Source: a virus. From it: a stretch of 64,000 nt of DNA. The stretch lies in the IMG/VR virus record IMGVR_UViG_3300025127_000012. One strand, given 5' to 3'. This document shows positions 1-64,000 of this stretch, in pieces. Within the stretch, counting starts at the first letter, position 1; every line of letters starts with the position of its first letter. Under the pieces are notes generated by a model. The model was not told the origin of the DNA and made no database searches. It worked only from the letters and a program-made list of their open reading frames with translations. The translations under genes were made by a program, and so were the position numbers.

Positions 1-515
1 ACTCTATCAAAGAAAGATGCTGCCATTTGTGCTCTCTCTTTTCCTTTGACATTGAAATCTACAACAGAACAACGTGAGTGAATAGGATCGATGATCCTGT
101 TCTTGTAGTTGCATGTAAATATAAATCTACAAGCATTCTGGAACTCTTCAATATTACCACGCAATAACATTTGTACATCAGGTGTACAATTATCTGCCTC
201 ATCTATAATTATAACTTTGTGCTTTGCTTTTGATGTAAGAGAAACACTAGCAGCAAATGACTTTGCTTGATTTCTTACAGTATCTAAGAATCTACCTTCA
301 TCAGATCCATTGATAACAAAGAAATCTGCTTCTAGTTCATTACATAATGCCTTAGCAATAGTTGTCTTACCTATGCCTGCGGGTCCTGCTAGGAGAAGAT
401 TAGGTATCTCTCCTTGTTCAACAAAACCTTCAAACATTTGAGACGTATTCTCAGGAAGAATACACTCTCTCACATTGGCGGGACGATATCTCTCGACCCA
501 CAAAAAATCATTCAT
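1..515 (-). CDS. g44: Clamp loader AAA+ subunit gp44 (5' part; runs off the window)
   Basis: Not in the ORF track. Manual translation from ATG at 515: MNDFLWVERYRP...NLLLAGPAGIGKTT...VINGSDEGRF...VIIIDEADN...IHSRC (RFC-type Walker A/B and SRC motifs). Lies downstream of g45. Confidence 0.95.
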   Translation of the reverse strand, partial: MNDFLWVERYRPANVRECILPENTSQMFEGFVEQGEIPNLLLAGPAGIGKTTIAKALCNELEADFFVINGSDEGRFLDTVRNQAKSFAASVSLTSKAKHKVIIIDEADNCTPDVQMLLRGNIEEFQNACRFIFTCNYKNRIIDPIHSRCSVVDFNVKGKERAQMAASFFDR

Positions 516-522
516 AATAAAA

Positions 523-1023
523 TTAAACCCAGTTAGGTTTACGATCAGGTTTCCTCAGATAATTATTGCATACCCAAGGTTTAGATGCAACATAACGTTT
601 GTATGCATCAAATGTAGAAATAGATTTGTCATGCTTGAACTCATCGTACATAGCACGAGCAAATGGTGTAGGACCTAGATCTTTCTTAGGAAAGATTTGG
701 TCTGCTACAAGTATTGTATCATGACAAGTATGTCTTTTACCATACCTGTGTGTATATTCCTCACATAAGGCAAGACCATGGTCAATTAACCACCGCCAGT
801 TTTTCTGTGCCCACTGTGTGCAAGGATGATTACGAAAGGCACCCTTCTCGGTCTTGTATGGTTGACCATCAGCACGAGGTAGAGTGCCAAAAGAATGACC
901 CCATTCCTCTGATGCTACGATTGATAGCATTTGACAGGTTTCTAGGGGCATTTTGACAATGTGTTTGTCAGGTAAAGATTGTGCAGACTTAACAGGGTCT
1001 GGATCTGTAACAAAGATGTTCAT
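523..1023 (-). CDS. Pyrimidine-dimer DNA glycosylase / endonuclease V-like protein
   Basis: MNIF..D.DPV.SAQ.LPDKHIVKMPLETCQMLS, HPCT.W and LC.EY..RYGKRH motifs of the Pyr_excise-like family. Confidence 0.7.
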   Translation of the reverse strand: MNIFVTDPDPVKSAQSLPDKHIVKMPLETCQMLSIVASEEWGHSFGTLPRADGQPYKTEKGAFRNHPCTQWAQKNWRWLIDHGLALCEEYTHRYGKRHTCHDTILVADQIFPKKDLGPTPFARAMYDEFKHDKSISTFDAYKRYVASKPWVCNNYLRKPDRKPNWV

Positions 1024-1481
1024 TCGTTAGACCTCCATTGCTTTCTCATGTTAACATATGTTTCATTTTTTGCAACCATGTCTCTAACTTTCTTAAATAT
1101 TCTAGCAGACTTAGCAAACTTATTAGTCATATGATCTGGTTCTTGGGGTTTGACGTTATGATTCTCATCATATTTGTTGCCATCTTTATGATTAGCATAA
1201 CGTCTTGATCTAGTAAAACCCATTTCCAAAAACTTACGACACATATCCATACCTATGAAGTCTTCCTCTTCTAGGTAATCTAGATACATGTCGAAGATAG
1301 TATGTGCAGACATCATTGCTATCTTTGGTGTCTTAAACCTCCAATGAGCACATATATCATTAGTATAAGGGCGAACCAAAAGGACTCCCTGTTCTCCTCT
1401 TCCAATACGATAAAGTTTACGAGTCTCCTCGTCCGTAAAATCAAGTGATTTATAATCGAGGTCATAATCAAACTCTTTCAT
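1020..1481 (-). CDS. DUF4385-family protein
   Basis: YRIGRGEQGVLLVRPY...WRFKTP and DFIGMDMCRKFLEMGFTRSRRYANHK motifs. Confidence 0.75.
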   Translation of the reverse strand: MKEFDYDLDYKSLDFTDEETRKLYRIGRGEQGVLLVRPYTNDICAHWRFKTPKIAMMSAHTIFDMYLDYLEEEDFIGMDMCRKFLEMGFTRSRRYANHKDGNKYDENHNVKPQEPDHMTNKFAKSARIFKKVRDMVAKNETYVNMRKQWRSNE

Positions 1482-1555
1482 TAATGTGGATTATAGTAAG
1501 TGAGGATTAAAAATACTATGAATATAATAACTAGAAAAATTAGACCGTACAACAT
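1481..1555 (-). CDS. 24-aa single-TM microprotein MLYGLIFLVIIFIVFLILTYYNPH
   Basis: Exactly fills the g45-DUF4385 gap, with TGATG and TAATG stop/start overlaps at the two ends. Confidence 0.6.
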   Translation of the reverse strand: MLYGLIFLVIIFIVFLILTYYNPH

Positions 1556-2286
1556 CAATACTCCGAATCAGGTTCAAGGGCAACAAGTAATTCAAGATTA
1601 GTTAATTCTTTCTTTGCTGTTGATTTTATTATAGCAGATAGTTTAGCAACTTTGCTAGTGAATAGTTCAACGTTATAACCTGATACAATATTTGATTTAC
1701 CACCTAGTGTAGGGCATACAATTCTAAGGTTCTCAGTCTTAACACAGAAACAGAACTCTTTATCTGATGCTCCTAGATCAACTGTGAATACATTAGATGA
1801 TGAGTTACGTTTGTCTGTAACCATTGCACTTAGATTACCACTGTCTGCTACGAAACAAATGTCTGGGAGACTGTATGTTGCAGCAGCATTGAACATTTTC
1901 TGGAAGTCTGCATACTCAATACTTACTTTCTGTACTGGGTCACCTAGGTTAGCAAGTTTATCAGGAGGAGCAGTAATCATTCTCTCGTCAGCATAGTAAT
2001 ACTTCATCTTACTACGTCCGTGACTGATATTAACTAGGTTCTCTTGGAAGTCTACATCACTCTTCAATCTCTCTCCACCTGATACAATGTTCATAGTGTT
2101 TAAGAAGACGTGTAGATCATAGATCGGTGCCTTTACTGGTATGTTTAGAGTGTTAAAGTCTGCCACTCCCATAATATTTTTGTTGTTAGAGATTGTAGAT
2201 ACTCTCTGACCAGGTTTCAAAAGTATAGAAGGATTAATAAGTTTAAAGATATTAAAGACTTCTAGTTGTTCATCAGAAATTTTCAT
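1555..2286 (-). CDS. g45: Sliding clamp gp45 (divergent)
   Basis: MKISDEQL..F..INPSILLKPG..STIS..KNI, IYDL..FL, KYYYAD..MIT.PP, TDKRNSSSN.F and C-terminal VALEPDS. Probable start is ATG 2286. Lies upstream of g44. Confidence 0.85.
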   Translation of the reverse strand: MKISDEQLEVFNIFKLINPSILLKPGQRVSTISNNKNIMGVADFNTLNIPVKAPIYDLHVFLNTMNIVSGGERLKSDVDFQENLVNISHGRSKMKYYYADERMITAPPDKLANLGDPVQKVSIEYADFQKMFNAAATYSLPDICFVADSGNLSAMVTDKRNSSSNVFTVDLGASDKEFCFCVKTENLRIVCPTLGGKSNIVSGYNVELFTSKVAKLSAIIKSTAKKELTNLELLVALEPDSEY

Positions 2287-2290
2287 AGAT

Positions 2291-2566
2291 TCAGTGATCA
2301 TTATCAAAGTTGGAGAAGTGGTACAGTAATATAGCATAGTGCATGACTTTCAATAAGTCCTGCTTGTTCTTGCCATTTTTCTTGCCAAACCTAGCAGCAT
2401 ATTTTATGATGTTAGATTGACAAAAGTCAGACACAGTACCTATGGACTCTAAGAGGTCTAAGGTCTGTGTCTTGTCTTGATCATCCCCTACATAATGTCC
2501 TTGGTATGTCTTGTCGACATACTCTTGGACAATTTTTAGGGTCTCGTTTTCACGATATTTGTTCAT
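2291..2566 (-). CDS. DUF3310/SaV-like conserved phage protein
   Basis: TYQGHY...FCQSNIIKYAARFGKKNG..QDLLKVMHYAILL motif. Confidence 0.65.
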   Translation of the reverse strand: MNKYRENETLKIVQEYVDKTYQGHYVGDDQDKTQTLDLLESIGTVSDFCQSNIIKYAARFGKKNGKNKQDLLKVMHYAILLYHFSNFDNDH

Positions 2567-2572
2567 AGATCT

Positions 2573-2601
2573 ATCTTAGCAGATAAATTAGTCTGCGTCA
2601 A
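2573..2601 (-). promoter_or_regulatory. Sigma70-type promoter for the DUF3310-g45-g44 operon
   Basis: TTGACG-N17-TAAGAT with TG extension; the ATG lies 7 nt after the -10 box. Confidence 0.6.
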
Positions 2602-3721
2602 CTTCGAGTGGTGTATCTCCTAGATCAACCTTAGCATCTATCTTAGAATATAATTCTAGGAATGCTGCCTTTGTCTCGTCGTCGAATCTGTTTAAGCAAA
2701 GTTTGATTGCTTTTAGTCTATCCTTGAAGATAGCGAATGCACGAATGATGTGTACAAGTCTACGAGTAGAGATGACTTCATCAACACCACCTTCTTTGAA
2801 GGTCTTACGGATGATCTCTGCCCATGTACCGAGGTTCTCGATGTACTCGTCATCACAGCAGTTCAACTCTGAGCAGTAGTTATGTAGTAACTTCTGTTCG
2901 ATCTTGATAGAAGGATACTCTTGCTCGAATGTGAGTGGGAATCTTTCTAGGAATGCTTCGTTTAGAACATTAGTGCCAACAAAGCGACCATCGTCAGAAC
3001 CTTTTCCCTTGGTGTTAGCGGTTGCCACCACTGTGAAACCCTTCTCGGGGTAAACTTGTTTACCGATCTTCTTAATGAATACACCGTTGCCCTCCAAGAT
3101 TGATTGTAAGCATAATATTTTGTTTGATGCTAGGTCTAACTCGTCGAGTAATAGAACTGCACCTCTTTGTAGTGCTTCGAGCACTGGACCGTTGTGCCAT
3201 ACTGTGTTGCCATCAACGAGTCTGAAACCACCGATCAAGTCATCTTCGTCAGTCTCAACTGTGATGTTGACTCTGATAAGATCTCTACCTAGTTGAGCAC
3301 ATGCTTGCTCGACACCGAATGTCTTACCATTACCTGATAGACCTGTGATGAATGTAGGATAGAACACCTTGGACTTGATGATCTTCTTCAAGTCAGTAAA
3401 GTTACCGAAAGGAACATAGTTAGGGTCCTTATCGGGAACAAGATCTTTTGCTGCTAGGTATGCAGGGTCAAAGGAGTCAACCATAGTTGTCTTGTTGGCA
3501 GTCTTGTTCTGGAAATTCTTTTCTAACTTCTCTGCGATAGTTAGATTCCACTTACCAATACCTGTCTTGTACTGTTTTAGTCTCTTCTTGACAGTTGCAT
3601 AACTCATGTTGAACTTGTCAGCAGCAACAAGAAGGTCTGGTGTGGTTACATCAAGACCGAACTTTTCTGAAAGGAAGTCAACTAGGTCTTGTGTGGAAAC
3701 TGGTATTGGGGCGAATGGCAT
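2588..3721 (-). CDS. cobS: CobS/MoxR-like AAA+ ATPase
   Basis: Walker A GLSGNGKT, RVNITVETDEDDLIGGFRL, Walker B LLLDELD, TANTKGKGS, NEAFLERF, ISTRRL. Confidence 0.9.
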   Translation of the reverse strand: MPFAPIPVSTQDLVDFLSEKFGLDVTTPDLLVAADKFNMSYATVKKRLKQYKTGIGKWNLTIAEKLEKNFQNKTANKTTMVDSFDPAYLAAKDLVPDKDPNYVPFGNFTDLKKIIKSKVFYPTFITGLSGNGKTFGVEQACAQLGRDLIRVNITVETDEDDLIGGFRLVDGNTVWHNGPVLEALQRGAVLLLDELDLASNKILCLQSILEGNGVFIKKIGKQVYPEKGFTVVATANTKGKGSDDGRFVGTNVLNEAFLERFPLTFEQEYPSIKIEQKLLHNYCSELNCCDDEYIENLGTWAEIIRKTFKEGGVDEVISTRRLVHIIRAFAIFKDRLKAIKLCLNRFDDETKAAFLELYSKIDAKVDLGDTPLEVDAD

Positions 3722-3748
3722 AATCTTTGTATTTGTTTGTATGGTTTA

Positions 3749-3806
3749 ATTGTATATGATTCTATGTGTGTTGTAAACACATAATGGACACTATGCTATC
3801 TGGCAC
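3749..3806 (-). promoter_or_regulatory. Early-type promoter with upstream CCAG-N6-TAGTG box
   Basis: TTTACA-N17-TACAAT (3777-3749) preceded by GTGCCAGATAGCATAGTGTCCA. Confidence 0.65.
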
Positions 3807-6046
3807 ACGAAGGAAGATAGCAAGTTACGGTTGACTGACTTAGACTTCAATGACTTAGCGAATGCACGTTTGATATCAGTCTTAGTTGCACCTTCTTCAA
3901 CCTTCATTTCAGTGTCCTCTGAGTAAGAATTAGATGCGATTACATACAACTCGCTGTAACCTGTGCTGTTGATAACTGCACATCTTTTCTTCTTGAATTG
4001 CTTCTGGACTTTTTCAATCTTCTTCTGGTCCCAGATACCTAGGTAACGAAGATAGTGAGCAAATCCTCTGCTTGGGCATATTCTGATACCAAGAACGTTT
4101 GACCCTGGATTTGTCTCTCTGATTATTTCTAGTAATCTGTTAGTCATATCAGAGTTAGCATTGTGCACAGTCTTGAAGTGACGACCTTTGTGTCTGATAA
4201 CAGTATTGTAGTGACCATAGTCAGGATACATTCCTGTATCTACACCGTATGATCTACCTTGTCTGGTTGTAGGTAGGCACTGTGACTCTCCATCTGTAAG
4301 TACGATCAAGTGGCACTTCTCTACATTGTGCTGTGACTTCCACTTACCTAGGTAGGACTGCATAACAACTAATGCTTCGTTGAGTGGTGTACCACCAAGA
4401 CCCATGAATGTAGGTGGTTTTGGTTCTACTCTATTCCAGTGACATCTTGATCTGTAATAGTTTGCAACTCTGTAAAGTAATTTGCAGTGATGATTGAATG
4501 TCTTTTGATTAACATCAGATGTAAGTAAGTTACCGTATCTGAATCTTCTATCAAGGAAGAACTCATCTTCATTGCGTGATGATATATTAGACTTTCCACC
4601 ACCATCATCATAGTATGGGTCCATGTGATCTTGTCCTGCATGTAAGAGACATAAACCACCATCAACAACGAATGAGTATACATCAAATGGGATACCTACT
4701 TTCTTACAGAACTGACATAGGTTGATGATCTGTAAGATTGTCTCGTAGATCTCTCCTGCCATAGAACCTGACCAGTCAACTAGGAATACAAGACCGTGGT
4801 TCTTACCGTCAGGTGTACGAGTTACCTTCTTGAATACATCATCATTGAATTTGTATGTGTGTAACTTAGCAGTATCAAGAACACCTGTCTTAGCAACTGA
4901 TGCACGAGCATATGCTGATGCTGCTTTCTTACACTCAAACTCTTTGACCATGTAGTTGACGTCCTTAGATGTTTGCTTACAGAACTCAACAAACTTTCTG
5001 TCAACTTCTATGAATGGGTCTACTTCTCCTCTCTCCTTTGCAGGAGCACTCTCGAACATTTCCCAATCTCTTTCTGCTACTTTCCAGATCAAATTTGCAG
5101 GAACAATGATTTCCTCATGATTAACTTGCTTTGGAAATGTTGCATACTTGACTTCGTTTGCTGCTCTGTCTGCTAGACCTTCTGCTGCTTCGTCGAATGA
5201 TTCTTGTGTTGTTACAGTCTCAATGCTAGGACGACCATAACCTTGGTTAGTGTTCTCTCCATGCTTGTTAGAAGGTTGCATCTGGTTGTCTGGTGTGTCA
5301 ACGTCAGGTTGGAAAGAGTTATTAGGTTGTTCAGTTTCCTGAGACTCACTCTTACCTTCTGATAGATCTTCTCCTTGGGGGAAGTCAGGATACTCTCTTT
5401 CTCCTGTGCTTGGTTCTGATTGTCCACCACCTTGTGTAGGAACCTGTGCTTTTACCTGTTGCTGTTGCTCTTCTTGTTGCTTTTGTTCTTCTGCTTCCTG
5501 TGCTTTCATGTAATCATAAATTGCCTTAGCAGCATCTATTGCGTCCTGGAATGTCTCTGCACGTCCCACAGCGTCTCTGAGAGGTGTCTCAGCAGGAGAA
5601 AAAGGCATCATTGCGTATGCACCTATCTTGAAGTGTAGGTTTACTCTGTCTATTAAGGTCAACTCATTAAGATCTGTGTCCTCTACTGAGAAGAAATCAT
5701 CTTCATGTAGTTCTGAGTATCCACCATGGAAATCTTTTGAGATTCCTGGATACTTACGCTTCATCAACTTCTCAATACGAGCATCTTCTGTAACGTTGAT
5801 GTAACCAAGTGGACATGGCGCGTTTGTAAATACATCTTTGTCGTTAGGTGTGTATAGTGCATGACCTACTTCGTGACCTACAAGCATGTTGTATACAATG
5901 TCACTTGCTTTGGTCCACATTGGAAGTGTCAATACTCTCTTATCTACATCGAATGATGCTGTTGGTACTTGCTTATGTTCTACAACTAAGTTCTCTGTTG
6001 CAAGTAGTCTTGCTAGTGAACCTTTGATTTCGATGTTTGTTGTCAT
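3791..6046 (-). CDS. HExxH metallopeptidase-like + vWA (CobT-like) protein, partner of the AAA ATPase
   Basis: HEVGHALYT, NVTEDARIE, Q/E-rich linker, MIDAS motifs DWSGSM, GGTPLNEA and VLTDGE. Probable start is ATG 6046. Confidence 0.85.
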   Translation of the reverse strand: MTTNIEIKGSLARLLATENLVVEHKQVPTASFDVDKRVLTLPMWTKASDIVYNMLVGHEVGHALYTPNDKDVFTNAPCPLGYINVTEDARIEKLMKRKYPGISKDFHGGYSELHEDDFFSVEDTDLNELTLIDRVNLHFKIGAYAMMPFSPAETPLRDAVGRAETFQDAIDAAKAIYDYMKAQEAEEQKQQEEQQQQVKAQVPTQGGGQSEPSTGEREYPDFPQGEDLSEGKSESQETEQPNNSFQPDVDTPDNQMQPSNKHGENTNQGYGRPSIETVTTQESFDEAAEGLADRAANEVKYATFPKQVNHEEIIVPANLIWKVAERDWEMFESAPAKERGEVDPFIEVDRKFVEFCKQTSKDVNYMVKEFECKKAASAYARASVAKTGVLDTAKLHTYKFNDDVFKKVTRTPDGKNHGLVFLVDWSGSMAGEIYETILQIINLCQFCKKVGIPFDVYSFVVDGGLCLLHAGQDHMDPYYDDGGGKSNISSRNEDEFFLDRRFRYGNLLTSDVNQKTFNHHCKLLYRVANYYRSRCHWNRVEPKPPTFMGLGGTPLNEALVVMQSYLGKWKSQHNVEKCHLIVLTDGESQCLPTTRQGRSYGVDTGMYPDYGHYNTVIRHKGRHFKTVHNANSDMTNRLLEIIRETNPGSNVLGIRICPSRGFAHYLRYLGIWDQKKIEKVQKQFKKKRCAVINSTGYSELYVIASNSYSEDTEMKVEEGATKTDIKRAFAKSLKSKSVNRNLLSSFVCQIA

Positions 6047-6067
6047 GTCTAACTCGTTTGTATATAC

Positions 6068-6124
6068 ACAGTATGACATAAAAAAGAGGGTATAAAACCC
6101 CCATTGTGCCACTAATTCAACTGG
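6068..6124 (-). promoter_or_regulatory. Early-type promoter with CCAG-N6-TAGTG box, overlapping a terminator-like hairpin
   Basis: CCAGTTGAATTAGTGGCAC followed by TTTATA-N17-TACTGT; GGGGGT-TTTAT-ACCCTC-TTTTTT hairpin. Confidence 0.55.
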
Positions 6125-6331
6125 TTATTCATTGTCATATATTCCATATGGTGTCAGATCATATTTAACCTTAGCAATACCCTCATGTTGAACACGTTTA
6201 GGTTGTCCTATCTTTTCTAGGATCTCAGCAGGAATCTTTTTCTTTGTAATGTCATAAGGTATAGGTGCATTTGCTACACATACTCTTATACATTCCCATT
6301 GTTCGTCAGTAAAGAAATTATTATGATACAT
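6125..6331 (-). CDS. Hypothetical protein (68 aa)
   Basis: ORF overlaps the upstream gene in a tight operon. Confidence 0.7.
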   Translation of the reverse strand: MYHNNFFTDEQWECIRVCVANAPIPYDITKKKIPAEILEKIGQPKRVQHEGIAKVKYDLTPYGIYDNE

Positions 6332-6575
6332 TGTAGATAGATTTTAGAAGGAACTCTTTGTCAAGATGCGGATTACCGTACAACTCTAATTGTAAACCAT
6401 CAGCATCAACGAATATATCATCCTCAGCATCTTTACGACAGTGTTGCCAATAGTATGTACCATCCTCTCTCTTCCAAAAATAACTGGTGTTGTGAGAGTC
6501 CAAGGTGGTCATCATAACCAAGGTCTGTTTGTGTTGCCAACATGGGTCGAGTGCTCTCTTCTCATACTCGGTCAT
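6321..6575 (-). CDS. Hypothetical protein (84 aa)
   Basis: ATGA overlap with the upstream ORF. Confidence 0.7.
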   Translation of the reverse strand: MTEYEKRALDPCWQHKQTLVMMTTLDSHNTSYFWKREDGTYYWQHCRKDAEDDIFVDADGLQLELYGNPHLDKEFLLKSIYNVS

Positions 6576-6796
6576 CTTCTGACTACCACAGTGTCAGGTT
6601 CGTCATCATCTTCTTCTGGTTTGAATACAAGTAACTCATCACCTGTCTGTACGTCTTTCATTTCTGGATGTACATTTCTTACAGGTTTATTGACTGCCTC
6701 AATCGTGGTTCTCATCATCATGAACATGAACATTGCACTACTTCCTGCTACTATGGCAAAAAGTAAGAAATAGATCCCCACGGTCAGGTCATTCAT
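6572..6796 (-). CDS. DUF2973-like small membrane protein
   Basis: N-terminal TM helix followed by HPEM.D...GDELLVF motif. Confidence 0.65.
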   Translation of the reverse strand: MNDLTVGIYFLLFAIVAGSSAMFMFMMMRTTIEAVNKPVRNVHPEMKDVQTGDELLVFKPEEDDDEPDTVVVRR

Positions 6797-6873
6797 TTTC
6801 TATTCTCGTATTGGTAGATTAAAAGTACTCCAAGTGTGACCCAGAATACTACTTCAAGTCCATAATTAGTCAT
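6793..6873 (-). CDS. 26-aa single-TM microprotein MTNYGLEVVFWVTLGVLLIYQYENRK
   Basis: Starts within the last codons of the psbN-like gene and ends in an ATGA overlap with the next gene. Confidence 0.6.
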   Translation of the reverse strand: MTNYGLEVVFWVTLGVLLIYQYENRK

Positions 6874-7075
6874 CGTGATCATCCCAAGGGTCTGTTAGAT
6901 CTTTATTGGCAAAGAATCCTTTGTATATACCAAATCCTGCTAACAGTACAGTAATGACTGCTATTGAAATACCAAATGTGATATTAGGATTAGCATTATA
7001 GTGTGGAATTATTGCGTTACACTTTGTCCAAGTCCCTGGTAGGGTATAGACTGGTGGGCAACTTGCTAGAAACAT
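6866..7075 (-). CDS. psbN: PsbN-like photosystem II assembly factor with N-terminal extension
   Basis: TM helix (FGISIAVITVLLAGFGIYKGF) followed by the PsbN signature tail L.DP[WF]DDH.D. Confidence 0.75.
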   Translation of the reverse strand: MFLASCPPVYTLPGTWTKCNAIIPHYNANPNITFGISIAVITVLLAGFGIYKGFFANKDLTDPWDDHDD

Positions 7076-7095
7076 AAATTTTAGATACTAACTTC

Positions 7096-7123
7096 ATTAT
7101 ACAGGAGACTATGCGTTTGTCAA
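7096..7123 (-). promoter_or_regulatory. Consensus sigma70 promoter for the psbN operon
   Basis: TTGACA-N16-TATAAT; the -35 box lies in the last codons of g46. Confidence 0.75.
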
Positions 7124-8824
7124 ATGTAAATTTGAGAAATCTCCATCTTTCTTAAACTCAACCGTCTTATCAAAGCGGTCAATTAGGACTTCACCTTTGT
7201 GTGAAATCACAAACAAATTAGTTTTGTCTAACTTATTCTTTAATATCTTCATCAGTTCGTCAGTGGCAGATTGATCTAGTGATGAGTCAAACACTTCATC
7301 AAGAATGAGTAGGTTAGTTGCCACACTATTTTTAAGTTGTGCAACTTCTCTCCATGTAAACAGTAGTGCTAGGTCAATCTTTTGCTTTTCACCCTCAGAG
7401 AATGAGGAGTATGTAAAGTCATCACGAAATCTGGATAGGATCTTCTCTGTAAAATTATCATCTAGTGTAAAGTTTACAAAGAAATCCATGCTGTGCAGAT
7501 ATTTATTAATTCTAGCATTGATAAGTGGTATAAACTTAGCAATTATCTTTGTTTTGATACCACTGTCCTTTAATAACTCACCTACAATACCAAGATAGTT
7601 TGCTTGTGTATTGACTTTGGCACAGTCATCTTTCTTATCTTCTAGGTTCTTCTGGATAGTAACTAATGATTGTCTCTCTTGCTCTAAGTTTGTAGTATCA
7701 CTACCAACCTCAGTTAGTATATCAGTATTTTCTTTGAGTAGTTTAGTTTCCTCATGTGTCAATGCCTGTATCTCATATCTGTAACCATTGATCTCTTCTG
7801 ATTTCTTCCTGAGATCTTTGACTGTTGTCGCAAGTTTTTTAATCTCATCAGTAATTTGTTTAGATCCTGCTGCTAATTCAGTTCCTTTTTCTGCAAGATA
7901 CTTTATCTTTGCTTCTTTAAACTGTTCAGTAATCTCTTGGGTACATGTAGGGCATGTGTGATTGTTCTCAAAGAAATCCATTTCTCTACGAGAGTTATCA
8001 AATTTAGATTTGATCTTGGTACGCATCTCTTTGAACTTCTCGTGCTTATCTACTGCCTTGTCTAGTTCTAATATCTGTGGTTCTAACGTGTCACACTTCT
8101 TATCTAGTTCTTTGATTCTAGATTTAATTTCTATACAACGTTGTTCGTTTTGATCAAACTTCTTCTGTTTCTTTTCCATCAGAGAAGTGTCAACCTTTTC
8201 TAAGTTCTCTATATTACGGAGTTGCATTTCAACTTTCTGTTGTGCAATATCCATTTCATATTCACATGTCCTCTGCTCGTCCTTGATCTCTTTGACTCTC
8301 TCTTTTAATAGTACATTCATCTGAGAGAATATTTGTATGTCTAGTATATCTTCTATGACTTCTCTTCTATTAGGTCCTGTCAACTGCATGAAAGGCACAA
8401 ACGTACTGCTACCCAGTATGACTACCTGTGTAAATGATTTGAAATTAAGTTTAAGTACAGACTGTTCTAAGTATTTCTGATCATCAGCAACAGATGCATT
8501 TGCATCGTAGAGTTCTCCATTGCGAAAGATCTGAAACTTAGAAGGTTTCATACCTCTGATAACTTTATATTCAATACTACCAATATTAAATTCTATTTCT
8601 ACTACACATTCCTTTTCATTAACTGTATTGATTAATTGTGTCTTACTAATCTTTCTAAATGGTTTTGCAAATAGACCAAAACAAAGAGCATCAAGAAGTG
8701 TACTCTTGCCTGCTCCATTATTACCTACAATTAATGTAGACGCAGTATCATTTAGATTGATTTCAGTAAACTGCTGACCAGTGGACAACAGATTCTTCCA
8801 TCTAATCTTTTCAAAAACAATCAT
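7109..8824 (-). CDS. g46: Recombination endonuclease subunit gp46 (Rad50/SbcC-like ATPase)
   Basis: GNNGAGKST Walker A, CPTC zinc hook, FSEGEK signature, LILDEVFDSSLD, ISHK. Confidence 0.97.
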   Translation of the reverse strand: MIVFEKIRWKNLLSTGQQFTEINLNDTASTLIVGNNGAGKSTLLDALCFGLFAKPFRKISKTQLINTVNEKECVVEIEFNIGSIEYKVIRGMKPSKFQIFRNGELYDANASVADDQKYLEQSVLKLNFKSFTQVVILGSSTFVPFMQLTGPNRREVIEDILDIQIFSQMNVLLKERVKEIKDEQRTCEYEMDIAQQKVEMQLRNIENLEKVDTSLMEKKQKKFDQNEQRCIEIKSRIKELDKKCDTLEPQILELDKAVDKHEKFKEMRTKIKSKFDNSRREMDFFENNHTCPTCTQEITEQFKEAKIKYLAEKGTELAAGSKQITDEIKKLATTVKDLRKKSEEINGYRYEIQALTHEETKLLKENTDILTEVGSDTTNLEQERQSLVTIQKNLEDKKDDCAKVNTQANYLGIVGELLKDSGIKTKIIAKFIPLINARINKYLHSMDFFVNFTLDDNFTEKILSRFRDDFTYSSFSEGEKQKIDLALLFTWREVAQLKNSVATNLLILDEVFDSSLDQSATDELMKILKNKLDKTNLFVISHKGEVLIDRFDKTVEFKKDGDFSNLHLTNA

Positions 8825-9088
8825 TTAGTCAGAATCACTTGGGGGATAAACAATATCAGTTGGTTTAATTACTGTATAGACATAACCAAATGACGCACAG
8901 TTATCTTTTACCTGTTGCTCGTCACATGGTGTAATTATTAATTCTCTCTCATAATCTGCTGCGATAAGATACTCGTGATATCTGACAGCATCGTCTTCTT
9001 CTTGGAAGAGTTGTACAACACGTTCTGTAATGGTGTCATCCTTTACAGCATACACCCCTCCGCTTGCTTTGTCAACTAATACAAACAT
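8825..9088 (-). CDS. DUF3110-like protein
   Basis: LFQEEDDAVRY..YL.A.DY motif; located between g47 and g46. Confidence 0.6.
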   Translation of the reverse strand: MFVLVDKASGGVYAVKDDTITERVVQLFQEEDDAVRYHEYLIAADYERELIITPCDEQQVKDNCASFGYVYTVIKPTDIVYPPSDSD

Positions 9089-10116
9089 TAGACTCGTTGT
9101 GCTTCTACATATAAAGATTTAAGTATACCAAAGACTTCATCCTTGTGGTCGACCTCTGCCACACATTTGTTTAGGATTGACAAGGTGTCCTCTGTTTCTA
9201 TCGTCTCGTCTATTTCATCCAATACCATGAAGGTATCTTCTATAATCTTTAAGTCGGCAGGATTTGATTGCAAGATCATGGATAGTTTACTATCAAACAT
9301 TTTCTGATCTTCTTTCTTTTCGACAATCAGTTTTACATAAGTGCCATTCAGAGACTGATAATCAATAGGAGCAGTTTCACTATCCCTATAATAGATCTTA
9401 TTGAACATATTATTAGGGTTCTTTATGAAAGTCAGTTTCTTTGTCTTAGTATTTAGAATATGAAATCCTCTATCTGTACCGAAGTCATTCCAGTATAGTT
9501 GATAGGGGTTACCAAGGTAAGTAATATTACCCTTGCATGACCTGTGATGGTAATGACCTGAGCATACTACATCAAACTTCTCAAAAGGAGCAGGATCATC
9601 ACCATGATCCATAGTATATCCTGGAATAGGATCAAACTGACTGAGTTCCAGATGTCCTAGACATACTGTACTCTTGGTATCTTCTATTATCTTTCTCCAC
9701 TTGTGTGTGTTTTCCTCACACCTCCAAGGGAGCATCAATATATCAAGACCACCTACGTTTATATCCTTTGGTTCGTCTACTATTTCTATATTAGGATAGT
9801 CTTCCAGTAGTAACTGAGGACTATTGACCTTCAATGTATTCTTAAAATAGATATCATGGTTACCCACAATCATCCACATCTTAATACCACGTTCCCTAAT
9901 AGGATCAAACCACATTTCCTTAGCAGCATCTAGTGATGAGAAGTTTATAGTCTTACGTCTATCGAAAGTGTCGCCAAGATTTACAATATGAGTTACCTTG
10001 TTCTTATCAATATAAGGTAATACAGTGTCTTTGTAAAACTTACGATACTGTTCAATGTATGCAGGACTATCATTCCTTACACCAAAATGTTGATCAGTTA
10101 TCAGAAGAAGTTTCAT
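9088..10116 (-). CDS. g47: Recombination endonuclease subunit gp47 (Mre11/SbcD-like)
   Basis: Metallophosphoesterase motifs TDQHFG, GDTFD, GNHD, GHLE, SGHYH. Probable start is ATG 10116. Confidence 0.95.
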   Translation of the reverse strand: MKLLLITDQHFGVRNDSPAYIEQYRKFYKDTVLPYIDKNKVTHIVNLGDTFDRRKTINFSSLDAAKEMWFDPIRERGIKMWMIVGNHDIYFKNTLKVNSPQLLLEDYPNIEIVDEPKDINVGGLDILMLPWRCEENTHKWRKIIEDTKSTVCLGHLELSQFDPIPGYTMDHGDDPAPFEKFDVVCSGHYHHRSCKGNITYLGNPYQLYWNDFGTDRGFHILNTKTKKLTFIKNPNNMFNKIYYRDSETAPIDYQSLNGTYVKLIVEKKEDQKMFDSKLSMILQSNPADLKIIEDTFMVLDEIDETIETEDTLSILNKCVAEVDHKDEVFGILKSLYVEAQRV

Positions 10117-10285
10117 AGAGTCGTTCAAATTTTTCAAGTAAGATTCCATAATGTTTAAACATCCGATCACCAGCAATGTAGTTTCGTTGACGTTTATGTA
10201 AAGCATCACAAATTAATTTGTAGTCTGCTTTGGTAAAATCAAATTCATCAGCGAACATGACTTTAAGTTGAGAGAGAATTCCCAT
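10094..10285 (-). CDS. Hypothetical protein (63 aa)
   Basis: TGATG coupling to the g55 stop; overlaps the g47 start. Confidence 0.6.
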   Translation of the reverse strand: MGILSQLKVMFADEFDFTKADYKLICDALHKRQRNYIAGDRMFKHYGILLEKFERLYETSSDN

Positions 10286-10764
10286 CAGTTGTATCGTGTG
10301 TTTGTTTCGACTCTGGACTTGATATAGTTCAAGTCTGCTATGTTATCTAGGTCATCTGAGTGGAAGACTTCTTCGTAACCTTTGCGTTCCAGAATCTTTT
10401 CTCGTATTGCTTGTTGTCGTTTTTCTTTTGCAATACGTCTTAAATATGCATAATAAACGATCTGCGTAAAATACGCGAATGGGTTAGAGGATTTGTCGGG
10501 GTCAAAGTTATGAATGTATTGAATACAATTTTCAATACCGTCTCCGATCATGTCCTCTCTATACATGTAGTTTATAAAGTTAGGTCTATATGATAGATGA
10601 GTTGCTATTTTTAAAAAGCAGTCGCCAATATAGTTTGAAACTCTTGGTTTACCGAGTCCTTTCTCAGTTGCCTCAGCACATTCAGCGCGATACACGACTA
10701 ATGCTGCTAGAAACTTCTTGTTATCTACATAATGTTCTTTTTTCTTGGTAGATTTGCGGGGCAT
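10285..10764 (-). CDS. g55: Late transcription sigma factor gp55
   Basis: HYVDNKKFL, YIGDCFLKIA, PNFINYMYREDMIGDGIENC, NPFAYFTQI. Confidence 0.96.
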   Translation of the reverse strand: MPRKSTKKKEHYVDNKKFLAALVVYRAECAEATEKGLGKPRVSNYIGDCFLKIATHLSYRPNFINYMYREDMIGDGIENCIQYIHNFDPDKSSNPFAYFTQIVYYAYLRRIAKEKRQQAIREKILERKGYEEVFHSDDLDNIADLNYIKSRVETNTRYN

Positions 10765-10785
10765 AATATCCGTTCGGATGTACTT

Positions 10786-10814
10786 ATATTAACAAAAAAA
10801 CACAGAAAACGCAA
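10786..10814 (-). promoter_or_regulatory. Sigma70-type promoter for g55
   Basis: TTGCGT-N17-TAATAT with TG extension. Confidence 0.55.
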
Positions 10815-10819
10815 CTAGC

Positions 10820-10848
10820 TTGACAAGTTGTTAATTTCTGTGTACACT
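10820..10848 (+). promoter_or_regulatory. Antisense sigma70-type promoter, divergent from the g55 promoter
   Basis: TTGACA-N17-TACACT with TG extension; no plus-strand gene downstream. Confidence 0.55.
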
Positions 10849-10876
10849 CAACACTGTGAGGGTTGGAAGGGATATT

Positions 10877-11341
10877 CTATTGATTTATATCTGGTAACTT
10901 AGGGTTCTTATAGATTCTTTCTAAAAGTTGTCGGGCATTGTCTACTGTATCTAGTAATCCCATAGAACTATTCATGGGTACTTCCCTTTCTTTCTCAGGT
11001 AGTTTCTGAATTTCTTTTCTGACCCACCTCTTGTACATCATAATTGATGAAGGAGACATTGGTGCTATCGTCATTATATCTTTTTCGCTTATAACATAAA
11101 AGTCCTCGTCGCTGAAATTCATCCATCTAATAAATCCCATCGCCACCTTCTGTTCCTTGGAATCTTGGTTGACAGGATGATCTAAATCAATAACCTTAGT
11201 CTTAGCAGGATGCTGAATGAATATCAGATCTGTTTTAGTCTCAGGATCTTCTGTAACAATTATCTCACCCAATACCTCATCCCCATGAGAGAGTTTACAT
11301 ACTCCATAGAATTGTTCGTCGTGTCGAATGTAGTTAATCAT
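10877..11341 (-). CDS. Conserved hypothetical protein between uvsW and g55 (possible Sm-like fold)
   Basis: KL..GDEVLG.I...F..WM.FSDEDFYVI...IMTIA pattern; overlaps the uvsW end. Confidence 0.7.
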   Translation of the reverse strand: MINYIRHDEQFYGVCKLSHGDEVLGEIIVTEDPETKTDLIFIQHPAKTKVIDLDHPVNQDSKEQKVAMGFIRWMNFSDEDFYVISEKDIMTIAPMSPSSIMMYKRWVRKEIQKLPEKEREVPMNSSMGLLDTVDNARQLLERIYKNPKLPDINQ

Positions 11342-12797
11342 TAAGTTTGATCTCCTTTATTTCGTAATTGAAAGATTCCTCATTGTATATCTTAATTCGT
11401 TCATCAAGATGTCTTATAGTATAGTTCTTTTTTGATCCACGAGCACAGTTGTCTGCTATATCATATAACATTGCTTGTGCTTTGTTATCACCCTTACGAA
11501 GGACACGTCCAATAGATTGAAGGTTGCGAACCCTTGACTTAGATGGACTTGCGAAAATTACATTATGTAAGTTCCTAATATTGATACCAGTAGAGAAAGT
11601 ACCATAAGAAGCAAGAATGATTGCGTTCTTTTCCTTCTCGCAGACCGAGCGTGCCTCTTCCCTATCATATGCATCAATACCACCGTGTATAAAGAACGTC
11701 TTACGACCATCCTTTACTTTACTATTTAGCATTTCGTTCAAGGGGATACCATGTTTCTCGACGTAATTGAAGAGAACCAAGGTGTTACCTTTCAAGTCGA
11801 GTGCTAGGTTAGTGATCAAGGTGTTGCGTCTATGGTTCTGAACTATCCAATCCATTTCCTGTTGGTAGTCCTCAAATGGTACGAAACCGTGCTTCAACAC
11901 TAGGATCTTGACATATAAAGGTGCAAGATGACCCTTCTTCATGAGGTCAACTGTCTGTGTTACTCTGTCGCATTTACCGAACAAACCCTCTAACACTAAC
12001 TGATGAGTTTGCATGCCATCTAGTGTCCCTGTCAGTCCTACTCTGTGCTTTGCATCATGACACTTGGTGAGGATACCCGACAATGACTTTGCTTTATATA
12101 AGTGTGCTTCGTCTCCTATAACTACATCAAACTTCTTAAAAAACTTTCGGGGTTCCTTGTATATACTCTGCCATGTAGATATAACAACTGGTTTGTCTGT
12201 AAATTTCTCTGCTCCTGCTGAGATTCTATGACAGTATCCACGAGGATTCCATCCATACTCTTTGAAGTCTTTATATAACTGCTCTACTAATGATACTGTT
12301 GGAACGATAATCAATATCTCTCTATCAAAATGCAGATGCCATCTTACTATTGAGTATATTATCAGGGATTTTCCTGATCCCGTCGGGGAAAGTAAAAGTC
12401 TGCGATTGTATTTAAGTGCTTGGTAAACTGCTCGTAACTGGTAGTCTCGTGCCTTAAACGGAATTGATAGAGATCTAACAAACCCCGCAATAGCCTCAGG
12501 TGATACGAGAAGTTCTGTATCTGTCGGTCTTCCATAGATGTTATTGTCCTGTATCTGATAGTGGTAACCTCTTTCTTCTAGAAAGTCAGTCAGATAATCA
12601 AAAAGACCAGCGTATATCTCACCAGTAGCAGGAGAGTATAATCTGATCTTTCCATCCCATTTATATTTCTGATACTGTGGCATGTATTTTGCCCCAGGCA
12701 CATCAAACTGAAAGTGATCACTTAGTTCTTGGTGAACATGAGGTTCAGCATTCACTTTCAAATAAACTTCATTCTTTTTTGTAATTAATGTAGTCAA
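11334..12797 (-). CDS. uvsW: UvsW SF2 DNA helicase
   Basis: RDYQ, SPTGSGKS, DEAH, GLTGT, STGINI, QSIGRVLR. Confidence 0.96.
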   Translation of the reverse strand: MTTLITKKNEVYLKVNAEPHVHQELSDHFQFDVPGAKYMPQYQKYKWDGKIRLYSPATGEIYAGLFDYLTDFLEERGYHYQIQDNNIYGRPTDTELLVSPEAIAGFVRSLSIPFKARDYQLRAVYQALKYNRRLLLSPTGSGKSLIIYSIVRWHLHFDREILIIVPTVSLVEQLYKDFKEYGWNPRGYCHRISAGAEKFTDKPVVISTWQSIYKEPRKFFKKFDVVIGDEAHLYKAKSLSGILTKCHDAKHRVGLTGTLDGMQTHQLVLEGLFGKCDRVTQTVDLMKKGHLAPLYVKILVLKHGFVPFEDYQQEMDWIVQNHRRNTLITNLALDLKGNTLVLFNYVEKHGIPLNEMLNSKVKDGRKTFFIHGGIDAYDREEARSVCEKEKNAIILASYGTFSTGINIRNLHNVIFASPSKSRVRNLQSIGRVLRKGDNKAQAMLYDIADNCARGSKKNYTIRHLDERIKIYNEESFNYEIKEIKLND

Positions 12798-13216
12798 TAA
12801 TCTGCATGTTTTCTCAATTCAAGATAGTTCTTTATTTGGAAACCACGGTTGGAACACTGTTTAAGAATCATCTCCAAATAATTTATAACAGTTTGAAGGT
12901 AGTCAATTTTCTGCTTGTTCTTCAACCAATCTTCGTCTGCCCAGATGTATGTGGTCAGGTCACCTTTCAATACCTTATGATTAAAAGGGTTCTTAGCATA
13001 TACTGCTGCTGGTGCTTTGCCTGCATAGTATTCAAATTTCTCTTTGTACAGCATCTTTCCCTTAGTCTCAGCATCTGATAGCATCAGACGAAAGTGAGAC
13101 CATATGTTTAGATACTTCTCATGGATAACTGTACATTTAAAGTTCTCAGTGTCGAGGTCGTTCTGGTCAATCTTACAGTCCTCCCTCCACATGTCACGAA
13201 TTTCATCAAGGTTCAT
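12794..13216 (-). CDS. uvsY: Recombination mediator UvsY
   Basis: W..D.KID...L..E...HEKYL, EYY.GKA, ..RGFQIKN; synteny g3-uvsY-uvsW. Confidence 0.9.
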   Translation of the reverse strand: MNLDEIRDMWREDCKIDQNDLDTENFKCTVIHEKYLNIWSHFRLMLSDAETKGKMLYKEKFEYYAGKAPAAVYAKNPFNHKVLKGDLTTYIWADEDWLKNKQKIDYLQTVINYLEMILKQCSNRGFQIKNYLELRKHADY

Positions 13217-13764
13217 TCTAATTGTGTTCTTACGATACCGTTAGCATCTTCTATATTATACACAGCATACCTAAACTCTGCTGTTGCAGTAGCATACTCC
13301 GTACCATCTATTGTAGCATTAAATTCCAATGCATTCAAGGACACAGGAAATAGATCCTTGAATGTCACAAAGAAATTTGTTTGGAAATTACTATTAAGCA
13401 CAGCAAGTGATGCGTCACAACGGACTGCATAGTTTCTTGTTAATGTACGACGCTCTGCAAGACTCTCTCTACCACCCGCAATAGCAGTCAACCAGTTATG
13501 TAATATCAAATAGTTCTCTAAATTCTCGTCAACTAGGAACGTTAGATTAAATGGTTCATAGTTAAGTCCAAATGCTTCGTATGGAATTGGACGACCCATA
13601 CCAGTCTGTTGCTCTACTGTATTTGTAGAAACACCAGGGATATTAGCAGACTGTGCAAAATACGCAGTCTTTGGATATTCATCTATCTGCAATTTAAACC
13701 CGATTGGGGATAGAAAGTTTCTATTCTCAATCTGTTTGTTCCACTGACCATAGTCAGACGCCAT
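13213..13764 (-). CDS. g3: Tail completion / tube terminator gp3
   Basis: NRNFLSPIGFK, F.QSANIPG, FLVDENLENY..LHNW, FKDLFPVSL. Confidence 0.9.
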   Translation of the reverse strand: MASDYGQWNKQIENRNFLSPIGFKLQIDEYPKTAYFAQSANIPGVSTNTVEQQTGMGRPIPYEAFGLNYEPFNLTFLVDENLENYLILHNWLTAIAGGRESLAERRTLTRNYAVRCDASLAVLNSNFQTNFFVTFKDLFPVSLNALEFNATIDGTEYATATAEFRYAVYNIEDANGIVRTQLE

Positions 13765-13783
13765 TTTCCTACCTATTTTTAGG

Positions 13784-13791
13784 TATTTATA
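13784..13791 (-). promoter_or_regulatory. T4-type late promoter
   Basis: TATAAATA upstream of g3. Confidence 0.8.
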
Positions 13792-14137
13792 GTTGTTTGA
13801 CTACTTCGTCTTTGATAGCATCAACTACGTCTTGAATTATATTTACATCTAGTCCCATGAAAGGTGGGATCAATCCTAAAACTCTGAATAATCCATCAGC
13901 AAATAGTGCCATGAATATGAAACCTAGGACCATACTGATCTGTCCTGCGTTTCTATTGTGTTGATTGATAGCGAACTCAATCATTGCCTCACACTCTTCT
14001 CTTGTGAAGGTCTCTTGCTCTTTTTTTAGATATCCTTTTCTATATGCCTTCTTTACAGCAGGACTTGTGGTAACGACTTTACGTTTAGGTTTTAAGTAGT
14101 CACTTACTGGTGACTCTTTCATTACTTCTGATAACAT
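13787..14137 (-). CDS. Hypothetical membrane protein (116 aa)
   Basis: AGGAG RBS; HNRNA followed by a hydrophobic segment. Confidence 0.7.
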   Translation of the reverse strand: MLSEVMKESPVSDYLKPKRKVVTTSPAVKKAYRKGYLKKEQETFTREECEAMIEFAINQHNRNAGQISMVLGFIFMALFADGLFRVLGLIPPFMGLDVNIIQDVVDAIKDEVVKQL

Positions 14138-14160
14138 GGAAGTTCTCCTATTTAAAGTAC

Positions 14161-14189
14161 AGTATAACAGATGATTGGACTATTGCCAA
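14161..14189 (-). promoter_or_regulatory. Sigma70-type promoter for the 116-aa membrane protein
   Basis: TTGGCA-N17-TATACT with TG extension. Confidence 0.5.
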
Positions 14190-14344
14190 TACTCATCTAA
14201 AATATCGAATGTTCTGTTTAGATACTCGTTAGCACCTCTACATTCCCATTCTCCTTTTTCACCGATCTCGCATTTGTAATGTAGTTCTCTTTTGAGTTGC
14301 ATTAACCTGTTGGTCATTGCTACTTTGTCTAGTCTACCATTCAT
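14180..14344 (-). CDS. Hypothetical protein (54 aa) MNGRLDKVAMTNRLMQLKRELHYKCEIGEKGEWECRGANEYLNRTFDILDEYWQ
   Basis: Manual translation; preceded by late-promoter variant TGTAAATA (14366-14373). Confidence 0.65.
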   Translation of the reverse strand: MNGRLDKVAMTNRLMQLKRELHYKCEIGEKGEWECRGANEYLNRTFDILDEYWQ

Positions 14345-14375
14345 ATTTTTGCTTTCGTTATATACTATTTACAAT

Positions 14376-14398
14376 AAAAAAGGGTCCCGAAGGACCCT
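14376..14398 (-). terminator. Rho-independent terminator after g23
   Basis: AGGGTCC-TTCG-GGACCCT followed by a T run (UUCG tetraloop). Confidence 0.9.
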
Positions 14399-14433
14399 GG
14401 GATCAGTTATGTGAGGGGACTCACATATAAGAT

Positions 14434-15780
14434 TTACATTAGGTTGTCAACAAGGACTCTTCTGTAATATCTGTTCTTGTTAGGATCAAGATCTCCGCCA
14501 CCTTGGTCGGTGCCTTCTGCGAATGGGTTTGCGACCATTCCGTAACGAGTCTTAAATCCGATTTTTGGTTGGAATGTATCCTGACCAACTGCTCTGACCA
14601 TTTGTAGAGGTACATATGGGCAGTAGAATAATCCAGCATCGTATGCAGAACTACCCTTGTAACCAGCAACATAGAAGTGTCTGTCACTTACGTTTGCTGA
14701 ATATGGGTCAACATAAACCTTGATTCTTCCGTTCAATGTACCAGCAAGTGTGGAACTATTGTCATCAGGAAGTAGGTTTGAGTTACCAGCAAGAGCAGGA
14801 GTGTAATCTAGGACGCCTGCCATAGAAAGTGCTGATGCTACGTCAGCAGAACATATTAGAATGTTCCCCTTTCCACGACGAGTTTCATGCCCGATTGCGT
14901 TCATGTCTCTTTCGATCTGGAATAGAAGTCCTTTGAACTTCTCAACTGACCATCTACCATTGGAGTCTACGTCTAAGTCGAAGATACCAGCAGTTGCGGT
15001 GTTGTTTTGAGCACCAGGTCTAGCAACCTTATACACAGTTCTAACAACTTCACGGTTGATTTCTGCAAGAACCTCAGTTGACAAGATGTTTGCCAATTCA
15101 GATTCAGCGTCTAGTCCGTGAACTGCTTTCAAGTCCTGTGCAAGTTCTAAACTGTACTCTGCTTTTAGCGCACGAGATTTCGCAGTCACTGTGACCTTCT
15201 CGATGGAGAAGTTCATTTCAGCGAACTGGTTACCAGAAGCGTCGCCTAATGCTTCTGACTCGGCAGTGGTCATCGCTGTGGATGTGTTGTATGTACCACT
15301 GTCATTTAGTAGACCTGGGTTAGATCCAGACTGTGCTGTTCTACCTAAGTCTGATGCTGCGTTCTCTGCTGAGAACTCTGTGTCTGCTTCGTTAAAGAAT
15401 GCTTCTGTACCAGCGGTTCTGTTAGTTCCGTAGCGAGATCTCATTGCGAAGATTAGACCAGTAGGACCAGTCATAGGTTGTACACCAGCAATGTCATAAG
15501 CGATTAGCTTAGGCATTGATCTTCTTATTAATGAAATCAACACAGGGTCGAAACCAGCAACAGGTCCAGTAGCGGTTGAACTACCACTGAAACCAGCAGT
15601 ACCAGCACTCATTGTAGGAGCAGCTTCGTTAAGAATTCCTGCTTCCTCTTTGAGGAATGATTCTTGGTTTTCAAGCAAGATTGAAGTAACTGCCTTTCTG
15701 TACTTATCAGAGATATTATCTAACTCGGAATGTTCTAGAATAGGTGCCCACTTTTCTTGCAAGTGTTCTGAGTTGAACAT
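14434..15780 (-). CDS. g23: Major capsid protein gp23
   Basis: KWAPILEH, FDPVLISLIRRSMP, GVQPMTGPTGLIFAMR, SRALKAEYSLELAQDLKAVHGLDAE, FQPKIGFKTRYG. Confidence 0.99.
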   Translation of the reverse strand: MFNSEHLQEKWAPILEHSELDNISDKYRKAVTSILLENQESFLKEEAGILNEAAPTMSAGTAGFSGSSTATGPVAGFDPVLISLIRRSMPKLIAYDIAGVQPMTGPTGLIFAMRSRYGTNRTAGTEAFFNEADTEFSAENAASDLGRTAQSGSNPGLLNDSGTYNTSTAMTTAESEALGDASGNQFAEMNFSIEKVTVTAKSRALKAEYSLELAQDLKAVHGLDAESELANILSTEVLAEINREVVRTVYKVARPGAQNNTATAGIFDLDVDSNGRWSVEKFKGLLFQIERDMNAIGHETRRGKGNILICSADVASALSMAGVLDYTPALAGNSNLLPDDNSSTLAGTLNGRIKVYVDPYSANVSDRHFYVAGYKGSSAYDAGLFYCPYVPLQMVRAVGQDTFQPKIGFKTRYGMVANPFAEGTDQGGGDLDPNKNRYYRRVLVDNLM

Positions 15781-15815
15781 TTTGCTTTAAAAAATTAGGG
15801 TTGATTGTAATTTAA

Positions 15816-16862
15816 TCACTTTGCCCAGCGGGAAAGTGCGTTGACGTATGCGCCCATAGTGCCTTCTACCTGAGTAGATGCATCAACTTCGACATCCTCT
15901 GTGACTGTTGTCGCTTCTGGTTTGCCATTGTTGAAGTATGATTCGCGTATTGTCTTGACCTTCTCGCGGAAGGATTCTTCATTTTCAAACTCAACTGCAT
16001 CTGTTAGACTAGCAAATTTCTCTTTCTGAGCAACGCTAAGACCATCAGATAGTTCGGTCACTATCCCATTCTTGATATATCCGCCTATCTCTTTTGTAAG
16101 AGTGACGTTCTCTTCGATTTGTGAATTGAGTTTCTTCTCCATAGTATCGAGTTGTCCAGTCATTTCGTCGACTAGATCAACTTTCTCTTCGGGAACATCG
16201 ATGAAGTTCTCGGAGAAAACCTGTTTGAGTCCTGCAAGGACTGACTCTGCCATTTCGGTTTTGATACCGTGCTCAATAGCAAGAGCGTTGTCTTTTGCCC
16301 ATTTGTTAGTTGCGAATGACAGGTACTCATCTACCTTCTCTGCCAATTCGTTCTTAACAGACTCAATTTCTTCTTCTAAGACTTTTGCATAGTCATCATG
16401 CATGCGTCCTAGTTCTTCGTTTAAGCGTGAGATCACTGCTGCTTCAAAGATGGTCGCTGCTTTCGCTTTGAACTCTTCGCTTAGATCTTCACCCTCAGTT
16501 AGTGCAGCAACATCAGCGGATAGGTCAACTTGGATTGTCTCTTCCTCAGTTGTCTCTTCTTCTGTTATCTCCTCACCTTCTGGTTTGTGAGAAGCATGTA
16601 CATCACCCTTTGTGCTAAACTCTGCCTTCTGTGCAGATGCATCAGATGGTTTTGTTTGAGGAGGTGTTGCAGTTGGTCCGCCACCTGTCTTCATCTTGTT
16701 AGATTCATCATCTGGTTTAGAGTTAAAAGGTGTTGGTCCTCCTAAATCTTGTATACCTTGACCAGGAGTACCAGTCTCAGATTTAGGCATAGGATCGCCA
16801 GGTTTAGCATTTTTGGTTACTACACCTTGCTCATCCAGAGTTGTTTCAAGTTTTTCAGACAT
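15816..16862 (-). CDS. g22: Prohead core scaffolding protein gp22
   Basis: LSEEFKAKAATIFEAA, KVDEYL, W..DN.LAIE.GIK.E, IRESYF. Confidence 0.93.
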   Translation of the reverse strand: MSEKLETTLDEQGVVTKNAKPGDPMPKSETGTPGQGIQDLGGPTPFNSKPDDESNKMKTGGGPTATPPQTKPSDASAQKAEFSTKGDVHASHKPEGEEITEEETTEEETIQVDLSADVAALTEGEDLSEEFKAKAATIFEAAVISRLNEELGRMHDDYAKVLEEEIESVKNELAEKVDEYLSFATNKWAKDNALAIEHGIKTEMAESVLAGLKQVFSENFIDVPEEKVDLVDEMTGQLDTMEKKLNSQIEENVTLTKEIGGYIKNGIVTELSDGLSVAQKEKFASLTDAVEFENEESFREKVKTIRESYFNNGKPEATTVTEDVEVDASTQVEGTMGAYVNALSRWAK

Positions 16863-16906
16863 TACGGTCTCCGTTTTTTCTAACTGTGTTGATAGTTGCT
16901 AATTAT

Positions 16907-16914
16907 TATTTATA
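16907..16914 (-). promoter_or_regulatory. T4-type late promoter (g22-g23)
   Basis: TATAAATA. Confidence 0.8.
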
Positions 16915-16915
16915 G

Positions 16916-17563
16916 TTATAAAGAATTTAAGAATGAATTAAATGCGGAAATCTTCCTTTCTTCAATCTGCGATAGCGCAGCATTGTTAATTCTCTTCTTA
17001 ATTGCATCGATATCTTGCTCTTGTATTGCGCCACCAGCAAGTACCCAATCTTTACCTTCCATGATGCCATTAACAAAAGCATCAGGTGCTGACGGATCAG
17101 CAACAATATCAGCAGCAGTAGCAAGAACAAAGTCCTCTCCTACAACTTTGATACCGTTTTCTTCTTTAATAGACCCTAGTCCGCGTGATGAGACTCCTAA
17201 TTTAACACCTTCATCAAGAAGTTGTTTAGCAATCTTACCCATTGGGGTCTCTAATAGTCTTGCTTTACCCACAAAGTTATTACCTTCCTGTTTTAGAGAA
17301 GTAATAATGTGAGATGCACGATCTAAATTGATGGTTGGACCTTCGGGATGACCCAATTCACCTAGCGCACGACCAGTTTTTACAAACTTTTCGTTGTATG
17401 TCGCTGCTTCTCTTGCAAGAGTTTGTATTGGATAACGTCTACCGTTGCGGTTTGTTATCTCTCCTTGCAAGAAAACTCCCTCAATAAAGGTCTGTTTCTT
17501 ACCGTTCTTACCCTCAGTTATTACAACCTGGGCATCATCAATTTGTTCCGTTATCAGTTTCAT
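16916..17563 (-). CDS. g21: Prohead protease gp21
   Basis: MKLITE start (17563), NRNGRRYP, ALGELGHP, GVSSRGLGS, DIVADPSAPDAFV. Confidence 0.96.
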   Translation of the reverse strand: MKLITEQIDDAQVVITEGKNGKKQTFIEGVFLQGEITNRNGRRYPIQTLAREAATYNEKFVKTGRALGELGHPEGPTINLDRASHIITSLKQEGNNFVGKARLLETPMGKIAKQLLDEGVKLGVSSRGLGSIKEENGIKVVGEDFVLATAADIVADPSAPDAFVNGIMEGKDWVLAGGAIQEQDIDAIKKRINNAALSQIEERKISAFNSFLNSL

Positions 17564-17786
17564 CTGTGGGTTCCTCGGTTTGATCAGGTGGAATTGCATC
17601 AACAGGTTGCTCTGTGGATTCTGGTCCATCTTCCTGTGGAGCAAACATTGTTTTCCCAACCTCTTTTTTCATATCCTCGATAGAGTCCATGGCAAGAGAT
17701 TTCATTTGCGTATCTACATAATCAGAAAGATCTTTCTGTCCAGCAAATAGCGCATTCACGATGTCATTAGCAGATTGAGAAGGCAT
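17538..17786 (-). CDS. Small acidic prohead core protein (gp67-like)
   Basis: Position between g20 and g21; acidic tail; TCTAAATA upstream (17808-17815). Confidence 0.6.
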   Translation of the reverse strand: MPSQSANDIVNALFAGQKDLSDYVDTQMKSLAMDSIEDMKKEVGKTMFAPQEDGPESTEQPVDAIPPDQTEEPTDETDNGTN

Positions 17787-17810
17787 AATTTATGTGTGTA
17801 TGTATACTAT

Positions 17811-19418
17811 TTAGATTTCTCCCTTTTTATAGTCCTTTTCAGACAAACTGGGTTCCTCGGGAGGTGGTTCTGGTGGTTGCATAGACATTTCCATCTGCGC
17901 TTTTTCCATTTGTTGCATCTCAACAGGAGAAACAACTAACCCATCAGCAATTTCTGCTGCCATTTGTTCATCCAGTTCCTTCATTTCGTTGTCAGTCTGA
18001 CGTAAAATGTTGCGTCTTAGGTACTCAACAGAGAAATATTTCCCCGCATAAGGATCCATTTGTTGCAACATAGCGAGACGTTCATTCATAACTTCCTTCT
18101 CTTTCATTTCAGAGAAGTAGTTATCCGCAATAAAGTTGTACTGAACGTGTTCCTTAATCTCATCCCACTCTTCTAAGGTGCAAACACCTTTAAGAACGCA
18201 TTGAGTTTTAAGGAGATCATTAAATAAATCACTGAACTTCTTACGAAGTCTGGTGACAAACTTCTGAAACTTCACCTCATCACGAGTGATCTCAGCGGAT
18301 CTACCAATGTTGAATGAGTTATCAGATTCTAAGCGTGACTCGGGTACGTTGAGTGATCGGTAGAGTTTCTTCTGGAAGTACTTGACGTCTTCAAGTTCTC
18401 CAAGATTTTGTCCACCTGGGAGAGTAGAGATTTCCGTGCCTCTTCCCCCTTCTCTTCGTGGTAACCAGAAGTCTTCGAGCATTGACATGAATTTCTTGTC
18501 ATCTCTTATTTCTCCTGTATCAGCGTTGTAAACAAGTTTGTTACGATAGCGGGACATCACCTCACGGAGGTATTGTTCTGCTTTTTGCTTAGGTAAATTA
18601 CCCACGTCAATATAGAATATCCTACGCTCGGGAGCGCGAGACAATCTATATATAACCAAACTATCCTCAATCATCCTAAGTTGATTGAGTGCCTTGATTG
18701 CTTTATGTAGATGTGAGAGAACATAGTTTCTCTGCATATCTAACTGACCTGAGTGACAATACGTTATTGCATCAGGTGCAATCTTGATTCCATTGTTCTC
18801 ATATCCTTTCAGACCTTTGGGTGAGTATATGTAATACTCAACAGAACGCGGAACAATAGAAGCGGTCTGTGGATCTATGGGTTGTAATCTATCTTTTGGT
18901 TTATCAAACTCTACAACTTTCTTAATCTTTCTAGGATCAATGTATCTAAGTTCCGTAATACCATTCTTAGGATTCTTAGTATCGATCATCTTATGATAGA
19001 ATAATCTACCATCTATGTACCAACGTCTGAATATATCGTATGCTTTTCTGTCGAAATCTAAAAGAACAAGGACGTTATCAAACTCTTCCTTGATTCTTGA
19101 TTTTAAGTTTGCTGATCCACGGAGGTTTTGAAGATCAATATCTACTGGATGATCGTTCAAGTCCCCTGCTATCGCTTCATTAACAACATCATTGATCGCT
19201 GCATCTGCCTCTGGGTGTAGAGACATTTCTCTATAACGACCAATTAAATCTGCTTCGCTTGCCTTATTAGCAGCGTCGCCCATTTCAACGTACTGTCCGA
19301 AATACCCACCCGCTACTATCGGTTGCGCTGCGTCATCAGATTCTTTACGCACGAAAGAAGGGGTAGTTGCTTGCCCCTTCTTCTTGCGATCAAGAGAATA
19401 ACCAAATAAATTTGACAT
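17811..19418 (-). CDS. g20: Portal protein gp20
   Basis: RRWYIDGR, ELRYIDPRKI, YRLSRAPERRIFYIDVGNLPK, EDFWLPRREGGRGTEI. Confidence 0.98.
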   Translation of the reverse strand: MSNLFGYSLDRKKKGQATTPSFVRKESDDAAQPIVAGGYFGQYVEMGDAANKASEADLIGRYREMSLHPEADAAINDVVNEAIAGDLNDHPVDIDLQNLRGSANLKSRIKEEFDNVLVLLDFDRKAYDIFRRWYIDGRLFYHKMIDTKNPKNGITELRYIDPRKIKKVVEFDKPKDRLQPIDPQTASIVPRSVEYYIYSPKGLKGYENNGIKIAPDAITYCHSGQLDMQRNYVLSHLHKAIKALNQLRMIEDSLVIYRLSRAPERRIFYIDVGNLPKQKAEQYLREVMSRYRNKLVYNADTGEIRDDKKFMSMLEDFWLPRREGGRGTEISTLPGGQNLGELEDVKYFQKKLYRSLNVPESRLESDNSFNIGRSAEITRDEVKFQKFVTRLRKKFSDLFNDLLKTQCVLKGVCTLEEWDEIKEHVQYNFIADNYFSEMKEKEVMNERLAMLQQMDPYAGKYFSVEYLRRNILRQTDNEMKELDEQMAAEIADGLVVSPVEMQQMEKAQMEMSMQPPEPPPEEPSLSEKDYKKGEI

Positions 19419-19448
19419 TATCGGATCTTACTTTAATTACTTCATTAT

Positions 19449-19456
19449 TATTTAGA
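19449..19456 (-). promoter_or_regulatory. Late promoter variant (g20)
   Basis: TCTAAATA; the same variant occurs before the gp67-like gene and g18. Confidence 0.6.
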
Positions 19457-19463
19457 CAAGTTT

Positions 19464-20063
19464 CTAGGTGCCCCTTCCAGACTTAGAAACCTCTACTGCG
19501 TTGTAAACGTCTTTCTTGTCACCGAATGGTTCCCAGTATTGGACTGCAAACTCAACTGTGTATTCCTCAGCAGCGTCATTACTATCCCATGCTAAGTCAA
19601 TAGCGGAGATATTTACAGGATAGATTCCTTCAAATTTGTATGATTTGATGTCTCCACCTGATCTTGACAACTGTCTTACAACAGCACTTGTTTGATACTG
19701 TGTTGCATTGTCAAAGAAAGATCTGTTCTCAGCAAGTTTACTGATTTTGTCTGACCATTCTTCAAAAGCGTTTCTTAACTTGAACCCTTCGTCGTTGATA
19801 ACAGTAACAGTCCATGGTTCAAATGTTCTGTCTCCTGCAATCTTCAAGACTCTTCCTCTGTATGGAACTTCAACTGTACCAACAGTAGATGCTGGTAAGT
19901 TTGCTCCTTTAACTAGGAAGGTACCAAATTCTGCTAGTGCAGATGGAGAAGCGGGTGCTAATCCAACTGGGAAATCTAGTTCAACTTGGAATTGATTGGG
20001 GCGGGCAACTTCTCTAACCGAGTTACGGAATGAGATAATGTCCTTTGTTACTTCTAATGCCAT
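19464..20063 (-). CDS. g19: Tail tube protein gp19
   Basis: ARPNQF.V, LPAST.G.VEVPYRGRVLKIAGDRTFEPWTVTVIND. Confidence 0.96.
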   Translation of the reverse strand: MALEVTKDIISFRNSVREVARPNQFQVELDFPVGLAPASPSALAEFGTFLVKGANLPASTVGTVEVPYRGRVLKIAGDRTFEPWTVTVINDEGFKLRNAFEEWSDKISKLAENRSFFDNATQYQTSAVVRQLSRSGGDIKSYKFEGIYPVNISAIDLAWDSNDAAEEYTVEFAVQYWEPFGDKKDVYNAVEVSKSGRGT

Positions 20064-20097
20064 TAGTTTTACCTATTGTTTTTGTGGTGAATAATAA

Positions 20098-22905
20098 TTA
20101 CTGTGTTACCTCAGCAAAGGTTGCCCCTGTTCTGGTTGCAGTAAATGTAAGTGTGATGAAGTTAATCGACCTTGTTGGTTTAACAAAGATTTCAGCAAAG
20201 AACTCACCACGGTCCTGTGCTTCGGGAGGGTTGTTGCTTAGATCGCAAACAACTAGGTAATCTACAATACCTCTTGCGGATTGAACTCCTCTTAGGTATG
20301 GATCAACTAAGTTTTTGAATCCCTTACGAGTAAACTCATCGTTAATTTCAAAGAGTTGACCCTTAGCAGATGTTGAGATTGCTCTCTCGATCACTAAGAA
20401 TAAGCGTCTAACATTGATTCTATCAAATGCTGATGCTCCTGCTAGTGCAGTCTTATCTCCGTAAAGTATATTTCCTTCACCAGGGAATGATACGATAGGG
20501 TTGATTCTTGAACCATATAAACGATCTCTATGATCTTTTAATGGTGAGTATGCTAACTTAACTGCGTTCAATAGTTGTCCTCTGTTGAATCCAGCAGGAG
20601 AGAACCATGGTTCTGAGTTAAGTGCGGTGCTTAGTGTTAGACCAGCAACGTCAGCGTTACATGGAAGATAACGATACTTGTCGTTATACTTATCATACAT
20701 GTACTTGTAGTTGTTATCGAACACTGCGTATGATGTAGAAGATAATTGATCGAAGAATTCGATTGTATTTTCTACGATTGTGTTTGTATTAGGTACACCG
20801 ATAACAGAGTACTTAGGAGGTGAGATGAATGCGATGCAGTCCTTACGGATGTTTGCAACGTCAATCAACTTCTGTGCCTTAGCAAGTGAGTCTGCCTCAT
20901 TGCTCATGCCTGGACCACCTATGATGTAGTCTATTTCTTCTGTCTCAGGGTCTGAGAATAAATCGTATGCGTCAAACAACTTGTCTCTTTCTGCTGAGTA
21001 ACCATCAACTCCACCTTTCAAGGAGTATTTGATAGTTGCAGTTCCCTTAGTGAACATGACTGGTACTGCACCAGCAGTTGTTCCAGTAGGATCATCAATG
21101 TCAGAGATAGCAGATGTGTTCTTAAAGATGTCGAACTGTCTGTTTGTAGCAGTTGTTCCGATATCACCAGTAGCAGTACTATCAAGATCTTGTACAAGTG
21201 ATAGTTCGTGTGAACCCCACCAGATATACTCTGAGGAAGTCTTGATTACATCTTTGTAGTAGATGTTTGTTCCTTGTGGTGACTTAGCATCAGATGCCTT
21301 AGACACATTGAGGAACTTTTCAAGAACTGTTCCTGGTACACCAGTGATTCCTCCGTCTCCATCTAATACAAGGATGTGCATTAGGTCACGGAATCCGTTC
21401 TTGTCTGTTGCGTATGCGGAAGTGCCAGGTCTGTCTGCGATAGATGACCACTTAGCGTTCTTACCATATACACGAGTTGCGTACTCAGATGCGATAGAAA
21501 CAATGTTTACGTCGCGTCCTGCTGTTGTTACACCGTCAGCAGCGTATGTTGAACCTTCTTTAATGACTTGGTTAGCAATGAAGTTTGTTGCTCCCTTGTC
21601 CATAATAACAGATAGTCTTCTGTTAATTGCAGCAATCTTACCGCTATCGCCAGTTGCAGCACCAGGTGATCCGCCACTATTTGATAGTTCAGTAACTGTG
21701 TCTCCAACTTCTAGGTAATCAGATGATGTTGTATCAACTGTAATCTCAACCTTTCTGGATACTGGATCGTATGATACGACATTACCAGTTACGTTACCAG
21801 ATACAGCAGTGAAGAAGTTACCACCATCGAAAGAACCTACTAGGGATGCTCCCTGTTCAAAGGTAATTTCTAGGACGTAACTATAAATCTGTGAGTAAGA
21901 TGAAGTTGCTGAAATGTTAACCTTCTTGCCTGCCTCTAACTTATGCTCAGGGTTACCTGTTGTTGGACCTGCAAGGTATAGGATTTGGTCTGGACCAGCG
22001 TCAGTCATTACGACTCTAATGCTGTTTCCGTATGTTCCAGGTGTTTTTCCTGCCCACTTCCAGTTATTAGAAGCAGTCTCGACTGTTGCTTCGTACTCAT
22101 CAAAGTTCTTAATCAATGGAGGAGTAACACCACTTGTGGTTGTCTCATTGATTGTTGTCTTGTTAGTAGTAACAGTTAATAGTGTTACAGTAACACCGTC
22201 AGTGTGTGATGATGCAGCAGTTCCGAGTTGGGCACGAGTCACAGTCAAGTCGTTGGTACTGATACCAGTAACTTGCATAATTTCATCAGTGATTCTGATG
22301 TAACTGTTGATCTGTACACCTAATGTAGATGCGTTAGTAACAGTTAGAGTTGTATCACTATCAGAGAAGGTACCACCCTCATTAATAGTTGTGGTAGTTC
22401 CTGCTGCCTCGATCAACATGATCTGAGAAGATGCAGCGTGTGATACCGCAGATGTATTAAGTTGTCCACGAGACACAGCAATGTCCAATCCAGAGATTCC
22501 TGTGATTGAGACGATTTCTGAGTCGATCTTTAAAAGATCTCCTGTGTCAAAGTCTGTTGCCTCAGCGACTGTTAGTGTAGTGTCTGTTGCTGAGAATGTT
22601 GTATCGGTTACAGTAGTAGTGTCAATACTGTTCTTTAATGATGTGCTTGTTGCACGAACTACTTTTACTGATCCACCGTACAACATAAATTGTGCAGCAG
22701 AGAACCAATACTCGTAATTACTGTCGTTTGGTTTACCAAACTCTTCAACCAGTTGTCTCTCGGATGAGATAGTTCTAACCTCATCTACTGGTCCCTTTTC
22801 AAAAGTTCCAACTACCGCTGCTATGTTATCAACAGTAGCGTTTACGGTATTAGTTAGATCTCTTTCTAGGACGACAACACCTGGGGAAATTTGTGTGGAT
22901 GCCAT
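20098..22905 (-). CDS. g18: Tail sheath protein gp18 (935 aa, with inserted domains)
   Basis: SPGVVVLERDLT, F.KGPVDE, PWFSPAGFNRG, FDRINVRRLF, KPTRSINFITLTF. Confidence 0.97.
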   Translation of the reverse strand: MASTQISPGVVVLERDLTNTVNATVDNIAAVVGTFEKGPVDEVRTISSERQLVEEFGKPNDSNYEYWFSAAQFMLYGGSVKVVRATSTSLKNSIDTTTVTDTTFSATDTTLTVAEATDFDTGDLLKIDSEIVSITGISGLDIAVSRGQLNTSAVSHAASSQIMLIEAAGTTTTINEGGTFSDSDTTLTVTNASTLGVQINSYIRITDEIMQVTGISTNDLTVTRAQLGTAASSHTDGVTVTLLTVTTNKTTINETTTSGVTPPLIKNFDEYEATVETASNNWKWAGKTPGTYGNSIRVVMTDAGPDQILYLAGPTTGNPEHKLEAGKKVNISATSSYSQIYSYVLEITFEQGASLVGSFDGGNFFTAVSGNVTGNVVSYDPVSRKVEITVDTTSSDYLEVGDTVTELSNSGGSPGAATGDSGKIAAINRRLSVIMDKGATNFIANQVIKEGSTYAADGVTTAGRDVNIVSIASEYATRVYGKNAKWSSIADRPGTSAYATDKNGFRDLMHILVLDGDGGITGVPGTVLEKFLNVSKASDAKSPQGTNIYYKDVIKTSSEYIWWGSHELSLVQDLDSTATGDIGTTATNRQFDIFKNTSAISDIDDPTGTTAGAVPVMFTKGTATIKYSLKGGVDGYSAERDKLFDAYDLFSDPETEEIDYIIGGPGMSNEADSLAKAQKLIDVANIRKDCIAFISPPKYSVIGVPNTNTIVENTIEFFDQLSSTSYAVFDNNYKYMYDKYNDKYRYLPCNADVAGLTLSTALNSEPWFSPAGFNRGQLLNAVKLAYSPLKDHRDRLYGSRINPIVSFPGEGNILYGDKTALAGASAFDRINVRRLFLVIERAISTSAKGQLFEINDEFTRKGFKNLVDPYLRGVQSARGIVDYLVVCDLSNNPPEAQDRGEFFAEIFVKPTRSINFITLTFTATRTGATFAEVTQ

Positions 22906-22948
22906 CTGGGTATACTCCTCGGATAAATTTCAATTCGGATGCTACTAA

Positions 22949-22988
22949 TATTTAGAAAAACGTATGTTTCCAGTGGGGAAACAAGACG
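22949..22988 (-). terminator. Terminator hairpin abutting the g18 late promoter
   Basis: TGTTTCC-CCACT-GGAAACA stem, then TTTTT, running into TCTAAATA (22949-22956). Confidence 0.6.
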
Positions 22989-22994
22989 TGAACA

Positions 22995-23225
22995 TCACCA
23001 GTCAGGGTAGGAGTAGGTAGTTATATCAACACTTTTACGTCTTTTCTTAATTCTTATCTTTGTACATGATTTACATTCATACGAAAAAGCAGAGGGCATA
23101 GCACCTCTGTCTTTTCTAGTCTTATAATAGTCAGTCAATAGATCTTTCTCTACCCCACATGTCTTACAGACACGTTGTTTTAGGATAAGATGTTCTAATT
23201 CTAGGAAGTCTCCTTCGAGGTCCAT
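22995..23225 (-). CDS. Small CxxC...CxxC zinc-binding protein (76 aa)
   Basis: RVCKTCGVEKDL...YECKSC. Confidence 0.7.
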   Translation of the reverse strand: MDLEGDFLELEHLILKQRVCKTCGVEKDLLTDYYKTRKDRGAMPSAFSYECKSCTKIRIKKRRKSVDITTYSYPDW

Positions 23226-23338
23226 TCTCTTATATCATCGTGTAACCGTTCAGTAGGATTCTTCTGTGCAGGATACTCTGATATGAGTTTCTTGCCACTC
23301 TTTTTAAACTCTTCTGACTTGTCTACTTTTACTACCAT
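23201..23338 (-). CDS. Hypothetical protein (45 aa) MVVKVDKSEEFKKSGKKLISEYPAQKNPTERLHDDIREWTSKETS
   Basis: TAATG coupling to the upstream gene; fills the intergenic gap. Confidence 0.5.
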   Translation of the reverse strand: MVVKVDKSEEFKKSGKKLISEYPAQKNPTERLHDDIREWTSKETS

Positions 23339-23625
23339 TAGATTCCGTTCCAAAATGTATCTGAGGGTGTTTGCATATTACGAGATATAATATATAAACC
23401 TATGTTACATAGGAACCAGAAAGCATTTGTTATCCATGCTTGTCTCCAACAGTATTTACGGTTGGTCTGTACTATATAGAGATTCCTTTCATTTATTTCG
23501 TCAAAGGGTGATAATGGTTTTGCTCTAACAATCTGTTCTAGTATCAAAGATACCACGAACCCTATCGCAAAAACATAGAAGAGAAGGTTTAGAAACCCAG
23601 CACTAGCAAAAAGAAAAGTAATCAT
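23338..23625 (-). CDS. Hypothetical membrane protein (2 TM)
   Basis: ATGA overlap with the g17 stop; two hydrophobic segments. Confidence 0.65.
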   Translation of the reverse strand: MITFLFASAGFLNLLFYVFAIGFVVSLILEQIVRAKPLSPFDEINERNLYIVQTNRKYCWRQAWITNAFWFLCNIGLYIISRNMQTPSDTFWNGI

Positions 23626-25271
23626 TTGTAATCCCACATGTAAGACATATCGCCATACTCATCAGTATGCCATACTTGACCCTCATTGTCAATGATGGTT
23701 TCCTCCTCTAATCCGTCACTAACAAATCCAAAAGGTGCCATGTCTGCTTCTATCTGATCTTTCTGCTCCTGATACATTCTCATTCTGACGTCATTGTCAT
23801 GTAGTTCACGGAAATAATCTGATGTTGCTAACCATGAGAACATAACCAGACACATAGCAAGGTCATCATTACAACCCTCTTCTGCTTCCCATGCCTGACC
23901 TCTCTGTATGAATGTAGTCAGTTCTGCAATGATGTCGTAGTCAGATATCAGTAACTTGTCATCTTCTATCAACTGTTTCATATTAGAACATCCTGTCTTC
24001 TTGACAGTTGTACTCATCTTGACTCCTAGTTGTACCTTAGTACCAGAGAACCCTTGTCCTACTACCTGTCCTGCACGTCCGCGCATAGATGCCATAAGGA
24101 TATTGTCATACTCCAAATCAAAGTGCAACATATCCGCAATCTGCCCACCAATATCATTTACCTCCACCAATACATACGCATGGTTATACGCACATGCAAC
24201 ATCATATATGGTATTAGGGAATAGCAGTGGTTTAATTGTGTTATTCCTATATTTTGCTACTACCTTATATGGTATTGTTGTCGTGTCTATGACACAGAAC
24301 GCACTATAATCTTTCGTCACACCCCTTGCTACGTCAACAGTTATACAATAATTCTTATCTTTTTCTGGTTTCTCATATACATCTAGTCCTTTATTCTTCT
24401 GTATAGGTTCATCATACACCATCATCCTTAACTTAGATGCGGAGATAAGAGTATCAACAGATCCCAGGAACTCACACTCAAACTCAACTCTAAACTGTTC
24501 CTCTGATGTGTTCGCTATGGTTTGCTCTTTCCATACTGCATCTCTACCTGGCACCTGTGACCAGTGTACCTCTGTGGTAACGTACTCGTTCTTCTTCCTC
24601 TCGGCATCATGCCAGAGTTTATAGAACATATTCATACCATGTGGTGTAGATATGATAATAACTTTTGTTGATTTACCAGAAGATATAGTAGGATACACAG
24701 AACTGAAAAACTGGTCAGCAATGTGATTCGGAATGAACGCGAATTCGTCCAGAAATATAATATTAAATGACATACCCCTGACAGCAGAAGCGGAAGTAGA
24801 AGCAGCCATGATTTTACTGCCGTTTTCAAGTTCCAGAGAACCTCTGTTCCACTGGTTGATTCCTTGTTGCATCCATTTTGGGAGGTTTTCATAACTTAAT
24901 TGTAGACGTTGTAGCATTTCCCTAGCAGTCGCTGCCTTGTTAGCAAGGATTGCTACGTTCACATTATCATTAAAGATTACATACCATAACAGATATGATG
25001 TAACAACAGTAGACTTACCAGACTGTCTAGGTAACTTAGCAATATTGAATCTATTATCATTAAACTTGTTTACCATGTCTTCTTGGAAGTCATACAAGTC
25101 AAATGGTATAAGACCTTTATCTAGTGAGACGATTCTAATATACTTCTTAATAAAATACACAGGGTCCTGAGAACATTTGACGAACTCTTTCACCTGTGAC
25201 GGAGTAAAACTCTGTGCAACGTTTGCTTTTTTTAAATTAGGGTTACCTAGATACTGATGTTCAGTCGCCAT
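23622..25271 (-). CDS. g17: Terminase large subunit gp17
   Basis: YLGNPNLK, LPRQSGKST, FLDEFAF, STPHG, DVARG..DYS, NDDLAM. Confidence 0.98.
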   Translation of the reverse strand: MATEHQYLGNPNLKKANVAQSFTPSQVKEFVKCSQDPVYFIKKYIRIVSLDKGLIPFDLYDFQEDMVNKFNDNRFNIAKLPRQSGKSTVVTSYLLWYVIFNDNVNVAILANKAATAREMLQRLQLSYENLPKWMQQGINQWNRGSLELENGSKIMAASTSASAVRGMSFNIIFLDEFAFIPNHIADQFFSSVYPTISSGKSTKVIIISTPHGMNMFYKLWHDAERKKNEYVTTEVHWSQVPGRDAVWKEQTIANTSEEQFRVEFECEFLGSVDTLISASKLRMMVYDEPIQKNKGLDVYEKPEKDKNYCITVDVARGVTKDYSAFCVIDTTTIPYKVVAKYRNNTIKPLLFPNTIYDVACAYNHAYVLVEVNDIGGQIADMLHFDLEYDNILMASMRGRAGQVVGQGFSGTKVQLGVKMSTTVKKTGCSNMKQLIEDDKLLISDYDIIAELTTFIQRGQAWEAEEGCNDDLAMCLVMFSWLATSDYFRELHDNDVRMRMYQEQKDQIEADMAPFGFVSDGLEEETIIDNEGQVWHTDEYGDMSYMWDYK

Positions 25272-25998
25272 TCATCCACCATTGCCAATTTCTATTAGGT
25301 ACATCAAATAGAGTATTGTTGATGTAATCATCTGCCCACTCAGGATCGAACCATTGTCCAAGGACTGCCTTGGTTTTCTTGTTCTGCCTTTGTTGCTTAC
25401 AATACCAGATTTGATCATCCATTCTCTTCATAGTATTTATCCAGTTCTTATCTCTCTCAGCACCATATACATGCTCAATGTAGATGTCTAAGTATCTACT
25501 AACTAACTCGACAAACATATTCTTCTCTTTGTTGTCTCGTATACGCATGAACTGTACATAGTCTGAAAATATATCTGCCCACTCTGGTAACTGTCTTCTT
25601 TCTTTAAACTTATATTGACTAGCGATTATATCTAAACCATAGTATATACTACTTGCATTATGTACAGGAGAGATATCACATATCGCAGCAGTAACTATCT
25701 TCGGTGTTGCAACTATATCAGCACCAAATATAGGTAAGGGGTATTCTGGATTAGGAAAGAACACACAGTGCATGACCTCAATGTTCTTTGTATATCCAGT
25801 TTCTAAATGTACTTTCCTTAGACCCTTACACCTATTCATTTCATTAATAATAAACACATCCTCATTTTCTACAATGGGATGTGGATTATCTAATGGTTTA
25901 AGTGCGGGTAAAGTTAATATTTTATGTCTAATTAATGAAGAGACTTCATGAACTAGATTCCCTGTCAATGTAGTTTTTGATGACTTCGAGTTGGTCAT
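25261..25998 (-). CDS. pcyA: Phycocyanobilin:ferredoxin oxidoreductase (ferredoxin-dependent bilin reductase)
   Basis: LRKVHLE, MHCVFFP.P.YPLPIFGADIV, AAICDISP, R.LPEWADIFS, YCKQQRQNKKT..VL; PcyA-type Glu/His/Asp catalytic positions are present. Confidence 0.88.
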   Translation of the reverse strand: MTNSKSSKTTLTGNLVHEVSSLIRHKILTLPALKPLDNPHPIVENEDVFIINEMNRCKGLRKVHLETGYTKNIEVMHCVFFPNPEYPLPIFGADIVATPKIVTAAICDISPVHNASSIYYGLDIIASQYKFKERRQLPEWADIFSDYVQFMRIRDNKEKNMFVELVSRYLDIYIEHVYGAERDKNWINTMKRMDDQIWYCKQQRQNKKTKAVLGQWFDPEWADDYINNTLFDVPNRNWQWWMNGD

Positions 25999-26173
25999 GG
26001 TATTTTGCCACCTGATCTAGTTCAACTTGAATTGCCTCCATGACATCAGAGTGTTCTCCAATGCCAGCAGGGTTCTCCAAATATATTTCAATGTTTGCTA
26101 GGTGTTTTTTAATGTCACCCATAGCATGCGCTTTAAGAGCGTTAAGAATTGTTTTTCTCATAGATGGTATCAT
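25946..26173 (-). CDS. Conserved hypothetical protein (75 aa)
   Basis: ANIEIYLENPAGIGEHSD motif; ATGA overlap. Confidence 0.75.
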   Translation of the reverse strand: MIPSMRKTILNALKAHAMGDIKKHLANIEIYLENPAGIGEHSDVMEAIQVELDQVAKYHDQLEVIKNYIDRESSS

Positions 26174-26631
26174 TCTATTAACGTTCCTTGACTTCTACGA
26201 ATCTCTTTAAGAGACTCAAAGTCTTTACGTTTGGTACCACCATCATAGCACCATGCGTACCCTTCGTCAATCATCTGTTCATTCAGCGACTTTTCCTCGT
26301 CACCCACATATAACCAACCAAGGAGACGACCATACTTACCAACCCCGCCTTTAAGTTCAGTTCGTATAGTAAGTTCATGTTCTCCATTAATCGTGTCCTC
26401 CAATGTTCCTTTCATCCAGTTAGTTGCATCTATACCTAGTTTCTTTTCTTCAAGGTCTCTCGTTCTTTTCTCAGGAGTATCGATACCCGCTATTCTTACA
26501 CGTTCGTGTTTGTAAATATCAAATCCTAAGTCTATTACTACATCAATGGTATCACCATCAACTACCTTTACTATCTCCGTCACTCGGAAGTTGTAACAAC
26601 TCTTCCTGCTTGGTGGTGTCATTGCTCCCAT
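26170..26631 (-). CDS. SNase/thermonuclease-family nuclease
   Basis: KVVDGDTID, RVRIAGIDTPE, GKYGRLLG, LNEQMIDEGYA. Confidence 0.9.
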   Translation of the reverse strand: MGAMTPPSRKSCYNFRVTEIVKVVDGDTIDVVIDLGFDIYKHERVRIAGIDTPEKRTRDLEEKKLGIDATNWMKGTLEDTINGEHELTIRTELKGGVGKYGRLLGWLYVGDEEKSLNEQMIDEGYAWCYDGGTKRKDFESLKEIRRSQGTLIE

Positions 26632-26734
26632 CGTTCATTTCCTCATAGGCATACTTCATTATATAGGCGATAAGAATCGTCACACTTATTACAAGTATGA
26701 GAACCATAATGTTAACTGAATGAACTACAACCAT
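26558..26734 (-). CDS. 58-aa single-TM protein (MVVVHSVNIMVLILVISVTILIAYIMKYAYEE...)
   Basis: TAATG coupling to the PTOX stop; overlaps the nuclease 5' end by 74 nt. Confidence 0.5.
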   Translation of the reverse strand: MVVVHSVNIMVLILVISVTILIAYIMKYAYEEMNDGSNDTTKQEELLQLPSDGDSKGS

Positions 26735-27234
26735 TAGATCATAGACATTGCGTGGTGTAATTCGTGTGCGTGTTTTAGTTCGTCTTCTGCTATCTCTGCT
26801 ATCTTCTGATCTTCTGGATGATATGCCAAATATTTTATATACGTCTCGAATGCATGCTTCTCTATCTTCATATTAATATCATAAGCAGCAAGAGGATTAA
26901 TAAGATAGTACCCAACCATGATCCAATAATATACAAGAACAAGGTGCTTTGCAAAAAACCTGTCAATCCAGTGTTCATCACCACCGCGCTTTTCCATTTC
27001 TTCAAGATGCTCTGTCTCATTTAGTGCCTGATAAAAGTGTTCCTTCATTAAGTATATGTGTTCTGGTCCTCTAAGTCCTAACGACTCACGGAAGTGTAGA
27101 ACAGATATAAAAGAGAAGTAGGGTGCTCTCGCAATAACTTCTAATACCCAGAATCTTTGGAAGTCTCTACCTCTGTAAAGAAAATCCAAGATGTAGATTG
27201 TGGTGTCTAGTACCCAAGTGTTAAATTGTTTCAT
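26734..27234 (-). CDS. ptox: Plastoquinol terminal oxidase (PTOX)
   Basis: RFWVLEVIARAPYF, NETEHL, IEKHAFETY, EDELKH di-iron ligands. Confidence 0.95.
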   Translation of the reverse strand: MKQFNTWVLDTTIYILDFLYRGRDFQRFWVLEVIARAPYFSFISVLHFRESLGLRGPEHIYLMKEHFYQALNETEHLEEMEKRGGDEHWIDRFFAKHLVLVYYWIMVGYYLINPLAAYDINMKIEKHAFETYIKYLAYHPEDQKIAEIAEDELKHAHELHHAMSMI

Positions 27235-27317
27235 ACCCAAGCATAACGTGAAAATAAAAGAGCAAGACTAACTGTTCCAAACAAAATACATGATGACCTG
27301 ATTGGTAAATCTTTCAT
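27231..27317 (-). CDS. 28-aa hydrophobic microprotein MKDLPIRSSCILFGTVSLALLFSRYAWV
   Basis: ATGA overlap with the PTOX start. Confidence 0.5.
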   Translation of the reverse strand: MKDLPIRSSCILFGTVSLALLFSRYAWV

Positions 27318-27358
27318 TTAACTTTATTAAACTACCTATATTATATAGGTAATTTTAC

Positions 27359-27724
27359 TTATCCGTGGTTCTGTAACTTCTCTAATTGTGTTGATGCCGA
27401 CATACTAGGTACGTCATATAAACCATTTGCATCAAACCATGGTGCGGTTTCCCAGTCAAACCCTTCTCCAAATGTATTATCTGCCTGCTGTACATACCAA
27501 TGACATTTTGCATCAGGTATATCTACTGCACAAACTGCCCAGTCATCTGTCCATTGTGGAACCTGTACATACAATACTGGTACATCAGCATATGCAATCT
27601 GTGTCATACCTAACATAAAGGCAAGTACGACTGACCATGTAAAAATTCTAGGGATGTGTCTAACCGACGGAGGGTGACCTTTTCCTCGGTACACCTCCAT
27701 CACATCGTGATAAGAGTAATTCAT
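27359..27724 (-). CDS. Hypothetical membrane/secreted protein (121 aa)
   Basis: Hydrophobic segment ending in AYA, then a Trp/Cys/Asp-rich domain. Confidence 0.7.
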   Translation of the reverse strand: MNYSYHDVMEVYRGKGHPPSVRHIPRIFTWSVVLAFMLGMTQIAYADVPVLYVQVPQWTDDWAVCAVDIPDAKCHWYVQQADNTFGEGFDWETAPWFDANGLYDVPSMSASTQLEKLQNHG

Positions 27725-27725
27725 A

Positions 27726-28091
27726 TTAGCAGTTCCACGCTCGTAGTGATTTATTTATACGAGAGTCAGGGTCACGAGCAGTTTTTGCTGATGTAAGTTT
27801 TCGTTTCATGCCTTTCATTCTAGCACAAAAACTTGCTCTACGCTTATTACCTTTCTTCTTGCTTGGTGCTTTTAAGTCAGAACCAGGATTCTCACGTTCG
27901 TAAGACTTTCTCCCTTTCTCATTTAAACCACCTTCTTTATTCTGTCCTTCCTTCTTTGTCCATGCTGCTTCCTTCATCATCTTCTTTTCCTCACAAGTTT
28001 TCTCAACACACATCTGACACTTCGGGCAATACTTTTTACCGTCAGGGCAGTTAGATGCTTCTTGTAGATACTCGTTGAAGGTTAAGATCAT
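27726..28091 (-). CDS. DUF6321-like basic protein with capsid-targeting-like N-terminus
   Basis: MILTFNEYLQE; AW.KKEG.N.EGGLN.KGR, RRASFCARM, SRINKSLRAWNC. Confidence 0.7.
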   Translation of the reverse strand: MILTFNEYLQEASNCPDGKKYCPKCQMCVEKTCEEKKMMKEAAWTKKEGQNKEGGLNEKGRKSYERENPGSDLKAPSKKKGNKRRASFCARMKGMKRKLTSAKTARDPDSRINKSLRAWNC

Positions 28092-28213
28092 GATCTCTTA
28101 GCACAATTCAGTTCGTGTTTTTCCATCCAAGTTCTTGGACGTGCGTGACCTAACGGTGCAGTTAGTCCACAGTATTGGCATTCATAAACGCCATTGTCAT
28201 TTCTTTTTGCCAT
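28088..28213 (-). CDS. 41-aa C2HC zinc-finger microprotein MAKRNDNGVYECQYCGLTAPLGHARPRTWMEKHELNCAKRS
   Basis: Not in the ORF track; overlaps both neighbours (ATGA at the 3' end); CxxC-x17-Hx3C. Confidence 0.65.
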   Translation of the reverse strand: MAKRNDNGVYECQYCGLTAPLGHARPRTWMEKHELNCAKRS

Positions 28214-30251
28214 AGTGATAAGTTGAGTTAGGTTTAGTTTTCTTAGGTAGTTTACCGCCCCTTACTTTGGTTGCGGATGTTTCACCTTCACCAGAGGGGT
28301 TCTTACCTTTCTTTACTTCTTTGCCGAGGTTGTATGACTTGCCAGGTTTCTTAGATTCAGTGTCATGTAATCTAGCGGGTTTCCCTGCCTTCTTAGTAAT
28401 CACTGATTCCTGTCCATGCTTACGTCCTAAACGACGTGTAAGTTTTCCAAACTTACGCTTAGACATTCCCTTGCCAGGACTTGTTTGGTAGGATACTTCT
28501 CTACCAGTAGATCCATCATCATACTTGTAACTACCGACTGATTTTTTATAACCAATCCCTTTCTTTTTAAGATCCTTTTCGAGACTCTTACGACTCTCTC
28601 GGTTCTTTTTTTCGTCTGTACCTCTGTCTGCTGCAATACTACCAGTAGTCTGGTTCTTTGCTTTTGACATCATACGAGCACGATCATTTCCTTCTTTAAG
28701 GAAATCAGAGAATGACATTACATCCTCTTTCTGCAACTTTTTCTTTTGCCATGAGTCAAGTGCTTGGTCAGGACGTTTGCCCTTTGCCATTTCACTCTTC
28801 TTATGTGCTTGGAACTTAGCAGCAGAATCTGCTTTCGCTTTCTTATCAGCAGCATTTTTTGCTGCTTGTTTCGCGACGTTCGCTTTTGCCTTATCCTGTA
28901 CTGCTTGCAGTTTGGGATTAAGTGCCTCACCCATTATAGCATCCTTTCCGTATTTTTGTCTAATGTTCGCTTTTACCTTGTCTAATGCATTGCCAGGACG
29001 CTTCCATGTGTTGCCTTGACCAGGTGTAGCAACGCTTTTCTTTGCTAATGGTTTGATTTTACCATCGTCTCTTAGACGATCATATCCTTCTTCTTTTACA
29101 ACCTTCTTATATTTTGATAGGGTTTTCACACCACGCTTCTCTTTGTGTGCTTTGTGTCTCTTATCCATTGACACAAGTCTCTCAGCAGGATCAGCAGCAT
29201 TACCACCCTCACCTGTGTGTCTTACGTTTCTAATAGATGCCTTACCATAGTTAGAACGACCACGCTCCTGACTTAATCTCTGGTTGTCACTATCCTTTTG
29301 TCTTTCATCTAATACTTCTACTTCTTCCTTTGTTATCTTATCAGTTGCTTTTAATATACCAGAATGTCTTTTTGTTACCTTATCTTTGTCACCTTTTACA
29401 GCACCTATTGCCATGTCTGTGGATGCTTTCTTAACGTAAGAACCCATTGTCTTCTTACTTAACTCATCTAACTGATCTAATGCTTTACTTGACCAATATA
29501 CTTCTGTGTCTTCTGATCTGTTTAAACTCTTACGATTAGAATGATGACTTGGATCATCAAATGCAGGGTTACCTGTCTTTCTTGCAACTGGTTTCTTCTT
29601 TGTATCTGGTTTTGCTTTCTTTACAAATCCTGCAAACTGCATCTTAGGTTTACCATCACCTTTGTAGAGACCGTATGATGTACCTTCATGTGTAAATTTC
29701 ATACCCTTAGTTGCTTTGTCTTTAAGTGCTTCACGTTTTTTAGGATCCATGTTCTTTTCGTAATCTGCTAATTTAGCAGCAAACTTTTTGTTATCCATTT
29801 TCTTGATAACTTTTCTGTCTGCTTTGTTAGGTCCTGTATATGAGGTGCTCCCAGTAACAGCACCACCGCCTGCTGCTGTACCTATTGCTGCCTCTTCGAC
29901 ACCTTGCATTTTACCTCTCCTGTTAGTTTGAGCGACACCTTGTGGTAGACCTGTATTACCTGTGCCGATTTTGTCGTTCTTCTTACGAAGTCTTTTTAGT
30001 TTAGCAAAGGTGTTCATAAACTCTGCTGATGATCTAAAATCAGAATTACCTACATGCTCTACTGATTCTTTTTTCACTTTCTTTTCTGGTAATCCTTTAT
30101 GTTTAGTTGATGCAAACTTCTTTGCATCTTTCATTTTTATGCTGGAAGCAACTCTGGCAACCTCAGATGAGGGAGCTTGCGTCGAATTCCCTTTTTGAAA
30201 CGCTCTAACCATCCCGAAGAACCTTTGTTGTTTCTTTGAGACTGCGGGCAT
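28197..30251 (-). CDS. Lys-rich modular protein, probable internal head (poly)protein; DUF3008-like N-terminus
   Basis: MPAVSKKQQR...KFASTKHKGLPE; basic modules separated by x-x-E(E) sites; internal MSFSDFLKE. Confidence 0.65.
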   Translation of the reverse strand: MPAVSKKQQRFFGMVRAFQKGNSTQAPSSEVARVASSIKMKDAKKFASTKHKGLPEKKVKKESVEHVGNSDFRSSAEFMNTFAKLKRLRKKNDKIGTGNTGLPQGVAQTNRRGKMQGVEEAAIGTAAGGGAVTGSTSYTGPNKADRKVIKKMDNKKFAAKLADYEKNMDPKKREALKDKATKGMKFTHEGTSYGLYKGDGKPKMQFAGFVKKAKPDTKKKPVARKTGNPAFDDPSHHSNRKSLNRSEDTEVYWSSKALDQLDELSKKTMGSYVKKASTDMAIGAVKGDKDKVTKRHSGILKATDKITKEEVEVLDERQKDSDNQRLSQERGRSNYGKASIRNVRHTGEGGNAADPAERLVSMDKRHKAHKEKRGVKTLSKYKKVVKEEGYDRLRDDGKIKPLAKKSVATPGQGNTWKRPGNALDKVKANIRQKYGKDAIMGEALNPKLQAVQDKAKANVAKQAAKNAADKKAKADSAAKFQAHKKSEMAKGKRPDQALDSWQKKKLQKEDVMSFSDFLKEGNDRARMMSKAKNQTTGSIAADRGTDEKKNRESRKSLEKDLKKKGIGYKKSVGSYKYDDGSTGREVSYQTSPGKGMSKRKFGKLTRRLGRKHGQESVITKKAGKPARLHDTESKKPGKSYNLGKEVKKGKNPSGEGETSATKVRGGKLPKKTKPNSTYHYGKKK

Positions 30252-30791
30252 TTATCCTCCGACAATTTGAACTTGCTCGACAACAACTGCGTTAGAACCA
30301 GCGACAAGTTTTGCAACTCGTTGTATGACTGGCACAGTTCCTGCTGTTGCATCTGCTGCACTAAGAGTGTATGCAGATCCTGCTCCTGATGCGTCATAGT
30401 CTGTTGTAATAGTAGAACCAGTGACTGCGGTAACTTTCTTTCCAGATGCTGCTGCGGATTCAAAGTCAGATGTAAATCCATCTGTGTCTCCACCATCAAT
30501 AGTCTGGACAAAATCACCAACACTGAATGTATGGCGACCACCACCTGAGAAACCTTCTGCTGTTACTACCATAGTAGCAGCGTTGGTTGCAGCAGCGATC
30601 TTTGCGGTTTTAACTTTACCACAGGAAACTAACAATGCTTCTCCTGCTGCCAAAGTTATAGCGGGACCACCGTCTATCGCTAACGTTGACGCGGATGCTG
30701 CATAGCATCTAAGCACACCACTTTTTACCACGATATAGCTTGTGCCACTTCCTGATACTGTTTGGGTGTCAATTACATTTAATACTGACAT
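30252..30791 (-). CDS. Ala/Gly/Thr-rich putative virion protein (179 aa)
   Basis: Beta-rich composition; GATAAATA late-promoter variant (30816-30823) and AGGAG RBS upstream. Confidence 0.65.
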   Translation of the reverse strand: MSVLNVIDTQTVSGSGTSYIVVKSGVLRCYAASASTLAIDGGPAITLAAGEALLVSCGKVKTAKIAAATNAATMVVTAEGFSGGGRHTFSVGDFVQTIDGGDTDGFTSDFESAAASGKKVTAVTGSTITTDYDASGAGSAYTLSAADATAGTVPVIQRVAKLVAGSNAVVVEQVQIVGG

Positions 30792-30814
30792 TGGGTAAAA
30801 ATTCTCCTACTATG

Positions 30815-31264
30815 TTATTTATCCTTTTCTTGCTTTAAGAATTTTGCAAGATCAGCAGTGCTACCAACGAACATGGTATTGTTAGTGACTTCTGTTTGTT
30901 TTCCTTTGCCTGGATTTTCTATTTCATTGACCTTCTTTTGTAGATCAACTAACTTGTCTGCCACGTCACCAACATGCTTTATGAGTTGTCCTGCAACTTC
31001 ATATGCTCTTGGTTGATCAGACTCCTGTGCAAGTTCTAAAATACCATCTACTGCTTCTTGTCCTTTATCAATTAGTGTGTACAAGTTGCCTCTGGTATAC
31101 TCATAATCTTTTTTAAGTTGTTGTTTATCTGATATATCTGCACTAGGTTCCACCTTCTTAATAGAAGTGTCTGTCTGCATAATTTCAGTCTTGACATCGA
31201 GGGCATCCTCGATACCAGCAAACTTACTCGTCTGCTCCTGTGGTTGGGTTTCTTGATTTTCCAT
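30815..31264 (-). CDS. g16: Terminase small subunit gp16
   Basis: DYEYTRGNLY.LI.KGQEA, PRAYEVAGQLIK, NNTMFVGSTADL. Confidence 0.92.
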   Translation of the reverse strand: MENQETQPQEQTSKFAGIEDALDVKTEIMQTDTSIKKVEPSADISDKQQLKKDYEYTRGNLYTLIDKGQEAVDGILELAQESDQPRAYEVAGQLIKHVGDVADKLVDLQKKVNEIENPGKGKQTEVTNNTMFVGSTADLAKFLKQEKDK

Positions 31265-32264
31265 CAGTAAACTCACTATAAAGTTCGTTGAATCCAAAGT
31301 CATCATCAGAGTCTAACAATGCATGATCTGCACTTGTTATGATGAATACATTTGAACTCGCTACATGTGCTGCTATGGTTGAATTATTAAACGCACGAGC
31401 AACATATAATTTGTTGTCAACAATTTTTGTGACACGCATTACCTCACTATCTATCTGAATGTCATCTTTCAATGATATTCCAGATGCGTCTGTTACATTT
31501 ATAATGCCATCATTATCATCTATATCTGCTGATACAGTTGTGACTGCATTGTTATCTCTTTCAACAAGAGATCTAGGTGTAGCAACATAACGTACCTCTC
31601 TTGGTGCAGTTCTAACTGCCTCAGTAGAGTAGTCGATAATAGTTTTCTTAATAAGTTCACCAGACTTATCAACTACTGGACCGTACATGTATGTCTTAGC
31701 AATAAATTGCAATGTATATATTAACGTTCTTCTGGTATCGTAGTCTCCTTCGTACTCGTCTCCGTAATCAATACTTGTTAGCGTTACAGGATAATCTTTT
31801 GTCTCTCCTAATTCTGGTACAAGATTCATTGTAATATTGAAACTTGGTTGGAAGAATGGAAGTATCTGTTCTAGTATTTGTAGAGCATCATCTTGGTTCT
31901 TACTTAATATTGCTAACTCAAAATTAATATTGTAAGGAACAGGCATGAATCCTTTGTTCTCTTTACTACCTGTTGAATGTCTAATGTATTGTGTTGGTGA
32001 TACCTTTCTAGTAGGATCATAATTAATACCTTGTATCTCAAATGATATTCTAGGTAATGTGATCTGTACCTGATCCTGTGTTGTTAAGTCACCTAACTGA
32101 CGTAAACGTGCTAAGAACTTTGCCTTTGGTCCATAAGCAAGAGGTACTTTCATGACCTCTGTCTTAGAACCAGACACACGTCTGATTTCTATGTTATTAA
32201 ATAACGTACCGAATCCTACAACGGTCTTTTTTATTATACCGTTGTAATTATATGAACCAAGCAT
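31224..32264 (-). CDS. g15: Tail sheath stabilizer/terminator gp15 with extra C-terminal domain
   Basis: FGTLFNNI, KVPLAYGPK.KFLARL, LPRISFE, PVPYN, QILEQILPFFQP. Confidence 0.93.
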   Translation of the reverse strand: MLGSYNYNGIIKKTVVGFGTLFNNIEIRRVSGSKTEVMKVPLAYGPKAKFLARLRQLGDLTTQDQVQITLPRISFEIQGINYDPTRKVSPTQYIRHSTGSKENKGFMPVPYNINFELAILSKNQDDALQILEQILPFFQPSFNITMNLVPELGETKDYPVTLTSIDYGDEYEGDYDTRRTLIYTLQFIAKTYMYGPVVDKSGELIKKTIIDYSTEAVRTAPREVRYVATPRSLVERDNNAVTTVSADIDDNDGIINVTDASGISLKDDIQIDSEVMRVTKIVDNKLYVARAFNNSTIAAHVASSNVFIITSADHALLDSDDDFGFNELYSEFTDGKSRNPTTGADE

Positions 32265-33139
32265 TAGATAGAACCTCCACTATTTCCAAATTCACCGAAT
32301 GGATTGCCTTGTGTAAAGTCTAGTATACCATCGGCAGTCGTCTCAATAGACGCATTGATATCAAATTCGGAGTTAGTATTATTTATTGTATTATATGATG
32401 CAGTTGTGAACGATGCACTAGATGTGCCACCAGTGATCGTTTCTGGGACCGTGAAGGTGCCTGATCTGTTAATCACTATCAAAGTATTGGTTGAACTATC
32501 AAATGACTTAACCTCAGCAGTAACATTAGATGTACCACCAGTTACAGTTTCACCAGCAGTGAATGTTCCAGATCCACCAGCAACTAGACCAACTGTGATA
32601 GCATTGGCAAAGTTCTGCTCTAATGCATCTACTGCTGCCACACCAGTATCGATATCCTCGTCGCTGTACTCGAACAACTCACAGCGTAAACCCCAAACAT
32701 AGTTCTTACCAAACTGGTAGAAAGGTTGTTCGTGCTCTACAAACTGTATCTCAAAAGTTTTATTTGCCATAGGCAAATGTATTAGGTCACCTTCGTTAGG
32801 TCTACCCTCTACAATTAAAGTTGCATTATCGTCTACTGCTGCTGTAAATCTTGACCTTGATATAACAAAGGTGATTTGGTCTTGTATTCTGACTCCAAAC
32901 TTAGAGAAAATATCACCGTCGCCCCTAAAACCACCAGCATCTTCAATGTACGCTTCAATTAAGTGTGCTCCTTCAAACTTAGAGAGGGTATCCTCCCCGA
33001 AGACGCTATCTTCTTTAACAAGAGTTCTCGGGATATAGTAGACATCTTTGCCGAACATTTTAATCTGCTCTGTGACAAGAGACTCTTGTAAATCTTGCTC
33101 TCCTGTTGTACCGTTGGTAAAGTAACTGTTAGTTGCCAT
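32264..33139 (-). CDS. g14: Neck protein gp14
   Basis: EQIKMFG.DVYYIPR, SKFG, RPNEGDLI, FVEHEQPFYQ, NPFGE. Confidence 0.93.
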   Translation of the reverse strand: MATNSYFTNGTTGEQDLQESLVTEQIKMFGKDVYYIPRTLVKEDSVFGEDTLSKFEGAHLIEAYIEDAGGFRGDGDIFSKFGVRIQDQITFVISRSRFTAAVDDNATLIVEGRPNEGDLIHLPMANKTFEIQFVEHEQPFYQFGKNYVWGLRCELFEYSDEDIDTGVAAVDALEQNFANAITVGLVAGGSGTFTAGETVTGGTSNVTAEVKSFDSSTNTLIVINRSGTFTVPETITGGTSSASFTTASYNTINNTNSEFDINASIETTADGILDFTQGNPFGEFGNSGGSI

Positions 33140-33140
33140 A

Positions 33141-33941
33141 TCATCCTATCATGTCTAATGGAGGAGTTTCCCATGTGGTGCGAAGTTGCTCATCAAGGAT
33201 CTTTAATTCCTCAACAGCATCATTATAAATCATCTCTCCGTTAAGAGTGATACCACCTGGCATTTGAACGCTAGTAAATTTAGTAAGGTTTGATCCCCAC
33301 TGTTTCTTTATCTTTGCAGTAGCATAGTCCTTTAACCACATCTGATTATATATCTCAGTCCATGTGTCAGGTTGTAATGCTCTCCAACATTTTATAACAA
33401 TATACTGATCTTCTAGTGCATCTTGTGACCAGTCAAAATCTAAGTAAACTTTATCTTGTACTGCTTGATATCTTACTGGGTGCATACCTTCTAGTATGAA
33501 ATCAATAGTCTCTAAGTGTTGTTGTATCATATAGTAATGATAGAACTGTGTAGATGTAAAATCATACAAGTCATTCAAACGCATTTGATATCTAATATCA
33601 AACATGTTTCTAGTACCTTTGTCTGTAAATTTAAAGATACCTTCAATAGATGTTATATGTTCTGGTACAGGAACAAATGCATTCTGTTCTGACCATTCAG
33701 TAGTACCATCTGTTGCTAATGATGTTGAGTTTGCTTTACCAGCATCAATTTCTGCCTGTGTAAATTTATGTTTTAGATAAACACGTTCAGCACCTTCATA
33801 GTGATACTGTTGAAATTTCTGTATAGCATAATCCAAGTTATCATCAACCTGATCATCAGACACGTTGATTTCTAATACTGGTTTACCGAGTCTACGGAGA
33901 CAGTATTCTTTTAATTCTGCTTTTGAGGTTGGGGATGCCAT
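33141..33941 (-). CDS. g13: Neck protein gp13
   Basis: LKEYCLRRLGKPVLEINV, WLKDYATA.IK.QWG.NL.KF, PGG.TLNG. Confidence 0.95.
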   Translation of the reverse strand: MASPTSKAELKEYCLRRLGKPVLEINVSDDQVDDNLDYAIQKFQQYHYEGAERVYLKHKFTQAEIDAGKANSTSLATDGTTEWSEQNAFVPVPEHITSIEGIFKFTDKGTRNMFDIRYQMRLNDLYDFTSTQFYHYYMIQQHLETIDFILEGMHPVRYQAVQDKVYLDFDWSQDALEDQYIVIKCWRALQPDTWTEIYNQMWLKDYATAKIKKQWGSNLTKFTSVQMPGGITLNGEMIYNDAVEELKILDEQLRTTWETPPLDMIG

Positions 33942-33945
33942 TTAA

Positions 33946-36900
33946 TTAACTCCTTGCTAGTGCAAGTAATGCATTTTTAAGAGCAGTTACTGTTGTTATT
34001 GAGTTGTCATTACCAATCGCAACTAACTGAGTATAGATGTCGTCAATGTCAGTGTCGTTAGCGTCTGCCTTAGTACCTTGTGCAGCAGTAGCATAAGCAG
34101 TGGTATTAGTAGCAGCAGCAGTTCCTAATGTGGGTTTGTTGCTTAGATCATCATAATCATTAGATGTCGCAACAGCACCAAGAGAAGGTGCACCAGTTAG
34201 GTCTGCATATGCACCAGAGAATAATGTAGGTTTACCAGTTAGATCATTATATGCACCAGAGAATAATGTAGGTTTACCAGATAGGTCATTGTATGCCCCA
34301 GAGAATACTGTTGGCAATGTGACACTCATCACACCAGTTGAAGCATTATATGATAAGTCTCCACCAGCACTGATTGCAGAACGTGCACGAGCAGTTGTGT
34401 GATAAAGATTAGTTCCTTCTGATAGATCGCTTGTAGATGCAGCAGCAATTCTTGCGTCTGCTCTTGCATTAGTAAAGTATAGATTGCTTCCTTCTGATAG
34501 GTCACTTGTAGATGCAGCAGCGATTCTAGCGTCTGCCCTAGCATTAGTGAAGTATAGGTTAGAAGAACCTTCTGATAAATCATCTGTATCAGCAGCAGCG
34601 ATTCTTGCATCTGCCCTAGCATCAGCACGAGCGTTAGTGAAGTAGAGGTTAGTACCCTCTGCTAAATCTGCTGTATCATGATTAGAAAGAGAAGCAATAG
34701 TTGTTGGTATTGTGTATGAGAATACACCAGTAGAAGCGTTATATGATAGATCACCAGTAGCACTCAAATGTCCACGAGTTCTGGCAGCAGTAATGAATAG
34801 ATTTGTGCTACCCTCAGTTATGTTGTCAGTATTGATATCTGACTGTGTAACTTGAAGACCACCACTACCATCATGCTGAATACCAGTGCCATATGTGAAT
34901 GAGTTACGAACTCTTGCTTGTGTATGATACTTGTTGCTGGATCCTTCTACAACGTTGTCTGTATCAAACTCTGTAAAGTCAGCAGAGATTGATAGAATAT
35001 TACCTGAGTCATTGTAAGTTGCAGATATACCTGTACCACCATCAATTAGTGCAGCAACACGATCATCAACTCTTTCGTTAGTGAAGTATAGATTTGTAGA
35101 TCCCTCAGCAAGAGCATCAGTATCATGGTTTGCAATACTACCAACTTGTGCCTGACCGTAAGTAATAGCACCAGTAATAGTCAAGTTACCTTGAACTTCA
35201 AAGTCAGTTGTTGATCGGAAGTTTGTAACAGTAAGTCTGTTAGAAGATGGATTATATCTTAGGTTAGTAGAGTCAGTTCTTATCTCAGTGTTTCCAGATG
35301 TTGCAGAAACAAATGTTGGGAAGAAGTCTAAGTTAGTAGATGCTGTCTCAGTTACATCAACTAATGATGCAGTATCTGCATTACCTGTCAACGCACCAGT
35401 TACGTTACCAGTGATCTGACCTGTGACTCCAAGTGTGCCACCGATAGTTGCATTGTTTGTAACTCCAAGAGAACCAAGTGTAGATAGACCAGTGATCTCT
35501 GCATTACCACTTGTTGAGTGGAATGTAATCTTGTCTTGATTAGAACCGTTTTGTAATTTAAGAGTCTTTGTAGATCCTCTGACAATTACATTGTCTTTGA
35601 TTGTTGTAGCAGAATCAACAGTAAGTGTACCATCAATCTGTGCATTACCATCTACATTAAGATCAGAATCAAAGTCTACGTTTTGTGTAACTTGTAGAGT
35701 ATCATCAATAATTGTACGACCACCAACATCAAGTGTTCCTGCCATATCCAAGTTACCAGAGTTGGATAGTACAGTAAACTTACTTGTACCAACGTTGAAT
35801 GTACCACCGATTGTTGTAGCACCAGTGGTGTCTATTGTGGAGACATCAAGAGTTGTTAGAGTTGTGTTTCCTGTGACATCTAATGTACCAGTGATATCTG
35901 TGTTACCTGTTCCACCAGCGACTGAGAATTTAGTTGCAGCGTTTGCACCAACTTTGAATCCTGTATTGACGAATAGATCAGCACCGATAGTTGCACCACC
36001 AGTAACCATCAATGCAGCATTTGCAGATAAGTTTGCTGGGTTAGTAGAGTTAACTGCTTTTAAGAAGTTATTAGATGTGACGATACCAGTTACATCTACG
36101 GTCTCATCAACAACTAATGTACCACCTATATTTGTATTACCATTGTCAGAGTCAATAGTGAACTGAGTAGTTCCTGCTTGGTTCTCTACTGCAAAGACTA
36201 AGTTGTCACCGTTGACTGTTACATTGCTCTGGAATGTAGCATTACCATCTACGTTTAACTGCTGATCAAGGTCAACATTGTTAGTAACGTTAAGAGTATT
36301 AGTAATGGTAGTAGCACCATTTACATCTAGGGTTCCCTGTATATCTGTATTTCCGTTGTCAGTATCAACTGTAAGTTTATTAACACCACCAGCAGTCTGA
36401 ATTGCAACAACTTTGTTGTCTGCCTTGACAGTTAAACCATCTGTAATTGTTGTTAGATTGTCAACGTCAAGTGTACCATTAATTGTGAGGTTGTCATCAA
36501 CAATAGTCTCACCAGTAGCAGAATCAATAGTTAGGTTACCAGTTGATGTGCTGATTTCTGATGTACCATCAACACCGATCTTGATGTTCTTAGCAGTGAT
36601 CTGTTCTGATGTAATAGCAGCATTGAAATCAGATGTTGCATTGACAGTCAATGAATCTGTATTAGCATCACCAAGAGTTGTATTTCCGTCTACCTGTAAA
36701 CTTCCATCTACCTCAGCATTGTCTGTGATGTGTACCTTACCACCTTGTGAGTCGAGGATAAGGTTACCAGTTGTGGTACTAATTTCATTGTTAGCATCGA
36801 CCCCGATCTTGATCGCGTCTGCGGTGATGTCTGTGGAGGTGATTGCTTGATTAAACTGGACTGTTCCAGTAACTGAGTGACTATCTCCTGATGCGTTACC

Positions 36901-39900
36901 GATAGTAGTATTACCATCGACAGTAAGAGTGCCATCAACCTTAGTATTACCGTCAACATTTAAGTCTCCATCCACGTCAGCGTGGTCTGTTATGTTTACT
37001 GTACCACCAGCAGAATCTAATATTAGATTACCAGATGATGTAGATATTTCGTTAGCAGCATCAGTACCAACTTTAAGGTTTCTGATGTTAAATCTTGCAT
37101 TACCAGTTACTGCCTGATTGAACTGTACAGTACCAGTAACAGCGTGTGAGTCACCCGCCTGATTACCAATCGTAGCGTTACCATTGACAGTGAATGTACC
37201 ATTAGCAAATGTGTTACCTGTCTGGGCATCAACTGTAAATGTAGAAGCAACAGCGAAGTCATCTGTTACATCGAGCGTGCCAGTGATATCGACATTTCCA
37301 CCAAACGATCCATTGTCTCCGACTGTGAGATCATCACCGACGTATAGATCCAATCCGATACCAGCACCGCCCCCAACGATGAGAGTCCCAGTAGCACTAT
37401 TCGTTGCATTTGTTGTATTAAATAATTTTATGGACCCTGCGTCAATTCCTGACTTGGTACCACTGAACACCTCCGAGTTGTTTGCTGCATCATGTAAGAA
37501 TACATATCTTAATGCAGAATCATCCCACCCGAAGAATCCTATTTTAGCAGAAGAATTGAAATAACGGAACTCCACACCACGATCTTTTGCATCGTCAGAT
37601 CCAGGAGCAGTGTCTCCACCCAATGTAATTATGGGGTCATCTAGTGTAACCGTAGTGCTGTTAACAGTTGTTGTAGTTCCATTGACTGTTAGGTTACCTT
37701 CTATTAATGCGTTTGTATTTACAGTTAGACTTCCATCAACTGTGACATTATCTGTAAATTGTGAAACAGAATTTACTGTAAGAGTATCGGTGTTTGCATT
37801 ACCGATAATTACGTTGTCAGTAAATGTTGCTAGATCATTGATTGTGGTATTACCATGAACAGTTAATGTACCTGTGCCTTGTCCACTTCTACCAATGATT
37901 GTATTACCATTATCAAAGTCAATAGAGAACTGTGTCTGTGCAGCGTTGTTATTAATGTTTAATACTTCGTTGTCAGACTGTAAGATTAGAGAATCATAAA
38001 TTGTTGTTTGACCATCAACTGTAAGAGTTGAATTGAAATCTACTGCTTGATCTACATTAAGAGTAGAATCAAAATCTACTGCCTGATTAACTGTAAGGTT
38101 ATCAGTAAATACAGCGTCAGCATTTACTGTAAGATTATCAGATGCTTGGTTACCTAATGTTGTATTACCATTTACAGATAGGTTTGTCTCGAAGATAGCA
38201 TTAGATCCTACATCTAATGTACCTCTGATATCTGTATTACCATTTGTAGATAGAACAGAGAACTTATCTTGTGATCCATTTGTGATCTTAAAGTTCTTAC
38301 CAGTTGTATCAAGAGTGATGTTGTTATGGAATAATGAGTTGCCATCAACATCTAATTCTGCATTTAATGTAACGTTGTTATCAACATCGAGAGTACTGTT
38401 GAGTGTAACACCACTGTCTACATCAAGAGTACCATCTGTGTGTATATTACCATTGTCAGTATCTACCTCAAACTTACTGACACCAGCAGCAGTTTGAATA
38501 TCAAACTTTTTATTGTCTGCTTTTATTATTAAGTTATCTGTTATCTCAGTTTCTAACTGTACATCTAATGTACCTTCGATTACTGTATTACCTGTGCTTG
38601 ATGCAACTGTAAATTTATCAGTTGTACCAGATCTTACTGCAAAGTTTGCATCAATATCAACTGTGCCATCTATCTCAACGTTACCATTCAAGTGGGTTGT
38701 ACCACCAACGTTAAGATTTTCAGAAATTCCTGCACCACCAGTTACAACTAATGTACCTGTTGTAGGTGTCTTCCAAGTAGATCCTGTGTTTGTTGTTAGT
38801 CTGAGGTTACCAGCGATGATAGGAGCATCAGTACCAGTAAAAACTTCACTTGTGTTAGTCGCGTTGTAGAGGAAGCGATACCCACCAGTGCCAGACCACA
38901 TGTTAGCGTTCGCATAATCTTCGTCCCACCCATAGAATCCTTTTCTTGCCTGTGTATCGTAATAAGAGAACTCGACACCACGATCCTTATTGTCATCTGA
39001 TACAGGTGTAGTATCTCCACCTAATACAATGATAGGATCATCAATAGTTACAACAGTTGAGTTAACAGTTGTTGTAGTACCATCTACTTGTAAGTCACCA
39101 CGAATCTGAACTTTACCAGTTGCAGTATCGTCATCACCTGGGTCTAAGATCATAGTAGCAGCAGTGCTACTTAGAGTATCATCTTGGAATTGGAAACCTT
39201 CTACGTTTACTCTATTAGAAACGTTAGTTGCATTGATTGTAATATCATTTTCTGATGTGATATCAATCTTTGCATCACCAGCACCAGAGTTTGTAGCGTT
39301 GATTAAGACTGTTCTAGCACTAGAACTGTTTTGAGTTAACTGGAATGTTAAATTACCATCACCAGTCTTATCAAGTTTCTGATCAACAGAACCATCAAGT
39401 GTAATGTCAGGATCACTATAATATGATCTGACGTTTATGTCAATCTCTCCTGCTCCACTATCACCAGTGTTATTAGCACCAACTAATAGGTTACCACTGG
39501 TATCATTAATTTTAATATAGTTTAAGTAATTGAATCCTCTGTAACCTGTGGTTGCAGTTAATTCTTGATCTAGTTCAAAGTCTTCTTTTGTATTACCGTC
39601 TGCAAATGAAACTCTGTTATTTTGTAGTTGTGTATTATCTACCCCTGCCTGTGCAATAGTAACGAAACCACCTTCGTAGTTACCAGCAGCATTCCATGAT
39701 GTTACATCAAAATCTTCTTGGTTGAATGATGCTAGACCTTTCTGTGGACTTAGAGCAGATCCGAGATATCTCCAAGATCCTGTATCACTGGTGTCGGTGT
39801 GTGTAGGTTCGCTGCCACCACTGTTAATAGGAGCGATAGCCTCATAGAGGCGATCATTTGAATTTTTAACCTTTGCATATCGTGCATATGTTGTTCCTGA

Positions 39901-40782
39901 GTTCCATGCTGCTGATTCTGTACCCTGTGTAGCAGTAGCAATAGGTGCTGTTGCTGCATATGTTAATCTACCATATCTGTCTACTGTAAAGTCAGGTGTA
40001 TTAACTGTTTGGTGAATACTTGATGTTTCTGATACAGATAACTGAGGTTGATCTAATGATACAGATCCTGTTGGGTTGTATGATCCAACAACAACTGGTG
40101 TATCAGCAAGTCCTACCTGTGGGTCACCTGTTGCACCAGAACCATTGGTCATAACGATCTGACCAGATGCACCTGTAATCTGTCTAGTTACAGCAGTTCC
40201 ATTTCCAGTTCTTGATAATAAACCAAGAGATGTTATAGCAGCAAGTGCAATTAGATCTGGGTCACTTGGTGTCGCGTCAGTGATACCATATCCTGCTAGT
40301 GTTGTAGGGTTATTAGCAGTAGTAACACGACCACGAGAGTCAAGTGTAATTTGAGTATAAGTTCCAGTCGCGCTAAGATTGTTTGCGTCATAGTGAGGTA
40401 GACCTGGTTGGTAGTTTAGTTCAGCAGTAATGTTAATGTTTGCAGAACCATCAAAACTAGCAGAACCAGTCATGTCACCTGTTAGGGTGAATGATCTAGC
40501 GTTAGCAAGTCTAGTCGCAGTAGCAGCGTTACCAACGATTGAAGCAGTAATGGCACCCGCTTCAAAGTTACCGTCAGCGTCACGCTTAACAAGTGTATTT
40601 GCAGTATTACTTTCAGTTTCTAGTGGACGTTCATATTTCAGTGAGTTCCATGGTGTAACACCATCACCGATTTTTAGACGCGAGGTATCGAGTTCAATAC
40701 CAAGTTCGCCCTGTGCAAGAATTGGGTTGACGTTTGCCCATTGCTGTGCACCGTCACGTCGTAGTTGTAGTCTATTTGCCAT
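33946..40782 (-). CDS. Large fibre protein (2278 aa)
   Basis: Mtd_N-like RLQLRR..W...NP.LA.GE.G.E.DT..LKIGDG..W; many LxVxG beta-helix repeats; C-terminal tandem repeats. Confidence 0.85.
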   Translation of the reverse strand: MANRLQLRRDGAQQWANVNPILAQGELGIELDTSRLKIGDGVTPWNSLKYERPLETESNTANTLVKRDADGNFEAGAITASIVGNAATATRLANARSFTLTGDMTGSASFDGSANINITAELNYQPGLPHYDANNLSATGTYTQITLDSRGRVTTANNPTTLAGYGITDATPSDPDLIALAAITSLGLLSRTGNGTAVTRQITGASGQIVMTNGSGATGDPQVGLADTPVVVGSYNPTGSVSLDQPQLSVSETSSIHQTVNTPDFTVDRYGRLTYAATAPIATATQGTESAAWNSGTTYARYAKVKNSNDRLYEAIAPINSGGSEPTHTDTSDTGSWRYLGSALSPQKGLASFNQEDFDVTSWNAAGNYEGGFVTIAQAGVDNTQLQNNRVSFADGNTKEDFELDQELTATTGYRGFNYLNYIKINDTSGNLLVGANNTGDSGAGEIDINVRSYYSDPDITLDGSVDQKLDKTGDGNLTFQLTQNSSSARTVLINATNSGAGDAKIDITSENDITINATNVSNRVNVEGFQFQDDTLSSTAATMILDPGDDDTATGKVQIRGDLQVDGTTTTVNSTVVTIDDPIIVLGGDTTPVSDDNKDRGVEFSYYDTQARKGFYGWDEDYANANMWSGTGGYRFLYNATNTSEVFTGTDAPIIAGNLRLTTNTGSTWKTPTTGTLVVTGGAGISENLNVGGTTHLNGNVEIDGTVDIDANFAVRSGTTDKFTVASSTGNTVIEGTLDVQLETEITDNLIIKADNKKFDIQTAAGVSKFEVDTDNGNIHTDGTLDVDSGVTLNSTLDVDNNVTLNAELDVDGNSLFHNNITLDTTGKNFKITNGSQDKFSVLSTNGNTDIRGTLDVGSNAIFETNLSVNGNTTLGNQASDNLTVNADAVFTDNLTVNQAVDFDSTLNVDQAVDFNSTLTVDGQTTIYDSLILQSDNEVLNINNNAAQTQFSIDFDNGNTIIGRSGQGTGTLTVHGNTTINDLATFTDNVIIGNANTDTLTVNSVSQFTDNVTVDGSLTVNTNALIEGNLTVNGTTTTVNSTTVTLDDPIITLGGDTAPGSDDAKDRGVEFRYFNSSAKIGFFGWDDSALRYVFLHDAANNSEVFSGTKSGIDAGSIKLFNTTNATNSATGTLIVGGGAGIGLDLYVGDDLTVGDNGSFGGNVDITGTLDVTDDFAVASTFTVDAQTGNTFANGTFTVNGNATIGNQAGDSHAVTGTVQFNQAVTGNARFNIRNLKVGTDAANEISTSSGNLILDSAGGTVNITDHADVDGDLNVDGNTKVDGTLTVDGNTTIGNASGDSHSVTGTVQFNQAITSTDITADAIKIGVDANNEISTTTGNLILDSQGGKVHITDNAEVDGSLQVDGNTTLGDANTDSLTVNATSDFNAAITSEQITAKNIKIGVDGTSEISTSTGNLTIDSATGETIVDDNLTINGTLDVDNLTTITDGLTVKADNKVVAIQTAGGVNKLTVDTDNGNTDIQGTLDVNGATTITNTLNVTNNVDLDQQLNVDGNATFQSNVTVNGDNLVFAVENQAGTTQFTIDSDNGNTNIGGTLVVDETVDVTGIVTSNNFLKAVNSTNPANLSANAALMVTGGATIGADLFVNTGFKVGANAATKFSVAGGTGNTDITGTLDVTGNTTLTTLDVSTIDTTGATTIGGTFNVGTSKFTVLSNSGNLDMAGTLDVGGRTIIDDTLQVTQNVDFDSDLNVDGNAQIDGTLTVDSATTIKDNVIVRGSTKTLKLQNGSNQDKITFHSTSGNAEITGLSTLGSLGVTNNATIGGTLGVTGQITGNVTGALTGNADTASLVDVTETASTNLDFFPTFVSATSGNTEIRTDSTNLRYNPSSNRLTVTNFRSTTDFEVQGNLTITGAITYGQAQVGSIANHDTDALAEGSTNLYFTNERVDDRVAALIDGGTGISATYNDSGNILSISADFTEFDTDNVVEGSSNKYHTQARVRNSFTYGTGIQHDGSGGLQVTQSDINTDNITEGSTNLFITAARTRGHLSATGDLSYNASTGVFSYTIPTTIASLSNHDTADLAEGTNLYFTNARADARADARIAAADTDDLSEGSSNLYFTNARADARIAAASTSDLSEGSNLYFTNARADARIAAASTSDLSEGTNLYHTTARARSAISAGGDLSYNASTGVMSVTLPTVFSGAYNDLSGKPTLFSGAYNDLTGKPTLFSGAYADLTGAPSLGAVATSNDYDDLSNKPTLGTAAATNTTAYATAAQGTKADANDTDIDDIYTQLVAIGNDNSITTVTALKNALLALARS
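34180..34305 (-). repeat. Three 42-bp coding tandem repeats (FSGAYxDLxGKPTL)
   Basis: Near-identical gcaccagagaataatgtaggtttaccag units. Confidence 0.85.
34380..34690 (-). repeat. About four 75-90-bp coding repeats (TxDLxEGxNLYFTNARADARIAAA)
   Basis: Repeated peptide; more degenerate copies extend to about 35130. Confidence 0.8.
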
Positions 40783-40816
40783 TGTTTATATCGAATGACA
40801 CAAGGAGGTCTCCTGT

Positions 40817-40824
40817 TATTTATA
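40817..40824 (-). promoter_or_regulatory. T4-type late promoter (fibre-g13 operon)
   Basis: TATAAATA. Confidence 0.8.
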
Positions 40825-40838
40825 CCGCAAATACGATG

Positions 40839-41069
40839 CTACTCGACTGATGCTGGTGTTCCTGGTGCTTCCTCTGTCTTTGCTTCTGGTGTATGTGGAT
40901 AAAGATATTCCAAAGTTTCTATCGCACCTAACAGTTTTAGTGCAGTAGTTTCATTGTCTCTAATCTTATTACTTAATGATTTGTTCTCATCAAGTATCTT
41001 TTGATAGCGGGTCTTGAACCCTTCAAGTAGTTCATCAGGTGAACTGTTTTCTTTCACATCAACTGTCAT
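40839..41069 (-). CDS. Hypothetical coiled-coil protein (76 aa)
   Basis: LKLLGAIETLEYL; overlaps the upstream ORF. Confidence 0.7.
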   Translation of the reverse strand: MTVDVKENSSPDELLEGFKTRYQKILDENKSLSNKIRDNETTALKLLGAIETLEYLYPHTPEAKTEEAPGTPASVE

Positions 41070-41307
41070 TTTCTTTGTTAATAAGTTTCAGTAGTAAATT
41101 TTTGATGTCAGAAACATCAGATTTAAGTTCGTTTACTTCACCTTGCAGATCAGTAAATTCCCTCTTCTTCTTTTGCCTTTGATTATACGACTGCATATAT
41201 TTATCGTACTCGTCAGAGTCCCGATACACAATCGCATTACTTTCGCTATCACGAAACAAACCTTTATTTTCTTCTCCTTCAACAGGGATGAATCTAGGTT
41301 TATCCAT
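41059..41307 (-). CDS. Hypothetical protein (82 aa) following the VrlC-like gene
   Basis: VEG...LFRD..SNAIV..D...Y..Y plus coiled coil; TAATG coupling. Confidence 0.75.
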   Translation of the reverse strand: MDKPRFIPVEGEENKGLFRDSESNAIVYRDSDEYDKYMQSYNQRQKKKREFTDLQGEVNELKSDVSDIKNLLLKLINKENDS

Positions 41308-44300
41308 TATGATGCAAAGGCAATAGCACGAAGATCTTTGATGAGAGGAACTTTTGCTTGGTTCATCGCTTTCATAACAATCTTGATCTGGAATGCTTGG
41401 AACTCCTGACCTTCAACTGTGTATTCAAAGTCTTCCCATTCTTCCTCACCGACATTGGTTGAACCGACATCTGGTACAGGTATCTTAACAAATCCAACTT
41501 CATTCATTGGTTTGTCAGATCCTGCTTTTTGAATACGGTAATATATGTCGATAGTAGAATCTCCATAACGTTGCATGGAAATCATGAGGCGAATACTTCT
41601 TGATATGTTAGCAAGTTTTGCTATCTTAGTCAAGTAAATTGCTTCGTTTTGATCACCACCAGCGAGTAATGAAACATCACCTGTGGTATCTATCTCACTC
41701 TGTATTCCCAAGACTTGTGGACCACCTGGCCACTTGTTGATCCTATTTGATGTAGTAATTACAGAGACACGATCAAGGTCAATAACAGGAGTTAGATTGT
41801 CCTTCTCAGTCATCATGTTAATTCTCATAGTTAGAGACTTAGAACCTTCTAGTTTATTTGCTTCATTAATATTGGAACATATAATTCTAGGATTATCATA
41901 ATAGTTCTCTTCATTCAACTGGATCTCATCATATTGACCATTGTTAACGAATGATGCTTGGTCAACAACTTGTCCACCAGTACCGATAGATGTACCAGAT
42001 GTGGTATTCAAGGTAGGTGCTATATCAGTTTCTTTGAAATTTAGAACCTGTATAGTAGGTGTGATAAGTTCAAATGGTATGTTCTGTGATGCACTGACGT
42101 TAGATCCACCAGTTGCTATACCGACACTAGCAACAGATTGTGTTGATAGTGAGTAAGTATCAAGAGTAGGATCTCCGATAGCAGTGTGAACTTTGTTGAT
42201 TTCTGTTAGTGGTACACCATCAAGATTATAACATCTTACAGTTGTTTCTGATGGCCATGTGAGTGCAGCACCTGTGTTCATAACAGCAGATGTAATACCT
42301 CTACCAGATGGTGCAACAGTAATCTCTTTACCGTTATCTGATATTGCTGAGTAAGCAATAATCTCTTTTGCAGAAACAACATGCATGATACTTCTCCATG
42401 CTTCGGTTGCATCATCGTCACCACCAGGAGGTGATGGAGGATCAAGAGCAAGGTTATCTGAACTCTCACCAACTAACATCACATATCCTGGGTTAGTTGT
42501 ACTAATAGGTTTACCGTTAACTACCTTATGGAAACTTCCTGCATCATTTACTGACAATGTAGTAGCAGTAGATGATAAGTTAGATGTTAACGTAGTTGCT
42601 GGTATCTCTGAAACAACGTTCTTTAACTCAACGTTATTTGCTCTATTGTGCATACCATGATTAGGTTGGTATACAATAATTTTCTTGTCTCCTGCTCTTA
42701 CAGTAGGTTGTGATACAGGGTATCCTGTATATGAGTCACCACTATATGATGCAGATGAGATAGTACCACTTACACCACCAGGTTCTGACAGTGTATCGTT
42801 ACCAACGTCAAATGCTTTGGAAACATAGTTAGCAGTTATAGTAGATGTACCAGTATCATATGCAGTAACAGTTGCAGTAGCACCAGAAGATGATCCAGTG
42901 ATTACATCACCAACTTCAAACACACCGTTAGATATTGCTGATAAAACAATAGTAGCGGATGACTGTGATGACTTCATTGCGTTGGTAATATTACCAGAGT
43001 TATCTACAATACCTTGTACGAATGTACCACTGATATCTGTAACAGTTAGGACTTGTGGATCTGATGTAGAATCAAATTCTTTAACTGTACCCTGTGCATT
43101 AGATGGTGACTGTATAACTCTTGCACCCACAGTGAATGCGTAAGTTACACCAGTTGCTAATGTAATGTTTTGTTGTGGTTGTATCGTTGTAATAGGATTG
43201 TTTACAAGCGATGCAAGACCATCATTACCAGCACCAAGTGATGCGTTATTGAATACAGCACTACCAGTTACACTTGTATTGAACTTCGCTCTATAAAGAT
43301 TAAATTTCAAATCTTCATATTGGTCAGCAGTCCATGTAGATGCGTTCTGTGATTTGAATAGAACACCAGCATAAGGTTGTTCAGATATAGTTCTTGTACC
43401 TGTGATATCAATATCACCCATACGAGATATCCATACCTTGTATTCGTTAGAGTCAGAGAATAGAACAAAGCAATGTTCTTCTGATTCTGGAATGTACACA
43501 GGTGCAGGGAACTCAAACTTAGTTGCAATAGATGCGTTCTCTGATATCTCAACCTGTGATGGAATCAATGTACAGTCAGAGAAAGGTAGAATGTCCTTAG
43601 TAGGATAACCATTCTCCATAGGTCTGATCTGCATAGAGATAGGGATCTTTTGATCCTTAGTTGCAAAGTAGATATCAACACCAGTTACAAACATACCACC
43701 TTGTGCTTCAAGTAGGAATGATTGTGCTAGTGGATCCCACCAACCAACTTGTCTTGTGTTTGTTCTCACCGACCTTACTGTCCTTCTATCATTGACAGTA
43801 TCACGAACGATAGATGCGTTTCTAACTGCAAGTACGTTCTCTTGTAACGTATTCAATGTACCTCTTGCAGTATATTCTGCCTCAGCAGCAGAATCAACAG
43901 CACCTGGTAACCTACTATCTTGCTCAGAAGATGTTAAACGCATAGTTCTGGAACCAGTTGCCCATCTTGGGTTCGCGTCTCTTCTTGGGTTAGGTATAAA
44001 GAATGTTCCTTTTACAATACCCAAGAGATCGGAGATGAGACGACGATCTTTGACAACAGCACGAGCACCAGATGTTTGACCTAGTAGTACTTCTCCCACT
44101 GCTATATTTCCGTAAGAGTCTCCTCTTGTTTGTCTTGCAATCTCAGTTGTATCAATATTTAAGACTGCGGTTTGTGATGCATAAGAGTCTGGTAATGAAT
44201 CATTAGTTGCTGTATAAGGGTTAGTTGTTAGACCATTATTAGGTGCTACAACTTTTAAACGACAACCTGAGTTCAATCCAATAACAGTTTCACCAATAAC

Positions 44301-47300
44301 AAATGGTGTCTCATTTGTCTTAGGATCTTCTGATGAGTTCTTAACTAATTCAATTAGTTTTGGAGTAATGTAATTCATTACATTATCACCATCAAAGAAT
44401 CCATACATTCTTGTTTTTGGTTTTACACGTTCTACATCAAATGCAACGTTCCTAGATCTGATCCATGGTATAAATGTGCTATCAATAATACTATCACCAA
44501 GTGAACGTCTGTCAATTCTAGGTACAACTCTGATACGAGTACCAGATCTTACCTGACGACGAGTTGTAGTAATAGTCTCACCCGCTAGGACTCTTCTAGG
44601 TGTACCCCTAGCAAATGTTGTTTCCCTCCATCTTCTTGTCTCTGACCTTCTAGTACCTGTCCAGTTAGTTCTCCATGCATTCCATTGTATAGGAGCAAAT
44701 CCAGCATTGTTAGTTCTGAATCTACGTCTTGTTGCAGTGAAGTTACCTTCAATAGATGTAACTCTTGTAGGAGCACGTCTTGTATCTGTCCAGTCATCAG
44801 ATGCTGGAAGTAAGTCAATACGTCCTATGAATGTGAATACGTTAAATGGGTTAACGTTTTCCATTCTAGAAGCATAAGGTTGGATAATGATTGCTTCTTC
44901 TTCGTATGGAAGAGTCAATACGTTAGCACCTGTCTTACCAGAACGAAGTGATCTAGTATTATGGTCTGTTATATTACTTGATGCACTACCACTAAATTCA
45001 AGAGATATATTAGAGGTGTAGTGTGAAGGACGTAGTATACCATTATTAAAGTCCATAGAACACTTGAAGTCTATATTCTCAACAGCAGAAGTAGAATGAT
45101 CTGTAAAGTCATCTACCATGAAACCGTTTTTCAATCTATCAAAACCATCAGAGTCAAACGCTCTTGTATTTCTAGCGTCTGCTTCTAGTAATGATAATGA
45201 TGTATAGTATTCAAGAGACTGTAAACGTCTATCCATGTTACCTATGTCTTCCATAGTGTAACGACGTTGCTGGTTCAGTGTAATTAAGATGTCCTCTTCT
45301 ACATCATACACATAAGGTTCGTATTGAATTTTGGCAAGTAACATTGCTTTATCAATGTTATCTGCTTCTGGGGGATCTTCATTAGGAACACCCATGGAGA
45401 GTTTTAGATCTCCATCATGTGTCATGAAGAGTTTGTCCTGACGTGGTAGATAGTAGTCGTAGTCGGCACGGAAGAATTCTTCTACTTTGGGTATATTAAA
45501 AATAGTAGAACCACCAGCACCACCTGTGCTTGTAAAAATACGAGAGTCGAAGTCAAGAGACTTACAATTTGTGAAGTACGGTTGCTCCACAGTACCAGAA
45601 CCACTAGCAAGTTCACCAACACCAGGACGGAAATCGATTCCATCTGTTAAGTACTTTGAGTTGCGTTCAGATCTGTACTTAGGTATCTCAGAGAATGATA
45701 TACCAGAGTAAGATTGGTTAGAGAAATAATCGCCAGATGGTTCGTGAATAAAGTAGTCAAATACAACAGCGAGTTTTCTCTTTGGTTCGCTGGTTCCTGC
45801 CTTCCTAACAATTTTTGATACACCATACATGAATGGTGTTTGGTTTGAATCTAGGTCAAAATTACCTGAGATGTCTCTGGATCCTCTTTCGATTGCTCCA
45901 TCACCATCCTCGGTAACACCGACAAGTGCATTCAAGTCAGCATCAAATCCATCAATAGTTTCACCAGTTCCAAAGTAATCAGAACTTAATGGAACTACAT
46001 ACAACCTATTGTTGTTGGAGTTGAATGATACTACCCTTGCCCTTGCACCAGATGTTCTTCCTACAACAACACTACCGTTGTCGAAGAATACGTTTTCTGT
46101 TAGTACAACGTAAGGGACTTGTGCATCATTGTCATCAGTAGATTCATATACAGCATGCACTTTATAAACGTCATTCAATGCAAAAGATATTTCTTCATCT
46201 TCAATTCTTGTACCATACAAGTTACCAAATGCTAATCCGTAATTCATTACATCATTCTGCTCTCTGGTTCTGATAACCTTCATGGTTCTCATCTTAGCAG
46301 CAGTTTTAATTTTCTTAGATACAGTGTTTACAGATACAGCAGCAGTCAGTGTAACACGAGTAATGTTAGCACTACCACCAGAACCATTGTTAATACCAGT
46401 AATTTGTAGTGACTGTCTGTTAGCACCAAATGAAACTGAGATAGTAGGTGATTGTTTTGTGGATTCATTCTCAATATCAAGGTTAGTACCTGGGGACCAA
46501 CCATATCCTGTGTTGGAGTTAGATCCAGTAACGATAGTTAAGTTATAGTTCTCGTTATCTAATGTAGTAAATTGTTCGTTCTCTGGTAGTGTAAATGTAA
46601 CGTCACCAGATGATAACTGTTTGTTATAGAAAGTCTTGATAGATGTAAATGATTCATCAGCGATAGACTTGATTGCCTTCTTAGGCATATCAATTACAAG
46701 TTCACCGTCTCTTACATTCTTCTGTGTAAAGATAGGACGTAAACGTGTAAACTGAATAGCAGGATATTCTGCATCAGTTATACTACCTTTTGTTAAACTA
46801 GAATCTAATACAGCAGTCTGTAATCCAAAATCAAATACAGGAGTTAGACCAGAACTCTTTCTATTAGCAGAAGTAAATGCAATGCTAGTAGAATCTATTC
46901 TCTTAACTCTAAGTGATGTCTGACCTTTGTTGGTAGTAGCAACAGGAGATATAACTTCACCAGGTCTGATATCAGCAGAGAATGCAGTATCGAAACCACT
47001 GATTGTCTTAGTAGAAGATGCTTGGTCAACTGTAACTGTTTTACCAATCAATGATATTGATTCATTTAATGCTAATGATGCAGTAAATGTCACGGTAGCA
47101 GAAGTTGATGGGTCTTCATATCCAACTACCTGACGTACATCAGATTGTTCATAGTTGAATACAGCAGAACATGTATCTAATACACGACCATCTCTTTCTA
47201 GAACTTCTCCTATTTGGAACTCACCAGATACCTGATGAACAACAGCAGAGTCACCAGATGCTTCATATACATATCCTCTTGCACCAGATGAACGTCCTAT

Positions 47301-48752
47301 AATTACCTCTCCATCATTTATAGTCTGTGAACTTGCAAAGTTAATTGCAGTAAACATCTGTATATCAAATAAGAACAAGTTATATCTTGTTCCATCAGTT
47401 TCTAGTTGTAAGACTCTTGCCTTACCAATTTTATTTCCTTGTGCAGCATTAGAAGGACCAGTTCCTAACCAGTTGTCTCTAAGATCAACAACCTGATAAC
47501 AGTTAGTAACACCTTCTCCTGCAATACTTGGCCACCCCCAAATGTCATATACTTCCACTGACTGTGATAAGTCAATAGGAATGATTTGGTTCTGACGTCC
47601 TATAAATGTCCTTGGTTTAGGAGCATCAACATATGTAGATGCAAGTAATTGAGTTCTATAACCTTTTACATATGCTTTACCAGGTCCTACTTCTAGTGCA
47701 GCAAAGTTCTCACTAGCAACCTGATCATCAGGTGATGAAGTTCCTGGAAGATACACACCATTGTTAAACTGATCGTTTAAGTGTTCTCTTGCACGAACCT
47801 CGAATGAGTTAACAACATAGTCACCATGTGTTTCAAATGTACGACGAGCAATAGATTTCTCAATCTCGTTGTATGATGTTGTGTCAACAAAGTTTTCAAC
47901 AGTAGAATTTCTGATACGAAGAAGTTCAATGAAGTTCTTATCTGTATCATCATTAATAGGTTTCTTAACTAACTGTGTTTTAATTCTAAATCTATGTGCA
48001 CCAGGGGCAGAATAGTTAGACGAACCAATAGCATTATCTGTTAATGATGGATCATCTTCTGGCGTGATGATAGATTCTGAGATATCAAAACCAACTCTGT
48101 ATGATGGGTTATTATCATACTGTTCTAATATAATGTATTCAGTAGGAACATCTACAAAGTGTCCTCTTATAAAATATACGCCCTCACTTATATAAGCAGC
48201 AGATCCAATGTCAGTAGAATTTACTGGAAGTAACTGTGCAAATGGTGATCCAACTTCGATCAAACTGTTACCAAAAGTTATCTCATTTTCACATATCAAC
48301 TGTTCGTTATTACCAAACTTCTTTGTAGTAGCGTCAGATGTTGTGTCTCCTGACTCAACATACTTAATATAGAATGTGATATATCCTCTTGTACTTGTTG
48401 TTGCTGGAATAGAGAAAAGAACCTTTGCCTTGATGCCAGTGGTAAGACCCTCTACAATTTTTCCATTTAACTGTGTACGATATGTCTCTACGTCTACTCC
48501 TAAGAATGACTGCTGGATTATTAAACAATCTACGTTAAGGTCATATCCAACTTGACCTGGGATAACCATTGCACCTTCCTTGAAGAGGTGTGATCCCATT
48601 GCTTCCACTTGGTTCTGCAAAATAGATTGCATAGTGGTAAGTTCTCTCGCTTGGATTGGGAATCCTGGTCGAAAGAGAACTCTGTAAAAGTTTTTGTCCT
48701 TATCAAAGTCATCAAAATAAGGAGCTATATTCAGATTGGTATTCTGTGGCAT
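41307..48752 (-). CDS. VrlC/DUF4815-like large virion structural protein (2481 aa)
   Basis: NIAPYFDDFD..KNFYRVLFRPG.PIQARELT, APGAHR, EYYTSLSLLE, KNGFMVDDF, DPLAQSF, SQNASTWT. Confidence 0.9.
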   Translation of the reverse strand: MPQNTNLNIAPYFDDFDKDKNFYRVLFRPGFPIQARELTTMQSILQNQVEAMGSHLFKEGAMVIPGQVGYDLNVDCLIIQQSFLGVDVETYRTQLNGKIVEGLTTGIKAKVLFSIPATTSTRGYITFYIKYVESGDTTSDATTKKFGNNEQLICENEITFGNSLIEVGSPFAQLLPVNSTDIGSAAYISEGVYFIRGHFVDVPTEYIILEQYDNNPSYRVGFDISESIITPEDDPSLTDNAIGSSNYSAPGAHRFRIKTQLVKKPINDDTDKNFIELLRIRNSTVENFVDTTSYNEIEKSIARRTFETHGDYVVNSFEVRAREHLNDQFNNGVYLPGTSSPDDQVASENFAALEVGPGKAYVKGYRTQLLASTYVDAPKPRTFIGRQNQIIPIDLSQSVEVYDIWGWPSIAGEGVTNCYQVVDLRDNWLGTGPSNAAQGNKIGKARVLQLETDGTRYNLFLFDIQMFTAINFASSQTINDGEVIIGRSSGARGYVYEASGDSAVVHQVSGEFQIGEVLERDGRVLDTCSAVFNYEQSDVRQVVGYEDPSTSATVTFTASLALNESISLIGKTVTVDQASSTKTISGFDTAFSADIRPGEVISPVATTNKGQTSLRVKRIDSTSIAFTSANRKSSGLTPVFDFGLQTAVLDSSLTKGSITDAEYPAIQFTRLRPIFTQKNVRDGELVIDMPKKAIKSIADESFTSIKTFYNKQLSSGDVTFTLPENEQFTTLDNENYNLTIVTGSNSNTGYGWSPGTNLDIENESTKQSPTISVSFGANRQSLQITGINNGSGGSANITRVTLTAAVSVNTVSKKIKTAAKMRTMKVIRTREQNDVMNYGLAFGNLYGTRIEDEEISFALNDVYKVHAVYESTDDNDAQVPYVVLTENVFFDNGSVVVGRTSGARARVVSFNSNNNRLYVVPLSSDYFGTGETIDGFDADLNALVGVTEDGDGAIERGSRDISGNFDLDSNQTPFMYGVSKIVRKAGTSEPKRKLAVVFDYFIHEPSGDYFSNQSYSGISFSEIPKYRSERNSKYLTDGIDFRPGVGELASGSGTVEQPYFTNCKSLDFDSRIFTSTGGAGGSTIFNIPKVEEFFRADYDYYLPRQDKLFMTHDGDLKLSMGVPNEDPPEADNIDKAMLLAKIQYEPYVYDVEEDILITLNQQRRYTMEDIGNMDRRLQSLEYYTSLSLLEADARNTRAFDSDGFDRLKNGFMVDDFTDHSTSAVENIDFKCSMDFNNGILRPSHYTSNISLEFSGSASSNITDHNTRSLRSGKTGANVLTLPYEEEAIIIQPYASRMENVNPFNVFTFIGRIDLLPASDDWTDTRRAPTRVTSIEGNFTATRRRFRTNNAGFAPIQWNAWRTNWTGTRRSETRRWRETTFARGTPRRVLAGETITTTRRQVRSGTRIRVVPRIDRRSLGDSIIDSTFIPWIRSRNVAFDVERVKPKTRMYGFFDGDNVMNYITPKLIELVKNSSEDPKTNETPFVIGETVIGLNSGCRLKVVAPNNGLTTNPYTATNDSLPDSYASQTAVLNIDTTEIARQTRGDSYGNIAVGEVLLGQTSGARAVVKDRRLISDLLGIVKGTFFIPNPRRDANPRWATGSRTMRLTSSEQDSRLPGAVDSAAEAEYTARGTLNTLQENVLAVRNASIVRDTVNDRRTVRSVRTNTRQVGWWDPLAQSFLLEAQGGMFVTGVDIYFATKDQKIPISMQIRPMENGYPTKDILPFSDCTLIPSQVEISENASIATKFEFPAPVYIPESEEHCFVLFSDSNEYKVWISRMGDIDITGTRTISEQPYAGVLFKSQNASTWTADQYEDLKFNLYRAKFNTSVTGSAVFNNASLGAGNDGLASLVNNPITTIQPQQNITLATGVTYAFTVGARVIQSPSNAQGTVKEFDSTSDPQVLTVTDISGTFVQGIVDNSGNITNAMKSSQSSATIVLSAISNGVFEVGDVITGSSSGATATVTAYDTGTSTITANYVSKAFDVGNDTLSEPGGVSGTISSASYSGDSYTGYPVSQPTVRAGDKKIIVYQPNHGMHNRANNVELKNVVSEIPATTLTSNLSSTATTLSVNDAGSFHKVVNGKPISTTNPGYVMLVGESSDNLALDPPSPPGGDDDATEAWRSIMHVVSAKEIIAYSAISDNGKEITVAPSGRGITSAVMNTGAALTWPSETTVRCYNLDGVPLTEINKVHTAIGDPTLDTYSLSTQSVASVGIATGGSNVSASQNIPFELITPTIQVLNFKETDIAPTLNTTSGTSIGTGGQVVDQASFVNNGQYDEIQLNEENYYDNPRIICSNINEANKLEGSKSLTMRINMMTEKDNLTPVIDLDRVSVITTSNRINKWPGGPQVLGIQSEIDTTGDVSLLAGGDQNEAIYLTKIAKLANISRSIRLMISMQRYGDSTIDIYYRIQKAGSDKPMNEVGFVKIPVPDVGSTNVGEEEWEDFEYTVEGQEFQAFQIKIVMKAMNQAKVPLIKDLRAIAFAS

Positions 48753-48753
48753 C

Positions 48754-50289
48754 TTAGAACTCGATTACGATTTTAATATCTTCAATTTGGTCACCAGCAC
48801 GAGAGATTGCTCCTCTGTTATCTATGTAGATAATCTCTCCTGAGTTAGGATCGATCTCTGGTTTCGCATAACCATTAGTAAAGGACATACCTAAGTCATA
48901 TTCAGTGTTGTTGATGACTCGGGTCGAGATACCAGATACAACTGGGAAGTTGATATCAGGATCAGCGGATGTACCAGAAGTAGCACCTGTGACAGGGTTA
49001 CCTCCTTCAAATTCTGTTAGGTTACCAGTAATTTCTGGGAACACACCATCAATTCTGTTTTGATAATACTTCAAAACTTTTGTTGTGGTATTCCATGATA
49101 TAACACGACCTCTTGCAGTTACCTGTTGTCCACCTACGGTTCTTGACTGTGTAATAATCTCATCAGTTGAGAACGTACCTGTGAAGGTAGGTGAGAAGAT
49201 AACAGCACGAGTAGCAGACAACGTAATAGCAGATGTCAGTTCTGTCGTACCATACTGGTTTGGGTTTATAACAAGACCGATACGACGATAGTCGTTATCA
49301 GTTGGGAAGTCACCTGATCCTTCATCATAAGTGAACTTCGTGTTGATCATAACTCTGTAACCACCAAGTTCTTTGGTAGGATCAGAACCATGACCTAATT
49401 CTGGGGGAATGATAACGTCAATAGCAGCACCAGTACCTGTACCAGCACCAATACCATTAACCTCATCAATGATGATTTTACCGAAGGTGTAACCAGAACC
49501 ACCAGATGTCACAGTAGCGGATACAACCTTACCACCGTCAACAACAAGTGAAACTCTACCACCAACTCCATCACCTTTTATTGGTACGTTTTCATATGTA
49601 CCATTGTTGTAACCTGTACCAGATGCTTGGATAACAACAGTATCAATCTCTCCTCCAACAGCATCACCTGTAACAGCAACGTCTGCAAGCACAGGCATGT
49701 AGTCATTCGAGAAGAATTTTAAGACCTGACCAACAGGGATCGTATACAGATACTTCCAACGATAACCATCGGAAGTCGTAATAATAGATGTAGAGGTGCC
49801 AGTTGGCTCAACAGTAGAAGGTTTACCGTTAGGATCACTAGGACTTGTACCATTGTAAATGCACTTATAGACCTGATACTGCGAGTTAACAACGTAAAAA
49901 TCTGCGTCATATAACTTAGTCGCACCACTGGATGCGGTCTTAGTGGAACTATAATCATGACGATACATGTCATAAACATAACCAAGTCCACCAGTAGTCT
50001 GCTCTGGGGGAGTCCAGTCAATTCGTCTTACCACTTGAATCGTGTCATTTGCTAGTACACGTTTCAGTGAAATCATGTCTGAGAATGTATCACTAAACTC
50101 TTGGAAAGAATCAACGGGAGTCGGAGGTGCGTTTTCATTATCCCACTCTTGTGGACGTCCTATGAAAACATACAAACGATCTCTGTTGGATCCTGCTTGC
50201 AAGTCAGATTGAGTCGCATCAGCACCCTCCAAAGATTTTATGAATCTTTTAGCAGTGAAAATTCTAAATTGGTCGGTTAGGAGTGCCAT
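48754..50289 (-). CDS. g8: Baseplate wedge protein gp8
   Basis: LYVFIGRPQEW, FYVVNSQYQVYKCIYNG, DGYRWKYLYTI, SGEIIYIDNR..I.R..DQ.EDIKIVIEF. Confidence 0.92.
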   Translation of the reverse strand: MALLTDQFRIFTAKRFIKSLEGADATQSDLQAGSNRDRLYVFIGRPQEWDNENAPPTPVDSFQEFSDTFSDMISLKRVLANDTIQVVRRIDWTPPEQTTGGLGYVYDMYRHDYSSTKTASSGATKLYDADFYVVNSQYQVYKCIYNGTSPSDPNGKPSTVEPTGTSTSIITTSDGYRWKYLYTIPVGQVLKFFSNDYMPVLADVAVTGDAVGGEIDTVVIQASGTGYNNGTYENVPIKGDGVGGRVSLVVDGGKVVSATVTSGGSGYTFGKIIIDEVNGIGAGTGTGAAIDVIIPPELGHGSDPTKELGGYRVMINTKFTYDEGSGDFPTDNDYRRIGLVINPNQYGTTELTSAITLSATRAVIFSPTFTGTFSTDEIITQSRTVGGQQVTARGRVISWNTTTKVLKYYQNRIDGVFPEITGNLTEFEGGNPVTGATSGTSADPDINFPVVSGISTRVINNTEYDLGMSFTNGYAKPEIDPNSGEIIYIDNRGAISRAGDQIEDIKIVIEF

Positions 50290-50309
50290 TGTTTAGTTTA
50301 CCTTCCTTT

Positions 50310-50317
50310 TATTTATA
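50310..50317 (-). promoter_or_regulatory. T4-type late promoter (g8)
   Basis: TATAAATA. Confidence 0.8.
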
Positions 50318-50321
50318 GTGG

Positions 50322-52205
50322 TTACTCTTGCTCTTTTCTGACAAGGTTAGTATATTCTTGTGATACAAACACACCGTTGGCACCCGAACTGCCTCCGTTT
50401 AGTGTATCAGAAGTTGTAAATTTGTAATTTGATACGTTGTTGGTTATGGTTTGTACCTTTAAAAATACATATCCAAACTCATCAACAGCAGATTGTGCCT
50501 CTGCTACGATAGCAGTAACACCAGTTGTTGAACCAGTTACTGTCTCACCAACAGTGAATGTATTTTGAACATTTCTCAACTTAATAGTTGATAGAGAAGT
50601 ATGCTCAATACCATCATCTAATGCTCCTGCTTGCTGCACAGATGCAGTTAGTGGAACTAAACTTGAATCATATAATTGGTCTGCTTGCTGGAACAGTGTA
50701 GTGTTCTGTCCACCAACAGTTTCCTCAATACCATATAGTGATGATGCTATACCACCATCAAGACTGATTTCATTCTCATAATCTGTACCAGTATTTACTA
50801 GGTCAGGTATTCCATCACCAGCACCTTGTAATTCATCATCATCTTCAAATCTCTTTCCTTCTAATACACCAAGAGGACTCTCGAATGTAACAATAGAAGA
50901 TGTCTCATCATCAATAAGGACGTGTGGTGCCTCTCCTGTCTCAGTAGATGATGCAGTACCACCAATAAATTGAATAACAGCAGTTCTTTCATTAGATCTA
51001 CCACCATCAATAAATGCTAGTTCATCAACTTGGAAGATTAAGAATAGTTCTCTTGTCTCTGGACGCCAGTCATATACGATAGCAACCTTATTAGTTTTAT
51101 CTTCCTGTACTCTTCTGACTCTATCAGATACAGTAAACTGATAACCAGATATACCAGTTGTAGGATCATCAGCGAGACCGTCCAGCAACACACGCTGGTC
51201 ATATCGGAAGTTAATACCTCTATCACAACCAGTAAATGATATAGGAGTTTTACCTGTATATCTGACAATCTCTCTACCTATTTGGAACTTACCAGATCCA
51301 GGGAAAGCATCAGTTGTCTCAACATATATTGTGCTATCAGTCGCAGTTGCATTACGAATCAATGCAGTTATCTCAAAGAATGCAGATACTAATGATGTTC
51401 TATTTCTCTGAGTTCTAATTAAGTTTGTATCTCTTGTAAAGATTACACTAGGAGGAGAAGTATATCCACCACCAGGGTTCAATATATTAATTGCAGTAAT
51501 TTTACCAAGATTTATTTCTGCCTCTGCCTGAGCACCAGATCCACCACCACCAATAAGTTGGATAAGAGGAGGAGTCTCAAAGAACTCACCAGGGTTTGAT
51601 ACTGTTATACTCTCAACTGTACCGAATTGATTTACTTCACAAACACCAGTAGCATTTTGTCCACCACCACCAGATATAACCAGAGTAATATCTTCCGCTG
51701 TGTATGATCTACCATTGTTCTCAACAGATAAACCTGTTACCTGTCCAACAGTAGGTACAAGTTCAGCACCAGATCCACCACCACCTTCTAGTCTTGCACT
51801 AGCACTAAAATAACCATCACCAGGTCTAGTAACTTGGATATAGTTTATAGAACCAGCAGGAGCAATTATGTTACCCTGTTGATCTACAATATCACTTTCA
51901 TTCAATATAATATTTGCATCTGCCTGTACGATATTACTTTCGTCAGATTCAATAAGAAGACGTAGTGGGTTATATCCCTCACCAGGGTCTATAACATCTA
52001 CTGATAATATTTCACCATTATCAGCAATATTCGCTGCTAGTACAGCATCACGAATAGGGGTACCACAATTACCAATAGTTAATTTAGGAGGATCCGCAGC
52101 ACTATAACCTGACCCAGGTGCAGTCACAATAACATCCTTCACACCGTATACACTATTGAATACAGGTTGAATTGATGCTCCGCTTCCAGGTACAGTTCTT
52201 GTCAT
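50322..52205 (-). CDS. Baseplate-associated structural protein (627 aa) with V..PG.GY...P repeats
   Basis: Repeated I.V..PG.GY..PP...GGGG.GA modules of the kind seen in cyanophage baseplate proteins. Confidence 0.75.
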   Translation of the reverse strand: MTRTVPGSGASIQPVFNSVYGVKDVIVTAPGSGYSAADPPKLTIGNCGTPIRDAVLAANIADNGEILSVDVIDPGEGYNPLRLLIESDESNIVQADANIILNESDIVDQQGNIIAPAGSINYIQVTRPGDGYFSASARLEGGGGSGAELVPTVGQVTGLSVENNGRSYTAEDITLVISGGGGQNATGVCEVNQFGTVESITVSNPGEFFETPPLIQLIGGGGSGAQAEAEINLGKITAINILNPGGGYTSPPSVIFTRDTNLIRTQRNRTSLVSAFFEITALIRNATATDSTIYVETTDAFPGSGKFQIGREIVRYTGKTPISFTGCDRGINFRYDQRVLLDGLADDPTTGISGYQFTVSDRVRRVQEDKTNKVAIVYDWRPETRELFLIFQVDELAFIDGGRSNERTAVIQFIGGTASSTETGEAPHVLIDDETSSIVTFESPLGVLEGKRFEDDDELQGAGDGIPDLVNTGTDYENEISLDGGIASSLYGIEETVGGQNTTLFQQADQLYDSSLVPLTASVQQAGALDDGIEHTSLSTIKLRNVQNTFTVGETVTGSTTGVTAIVAEAQSAVDEFGYVFLKVQTITNNVSNYKFTTSDTLNGGSSGANGVFVSQEYTNLVRKEQE

Positions 52206-53692
52206 TATACTACTACTATGTCTCCTTTCATATTACCGTGTATAGTGCACTGATAAACATACGTTGTACCAGCAGCAAGTGTTTGTGGGACTGTCCAGAA
52301 CTGAACACCATTCACTGAACCACTGACATTAGAAACAGATGAACCACCATCAGATACCCTGATTGCTAGTGGGTGTCCACTTCCAGTTACATTATCAAAT
52401 CTGTATGTAAATCCTCTGTACACATAGATTGTAGTATCATTACCATTAGATATTCCAGGACCATTAACGATATAATAGTTTGAGTTGCCATCTGATGTAA
52501 ATGCATATGACACTGTTGGTGATGCAACTGCCTCATATGAACTTGTACCATATAGAAGTGACTGTCCTTCACTTGCACTGGGAAGAGCAACTGTATTTGT
52601 GATTGTAAGAGTATTACCTGACACAGCAGTTGAAACACCAGTACCACCAGCAATAGTTACAGAAGAATCAGAAGCAGCAGCAGTATAACTACCACTATCA
52701 CCTGATATTGCTTGCAATACATTCTGTACTACGTTAGGTGAATCATTTGTTATGGTGATAGCACCAGCATTTGCATTTGTGGTAATTCCTGTTCCACCAG
52801 TAAATGTTAATGTATCAGTTGTAGTGTTTGCTGTGATAGTTGCGTTGTCAGCACCTAGCGTTGCAAATATGTTTTGATCAGGTGCACCTAGTGAACCTGT
52901 CATGTTGATGGTTAATGTATCTCCTGTAAGTGAAGTTGCAATATTTGTACCACCAGCAATAATTAAAGTGTCGTTTGCAGCAGATGCAGTTGTTGTTCCT
53001 GTGTCTGCGTTAACAGTTTCAAATAAGTTTTGTGTGGTTCCACCACCTCCACCACCAGATTGCTGGTCGTTTGCTGGTTCCCACTTACTATTAGAGTCGT
53101 TCCATTTTAGAACTTGTCCATCAGAAGGACCACCGTTGACAGTTGTATCTACATCAGTAAGTGCAGATATACCATCGTTATAGTCCATCAACTTAACCCA
53201 TGCAGCAGCATGAGCGAAGTAACCTTTACCTGTGCCATGTACATGTGCAAACATACCATGCTGGTCTGTTGCACTAGGAAGATCTCCTTCTGTTGCATAT
53301 GGAGCATACCACGTTAGATAACCTGTTGTGCCATCTATTCGTGTATAAGCTGACCCAGAACCGCCTGCTCTAAGATTAATATGCCCAGTTCCTGTTTGAT
53401 GTATTGTAATAGCATCAGTTCCGTCAGAAACAATATCATTACCATTAGTGTCTAAATTACTGCTTAGTAAATTATAATCTGAACCACGGAAAGCAGGAGT
53501 CGGAGATGAAGTCCATTTAAGAACTTGCCCCTCAGTTATTCCCCCAGCGATGTCTATGAGAACATTTGTACTATCCCCTAGTTTATCGTAAATTTCTGTG
53601 AAATTAGCATTTGCCTTGATAGCACCATCACGCAGGGTGTCACCTGTGCCATCATTTGCAGAAGATCCAATCCCAATCGTTTGTTTTGCCAT
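52205..53692 (-). CDS. gp9/gp10-like baseplate appendage with C-terminal cupredoxin domain
   Basis: N-terminal KQTIGIGSSANDGTGDTLRDG..K.N.NF.EIY; C-terminal GHP...YQCTIHGNM.G.I.V; CATAAATA upstream (53715-53722). Confidence 0.8.
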   Translation of the reverse strand: MAKQTIGIGSSANDGTGDTLRDGAIKANANFTEIYDKLGDSTNVLIDIAGGITEGQVLKWTSSPTPAFRGSDYNLLSSNLDTNGNDIVSDGTDAITIHQTGTGHINLRAGGSGSAYTRIDGTTGYLTWYAPYATEGDLPSATDQHGMFAHVHGTGKGYFAHAAAWVKLMDYNDGISALTDVDTTVNGGPSDGQVLKWNDSNSKWEPANDQQSGGGGGGTTQNLFETVNADTGTTTASAANDTLIIAGGTNIATSLTGDTLTINMTGSLGAPDQNIFATLGADNATITANTTTDTLTFTGGTGITTNANAGAITITNDSPNVVQNVLQAISGDSGSYTAAASDSSVTIAGGTGVSTAVSGNTLTITNTVALPSASEGQSLLYGTSSYEAVASPTVSYAFTSDGNSNYYIVNGPGISNGNDTTIYVYRGFTYRFDNVTGSGHPLAIRVSDGGSSVSNVSGSVNGVQFWTVPQTLAAGTTYVYQCTIHGNMKGDIVVV

Positions 53693-53717
53693 CTTTTTAC
53701 AGTTTGTACAGTTTTAT

Positions 53718-55319
53718 TTATGTGGCGTCGAAGGAAACTTGTGTGCTATCCAACTTCACGTTAGTTGATGAGAAGTCCTCAGCAGTTCCACCGCCAACAC
53801 CAGTAACAGTTAATGTAGCGATTTCAGTTGTTAATGGTGAGTTTGTTGCTGGTGTTTGTCCAATAGGTCCTGCAATCACACAACGGAATTTGTATCCTGT
53901 CATGTATGATAATGCAGTGAATGAATATGAATTGCTTGTTGCACCAGTAACAACAGCAAAAGAGAATCCACCGTCTGTTGATCTAAACCACTGATAAGAC
54001 TTGGGACCATCTTCGGGTGATATAGCAGCAGTAACAACGAATGTGACTGTGTTTCCAGCAGCAGCAGTTGCGTTTGCTGGTTGTGCACCAATCTGAATAG
54101 TAGCAGGAGGTGCTTCTCCTCCTCCTGATGGAGGTGGTGGGGGTGCCTGTGCTCCGTTGTTAGGTGGTTGATCTATTGATTCCCTACATGTGAAACCCAT
54201 CAAGTATGGGAATATTGCTTTCAAATTTGACTCACTATCTAACTCAGTAGATAAGAAATATGCATATGTTCCATTTGGATATTCTGGTGTTACACAGAAT
54301 CTACCATTGTGATAATCTAATACACCAAGACCCTCTGCATACTCCCAGTCTTGCATCAGAGCACCAGCAGGAGGATTAAGTTGGGTAGTACCATAGGTAG
54401 GTCTGCCTGCAACCTCTTCTGCTTTTACTCTATAAGAACTTGTTGCTAATGATATACCAGAAAGATTATTCCAAGGAGTTGTGTAGAAATAAGGTCCATA
54501 GATAGGGAATCCATCAAATGCTATTCCAACCATCTTTGAGTGCCCATCTGGGTGCCTTAGATTGTCACCATTATACTGTGATGAACCATAGTAATCATTG
54601 TATGTTGACATGACAGCATTTGATTTCCAGCATGCCAAGAAGTCAGTGTCATGGTAATGATATTGTCCTGTCTGTTCTGGGTGTCCACCACAATTATCAT
54701 CTCCAAAACTTACCACAGCATCTTCAAAGTGTGCATTCCAATTAAATCCTGCTGGGGGATTACCTCCATCACCAGCACTAGGATTAAAGAATACTACACC
54801 ATTAGATGCTATACCAATAGCACCAAGAGGTGTTGCAACACGAGCATTTCTTTGATCGTAATACTCTACTGTACCATTTTGATCAGAAGCAAAGTCTACA
54901 ATAAGTTGTAAATTATTACTTGTCTCTCTCCAAAACTCCCCAGCAATAGCGGTCTGAGTTGTCCCCCTGTATATGAATACTTGTTTACGTTCGTTAGCAG
55001 TGTCCTTATCGAATACAAATAGAATCCTATCACCAACTCTAATCTGTCCACTAGATTCTGTTCCGAGCAGCGTATTGTCGTTAGCCGAGAGTGGTAATGA
55101 TACTAGGTATCCATTCTGTGTGTATGTTGCAGTATCAAACGTTCTTGTAACACCAAATGTACCACCTCTAAAATAAAAGTCATGGTCAAAGTCTTGCTCA
55201 GTTACAGAACTAGGATTATTCGCATTAGGAAACGTACCATAGAGTACAGGGTTTGGTAAACCATCTGCTGATACATCTATGATTCGTGTTGCTGGATTGT
55301 AGGTTGCGGTCCCTGCCAT
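53718..55319 (-). CDS. YHYH-domain protein with C-terminal Ig-like domain
   Basis: GAIGIASNGV.FF, D.CGGHP...GQYHYH, G.AFDGFPIYG, LD.HNGRF..TPEYP.GTYAYF; YQWFRS...YKFRCV; AATAAATA upstream (55324-55331). Confidence 0.85.
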   Translation of the reverse strand: MAGTATYNPATRIIDVSADGLPNPVLYGTFPNANNPSSVTEQDFDHDFYFRGGTFGVTRTFDTATYTQNGYLVSLPLSANDNTLLGTESSGQIRVGDRILFVFDKDTANERKQVFIYRGTTQTAIAGEFWRETSNNLQLIVDFASDQNGTVEYYDQRNARVATPLGAIGIASNGVVFFNPSAGDGGNPPAGFNWNAHFEDAVVSFGDDNCGGHPEQTGQYHYHDTDFLACWKSNAVMSTYNDYYGSSQYNGDNLRHPDGHSKMVGIAFDGFPIYGPYFYTTPWNNLSGISLATSSYRVKAEEVAGRPTYGTTQLNPPAGALMQDWEYAEGLGVLDYHNGRFCVTPEYPNGTYAYFLSTELDSESNLKAIFPYLMGFTCRESIDQPPNNGAQAPPPPPSGGGEAPPATIQIGAQPANATAAAGNTVTFVVTAAISPEDGPKSYQWFRSTDGGFSFAVVTGATSNSYSFTALSYMTGYKFRCVIAGPIGQTPATNSPLTTEIATLTVTGVGGGTAEDFSSTNVKLDSTQVSFDAT

Positions 55320-55326
55320 GATTTAT

Positions 55327-58300
55327 TTATTGGAAGAGTTGATTAGGTGTGAAGTTAGAAATTACAGTAGCACCAGTCTGTACTGTTAGGATTACAGAGT
55401 TGGAGTAAACAGGTTGTGCACCAGCAGCGGTGATAGCAACTCTGAACTCATCACCATCATCTGCCTGTTCAGCAGCGTTAGATGTGTAAACTGCTTGTGT
55501 AGAACCAGTGATGTTTGACCATGCAGTTTCACCGTATTGCTTACGCTGCCACTGATAGTTAAGAGGTGTAGTTCCTACACTGTTATCAGATTGTAATCTG
55601 AATGATGCGTCTACTGTGAATGATGCAGTCTGACCTTGGTTAACAGTTACGTTTGTTGGTTGAGCATTTATAACAATATAACCAGCAACGATAACGATTG
55701 GATTACCATCTGCGTCTGTACCTTGTCCAAGGTATGTGTCAAATCCACCGTTAACACCACCACCAGTAGGTGCAACGAAATCATCTTCAACAGTTGTCTC
55801 TACAACAACATCAGGTAATGCATAACCAATACCAGCGTTCTTAACAACGATACTTGATATACCCATCAACGCACGAACACGACCATCAAATCCAGTAGAT
55901 GATATGACATCAACTTGTGGACGTGATGAATAACCATCACCAGGTGTTGTGATTATTGCTTTTGTTATTTCACCAGATTTGATTGTTGATAACGCAGCAG
56001 CGTCACGACCCTTAACAGTTCCTGTGTACTCAAAAGTAATTAAGGAGTTTGAAGATTCAATCAACGCAACTTCACGAGGAGAACCTTCTCCGTCAATCTC
56101 TAATACGTCTCCTGCTTCGATAGGAGGTACGACAGTTGCAGCAATAACGTCAGCATCAGAACCAATATATGAGAACGCTACGAATGTAGATCCTGCACGA
56201 GGAGTTTCAGCAAAGATTATTCTTGAACCAACAAGTTCATAACCTATTCCAGGTTCCTGTATAACACCGTTCAATGAACAGATGATATTGTTCTCTGGAA
56301 GAATAGTGTTAGATGAAACACCTTCTGTTAATGTTAGTGAGTAGAATCCTCCAAGGTATTTGAGGTTGAAGGACGAACGAAGTGAATCAAATTCAAAACT
56401 AATGTCGTCCAACTGGCGTAACTTACCGACATAGTATCCGATAAACTCAGATCCGATAGTTGGAGGTTCTGTAAATTGGATTTGGTCTGAGAAGGCAGTG
56501 TATGCAAAGTTTGCACCTGGGGGTTGTAGAACACCATTAATAAATGTGAGGATATGACCAGCAGGGTCGGGGAAGTATCTTTCGCCATTGTTGACGGTCA
56601 ACTTAAATGTTGTTGCAACCCCATCAAATCCTCTGAAATATCTATCACAACGTCCGAGTAATCCTTTACTTTGTGTAACACCAGCAGTCCAACCATAGTC
56701 AGATATAATACTTAAATTACTTGGGAAGTCACCACTTACATCTTCTAACCACAATCTACCAGTTGTACCAGAAATTGCCTTACCAGCAACACGTCCATAA
56801 GATGTGTAGTTAGTAATTGTATTACTGCTTAGGTTAGCAAATATAATTGGGAAGTTATTAAGGTTCTCAAATTTACCGATGGCACCATTGACTGCTAGGT
56901 TTGGATCATCAACTGTTGAACCATCTGGTGCCTGACCATATGGGGTAAAGTTAGCAAGATATATGTTATGAATACTATTATCAGGATCGTAGTTATATTC
57001 GGTTACAACAGCAGTCCAACCTGGTTCTTTTGGAATAGTTCCTTGTAAGAGATATACTAAATCTCCTGCTGCGAAATCACCTGTAAATCCTTGGTCTCTT
57101 GTGACACTAGCAACCTGATACTGAACAGTCTTAGTACCATGTACAAACTGATTAAGTTCAATTTGATCTAGTCCTGATACTCTAATATCTGCAATATCAA
57201 GAATCCTATCTGTTACAGAACCATAGATGATATCACCATCAACAAAGTCTTGATCTAGTGATTCAATATCAATACTGATTCTACCACCTGTGTTACTTGT
57301 AAGAGCACCAGCAGAGTTTTCATAAAGAACGATATCTGCCTCAGCAGAGTTCGCTTTGTTAAATATCATTTCGTTAACAGCGAACGCTCCTCTTTCTAGG
57401 TTGACCAACATACGAGTCTTACCTGTGCCATTTACACTAGCAGTAACACCACTGTCTACACCTTCTAATACATCATCGTTACTGAATGCACCAGTAATAT
57501 TTTCAACGTAAATATAACCTTCGTTACTATTATCACCTGTTAATACAGATGTCTGAACAATTTGACCGTTGTTAGATGCAGAACCTTGAACCTGTATTGT
57601 TTCTCCATTTGTAAATCTACCAGATGCAGCGTCGATAAAGAACTTGCTGTACAACTTAATAACTTTTGCTTCGTTGTTTCTAGTTCTTATAACGTCAGCA
57701 CGAGAATCAGATGTGATACCAGCAACAACATCAGCAATATTAAATCCACCACTTACAGGTGTGTCAATATCTCTGACACCAAATGTTGTAGGTGCTCTTT
57801 CGATACCAGATCTTACATCAACAGCAAACTGTTGTTGACCAGTTGTAAGAGTGTCTACACGGAAACGTGAGTATCTTGCATCGTGTCTAATCTCTCTTGA
57901 AATCTCGAAATATGTAGGAGTTGCATTAAGAACGTAGAACCAATTCTGTCCTTGTAATCCTTTCTCAATATCTGCTGATGCAGGAACGTAAGTTAATACA
58001 TCACCACGAGAATAGAAATTAGGACGAGTAATCTTAACTCTATGTTCTCTTCTCTCGAATCCAACCTCGACTGTTGGTGTATTAAGAACAAGATCAGGGT
58101 CAGTGTTCCAGTCATTACCTTCATCATATAAGTTACGATCATTGGTTGCATGTGTATTATTGATCCATGTAATAGTATTATTTGTTGGAGGTGTACCTCT
58201 GGTTAATGCAAACTCAGCAACGTTAATTGATGCGTCCATGAAGAACTCAGTAGATTCCTTCTGGTATTCAATACGATTGATTATAGCATCAGAGAGAGTA

Positions 58301-61300
58301 GGATCAAAGTATGCATCGTAAGTATTATTCTGTCCCCATTCTGATGTATTATTCTGGTCATAGGATATACGTTTTGCTGCCTCTGCAATACGCAAGAGAT
58401 AGAATACTAAGTGTTGTCTAACAACAGTTGGGAATGCAATAAAGTTACCTTCACCATCGAACCATGTATTTACATACTTCATCATTCCAGCATTACCACG
58501 AGTGTTCAAGTCGTAGATAATAGCATCCATTATAGTTTCTGCAAACCCTATTTCAGCGTTAGTTGTAGGATATTGTGATTGTGTCTCAGCAAATGCCTTA
58601 CGAGAGATTGCTCCTTTGTTGAATGTTAGATATCTTGCAATGAAACGTTCAGAATAGTTACCACCTGTGTGTGGAGAATTACCACCACCAAGTGTATCAA
58701 TCATGAGATCAAATAATGTATCAGATGCAGATACAACGTTATAACATGTATATAACTGATATGCAGCATTACTATTATATGGGGTTGTTCTAGTAACAGT
58801 TGTTAGATGACTAGGAGCAGGACTTGAAGATGCTGCCACCTCGATTGTATCCATTACAAGATTAAATAATGTCTCAATACCAGATGCTGCCTGTGCACAA
58901 GTATTGTTCCAACCAGATGTACCACCATTTTCATCAAATGTGATTGTTGTGTCACGATTTGCCATGTCATTGGCATACTTGATTGGCCAAATGTTTGGTA
59001 GTGATTTCTGAATTGTACCATCAGTTATCTGTACAGGATTAGCAAGTGTATCAGTAACGATAGATGTAAATGTTGTTAGGGCAGATGCTACGTCAGCACA
59101 AAGAGGTGTACTACCATCAGCAGTAATAGTATAGTTTGATTGATTGTATGGGAAGAAATCTAAGTCAGTGAATAATTTCTGTGAGAATCCATGTGTAGAA
59201 CCAGCAGTATTAACAGTCTCTTGTCTCATTACTTGTATAGCAAGATCTCTTGCTTTATTCATTACCCAAGTTACTTCTGTAACGTAACCAGAAACGTGTG
59301 CAAGTGCAGTTCCATCTGTATACATTTCAGCAGCATGGAATACTTTGTTGTTACCACCATTGCGTAAATTCCACTGCATTGCATCAAGAACATCAGTAAC
59401 GTCTTGTACACAGTCATGCTTACCAGCAACAGTAATTGCTTCATGTTCTGCTCTTACAAATGTATGTGCATATTGATCGTTTGCACCAGCAGCACCAACA
59501 TTAAATGTAAATGTATTTGTACCTGTTGATGTGATCGCAATACCTTTGTTATACCAAGGATCGGTTGTTCTAGGATATGCATGCTCAGAATTATTATTAT
59601 CCTTAGTACATGTGAATACTAATGATTCTTGGCGTACATAGATCTTACGCCCTGTTGTTAGTCCATGAGCAGAACCATGGTCATATGTTATAACACCAGT
59701 AGCAGCATCATATGTCATGCTTCCTGCTGCTGGGGTGAATGGACCCACGCCACTTACCCAATCAGTGTTGTGTAGTGATGGGAATTGTACAAGCATTTCA
59801 TGTACTGCTTGTTCTGCAATAAATCTAATGTTTCTTTCAACTATATTTGCAGCATCAATGAATCTATCAATTACAGCATTCTGTTCATATGTACTTGTTT
59901 CAACTTCATTAAATGATTCAGTAGTACCACCACCAGTTACCTCTCCACCTTCTGTTGTACCAGAATTATCTTCTGGATCGTAGATGTAAAGGTTCTCTCT
60001 ACCAAATCCATTTCTCATGGTAAGGATTGCTATTTCCATTGCCCATGTCATTGCCCACTTAGATGCTTTATCTTCACCTTCTACATGGATAAGACTGCTA
60101 TCTTCTGGATCAAGATATAGTGCAGCAGCATCCCAAGTCTTAGAGTTACCACCTAGTCTAATATCATGAACCATTGCTTCTATAACATCTACTAAATCAT
60201 CAGCACAATTTGTTCTACCACCTGGAACTTGGAAGTCTAGGAAGTAAGACATATCATTCATTGTATGAACTGCTTCCCATGCAATAACATGTTTGTTTCT
60301 TTCTAACTGATCAGCAGTATCCATCCAGATGTTATGACTTGGAGAAACTCTACTTTGGTCAGGTGCCTGTGTGTCTATGGTGACTGTTGTATCTCTGTAT
60401 GCTTCTATCTGTGTGTACTGAGCAACATAGTAATCATCTACATATTCAGCTGAGATTCCAAGACTAGATGCAGTTGTACCGAATGTTAATAGTGTTTGGT
60501 TAATTGCATGATGTGCTAATTTCTTAGTATGCTCAAATGCATCCAACATAGCACTTAGTTGATCTTCTACATGAATGATCTGACTAGAAGGATTGATGTA
60601 TTGATCAATAGCATATTGTGTAGCAGAGTTACCACCTGTTAATAGATCAGTAACAACAGCAGGAAGAATGTAAACCTTAATATCTCTTTCACAATATGGT
60701 TGACCATATCCAGGCATCACTAAGAAGTCATAATCTGTGCCATTGATATTTGCTTTATAATCATCTTGTATTTTAAGAGCAACTTCTTCTGCAATGTAAT
60801 CTCTATTCTTCCATAATGCATCACCCGCATCTCTGAACCTATCACCAGTAGGAGCAAGAATATTAATTATTTGATCTGCTAGATTTGTTATCTCATCTTG
60901 TATTGCCTGAGATGCAGGAGAAGAGAAGTTATTAGGAACTCTTAGAATCTCTGTATACTTAGTTCCAGCAGCAGGATAATTTACAAGATCACTACTTGTA
61001 GTTGTAATGATATAGTTCATTACATTAGCAAGTTCATTCCAAGCATATACAGATTGTAGAAGTTCATTACCAACGTAATCTAAACCACCCGCCTTGGTTA
61101 GATATCCTCTACCAGAGATTGTACTGTTATAATTACCACCATATCTAAGGTCAGCAATAATTGCTTTTGCGATATATTCCTTAGTATCACGAACACACTT
61201 AGCAGTACCAGTTGTGCTAGTATTACTATCACCTGGAATTATGAAATCAGGATATTTTGCTGCCATTAAACCAACAGCAGTTTCTGCCATCCAGTCTAAG

Positions 61301-64000
61301 TTAAGTTCTAATATATCTGCTGCTTCTCTATATGAGTCTCTACCTAGGTCAATATCTTCAATGATAACTTCCTTAGTATCATAATTAACTTTCTTACTTG
61401 TAGCAGTAGAGTTTGTCTGACCTGTGTATATACCGAAGCAGTCTTCTGTACTGATAATTATTGGTGACTCACAATCTAATCCAAATGTTACCTTGGCAGT
61501 ATCTGTTGGATATGTAAATCCTGGGGTAAATGTATTTGAGTACTTAGATTCTGTATGGAGTAGGAAGTTATCCATATGTCCAACAAATCCATTAGCACCC
61601 TGCCAATCAGCAGCAATAGTAAATGGTCTTTCTAGGTAGTCATTAGTATCATTGTAATCACCACCAACTTGTGTACCATTTACAAATAACTTAGTAATAC
61701 CTGTTGTTCTGGTAACAGCAATATGACTCCAAACATTAGCAGTTAAGTTATGTGCACCAGCAATTTGATCTGTGCTATTGTACCAGTATTTGATTTGTGT
61801 TCCATCAAGATATAATACAGGAGATCCTACCAATGTTGCACTTGTAGTTCTTGTGTCGTATAAGAACTGTGTACCAGTCACTGCATTAGGACGTATCCAC
61901 ATTTCAATAGTAAAGTCATTAGTACCAAACTTCTGACGATCAGATAATGTATGTGCTAAGTAAGAACCAGCGTCGAATCTTATTGATTGTGTTCCTGCTT
62001 TCTTTTGTAGTTTTGTTAGAACAGCAGAACCATTAACAGTTAATTTAGAGTTAGAGACATACTCTCTATCTTGGAATGAACCAGTAACAGCGTTAGTGAA
62101 CAACCACTTCAATCCAGCGTTTGTTCCCTTACATATAAAGTTAGCATTAGAAGTTGCACCTCTGATTGTTTCACCAGGAAGGAAGAATCCATTACCTTCT
62201 AGATCTTTATATGCAATCTTAAATACTCTGAGGTTTTCATTCTCTACATATCCACCATCATTTAGAGCAGCACCAGTAGGAACAGCACTAAGTGATCCTG
62301 CACCTATTGCAGTAGTAACGTGTGTTATTAATGTATGAATGCCTGCTTGAACGTCTGCACAATTACCAAGACCTTCGTTAACTCCACTATAATAATTAGG
62401 ATCATAATATGCTGCTTCGGTTCCGCCCCCATTGTATACAGCATTAGGTTCAGCAGAAATAAATGTATGAGTGAAACCACCACCACTGCTAACAGCGTTA
62501 GAAGAGGCAGTAACGAATGTATGTGCATATTGATCAGTCTGGGCAGAAGCACCAACGTTTACAGATATAGTAGTTGAATCCTTAGCAACAACTGGTAAAG
62601 ATGCACCAGATGCAGGGTCAGTTGTTCTTGGATATTGTTTTGGTGTGGTGTTGTTGTCTTGTGTACAAGTAAATGTAATTGAAAGGTCAGCAATCGTAAC
62701 TGGATCACCTATATCAAGGTTATGAGATCCAATAGTCAATACCATCACACCTGTTGCTGGGTCGTATGTTGCACCAGTAGGTGTGTATTGTACAAGAGGT
62801 GATGCACCAACATCAACAGTAATAGATGTAGGTGTTGTAGCAGATATATTTAGATCAGCGTTAAATGCTGGGTCACCTGTTCTAGGATATGGGTGGAATG
62901 TTGCTCCACCGTCCATAGTACATGTAAAGTTCAAACTGTAAGGTCTAATCTTAACAGTATCTGATGTTGTCAAACTATGACTACCAATAGTCATTACTAA
63001 TTGACCATTAGCAGGAGTATATGTGACAGCAGTTGGTGTAAATTGTGTTAGTGTAGTTCCAGCAGCACCAAGATAAGGACCTTGATATGTTGTTGGATCT
63101 TTCAACATATAACCTGTCTCAGGTGTTCTTGTGTTGACCTGTACATATAATAAATTATTGATTGCTTTCTTACATAATTCTGCTACATGCTTAAATGCAG
63201 ATAGATATTCTTTTACCTCTCCTACAAATCCGTTAGTAATAGGAACACCAAGATTATCAAAGTATGTCTTGATAAACTTGACAGTTTGGAAGTTACCATC
63301 ACTTGTGATATCTGCTGATAATGCATCTACAAGATATCCTATGTCTCTTCTGCACTTAATTTCATGTGCAGTGTACTGTGTGACAGTTACCTCGTCAAGT
63401 AAATCAGCGAGAGAACCAGCAGTAAGTACAACAGAAACGTTGTCATATAAAGTTTGTAAAGCTGACTGAACATCTGAACAGTTAGTTGCTCCATAGTTTG
63501 TGGTATTTGTGCCAGCAGTTCCATAAGGATTACCTGGTGAAGGGTCAGCAGTAATCCCAGTTCCGCTGGAACCACCAGCAGTTCTTTCATTATACTTAAC
63601 GTAGGTCACACCATCAACAGTTTCAGAACCAGTGAGCATATTGCTCAATGCCTGTTTCATCAAACTAACTGCCTGACCAAATGCATAGTTAGTTGCCTCT
63701 GCCTCATTATTTACATATAAGAAGGTCGTACCATCAGTTGAGAAATACTTTTGTAACAATTTGCGTGTGTATTTCGTACCACCACTGTAAACGTCGAATG
63801 CCAATGCCTCGATCATATACTTGGTATCTCTAATACACTTAGGTCCAGATGGAATTGTTAATGATGGATATTGTGCAACCATCAATGCATATGCTTTGTT
63901 AGCAATGTAATCTATATTTCTGATGATTAGACGATAAGCATCAGCATATCTACTCCAAGCATCAGTCATGTTATCACCTGGATAGTAGAATCCTGGGTGC
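55327..64000 (-). CDS. Giant gp7-like baseplate/virion protein (3' part; frame open to the window edge) with phycobiliprotein-like repeats, LamG and Ig domains
   Basis: Reading frame stays open upstream of the track's Met (HPGFYYPGDN-MTD). C-terminal FDG..T.F.L / NGVLQ.PG and LDDIS..FD modules, LamG domain (DFTIEMW...WSHIAV...LFVNG), terminal Ig domain. Lies upstream of g8. Confidence 0.8.
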   Translation of the reverse strand, partial: HPGFYYPGDNMTDAWSRYADAYRLIIRNIDYIANKAYALMVAQYPSLTIPSGPKCIRDTKYMIEALAFDVYSGGTKYTRKLLQKYFSTDGTTFLYVNNEAEATNYAFGQAVSLMKQALSNMLTGSETVDGVTYVKYNERTAGGSSGTGITADPSPGNPYGTAGTNTTNYGATNCSDVQSALQTLYDNVSVVLTAGSLADLLDEVTVTQYTAHEIKCRRDIGYLVDALSADITSDGNFQTVKFIKTYFDNLGVPITNGFVGEVKEYLSAFKHVAELCKKAINNLLYVQVNTRTPETGYMLKDPTTYQGPYLGAAGTTLTQFTPTAVTYTPANGQLVMTIGSHSLTTSDTVKIRPYSLNFTCTMDGGATFHPYPRTGDPAFNADLNISATTPTSITVDVGASPLVQYTPTGATYDPATGVMVLTIGSHNLDIGDPVTIADLSITFTCTQDNNTTPKQYPRTTDPASGASLPVVAKDSTTISVNVGASAQTDQYAHTFVTASSNAVSSGGGFTHTFISAEPNAVYNGGGTEAAYYDPNYYSGVNEGLGNCADVQAGIHTLITHVTTAIGAGSLSAVPTGAALNDGGYVENENLRVFKIAYKDLEGNGFFLPGETIRGATSNANFICKGTNAGLKWLFTNAVTGSFQDREYVSNSKLTVNGSAVLTKLQKKAGTQSIRFDAGSYLAHTLSDRQKFGTNDFTIEMWIRPNAVTGTQFLYDTRTTSATLVGSPVLYLDGTQIKYWYNSTDQIAGAHNLTANVWSHIAVTRTTGITKLFVNGTQVGGDYNDTNDYLERPFTIAADWQGANGFVGHMDNFLLHTESKYSNTFTPGFTYPTDTAKVTFGLDCESPIIISTEDCFGIYTGQTNSTATSKKVNYDTKEVIIEDIDLGRDSYREAADILELNLDWMAETAVGLMAAKYPDFIIPGDSNTSTTGTAKCVRDTKEYIAKAIIADLRYGGNYNSTISGRGYLTKAGGLDYVGNELLQSVYAWNELANVMNYIITTTSSDLVNYPAAGTKYTEILRVPNNFSSPASQAIQDEITNLADQIINILAPTGDRFRDAGDALWKNRDYIAEEVALKIQDDYKANINGTDYDFLVMPGYGQPYCERDIKVYILPAVVTDLLTGGNSATQYAIDQYINPSSQIIHVEDQLSAMLDAFEHTKKLAHHAINQTLLTFGTTASSLGISAEYVDDYYVAQYTQIEAYRDTTVTIDTQAPDQSRVSPSHNIWMDTADQLERNKHVIAWEAVHTMNDMSYFLDFQVPGGRTNCADDLVDVIEAMVHDIRLGGNSKTWDAAALYLDPEDSSLIHVEGEDKASKWAMTWAMEIAILTMRNGFGRENLYIYDPEDNSGTTEGGEVTGGGTTESFNEVETSTYEQNAVIDRFIDAANIVERNIRFIAEQAVHEMLVQFPSLHNTDWVSGVGPFTPAAGSMTYDAATGVITYDHGSAHGLTTGRKIYVRQESLVFTCTKDNNNSEHAYPRTTDPWYNKGIAITSTGTNTFTFNVGAAGANDQYAHTFVRAEHEAITVAGKHDCVQDVTDVLDAMQWNLRNGGNNKVFHAAEMYTDGTALAHVSGYVTEVTWVMNKARDLAIQVMRQETVNTAGSTHGFSQKLFTDLDFFPYNQSNYTITADGSTPLCADVASALTTFTSIVTDTLANPVQITDGTIQKSLPNIWPIKYANDMANRDTTITFDENGGTSGWNNTCAQAASGIETLFNLVMDTIEVAASSSPAPSHLTTVTRTTPYNSNAAYQLYTCYNVVSASDTLFDLMIDTLGGGNSPHTGGNYSERFIARYLTFNKGAISRKAFAETQSQYPTTNAEIGFAETIMDAIIYDLNTRGNAGMMKYVNTWFDGEGNFIAFPTVVRQHLVFYLLRIAEAAKRISYDQNNTSEWGQNNTYDAYFDPTLSDAIINRIEYQKESTEFFMDASINVAEFALTRGTPPTNNTITWINNTHATNDRNLYDEGNDWNTDPDLVLNTPTVEVGFERREHRVKITRPNFYSRGDVLTYVPASADIEKGLQGQNWFYVLNATPTYFEISREIRHDARYSRFRVDTLTTGQQQFAVDVRSGIERAPTTFGVRDIDTPVSGGFNIADVVAGITSDSRADVIRTRNNEAKVIKLYSKFFIDAASGRFTNGETIQVQGSASNNGQIVQTSVLTGDNSNEGYIYVENITGAFSNDDVLEGVDSGVTASVNGTGKTRMLVNLERGAFAVNEMIFNKANSAEADIVLYENSAGALTSNTGGRISIDIESLDQDFVDGDIIYGSVTDRILDIADIRVSGLDQIELNQFVHGTKTVQYQVASVTRDQGFTGDFAAGDLVYLLQGTIPKEPGWTAVVTEYNYDPDNSIHNIYLANFTPYGQAPDGSTVDDPNLAVNGAIGKFENLNNFPIIFANLSSNTITNYTSYGRVAGKAISGTTGRLWLEDVSGDFPSNLSIISDYGWTAGVTQSKGLLGRCDRYFRGFDGVATTFKLTVNNGERYFPDPAGHILTFINGVLQPPGANFAYTAFSDQIQFTEPPTIGSEFIGYYVGKLRQLDDISFEFDSLRSSFNLKYLGGFYSLTLTEGVSSNTILPENNIICSLNGVIQEPGIGYELVGSRIIFAETPRAGSTFVAFSYIGSDADVIAATVVPPIEAGDVLEIDGEGSPREVALIESSNSLITFEYTGTVKGRDAAALSTIKSGEITKAIITTPGDGYSSRPQVDVISSTGFDGRVRALMGISSIVVKNAGIGYALPDVVVETTVEDDFVAPTGGGVNGGFDTYLGQGTDADGNPIVIVAGYIVINAQPTNVTVNQGQTASFTVDASFRLQSDNSVGTTPLNYQWQRKQYGETAWSNITGSTQAVYTSNAAEQADDGDEFRVAITAAGAQPVYSNSVILTVQTGATVISNFTPNQLFQ

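What the first reader, a model, noticed from the sequence alone, without database searches (positions are those of the whole stretch)
58400..63969. Giant virion baseplate protein built from phycobiliprotein-like domains that keep the bilin-attachment cysteines
SEEN: at least six helical repeats with consensus R(F/Y)xDAxxxLxxNxxxIAxxA-x6-(Y/F)P-x(2-3)-IPG...KC-x-R-D-x7-A-x3-D-x3-GG(N/T)...helix. Cys codons are at 63835-37 (KCIRD), 63352-54 (KCRRDIGY), 61195-97 (KCVRD), 60691-93 (YCERD), 60205-07 (NCADD) and 59410-12 (DCVQD); a degenerate Cys-less copy lies near 58400-58650. A second motif C-x-(D/Q/N)-(V/A)-x-(S/A)-(A/G)-x-x-T-(L/F) occurs five times (63478, 62359, 59098, 58897, 58744). ESTABLISHED (from memory of the family): phycocyanin/phycoerythrin subunits read RL(D/E)A...N...(I/V)V..A...(KYP/QPQLIAPGG)...KCARDIGYYLR...GGTG around the alpha84/beta82 chromophore Cys, where Arg and Asp stabilise the protonated bilin. 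They read GDCSALASEIASYFD at beta155, whose counter-ion is the Asp of RLDA. Repeat 3 (KYPDFIIPGDSNTSTTGTAKCVRD) and repeat 2 (KCRRDIGY) match these closely, and TNCSDVQSALQTLYD matches the beta155 helix. Repeat 3 has E instead of D in the R..DA motif and lacks the helix-H Cys, as expected if the two co-vary. The subunit-pairing X/Y helices appear to be absent. INFERENCE: a poly-phycobiliprotein structural protein with up to 11 bilin sites in this fragment alone. The virion could be pigmented, for light-gated adsorption or tail triggering, photoprotection, or mimicry. I am not aware of this having been described.
Basis: partly seen in the sequence, partly recalled or inferred. Interest (0 to 1): 0.95.

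Follow-up and report, generated by a model that had tools for sequence, protein, structure and literature searches.

The report
Phycobiliprotein-like domains in cyanophage baseplate protein
A giant baseplate protein of a marine cyanobacterial virus contains seven domains that are true relatives of the host's light-harvesting pigment proteins and keep their pigment-attachment residues, so the virus particle may carry pigment, which could explain why some of these viruses attach to cells only in light.

Summary
The minus-strand ORF 55327-63999 is the C-terminal 2,890 aa of a ~7,077-aa baseplate protein; the window edge cuts the gene. It holds seven phycobiliprotein (PBP)-like domains, some nested inside one another.

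Homology and fold:
- Pfam PF00502 scores 38.6 bits against a cut-off of 22.2.
- A profile of 136 repeats hits only PBPs in the PDB (best E 5e-6).
- hhalign against CpcA gives 94.7% probability.
- An AlphaFold model (pLDDT 90.8) superposes on phycoerythrin/phycocyanin beta chains at Z 16-17 and 2.0-2.5 A. The X/Y pairing helices are missing.

Conservation:
- In 1,774 repeats from 177 proteins the Cys84/Arg86/Asp87 equivalents stand at 95/92/98%.
- A second Cys aligns with beta-Cys155. It occurs only where helix A carries the beta-Asp39 equivalent.

Context:
- An ortholog was found in purified virions by mass spectrometry.
- The phage encodes PcyA.
- Three phages reported to need light to adsorb carry the domain. 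Two that adsorb in the dark lack it.

Bilin binding itself is unproven. I found no paper describing this. The same scan noted the same feature earlier in other cyanophage genomes.

The parts
55327..63999 (-). C-terminal 2,890 codons of the giant baseplate gene, cut by the window end. The full ORF is ~7,077 aa in the near-identical record G001.
   Evidence: PHROG 701/2885; ortholog S-SZBM1_208 found in virions by MS
63970..63999 (-). End of the helix-B/loop part (HPGFYYPGDN) of domain R0/R2. Its helices A-B lie upstream of the window.
63640..63942 (-). PBP-like domain R1 core (aa 10-110), motif KCIRD, Cys45 at 63835-63837
   Evidence: HMM E 3e-26; PF00502 21.9 bits; aligned to phycoerythrin alpha KCLRD
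63415..63483 (-). Closing helix H of R1 with the second-site Cys164 (NCSDVQSALQTLYD)
   Evidence: the column aligns with beta-Cys155
63154..63426 (-). Helices E-G of the split domain R0/R2 (aa 182-272), motif KCRRDIGY, Cys206 at 63352-63354
   Evidence: HMM positions 14-102 only, E 4e-19
62530..63063 (-). Two beta-rich insert domains (aa 303-480) between helix G and helix H of R0/R2
   Evidence: PHROG 5342/1276 stretches; sequence
62296..62364 (-). Closing helix with Cys537 (NCADVQAGIHTL), assigned to R0/R2
61555..61950 (-). Laminin_G_3 (concanavalin-like) domain, aa 674-805
   Evidence: PF13385, E 1e-17
60850..61326 (-). PBP-like domain R3 (aa 882-1040) with its own helix H. Motif KCVRD, Cys925 at 61195-61197. 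Glu replaces Asp in helix A and Ser replaces the second Cys.
   Evidence: PF00502 23.3 bits; AF2 pLDDT 90.8; Z 17.2 to PE beta
60499..60831 (-). PBP-like domain R4 core (aa 1047-1157), YCERD, Cys1093 at 60691-60693
   Evidence: HMM E 2e-26
60010..60321 (-). PBP-like domain R5 core (aa 1217-1320), NCADD, Cys1255 at 60205-60207
   Evidence: HMM E 1e-26
59224..59859 (-). PBP-like domain R6 (aa 1371-1400 plus 1501-1582), split by a beta-domain insert in the B-E loop. DCVQD, Cys1520 at 59410-59412.
   Evidence: two HMM pieces, positions 1-30 and 18-101
58681..59100 (-). Three stacked Cys-bearing closing helices (Cys1624, 1691, 1742), modelled as packing back on R6, R5 and R4
   Evidence: complex model ipSAE 0.70 against best control 0.00
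58363..58638 (-). Degenerate PBP-like domain R7 (aa 1778-1869) without Cys, Arg or Asp
   Evidence: HMM E 1.5e-12
25261..25998 (-). pcyA (phycocyanobilin:ferredoxin oxidoreductase), directly upstream of the terminase gene. A possible chromophore supply.
   Evidence: NF002760 equivalog, 232.6 bits against cut-off 206; PHROG 7278

Best explanation
The gene encodes the giant protein that occupies the gp7 ('baseplate wedge initiator') position of a T4-like cyanomyovirus. Residues ~4160-6070 of the full protein (aa 1-1870 of the window's ORF) are an array of seven domains descended from a cyanobacterial phycobiliprotein. They have lost the X/Y helices that pair alpha with beta subunits, and they are wired into one chain, partly by insertion of one domain into a loop of another. 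This much is shown. Six of the seven keep the Cys84-type attachment cysteine, and four of those keep the full C-x-R-D triad. Five also keep a beta-Cys155-type cysteine together with the Asp39-type aspartate. My inference is that these pockets still take up a bilin during assembly in the infected cell. The bilin (phycocyanobilin or phycoerythrobilin) would come from the host or from the phage's own PcyA. Attachment would be by host lyases, by autocatalysis, or at the second site by the T-type lyase CpeT that related phages encode. The virion would then carry some tens of covalently bound bilins on its baseplate. The most likely use is light sensing that gates adsorption or baseplate triggering. 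Photoprotection or pure stabilisation of the fold by the bound bilin are alternatives.
For: Homology and fold:
- PF00502 scores E 1.3e-9, 38.6 bits against a cut-off of 22.2, from two independent repeats.
- 14 of 27 homologs carry precomputed PF00502.
- The repeat profile hits 129 PDB sequences; the top 60 are all phycobiliproteins, best E 5e-6, with Cys/Arg/Asp laid on KC84-A-R86-D87.
- hhalign against a CpcA alignment gives Prob 94.7, E 6e-8. Against CpcB it gives Prob ~70, E 5e-6.
- The AF2 model has pLDDT 90.8. The top 50 Foldseek hits are all PBPs. VIA gives Z 17.2, 2.5 A over 147 residues to PE beta residues 28-184.

Site conservation:
- The Cys is the only invariant column among 136 repeats at ~20% identity.
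- In 1,774 repeats of 177 proteins (mean identity 30%), Cys is 95.3%, Arg 92.2%, Asp 97.9% and full CxRD 90.6%.
- Second site: the global profile alignment puts the helix-H N-cap Cys on beta-Cys155 and the helix-A Asp on beta-Asp39.
- All 22 Cys-bearing rows have that Asp, against 25 of 69 others. In the larger set it is 58 of 60.
- In this protein the five domains with Asp are the five that get a Cys helix.

Virion location and bilin genes:
- Ortholog S-SZBM1_208 was detected with 71 peptides in CsCl-purified virions (PMC9146016).
- pcyA lies in the window. CpeT is present in S-WAM1 and S-SZBM1.

Phenotype link:
- S-PM2, P-HM1 and P-HM2 need light to adsorb (PMC6628666) and carry 12, 6 and 6 matches.
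- P-SSM2 and P-SSP7 adsorb in the dark and have none, even at E 10.
Against: - No bilin has been shown on any of these proteins. None of the library searches returned a paper describing PBP-like domains or bilin pigment in cyanophage virions, or coloured or fluorescent virions.
- Two further near-invariant positions, Asp at Cys+14 (97.5%) and Tyr at about Cys+30 (97.6%), have no counterpart that I know of among conserved PBP positions. The site may have been remodelled.
- Cys84-type sites normally need S/U- or E/F-type lyases, whereas most T4-like cyanophages encode only T-type lyases.
- P-SSM2 has bilin-synthesis genes (PMC2984593) but no such domain. S-WAM1 and S-SZBM1 have the domain but no bilin reductase or heme oxygenase. 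The phage bilin genes and the domain are therefore not strictly coupled.
- No cpeT was found in the window or in the 80-kb related record.
- The Cys155/Asp39 association is not significant once relatedness is controlled for.
- The adsorption correlation rests on five phages, two of which are close relatives.
Confidence: 0.55

Rival explanations
1. The domains are PBP-derived but chromophore-free. The globin-like fold was recruited as a rigid building block or receptor-binding module of the baseplate periphery. In this view the conserved C-x-R-D plus Asp/Tyr form a site with a new role, such as an inter-domain or inter-subunit disulfide, metal binding or a contact surface.
For: - The X/Y helices and the PBP oligomer interfaces are gone.
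- The domains sit among lectin-like, CBM-like and beta-repeat modules typical of fibre and adhesin proteins.
- The phage-specific near-invariant Asp and Tyr suggest a changed site.
- No pigmented virion is on record in the library searched.
- Domain presence and phage bilin genes are uncoupled.
Against: - A structural role does not explain why exactly the three PBP chromophore-site residues are the most conserved positions over 1,774 repeats at 30% identity.
- It also does not explain why a second Cys/Asp pair reproduces the beta-155 site.
- From general knowledge, apo-phycobiliproteins are usually unstable without bilin.
- There is one invariant Cys per domain with no conserved partner in the same domain.
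Confidence: 0.3
2. The pocket binds another small molecule or a different tetrapyrrole, or the Cys is a reactive nucleophile that forms a covalent bond with a host surface component during attachment.
For: A conserved single Cys with a neighbouring Arg/Asp could serve other chemistry. The site carries extra conserved residues that PBPs lack.
Against: No precedent in the PBP fold known to me. The residues conserved are those that hold bilin in PBPs. Nothing in the tests points to another ligand.
Confidence: 0.1
3. The resemblance to phycobiliproteins is chance or convergence among helical repeats, and the domains are unrelated to PBPs.
For: Single-repeat Pfam scores sit at the threshold (21.9 and 23.3 bits). 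Foldseek E-values are only ~1e-2. Helical folds give inflated structural Z scores (note).
Against: - Four independent lines agree and all return PBPs only: Pfam, profile against PDB, hhalign and the fold search.
- Z 17 over 135-147 residues at 2.0-2.5 A lies above the helical background of ~13-14 quoted by the tool.
- The register is identical in every alignment.
- The domain is confined to cyanophages: 256 phage records, all of them cyanophages.
Confidence: 0.03

Closest known systems
Phycobiliprotein alpha/beta subunits (Pfam PF00502: phycocyanin, phycoerythrin, allophycocyanin)
   Same: Same globin-like core, helices A, B, E, F, G and H (Z 16-17). Same Cys84/Arg86/Asp87 motif in the same register. 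In part of the domains, also the beta-Cys155 and Asp39 equivalents.
   Different: No X/Y helices, so no alpha-beta pairing or disc assembly. The domains are covalently chained, up to 37 per protein, and nested inside a multi-thousand-residue virion protein. There are extra near-invariant Asp and Tyr positions. Chromophore not shown.
ApcE / core-membrane linker (LCM) phycobiliprotein-like domain
   Same: From my own knowledge, not tested here: a PBP-like domain embedded in a large multidomain polypeptide, interrupted by a loop insertion, and attaching its bilin autocatalytically. This is a precedent for a lyase-independent PBP domain that is part of a larger chain.
   Different: ApcE has a single PBP domain in a cellular antenna protein and is part of the phycobilisome core. 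It is neither a tandem or nested array nor a virion component.
T4 gp7 baseplate wedge initiator and the giant cyanomyovirus structural proteins (PHROG 701/2885; S-SZBM1_208, S-WAM1 gp159)
   Same: Gene position between a gp6-like and a gp8-like gene. Orthologs are annotated as baseplate wedge initiator and were detected in virions.
   Different: About seven times the size of T4 gp7. phmmer finds no match to solved T4 baseplate chains. In the records seen here these proteins are named structural, tail or hypothetical proteins, never phycobiliprotein-like.
Bilin photoreceptors (phytochromes, cyanobacteriochromes)
   Same: Only the proposed working principle: a Cys-linked bilin whose light-driven change alters protein conformation.
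   Different: Unrelated GAF fold. No similarity was found or expected. PBPs are antenna pigments and are not known to act as photoswitches.

Membership tests
Phycobiliprotein family (PF00502) | Sequence match to the family profile above the curated cut-off | tested here: met
   38.6 bits against 22.2, E 1.3e-9. Single repeats score 21.9 and 23.3 bits. The reverse profile against the PDB finds only PBPs. hhalign Prob 94.7.
Phycobiliprotein family (PF00502) | Globin-like PBP core fold (helices A, B, E, F, G, H) | tested here: met
   AF2 pLDDT 90.8. Z 17.2, rmsd 2.5 A over 147 residues to PE beta. Z ~16, 2.0 A over 135 residues to PC beta. This is a predicted model, not an experimental one.
Phycobiliprotein family (PF00502) | N-terminal X/Y helix hairpin that pairs alpha with beta subunits | tested here: not met
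   Structural alignments start at chain residue 28-31. Repeats follow one another with no room for X/Y.
Phycobiliprotein family (PF00502) | Cys84 with Arg86 and Asp87 in helix E | tested here: met
   Six of seven domains here have the Cys. Four have the full CxRD; R5 has CADD and R6 has CVQD. Family-wide: Cys 95.3%, Arg 92.2%, Asp 97.9%.
Phycobiliprotein family (PF00502) | Covalently bound bilin chromophore | not testable with these tools
   Needs spectroscopy, Zn-blot or MS of virions or recombinant domains.
Phycobiliprotein family (PF00502) | Assembly into (alpha-beta)3 discs of a phycobilisome | not tested
   Unlikely, given the missing X/Y helices and the single-chain context. This is inference only.
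Beta-subunit second chromophore site (beta-Cys155 with Asp39) | Cys at the N-cap of helix H together with Asp in helix A | tested here: inconclusive
   The global hhalign places the columns on beta-Cys153(155) and Asp39, but with low per-column confidence. The Cys is present in 24% of helix-H-bearing repeats. Cys implies Asp in 22/22 and 58/60 cases. The tree-controlled test had no power.
T4 gp7-type baseplate wedge initiator | Sequence similarity to gp7 or baseplate wedge profiles, and the gene position | tested here: inconclusive
   PF23786 Baseplate_wedge scores 28.3 bits against cut-off 27 in the N-terminal part held only in G001. PHROG 2885 'baseplate wedge subunit' matches. The gene lies between a gp6-like and a gp8-like gene. 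No phmmer hit to solved structures.
T4 gp7-type baseplate wedge initiator | Presence in the virion | tested here: met
   By orthology only: S-SZBM1_208, 6,619 aa, 71 peptides in CsCl-purified particles (PMC9146016).

The most novel reading that the evidence does not exclude
Cyanomyovirus particles carry their own bilin-based light sensor. The phycobiliprotein-derived domains in baseplate and fibre proteins would bind bilin and make adsorption or baseplate triggering depend on light. That would explain the light-dependent adsorption of S-PM2, P-HM1 and P-HM2. It would also give the phage-encoded T-type lyase (CpeT), and part of the phage bilin-synthesis genes, a substrate on the virus itself.
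Probability: 0.25. Interest if true: 0.95.

Novelty: new variant of a known kind. Interest (0 to 1): 0.86.

Why it matters
Two questions in cyanophage biology have stood open for over a decade. [quoted passage not shown] The second is why these phages carry bilin-synthesis and lyase genes whose benefit is called unclear (PMC2984593).

A widespread family of virion domains that keep the bilin-attachment residues of phycobiliproteins gives both questions a concrete candidate that is cheap to test. The family has 1,724 cluster representatives in metagenomes and up to 37 copies per protein. If bilin is bound, this would be, as far as I know, the first pigment-bearing phage virion and a new use of the phycobiliprotein fold outside light harvesting. 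If it is not bound, it is still a clear case of a host antenna protein recruited as a structural module of a virus.

Tried and rejected
- Single-sequence AlphaFold of aa 1-300 gave an unusable model (pLDDT 36). The model built with an alignment replaced it.
- phmmer of the N-terminal 1,300 aa and the C-terminal 1,000 aa against the PDB found nothing, so the gp7 assignment rests on gene order, PHROGs and annotation.
- The window's own assembly is not held. The related 80-kb record has pcyA but no cpeT or ho1. tblastn with the S-WAM1 CpeT finds nothing in the window. Whether this phage has a lyase is therefore unknown.
- The search for related loci with PcyA in genome contigs found nothing.
- A near-length search with the repeat profile returned only fragments of phage proteins, no free-standing PBPs and no named proteins.
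- The independent-pairs test of Cys155-like against Asp39-like had only 4-8 usable pairs and gave p about 1. The raw association therefore cannot be separated from shared ancestry.
- Six library searches looking for prior descriptions of PBP-like domains or bilin pigment in cyanophage virions returned nothing relevant. The BBAG/PBP-origin paper (PMC10151467, found) mentions phages only for PcyX/PcyA.
- I considered and rejected chance resemblance (see rivals). I also rejected the reading that the three stacked Cys helices are unrelated to the PBP cores, on the evidence.
Full report
**What is there.** The region lies in one minus-strand ORF, 55327-63969 from the first ATG, 2,880 aa. The frame stays open to the last base of the window. 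The ten codons upstream read HPGFYYPGDN. A virus record, G001, shares 66% of the window's k-mers and is 99% identical over aa 1-300. It carries the same sequence inside a single 7,077-aa ORF. The window therefore holds only the C-terminal 41% of the gene.

The window comes from a T4-like cyanomyovirus. tblastn with aa 1-300 hits 256 phage records, all of them cyanophages. The best are S-WAM1 and S-SZBM1 (63% identity) and P-RSM6 (50%). Downstream genes are baseplate wedge genes (PHROG 677, 708, 438), two further giant ORFs, then gp13, gp14 and gp15. Upstream in G001 lies a gp6-like gene. The orthologs are S-WAM1 gp159 (6,737 aa) and S-SZBM1_208 (6,619 aa, 'baseplate wedge initiator'). The latter was detected with 71 peptides in CsCl-purified virions (PMC9146016).

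**The observation.** An HMM seeded from five of the repeats and iterated over 28 homologs finds seven copies in this ORF:

| Domain | Residues | Motif at the Cys84 position |
|---|---|---|
| R1 | aa 10-110 | KCIRD |
| R2 | aa 182-272, helices E-G only | KCRRD |
| R3 | aa 882-989 | KCVRD |
| R4 | aa 1047-1157 | YCERD |
| R5 | aa 1217-1320 | NCADD |
| R6 | aa 1371-1400 plus 1501-1582, split by an insert | DCVQD |
| R7 | aa 1778-1869 | none, degenerate |

Per-copy E-values run from 1e-12 to 1e-27. No other ORF of the window has the repeat.

**Relation to phycobiliproteins.**
- Pfam PF00502 matches the ORF at E 1.3e-9, 38.6 bits against a cut-off of 22.2. This comes from two separate repeats that score 21.9 and 23.3 bits alone.
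- Fourteen of 27 homologs carry the same precomputed Pfam hit.
- A profile of 136 repeat instances (alignment A1) searched against all PDB sequences returns 129 hits. The top 60 are all phycobiliproteins, best R-phycocyanin alpha at E 5e-6. The phage Cys, Arg and Asp are laid on K-C84-A-R86-D87, and the helix-B Asn on the PBP Asn.
- I took cpcBA loci from cyanobacterial genomes. hhalign of A1 against a CpcA alignment gives Prob 94.7%, E 6e-8. Against CpcB it gives Prob about 70%, E 5e-6, over 142 columns.
- AlphaFold2 with A1 gives a confident model of R3 (pLDDT 90.8, pTM 0.89).
- The top 50 Foldseek hits in the PDB are all phycobiliproteins.
- VIA-align gives Z 17.2, rmsd 2.5 A over 147 residues to phycoerythrin beta. 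It gives Z about 16 at 2.0 A over 135 residues to phycocyanin beta. Alignments always start at chain residue 28-31.

One caveat applies: the model is a prediction, and the network has seen PBP structures.

**Conservation of the chromophore-site residues.** In A1 the Cys is the only invariant column, at about 20% pairwise identity. The profile search of 1.84 billion cluster representatives finds 1,724 proteins at E <= 1e-3 and 800 at E <= 1e-30, with up to 37 repeats in one protein. In 1,774 repeat instances from 177 proteins (mean pairwise identity 30%) the figures are Cys 95.3%, Arg 92.2%, Asp 97.9% and complete C-x-R-D 90.6%. Two further positions are equally conserved: an Asp 14 residues after the Cys, and a Tyr about 30 after it. 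I know of no counterpart to them among conserved PBP positions.

**The second motif.**
- C-A-[DN]-V-x-S-A-I-x-T-L is a real recurrent element, with 155 instances.
- In the R3 model the corresponding helix is helix H, and the motif's Cys column sits at its N-cap.
- The global hhalign puts that column on beta-Cys153 (consensus 155), and the helix-A 'DA' Asp on beta-Asp39.
- Only 24% of helix-H-bearing repeats have the Cys.
- All 22 that do have the Asp, against 25 of 69 others. In the larger set the figure is 58 of 60.
- A tree-based independent-pairs test had too few usable pairs to confirm co-variation.

**Nested wiring.** R2 lacks helices A-B. They lie just upstream of the window, so R1 is inserted into the B-E loop of that domain. 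R4, R5 and R6 have no helix H of their own, and three Cys helices follow R6.

In orthologs the three helices are conserved (two of the three Cys are invariant in 8 sequences). Yet they can lie 1,400-2,300 aa away from the cores, as expected if more domains are inserted in the innermost loop.

A complex prediction of cores (aa 1036-1600) against helices (aa 1610-1770) scores ipSAE 0.70 against a best control of 0.00. That mark was reached by 58 of 80 solved complexes and 2 of 110 mismatched pairs. The runs agree in at least 71% of contacts and the partner's pLDDT is at least 66. All three cores and all three helices are in the interface. This is two halves of one chain with a known fold, so the pass may reflect likeness to solved PBPs.

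With this wiring, the five domains with Asp in helix A (R0/R2, R1, R4, R5, R6) are exactly the five that receive a Cys helix. R3 has Glu and Ser. R7 has neither.

**Bilin supply and phenotype.** The window encodes PcyA (equivalog NF002760, 232.6 bits against 206), directly upstream of the terminase gene. S-WAM1 and S-SZBM1 encode a CpeT-family lyase but no bilin reductase or heme oxygenase. No cpeT is in the window.

The literature states that adsorption of S-PM2, P-HM1 and P-HM2 needs light. For S-PM2 it states that this is independent of host photosynthesis. It also states that P-SSM2 and P-SSP7 adsorb in the dark (PMC6628666). With the same profile, S-PM2, P-HM1 and P-HM2 give 12, 6 and 6 matches. 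P-SSM2 and P-SSP7 give none, even at E 10. This is five phages, two of them near-identical, so it is only a lead. P-SSM2 also shows that phage bilin genes (PMC2984593) exist without the domain.

**Interpretation.**
- Shown: a PBP-derived, X/Y-less, nested domain array in a virion baseplate protein, with the chromophore-site residues under strong constraint.
- Inferred: the pockets still bind bilin (my odds about 0.55), and the pigment serves light-gated adsorption (about 0.25 overall).
- The main rival is a chromophore-free scaffold with a repurposed site (0.3).

**Novelty.** Six library searches found no paper describing this. UniProt names of the viral proteins with this fold are 'structural protein', 'tail protein' and the like. 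Pfam hits exist in precomputed tables. Earlier notes and follow-ups of this same scan reported the same feature in other cyanophage genomes, and the nested reading on this window. I tested these points again here on my own data.

Noticed in passing
window 62530-63063 and 59476-59751 (aa 303-480, 1407-1498): A ~85-aa beta-rich module with the motifs F-T-C-T-x-D and Y-P-R-T-x-D-P occurs three times, each time inserted into a loop of a PBP-like domain. It has its own conserved Cys. It matches PHROG 1276/5342 but no Pfam family.
   Followed up: no
window 25261-25998 (-), next to the terminase gene 23622-25271: pcyA overlaps the start of the large terminase gene by 11 nt, so a bilin-synthesis gene sits inside the late structural/packaging block. 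I confirmed only the gene's identity.
   Followed up: partly
window 41307-48752 (-) and 33946-40782 (-): Two more giant ORFs (2,481 and 2,278 aa) lie between the baseplate genes and gp13. Neither contains a PBP-like repeat.
   Followed up: partly
window 58950-59010 (aa ~1655-1672): The linker between closing helices 1 and 2 carries an L-P-N-I-W-P-x-K-Y motif, with P, W and P invariant in 8 orthologs. In the complex model it has the lowest-error contacts with the R6 core.
   Followed up: no
records NC_006883 (P-SSM2) and NC_006882 (P-SSP7): P-SSM2 is a T4-like cyanomyovirus said to carry pebS and pcyA. It has no PBP-like domain at all, whereas P-HM1, P-HM2 and S-PM2 have 6-12. This matches the published dark or light adsorption phenotypes.
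   Followed up: partly
window 55327-55700 (aa ~2767-2862): The C-terminus matches a Hoc-like Ig decoration domain (PHROG 4069, E 0.005). A weak DUF4183 hit lies at aa 2467-2507.
   Followed up: no
window 26170-26631 (-): A 153-aa ORF gives weak matches below cut-off to thermonuclease/EcnA-type nucleases (NCBIfam E 9e-11).
   Followed up: no
G001 (L008 973-13560), N-terminal 4,196 aa outside the window: The missing N-terminal part of the protein carries YHYH (PF14240), a second Laminin_G_3, a CBM_5_12-like stretch and a Baseplate_wedge (PF23786) match, but no PBP-like repeat.
   Followed up: partly
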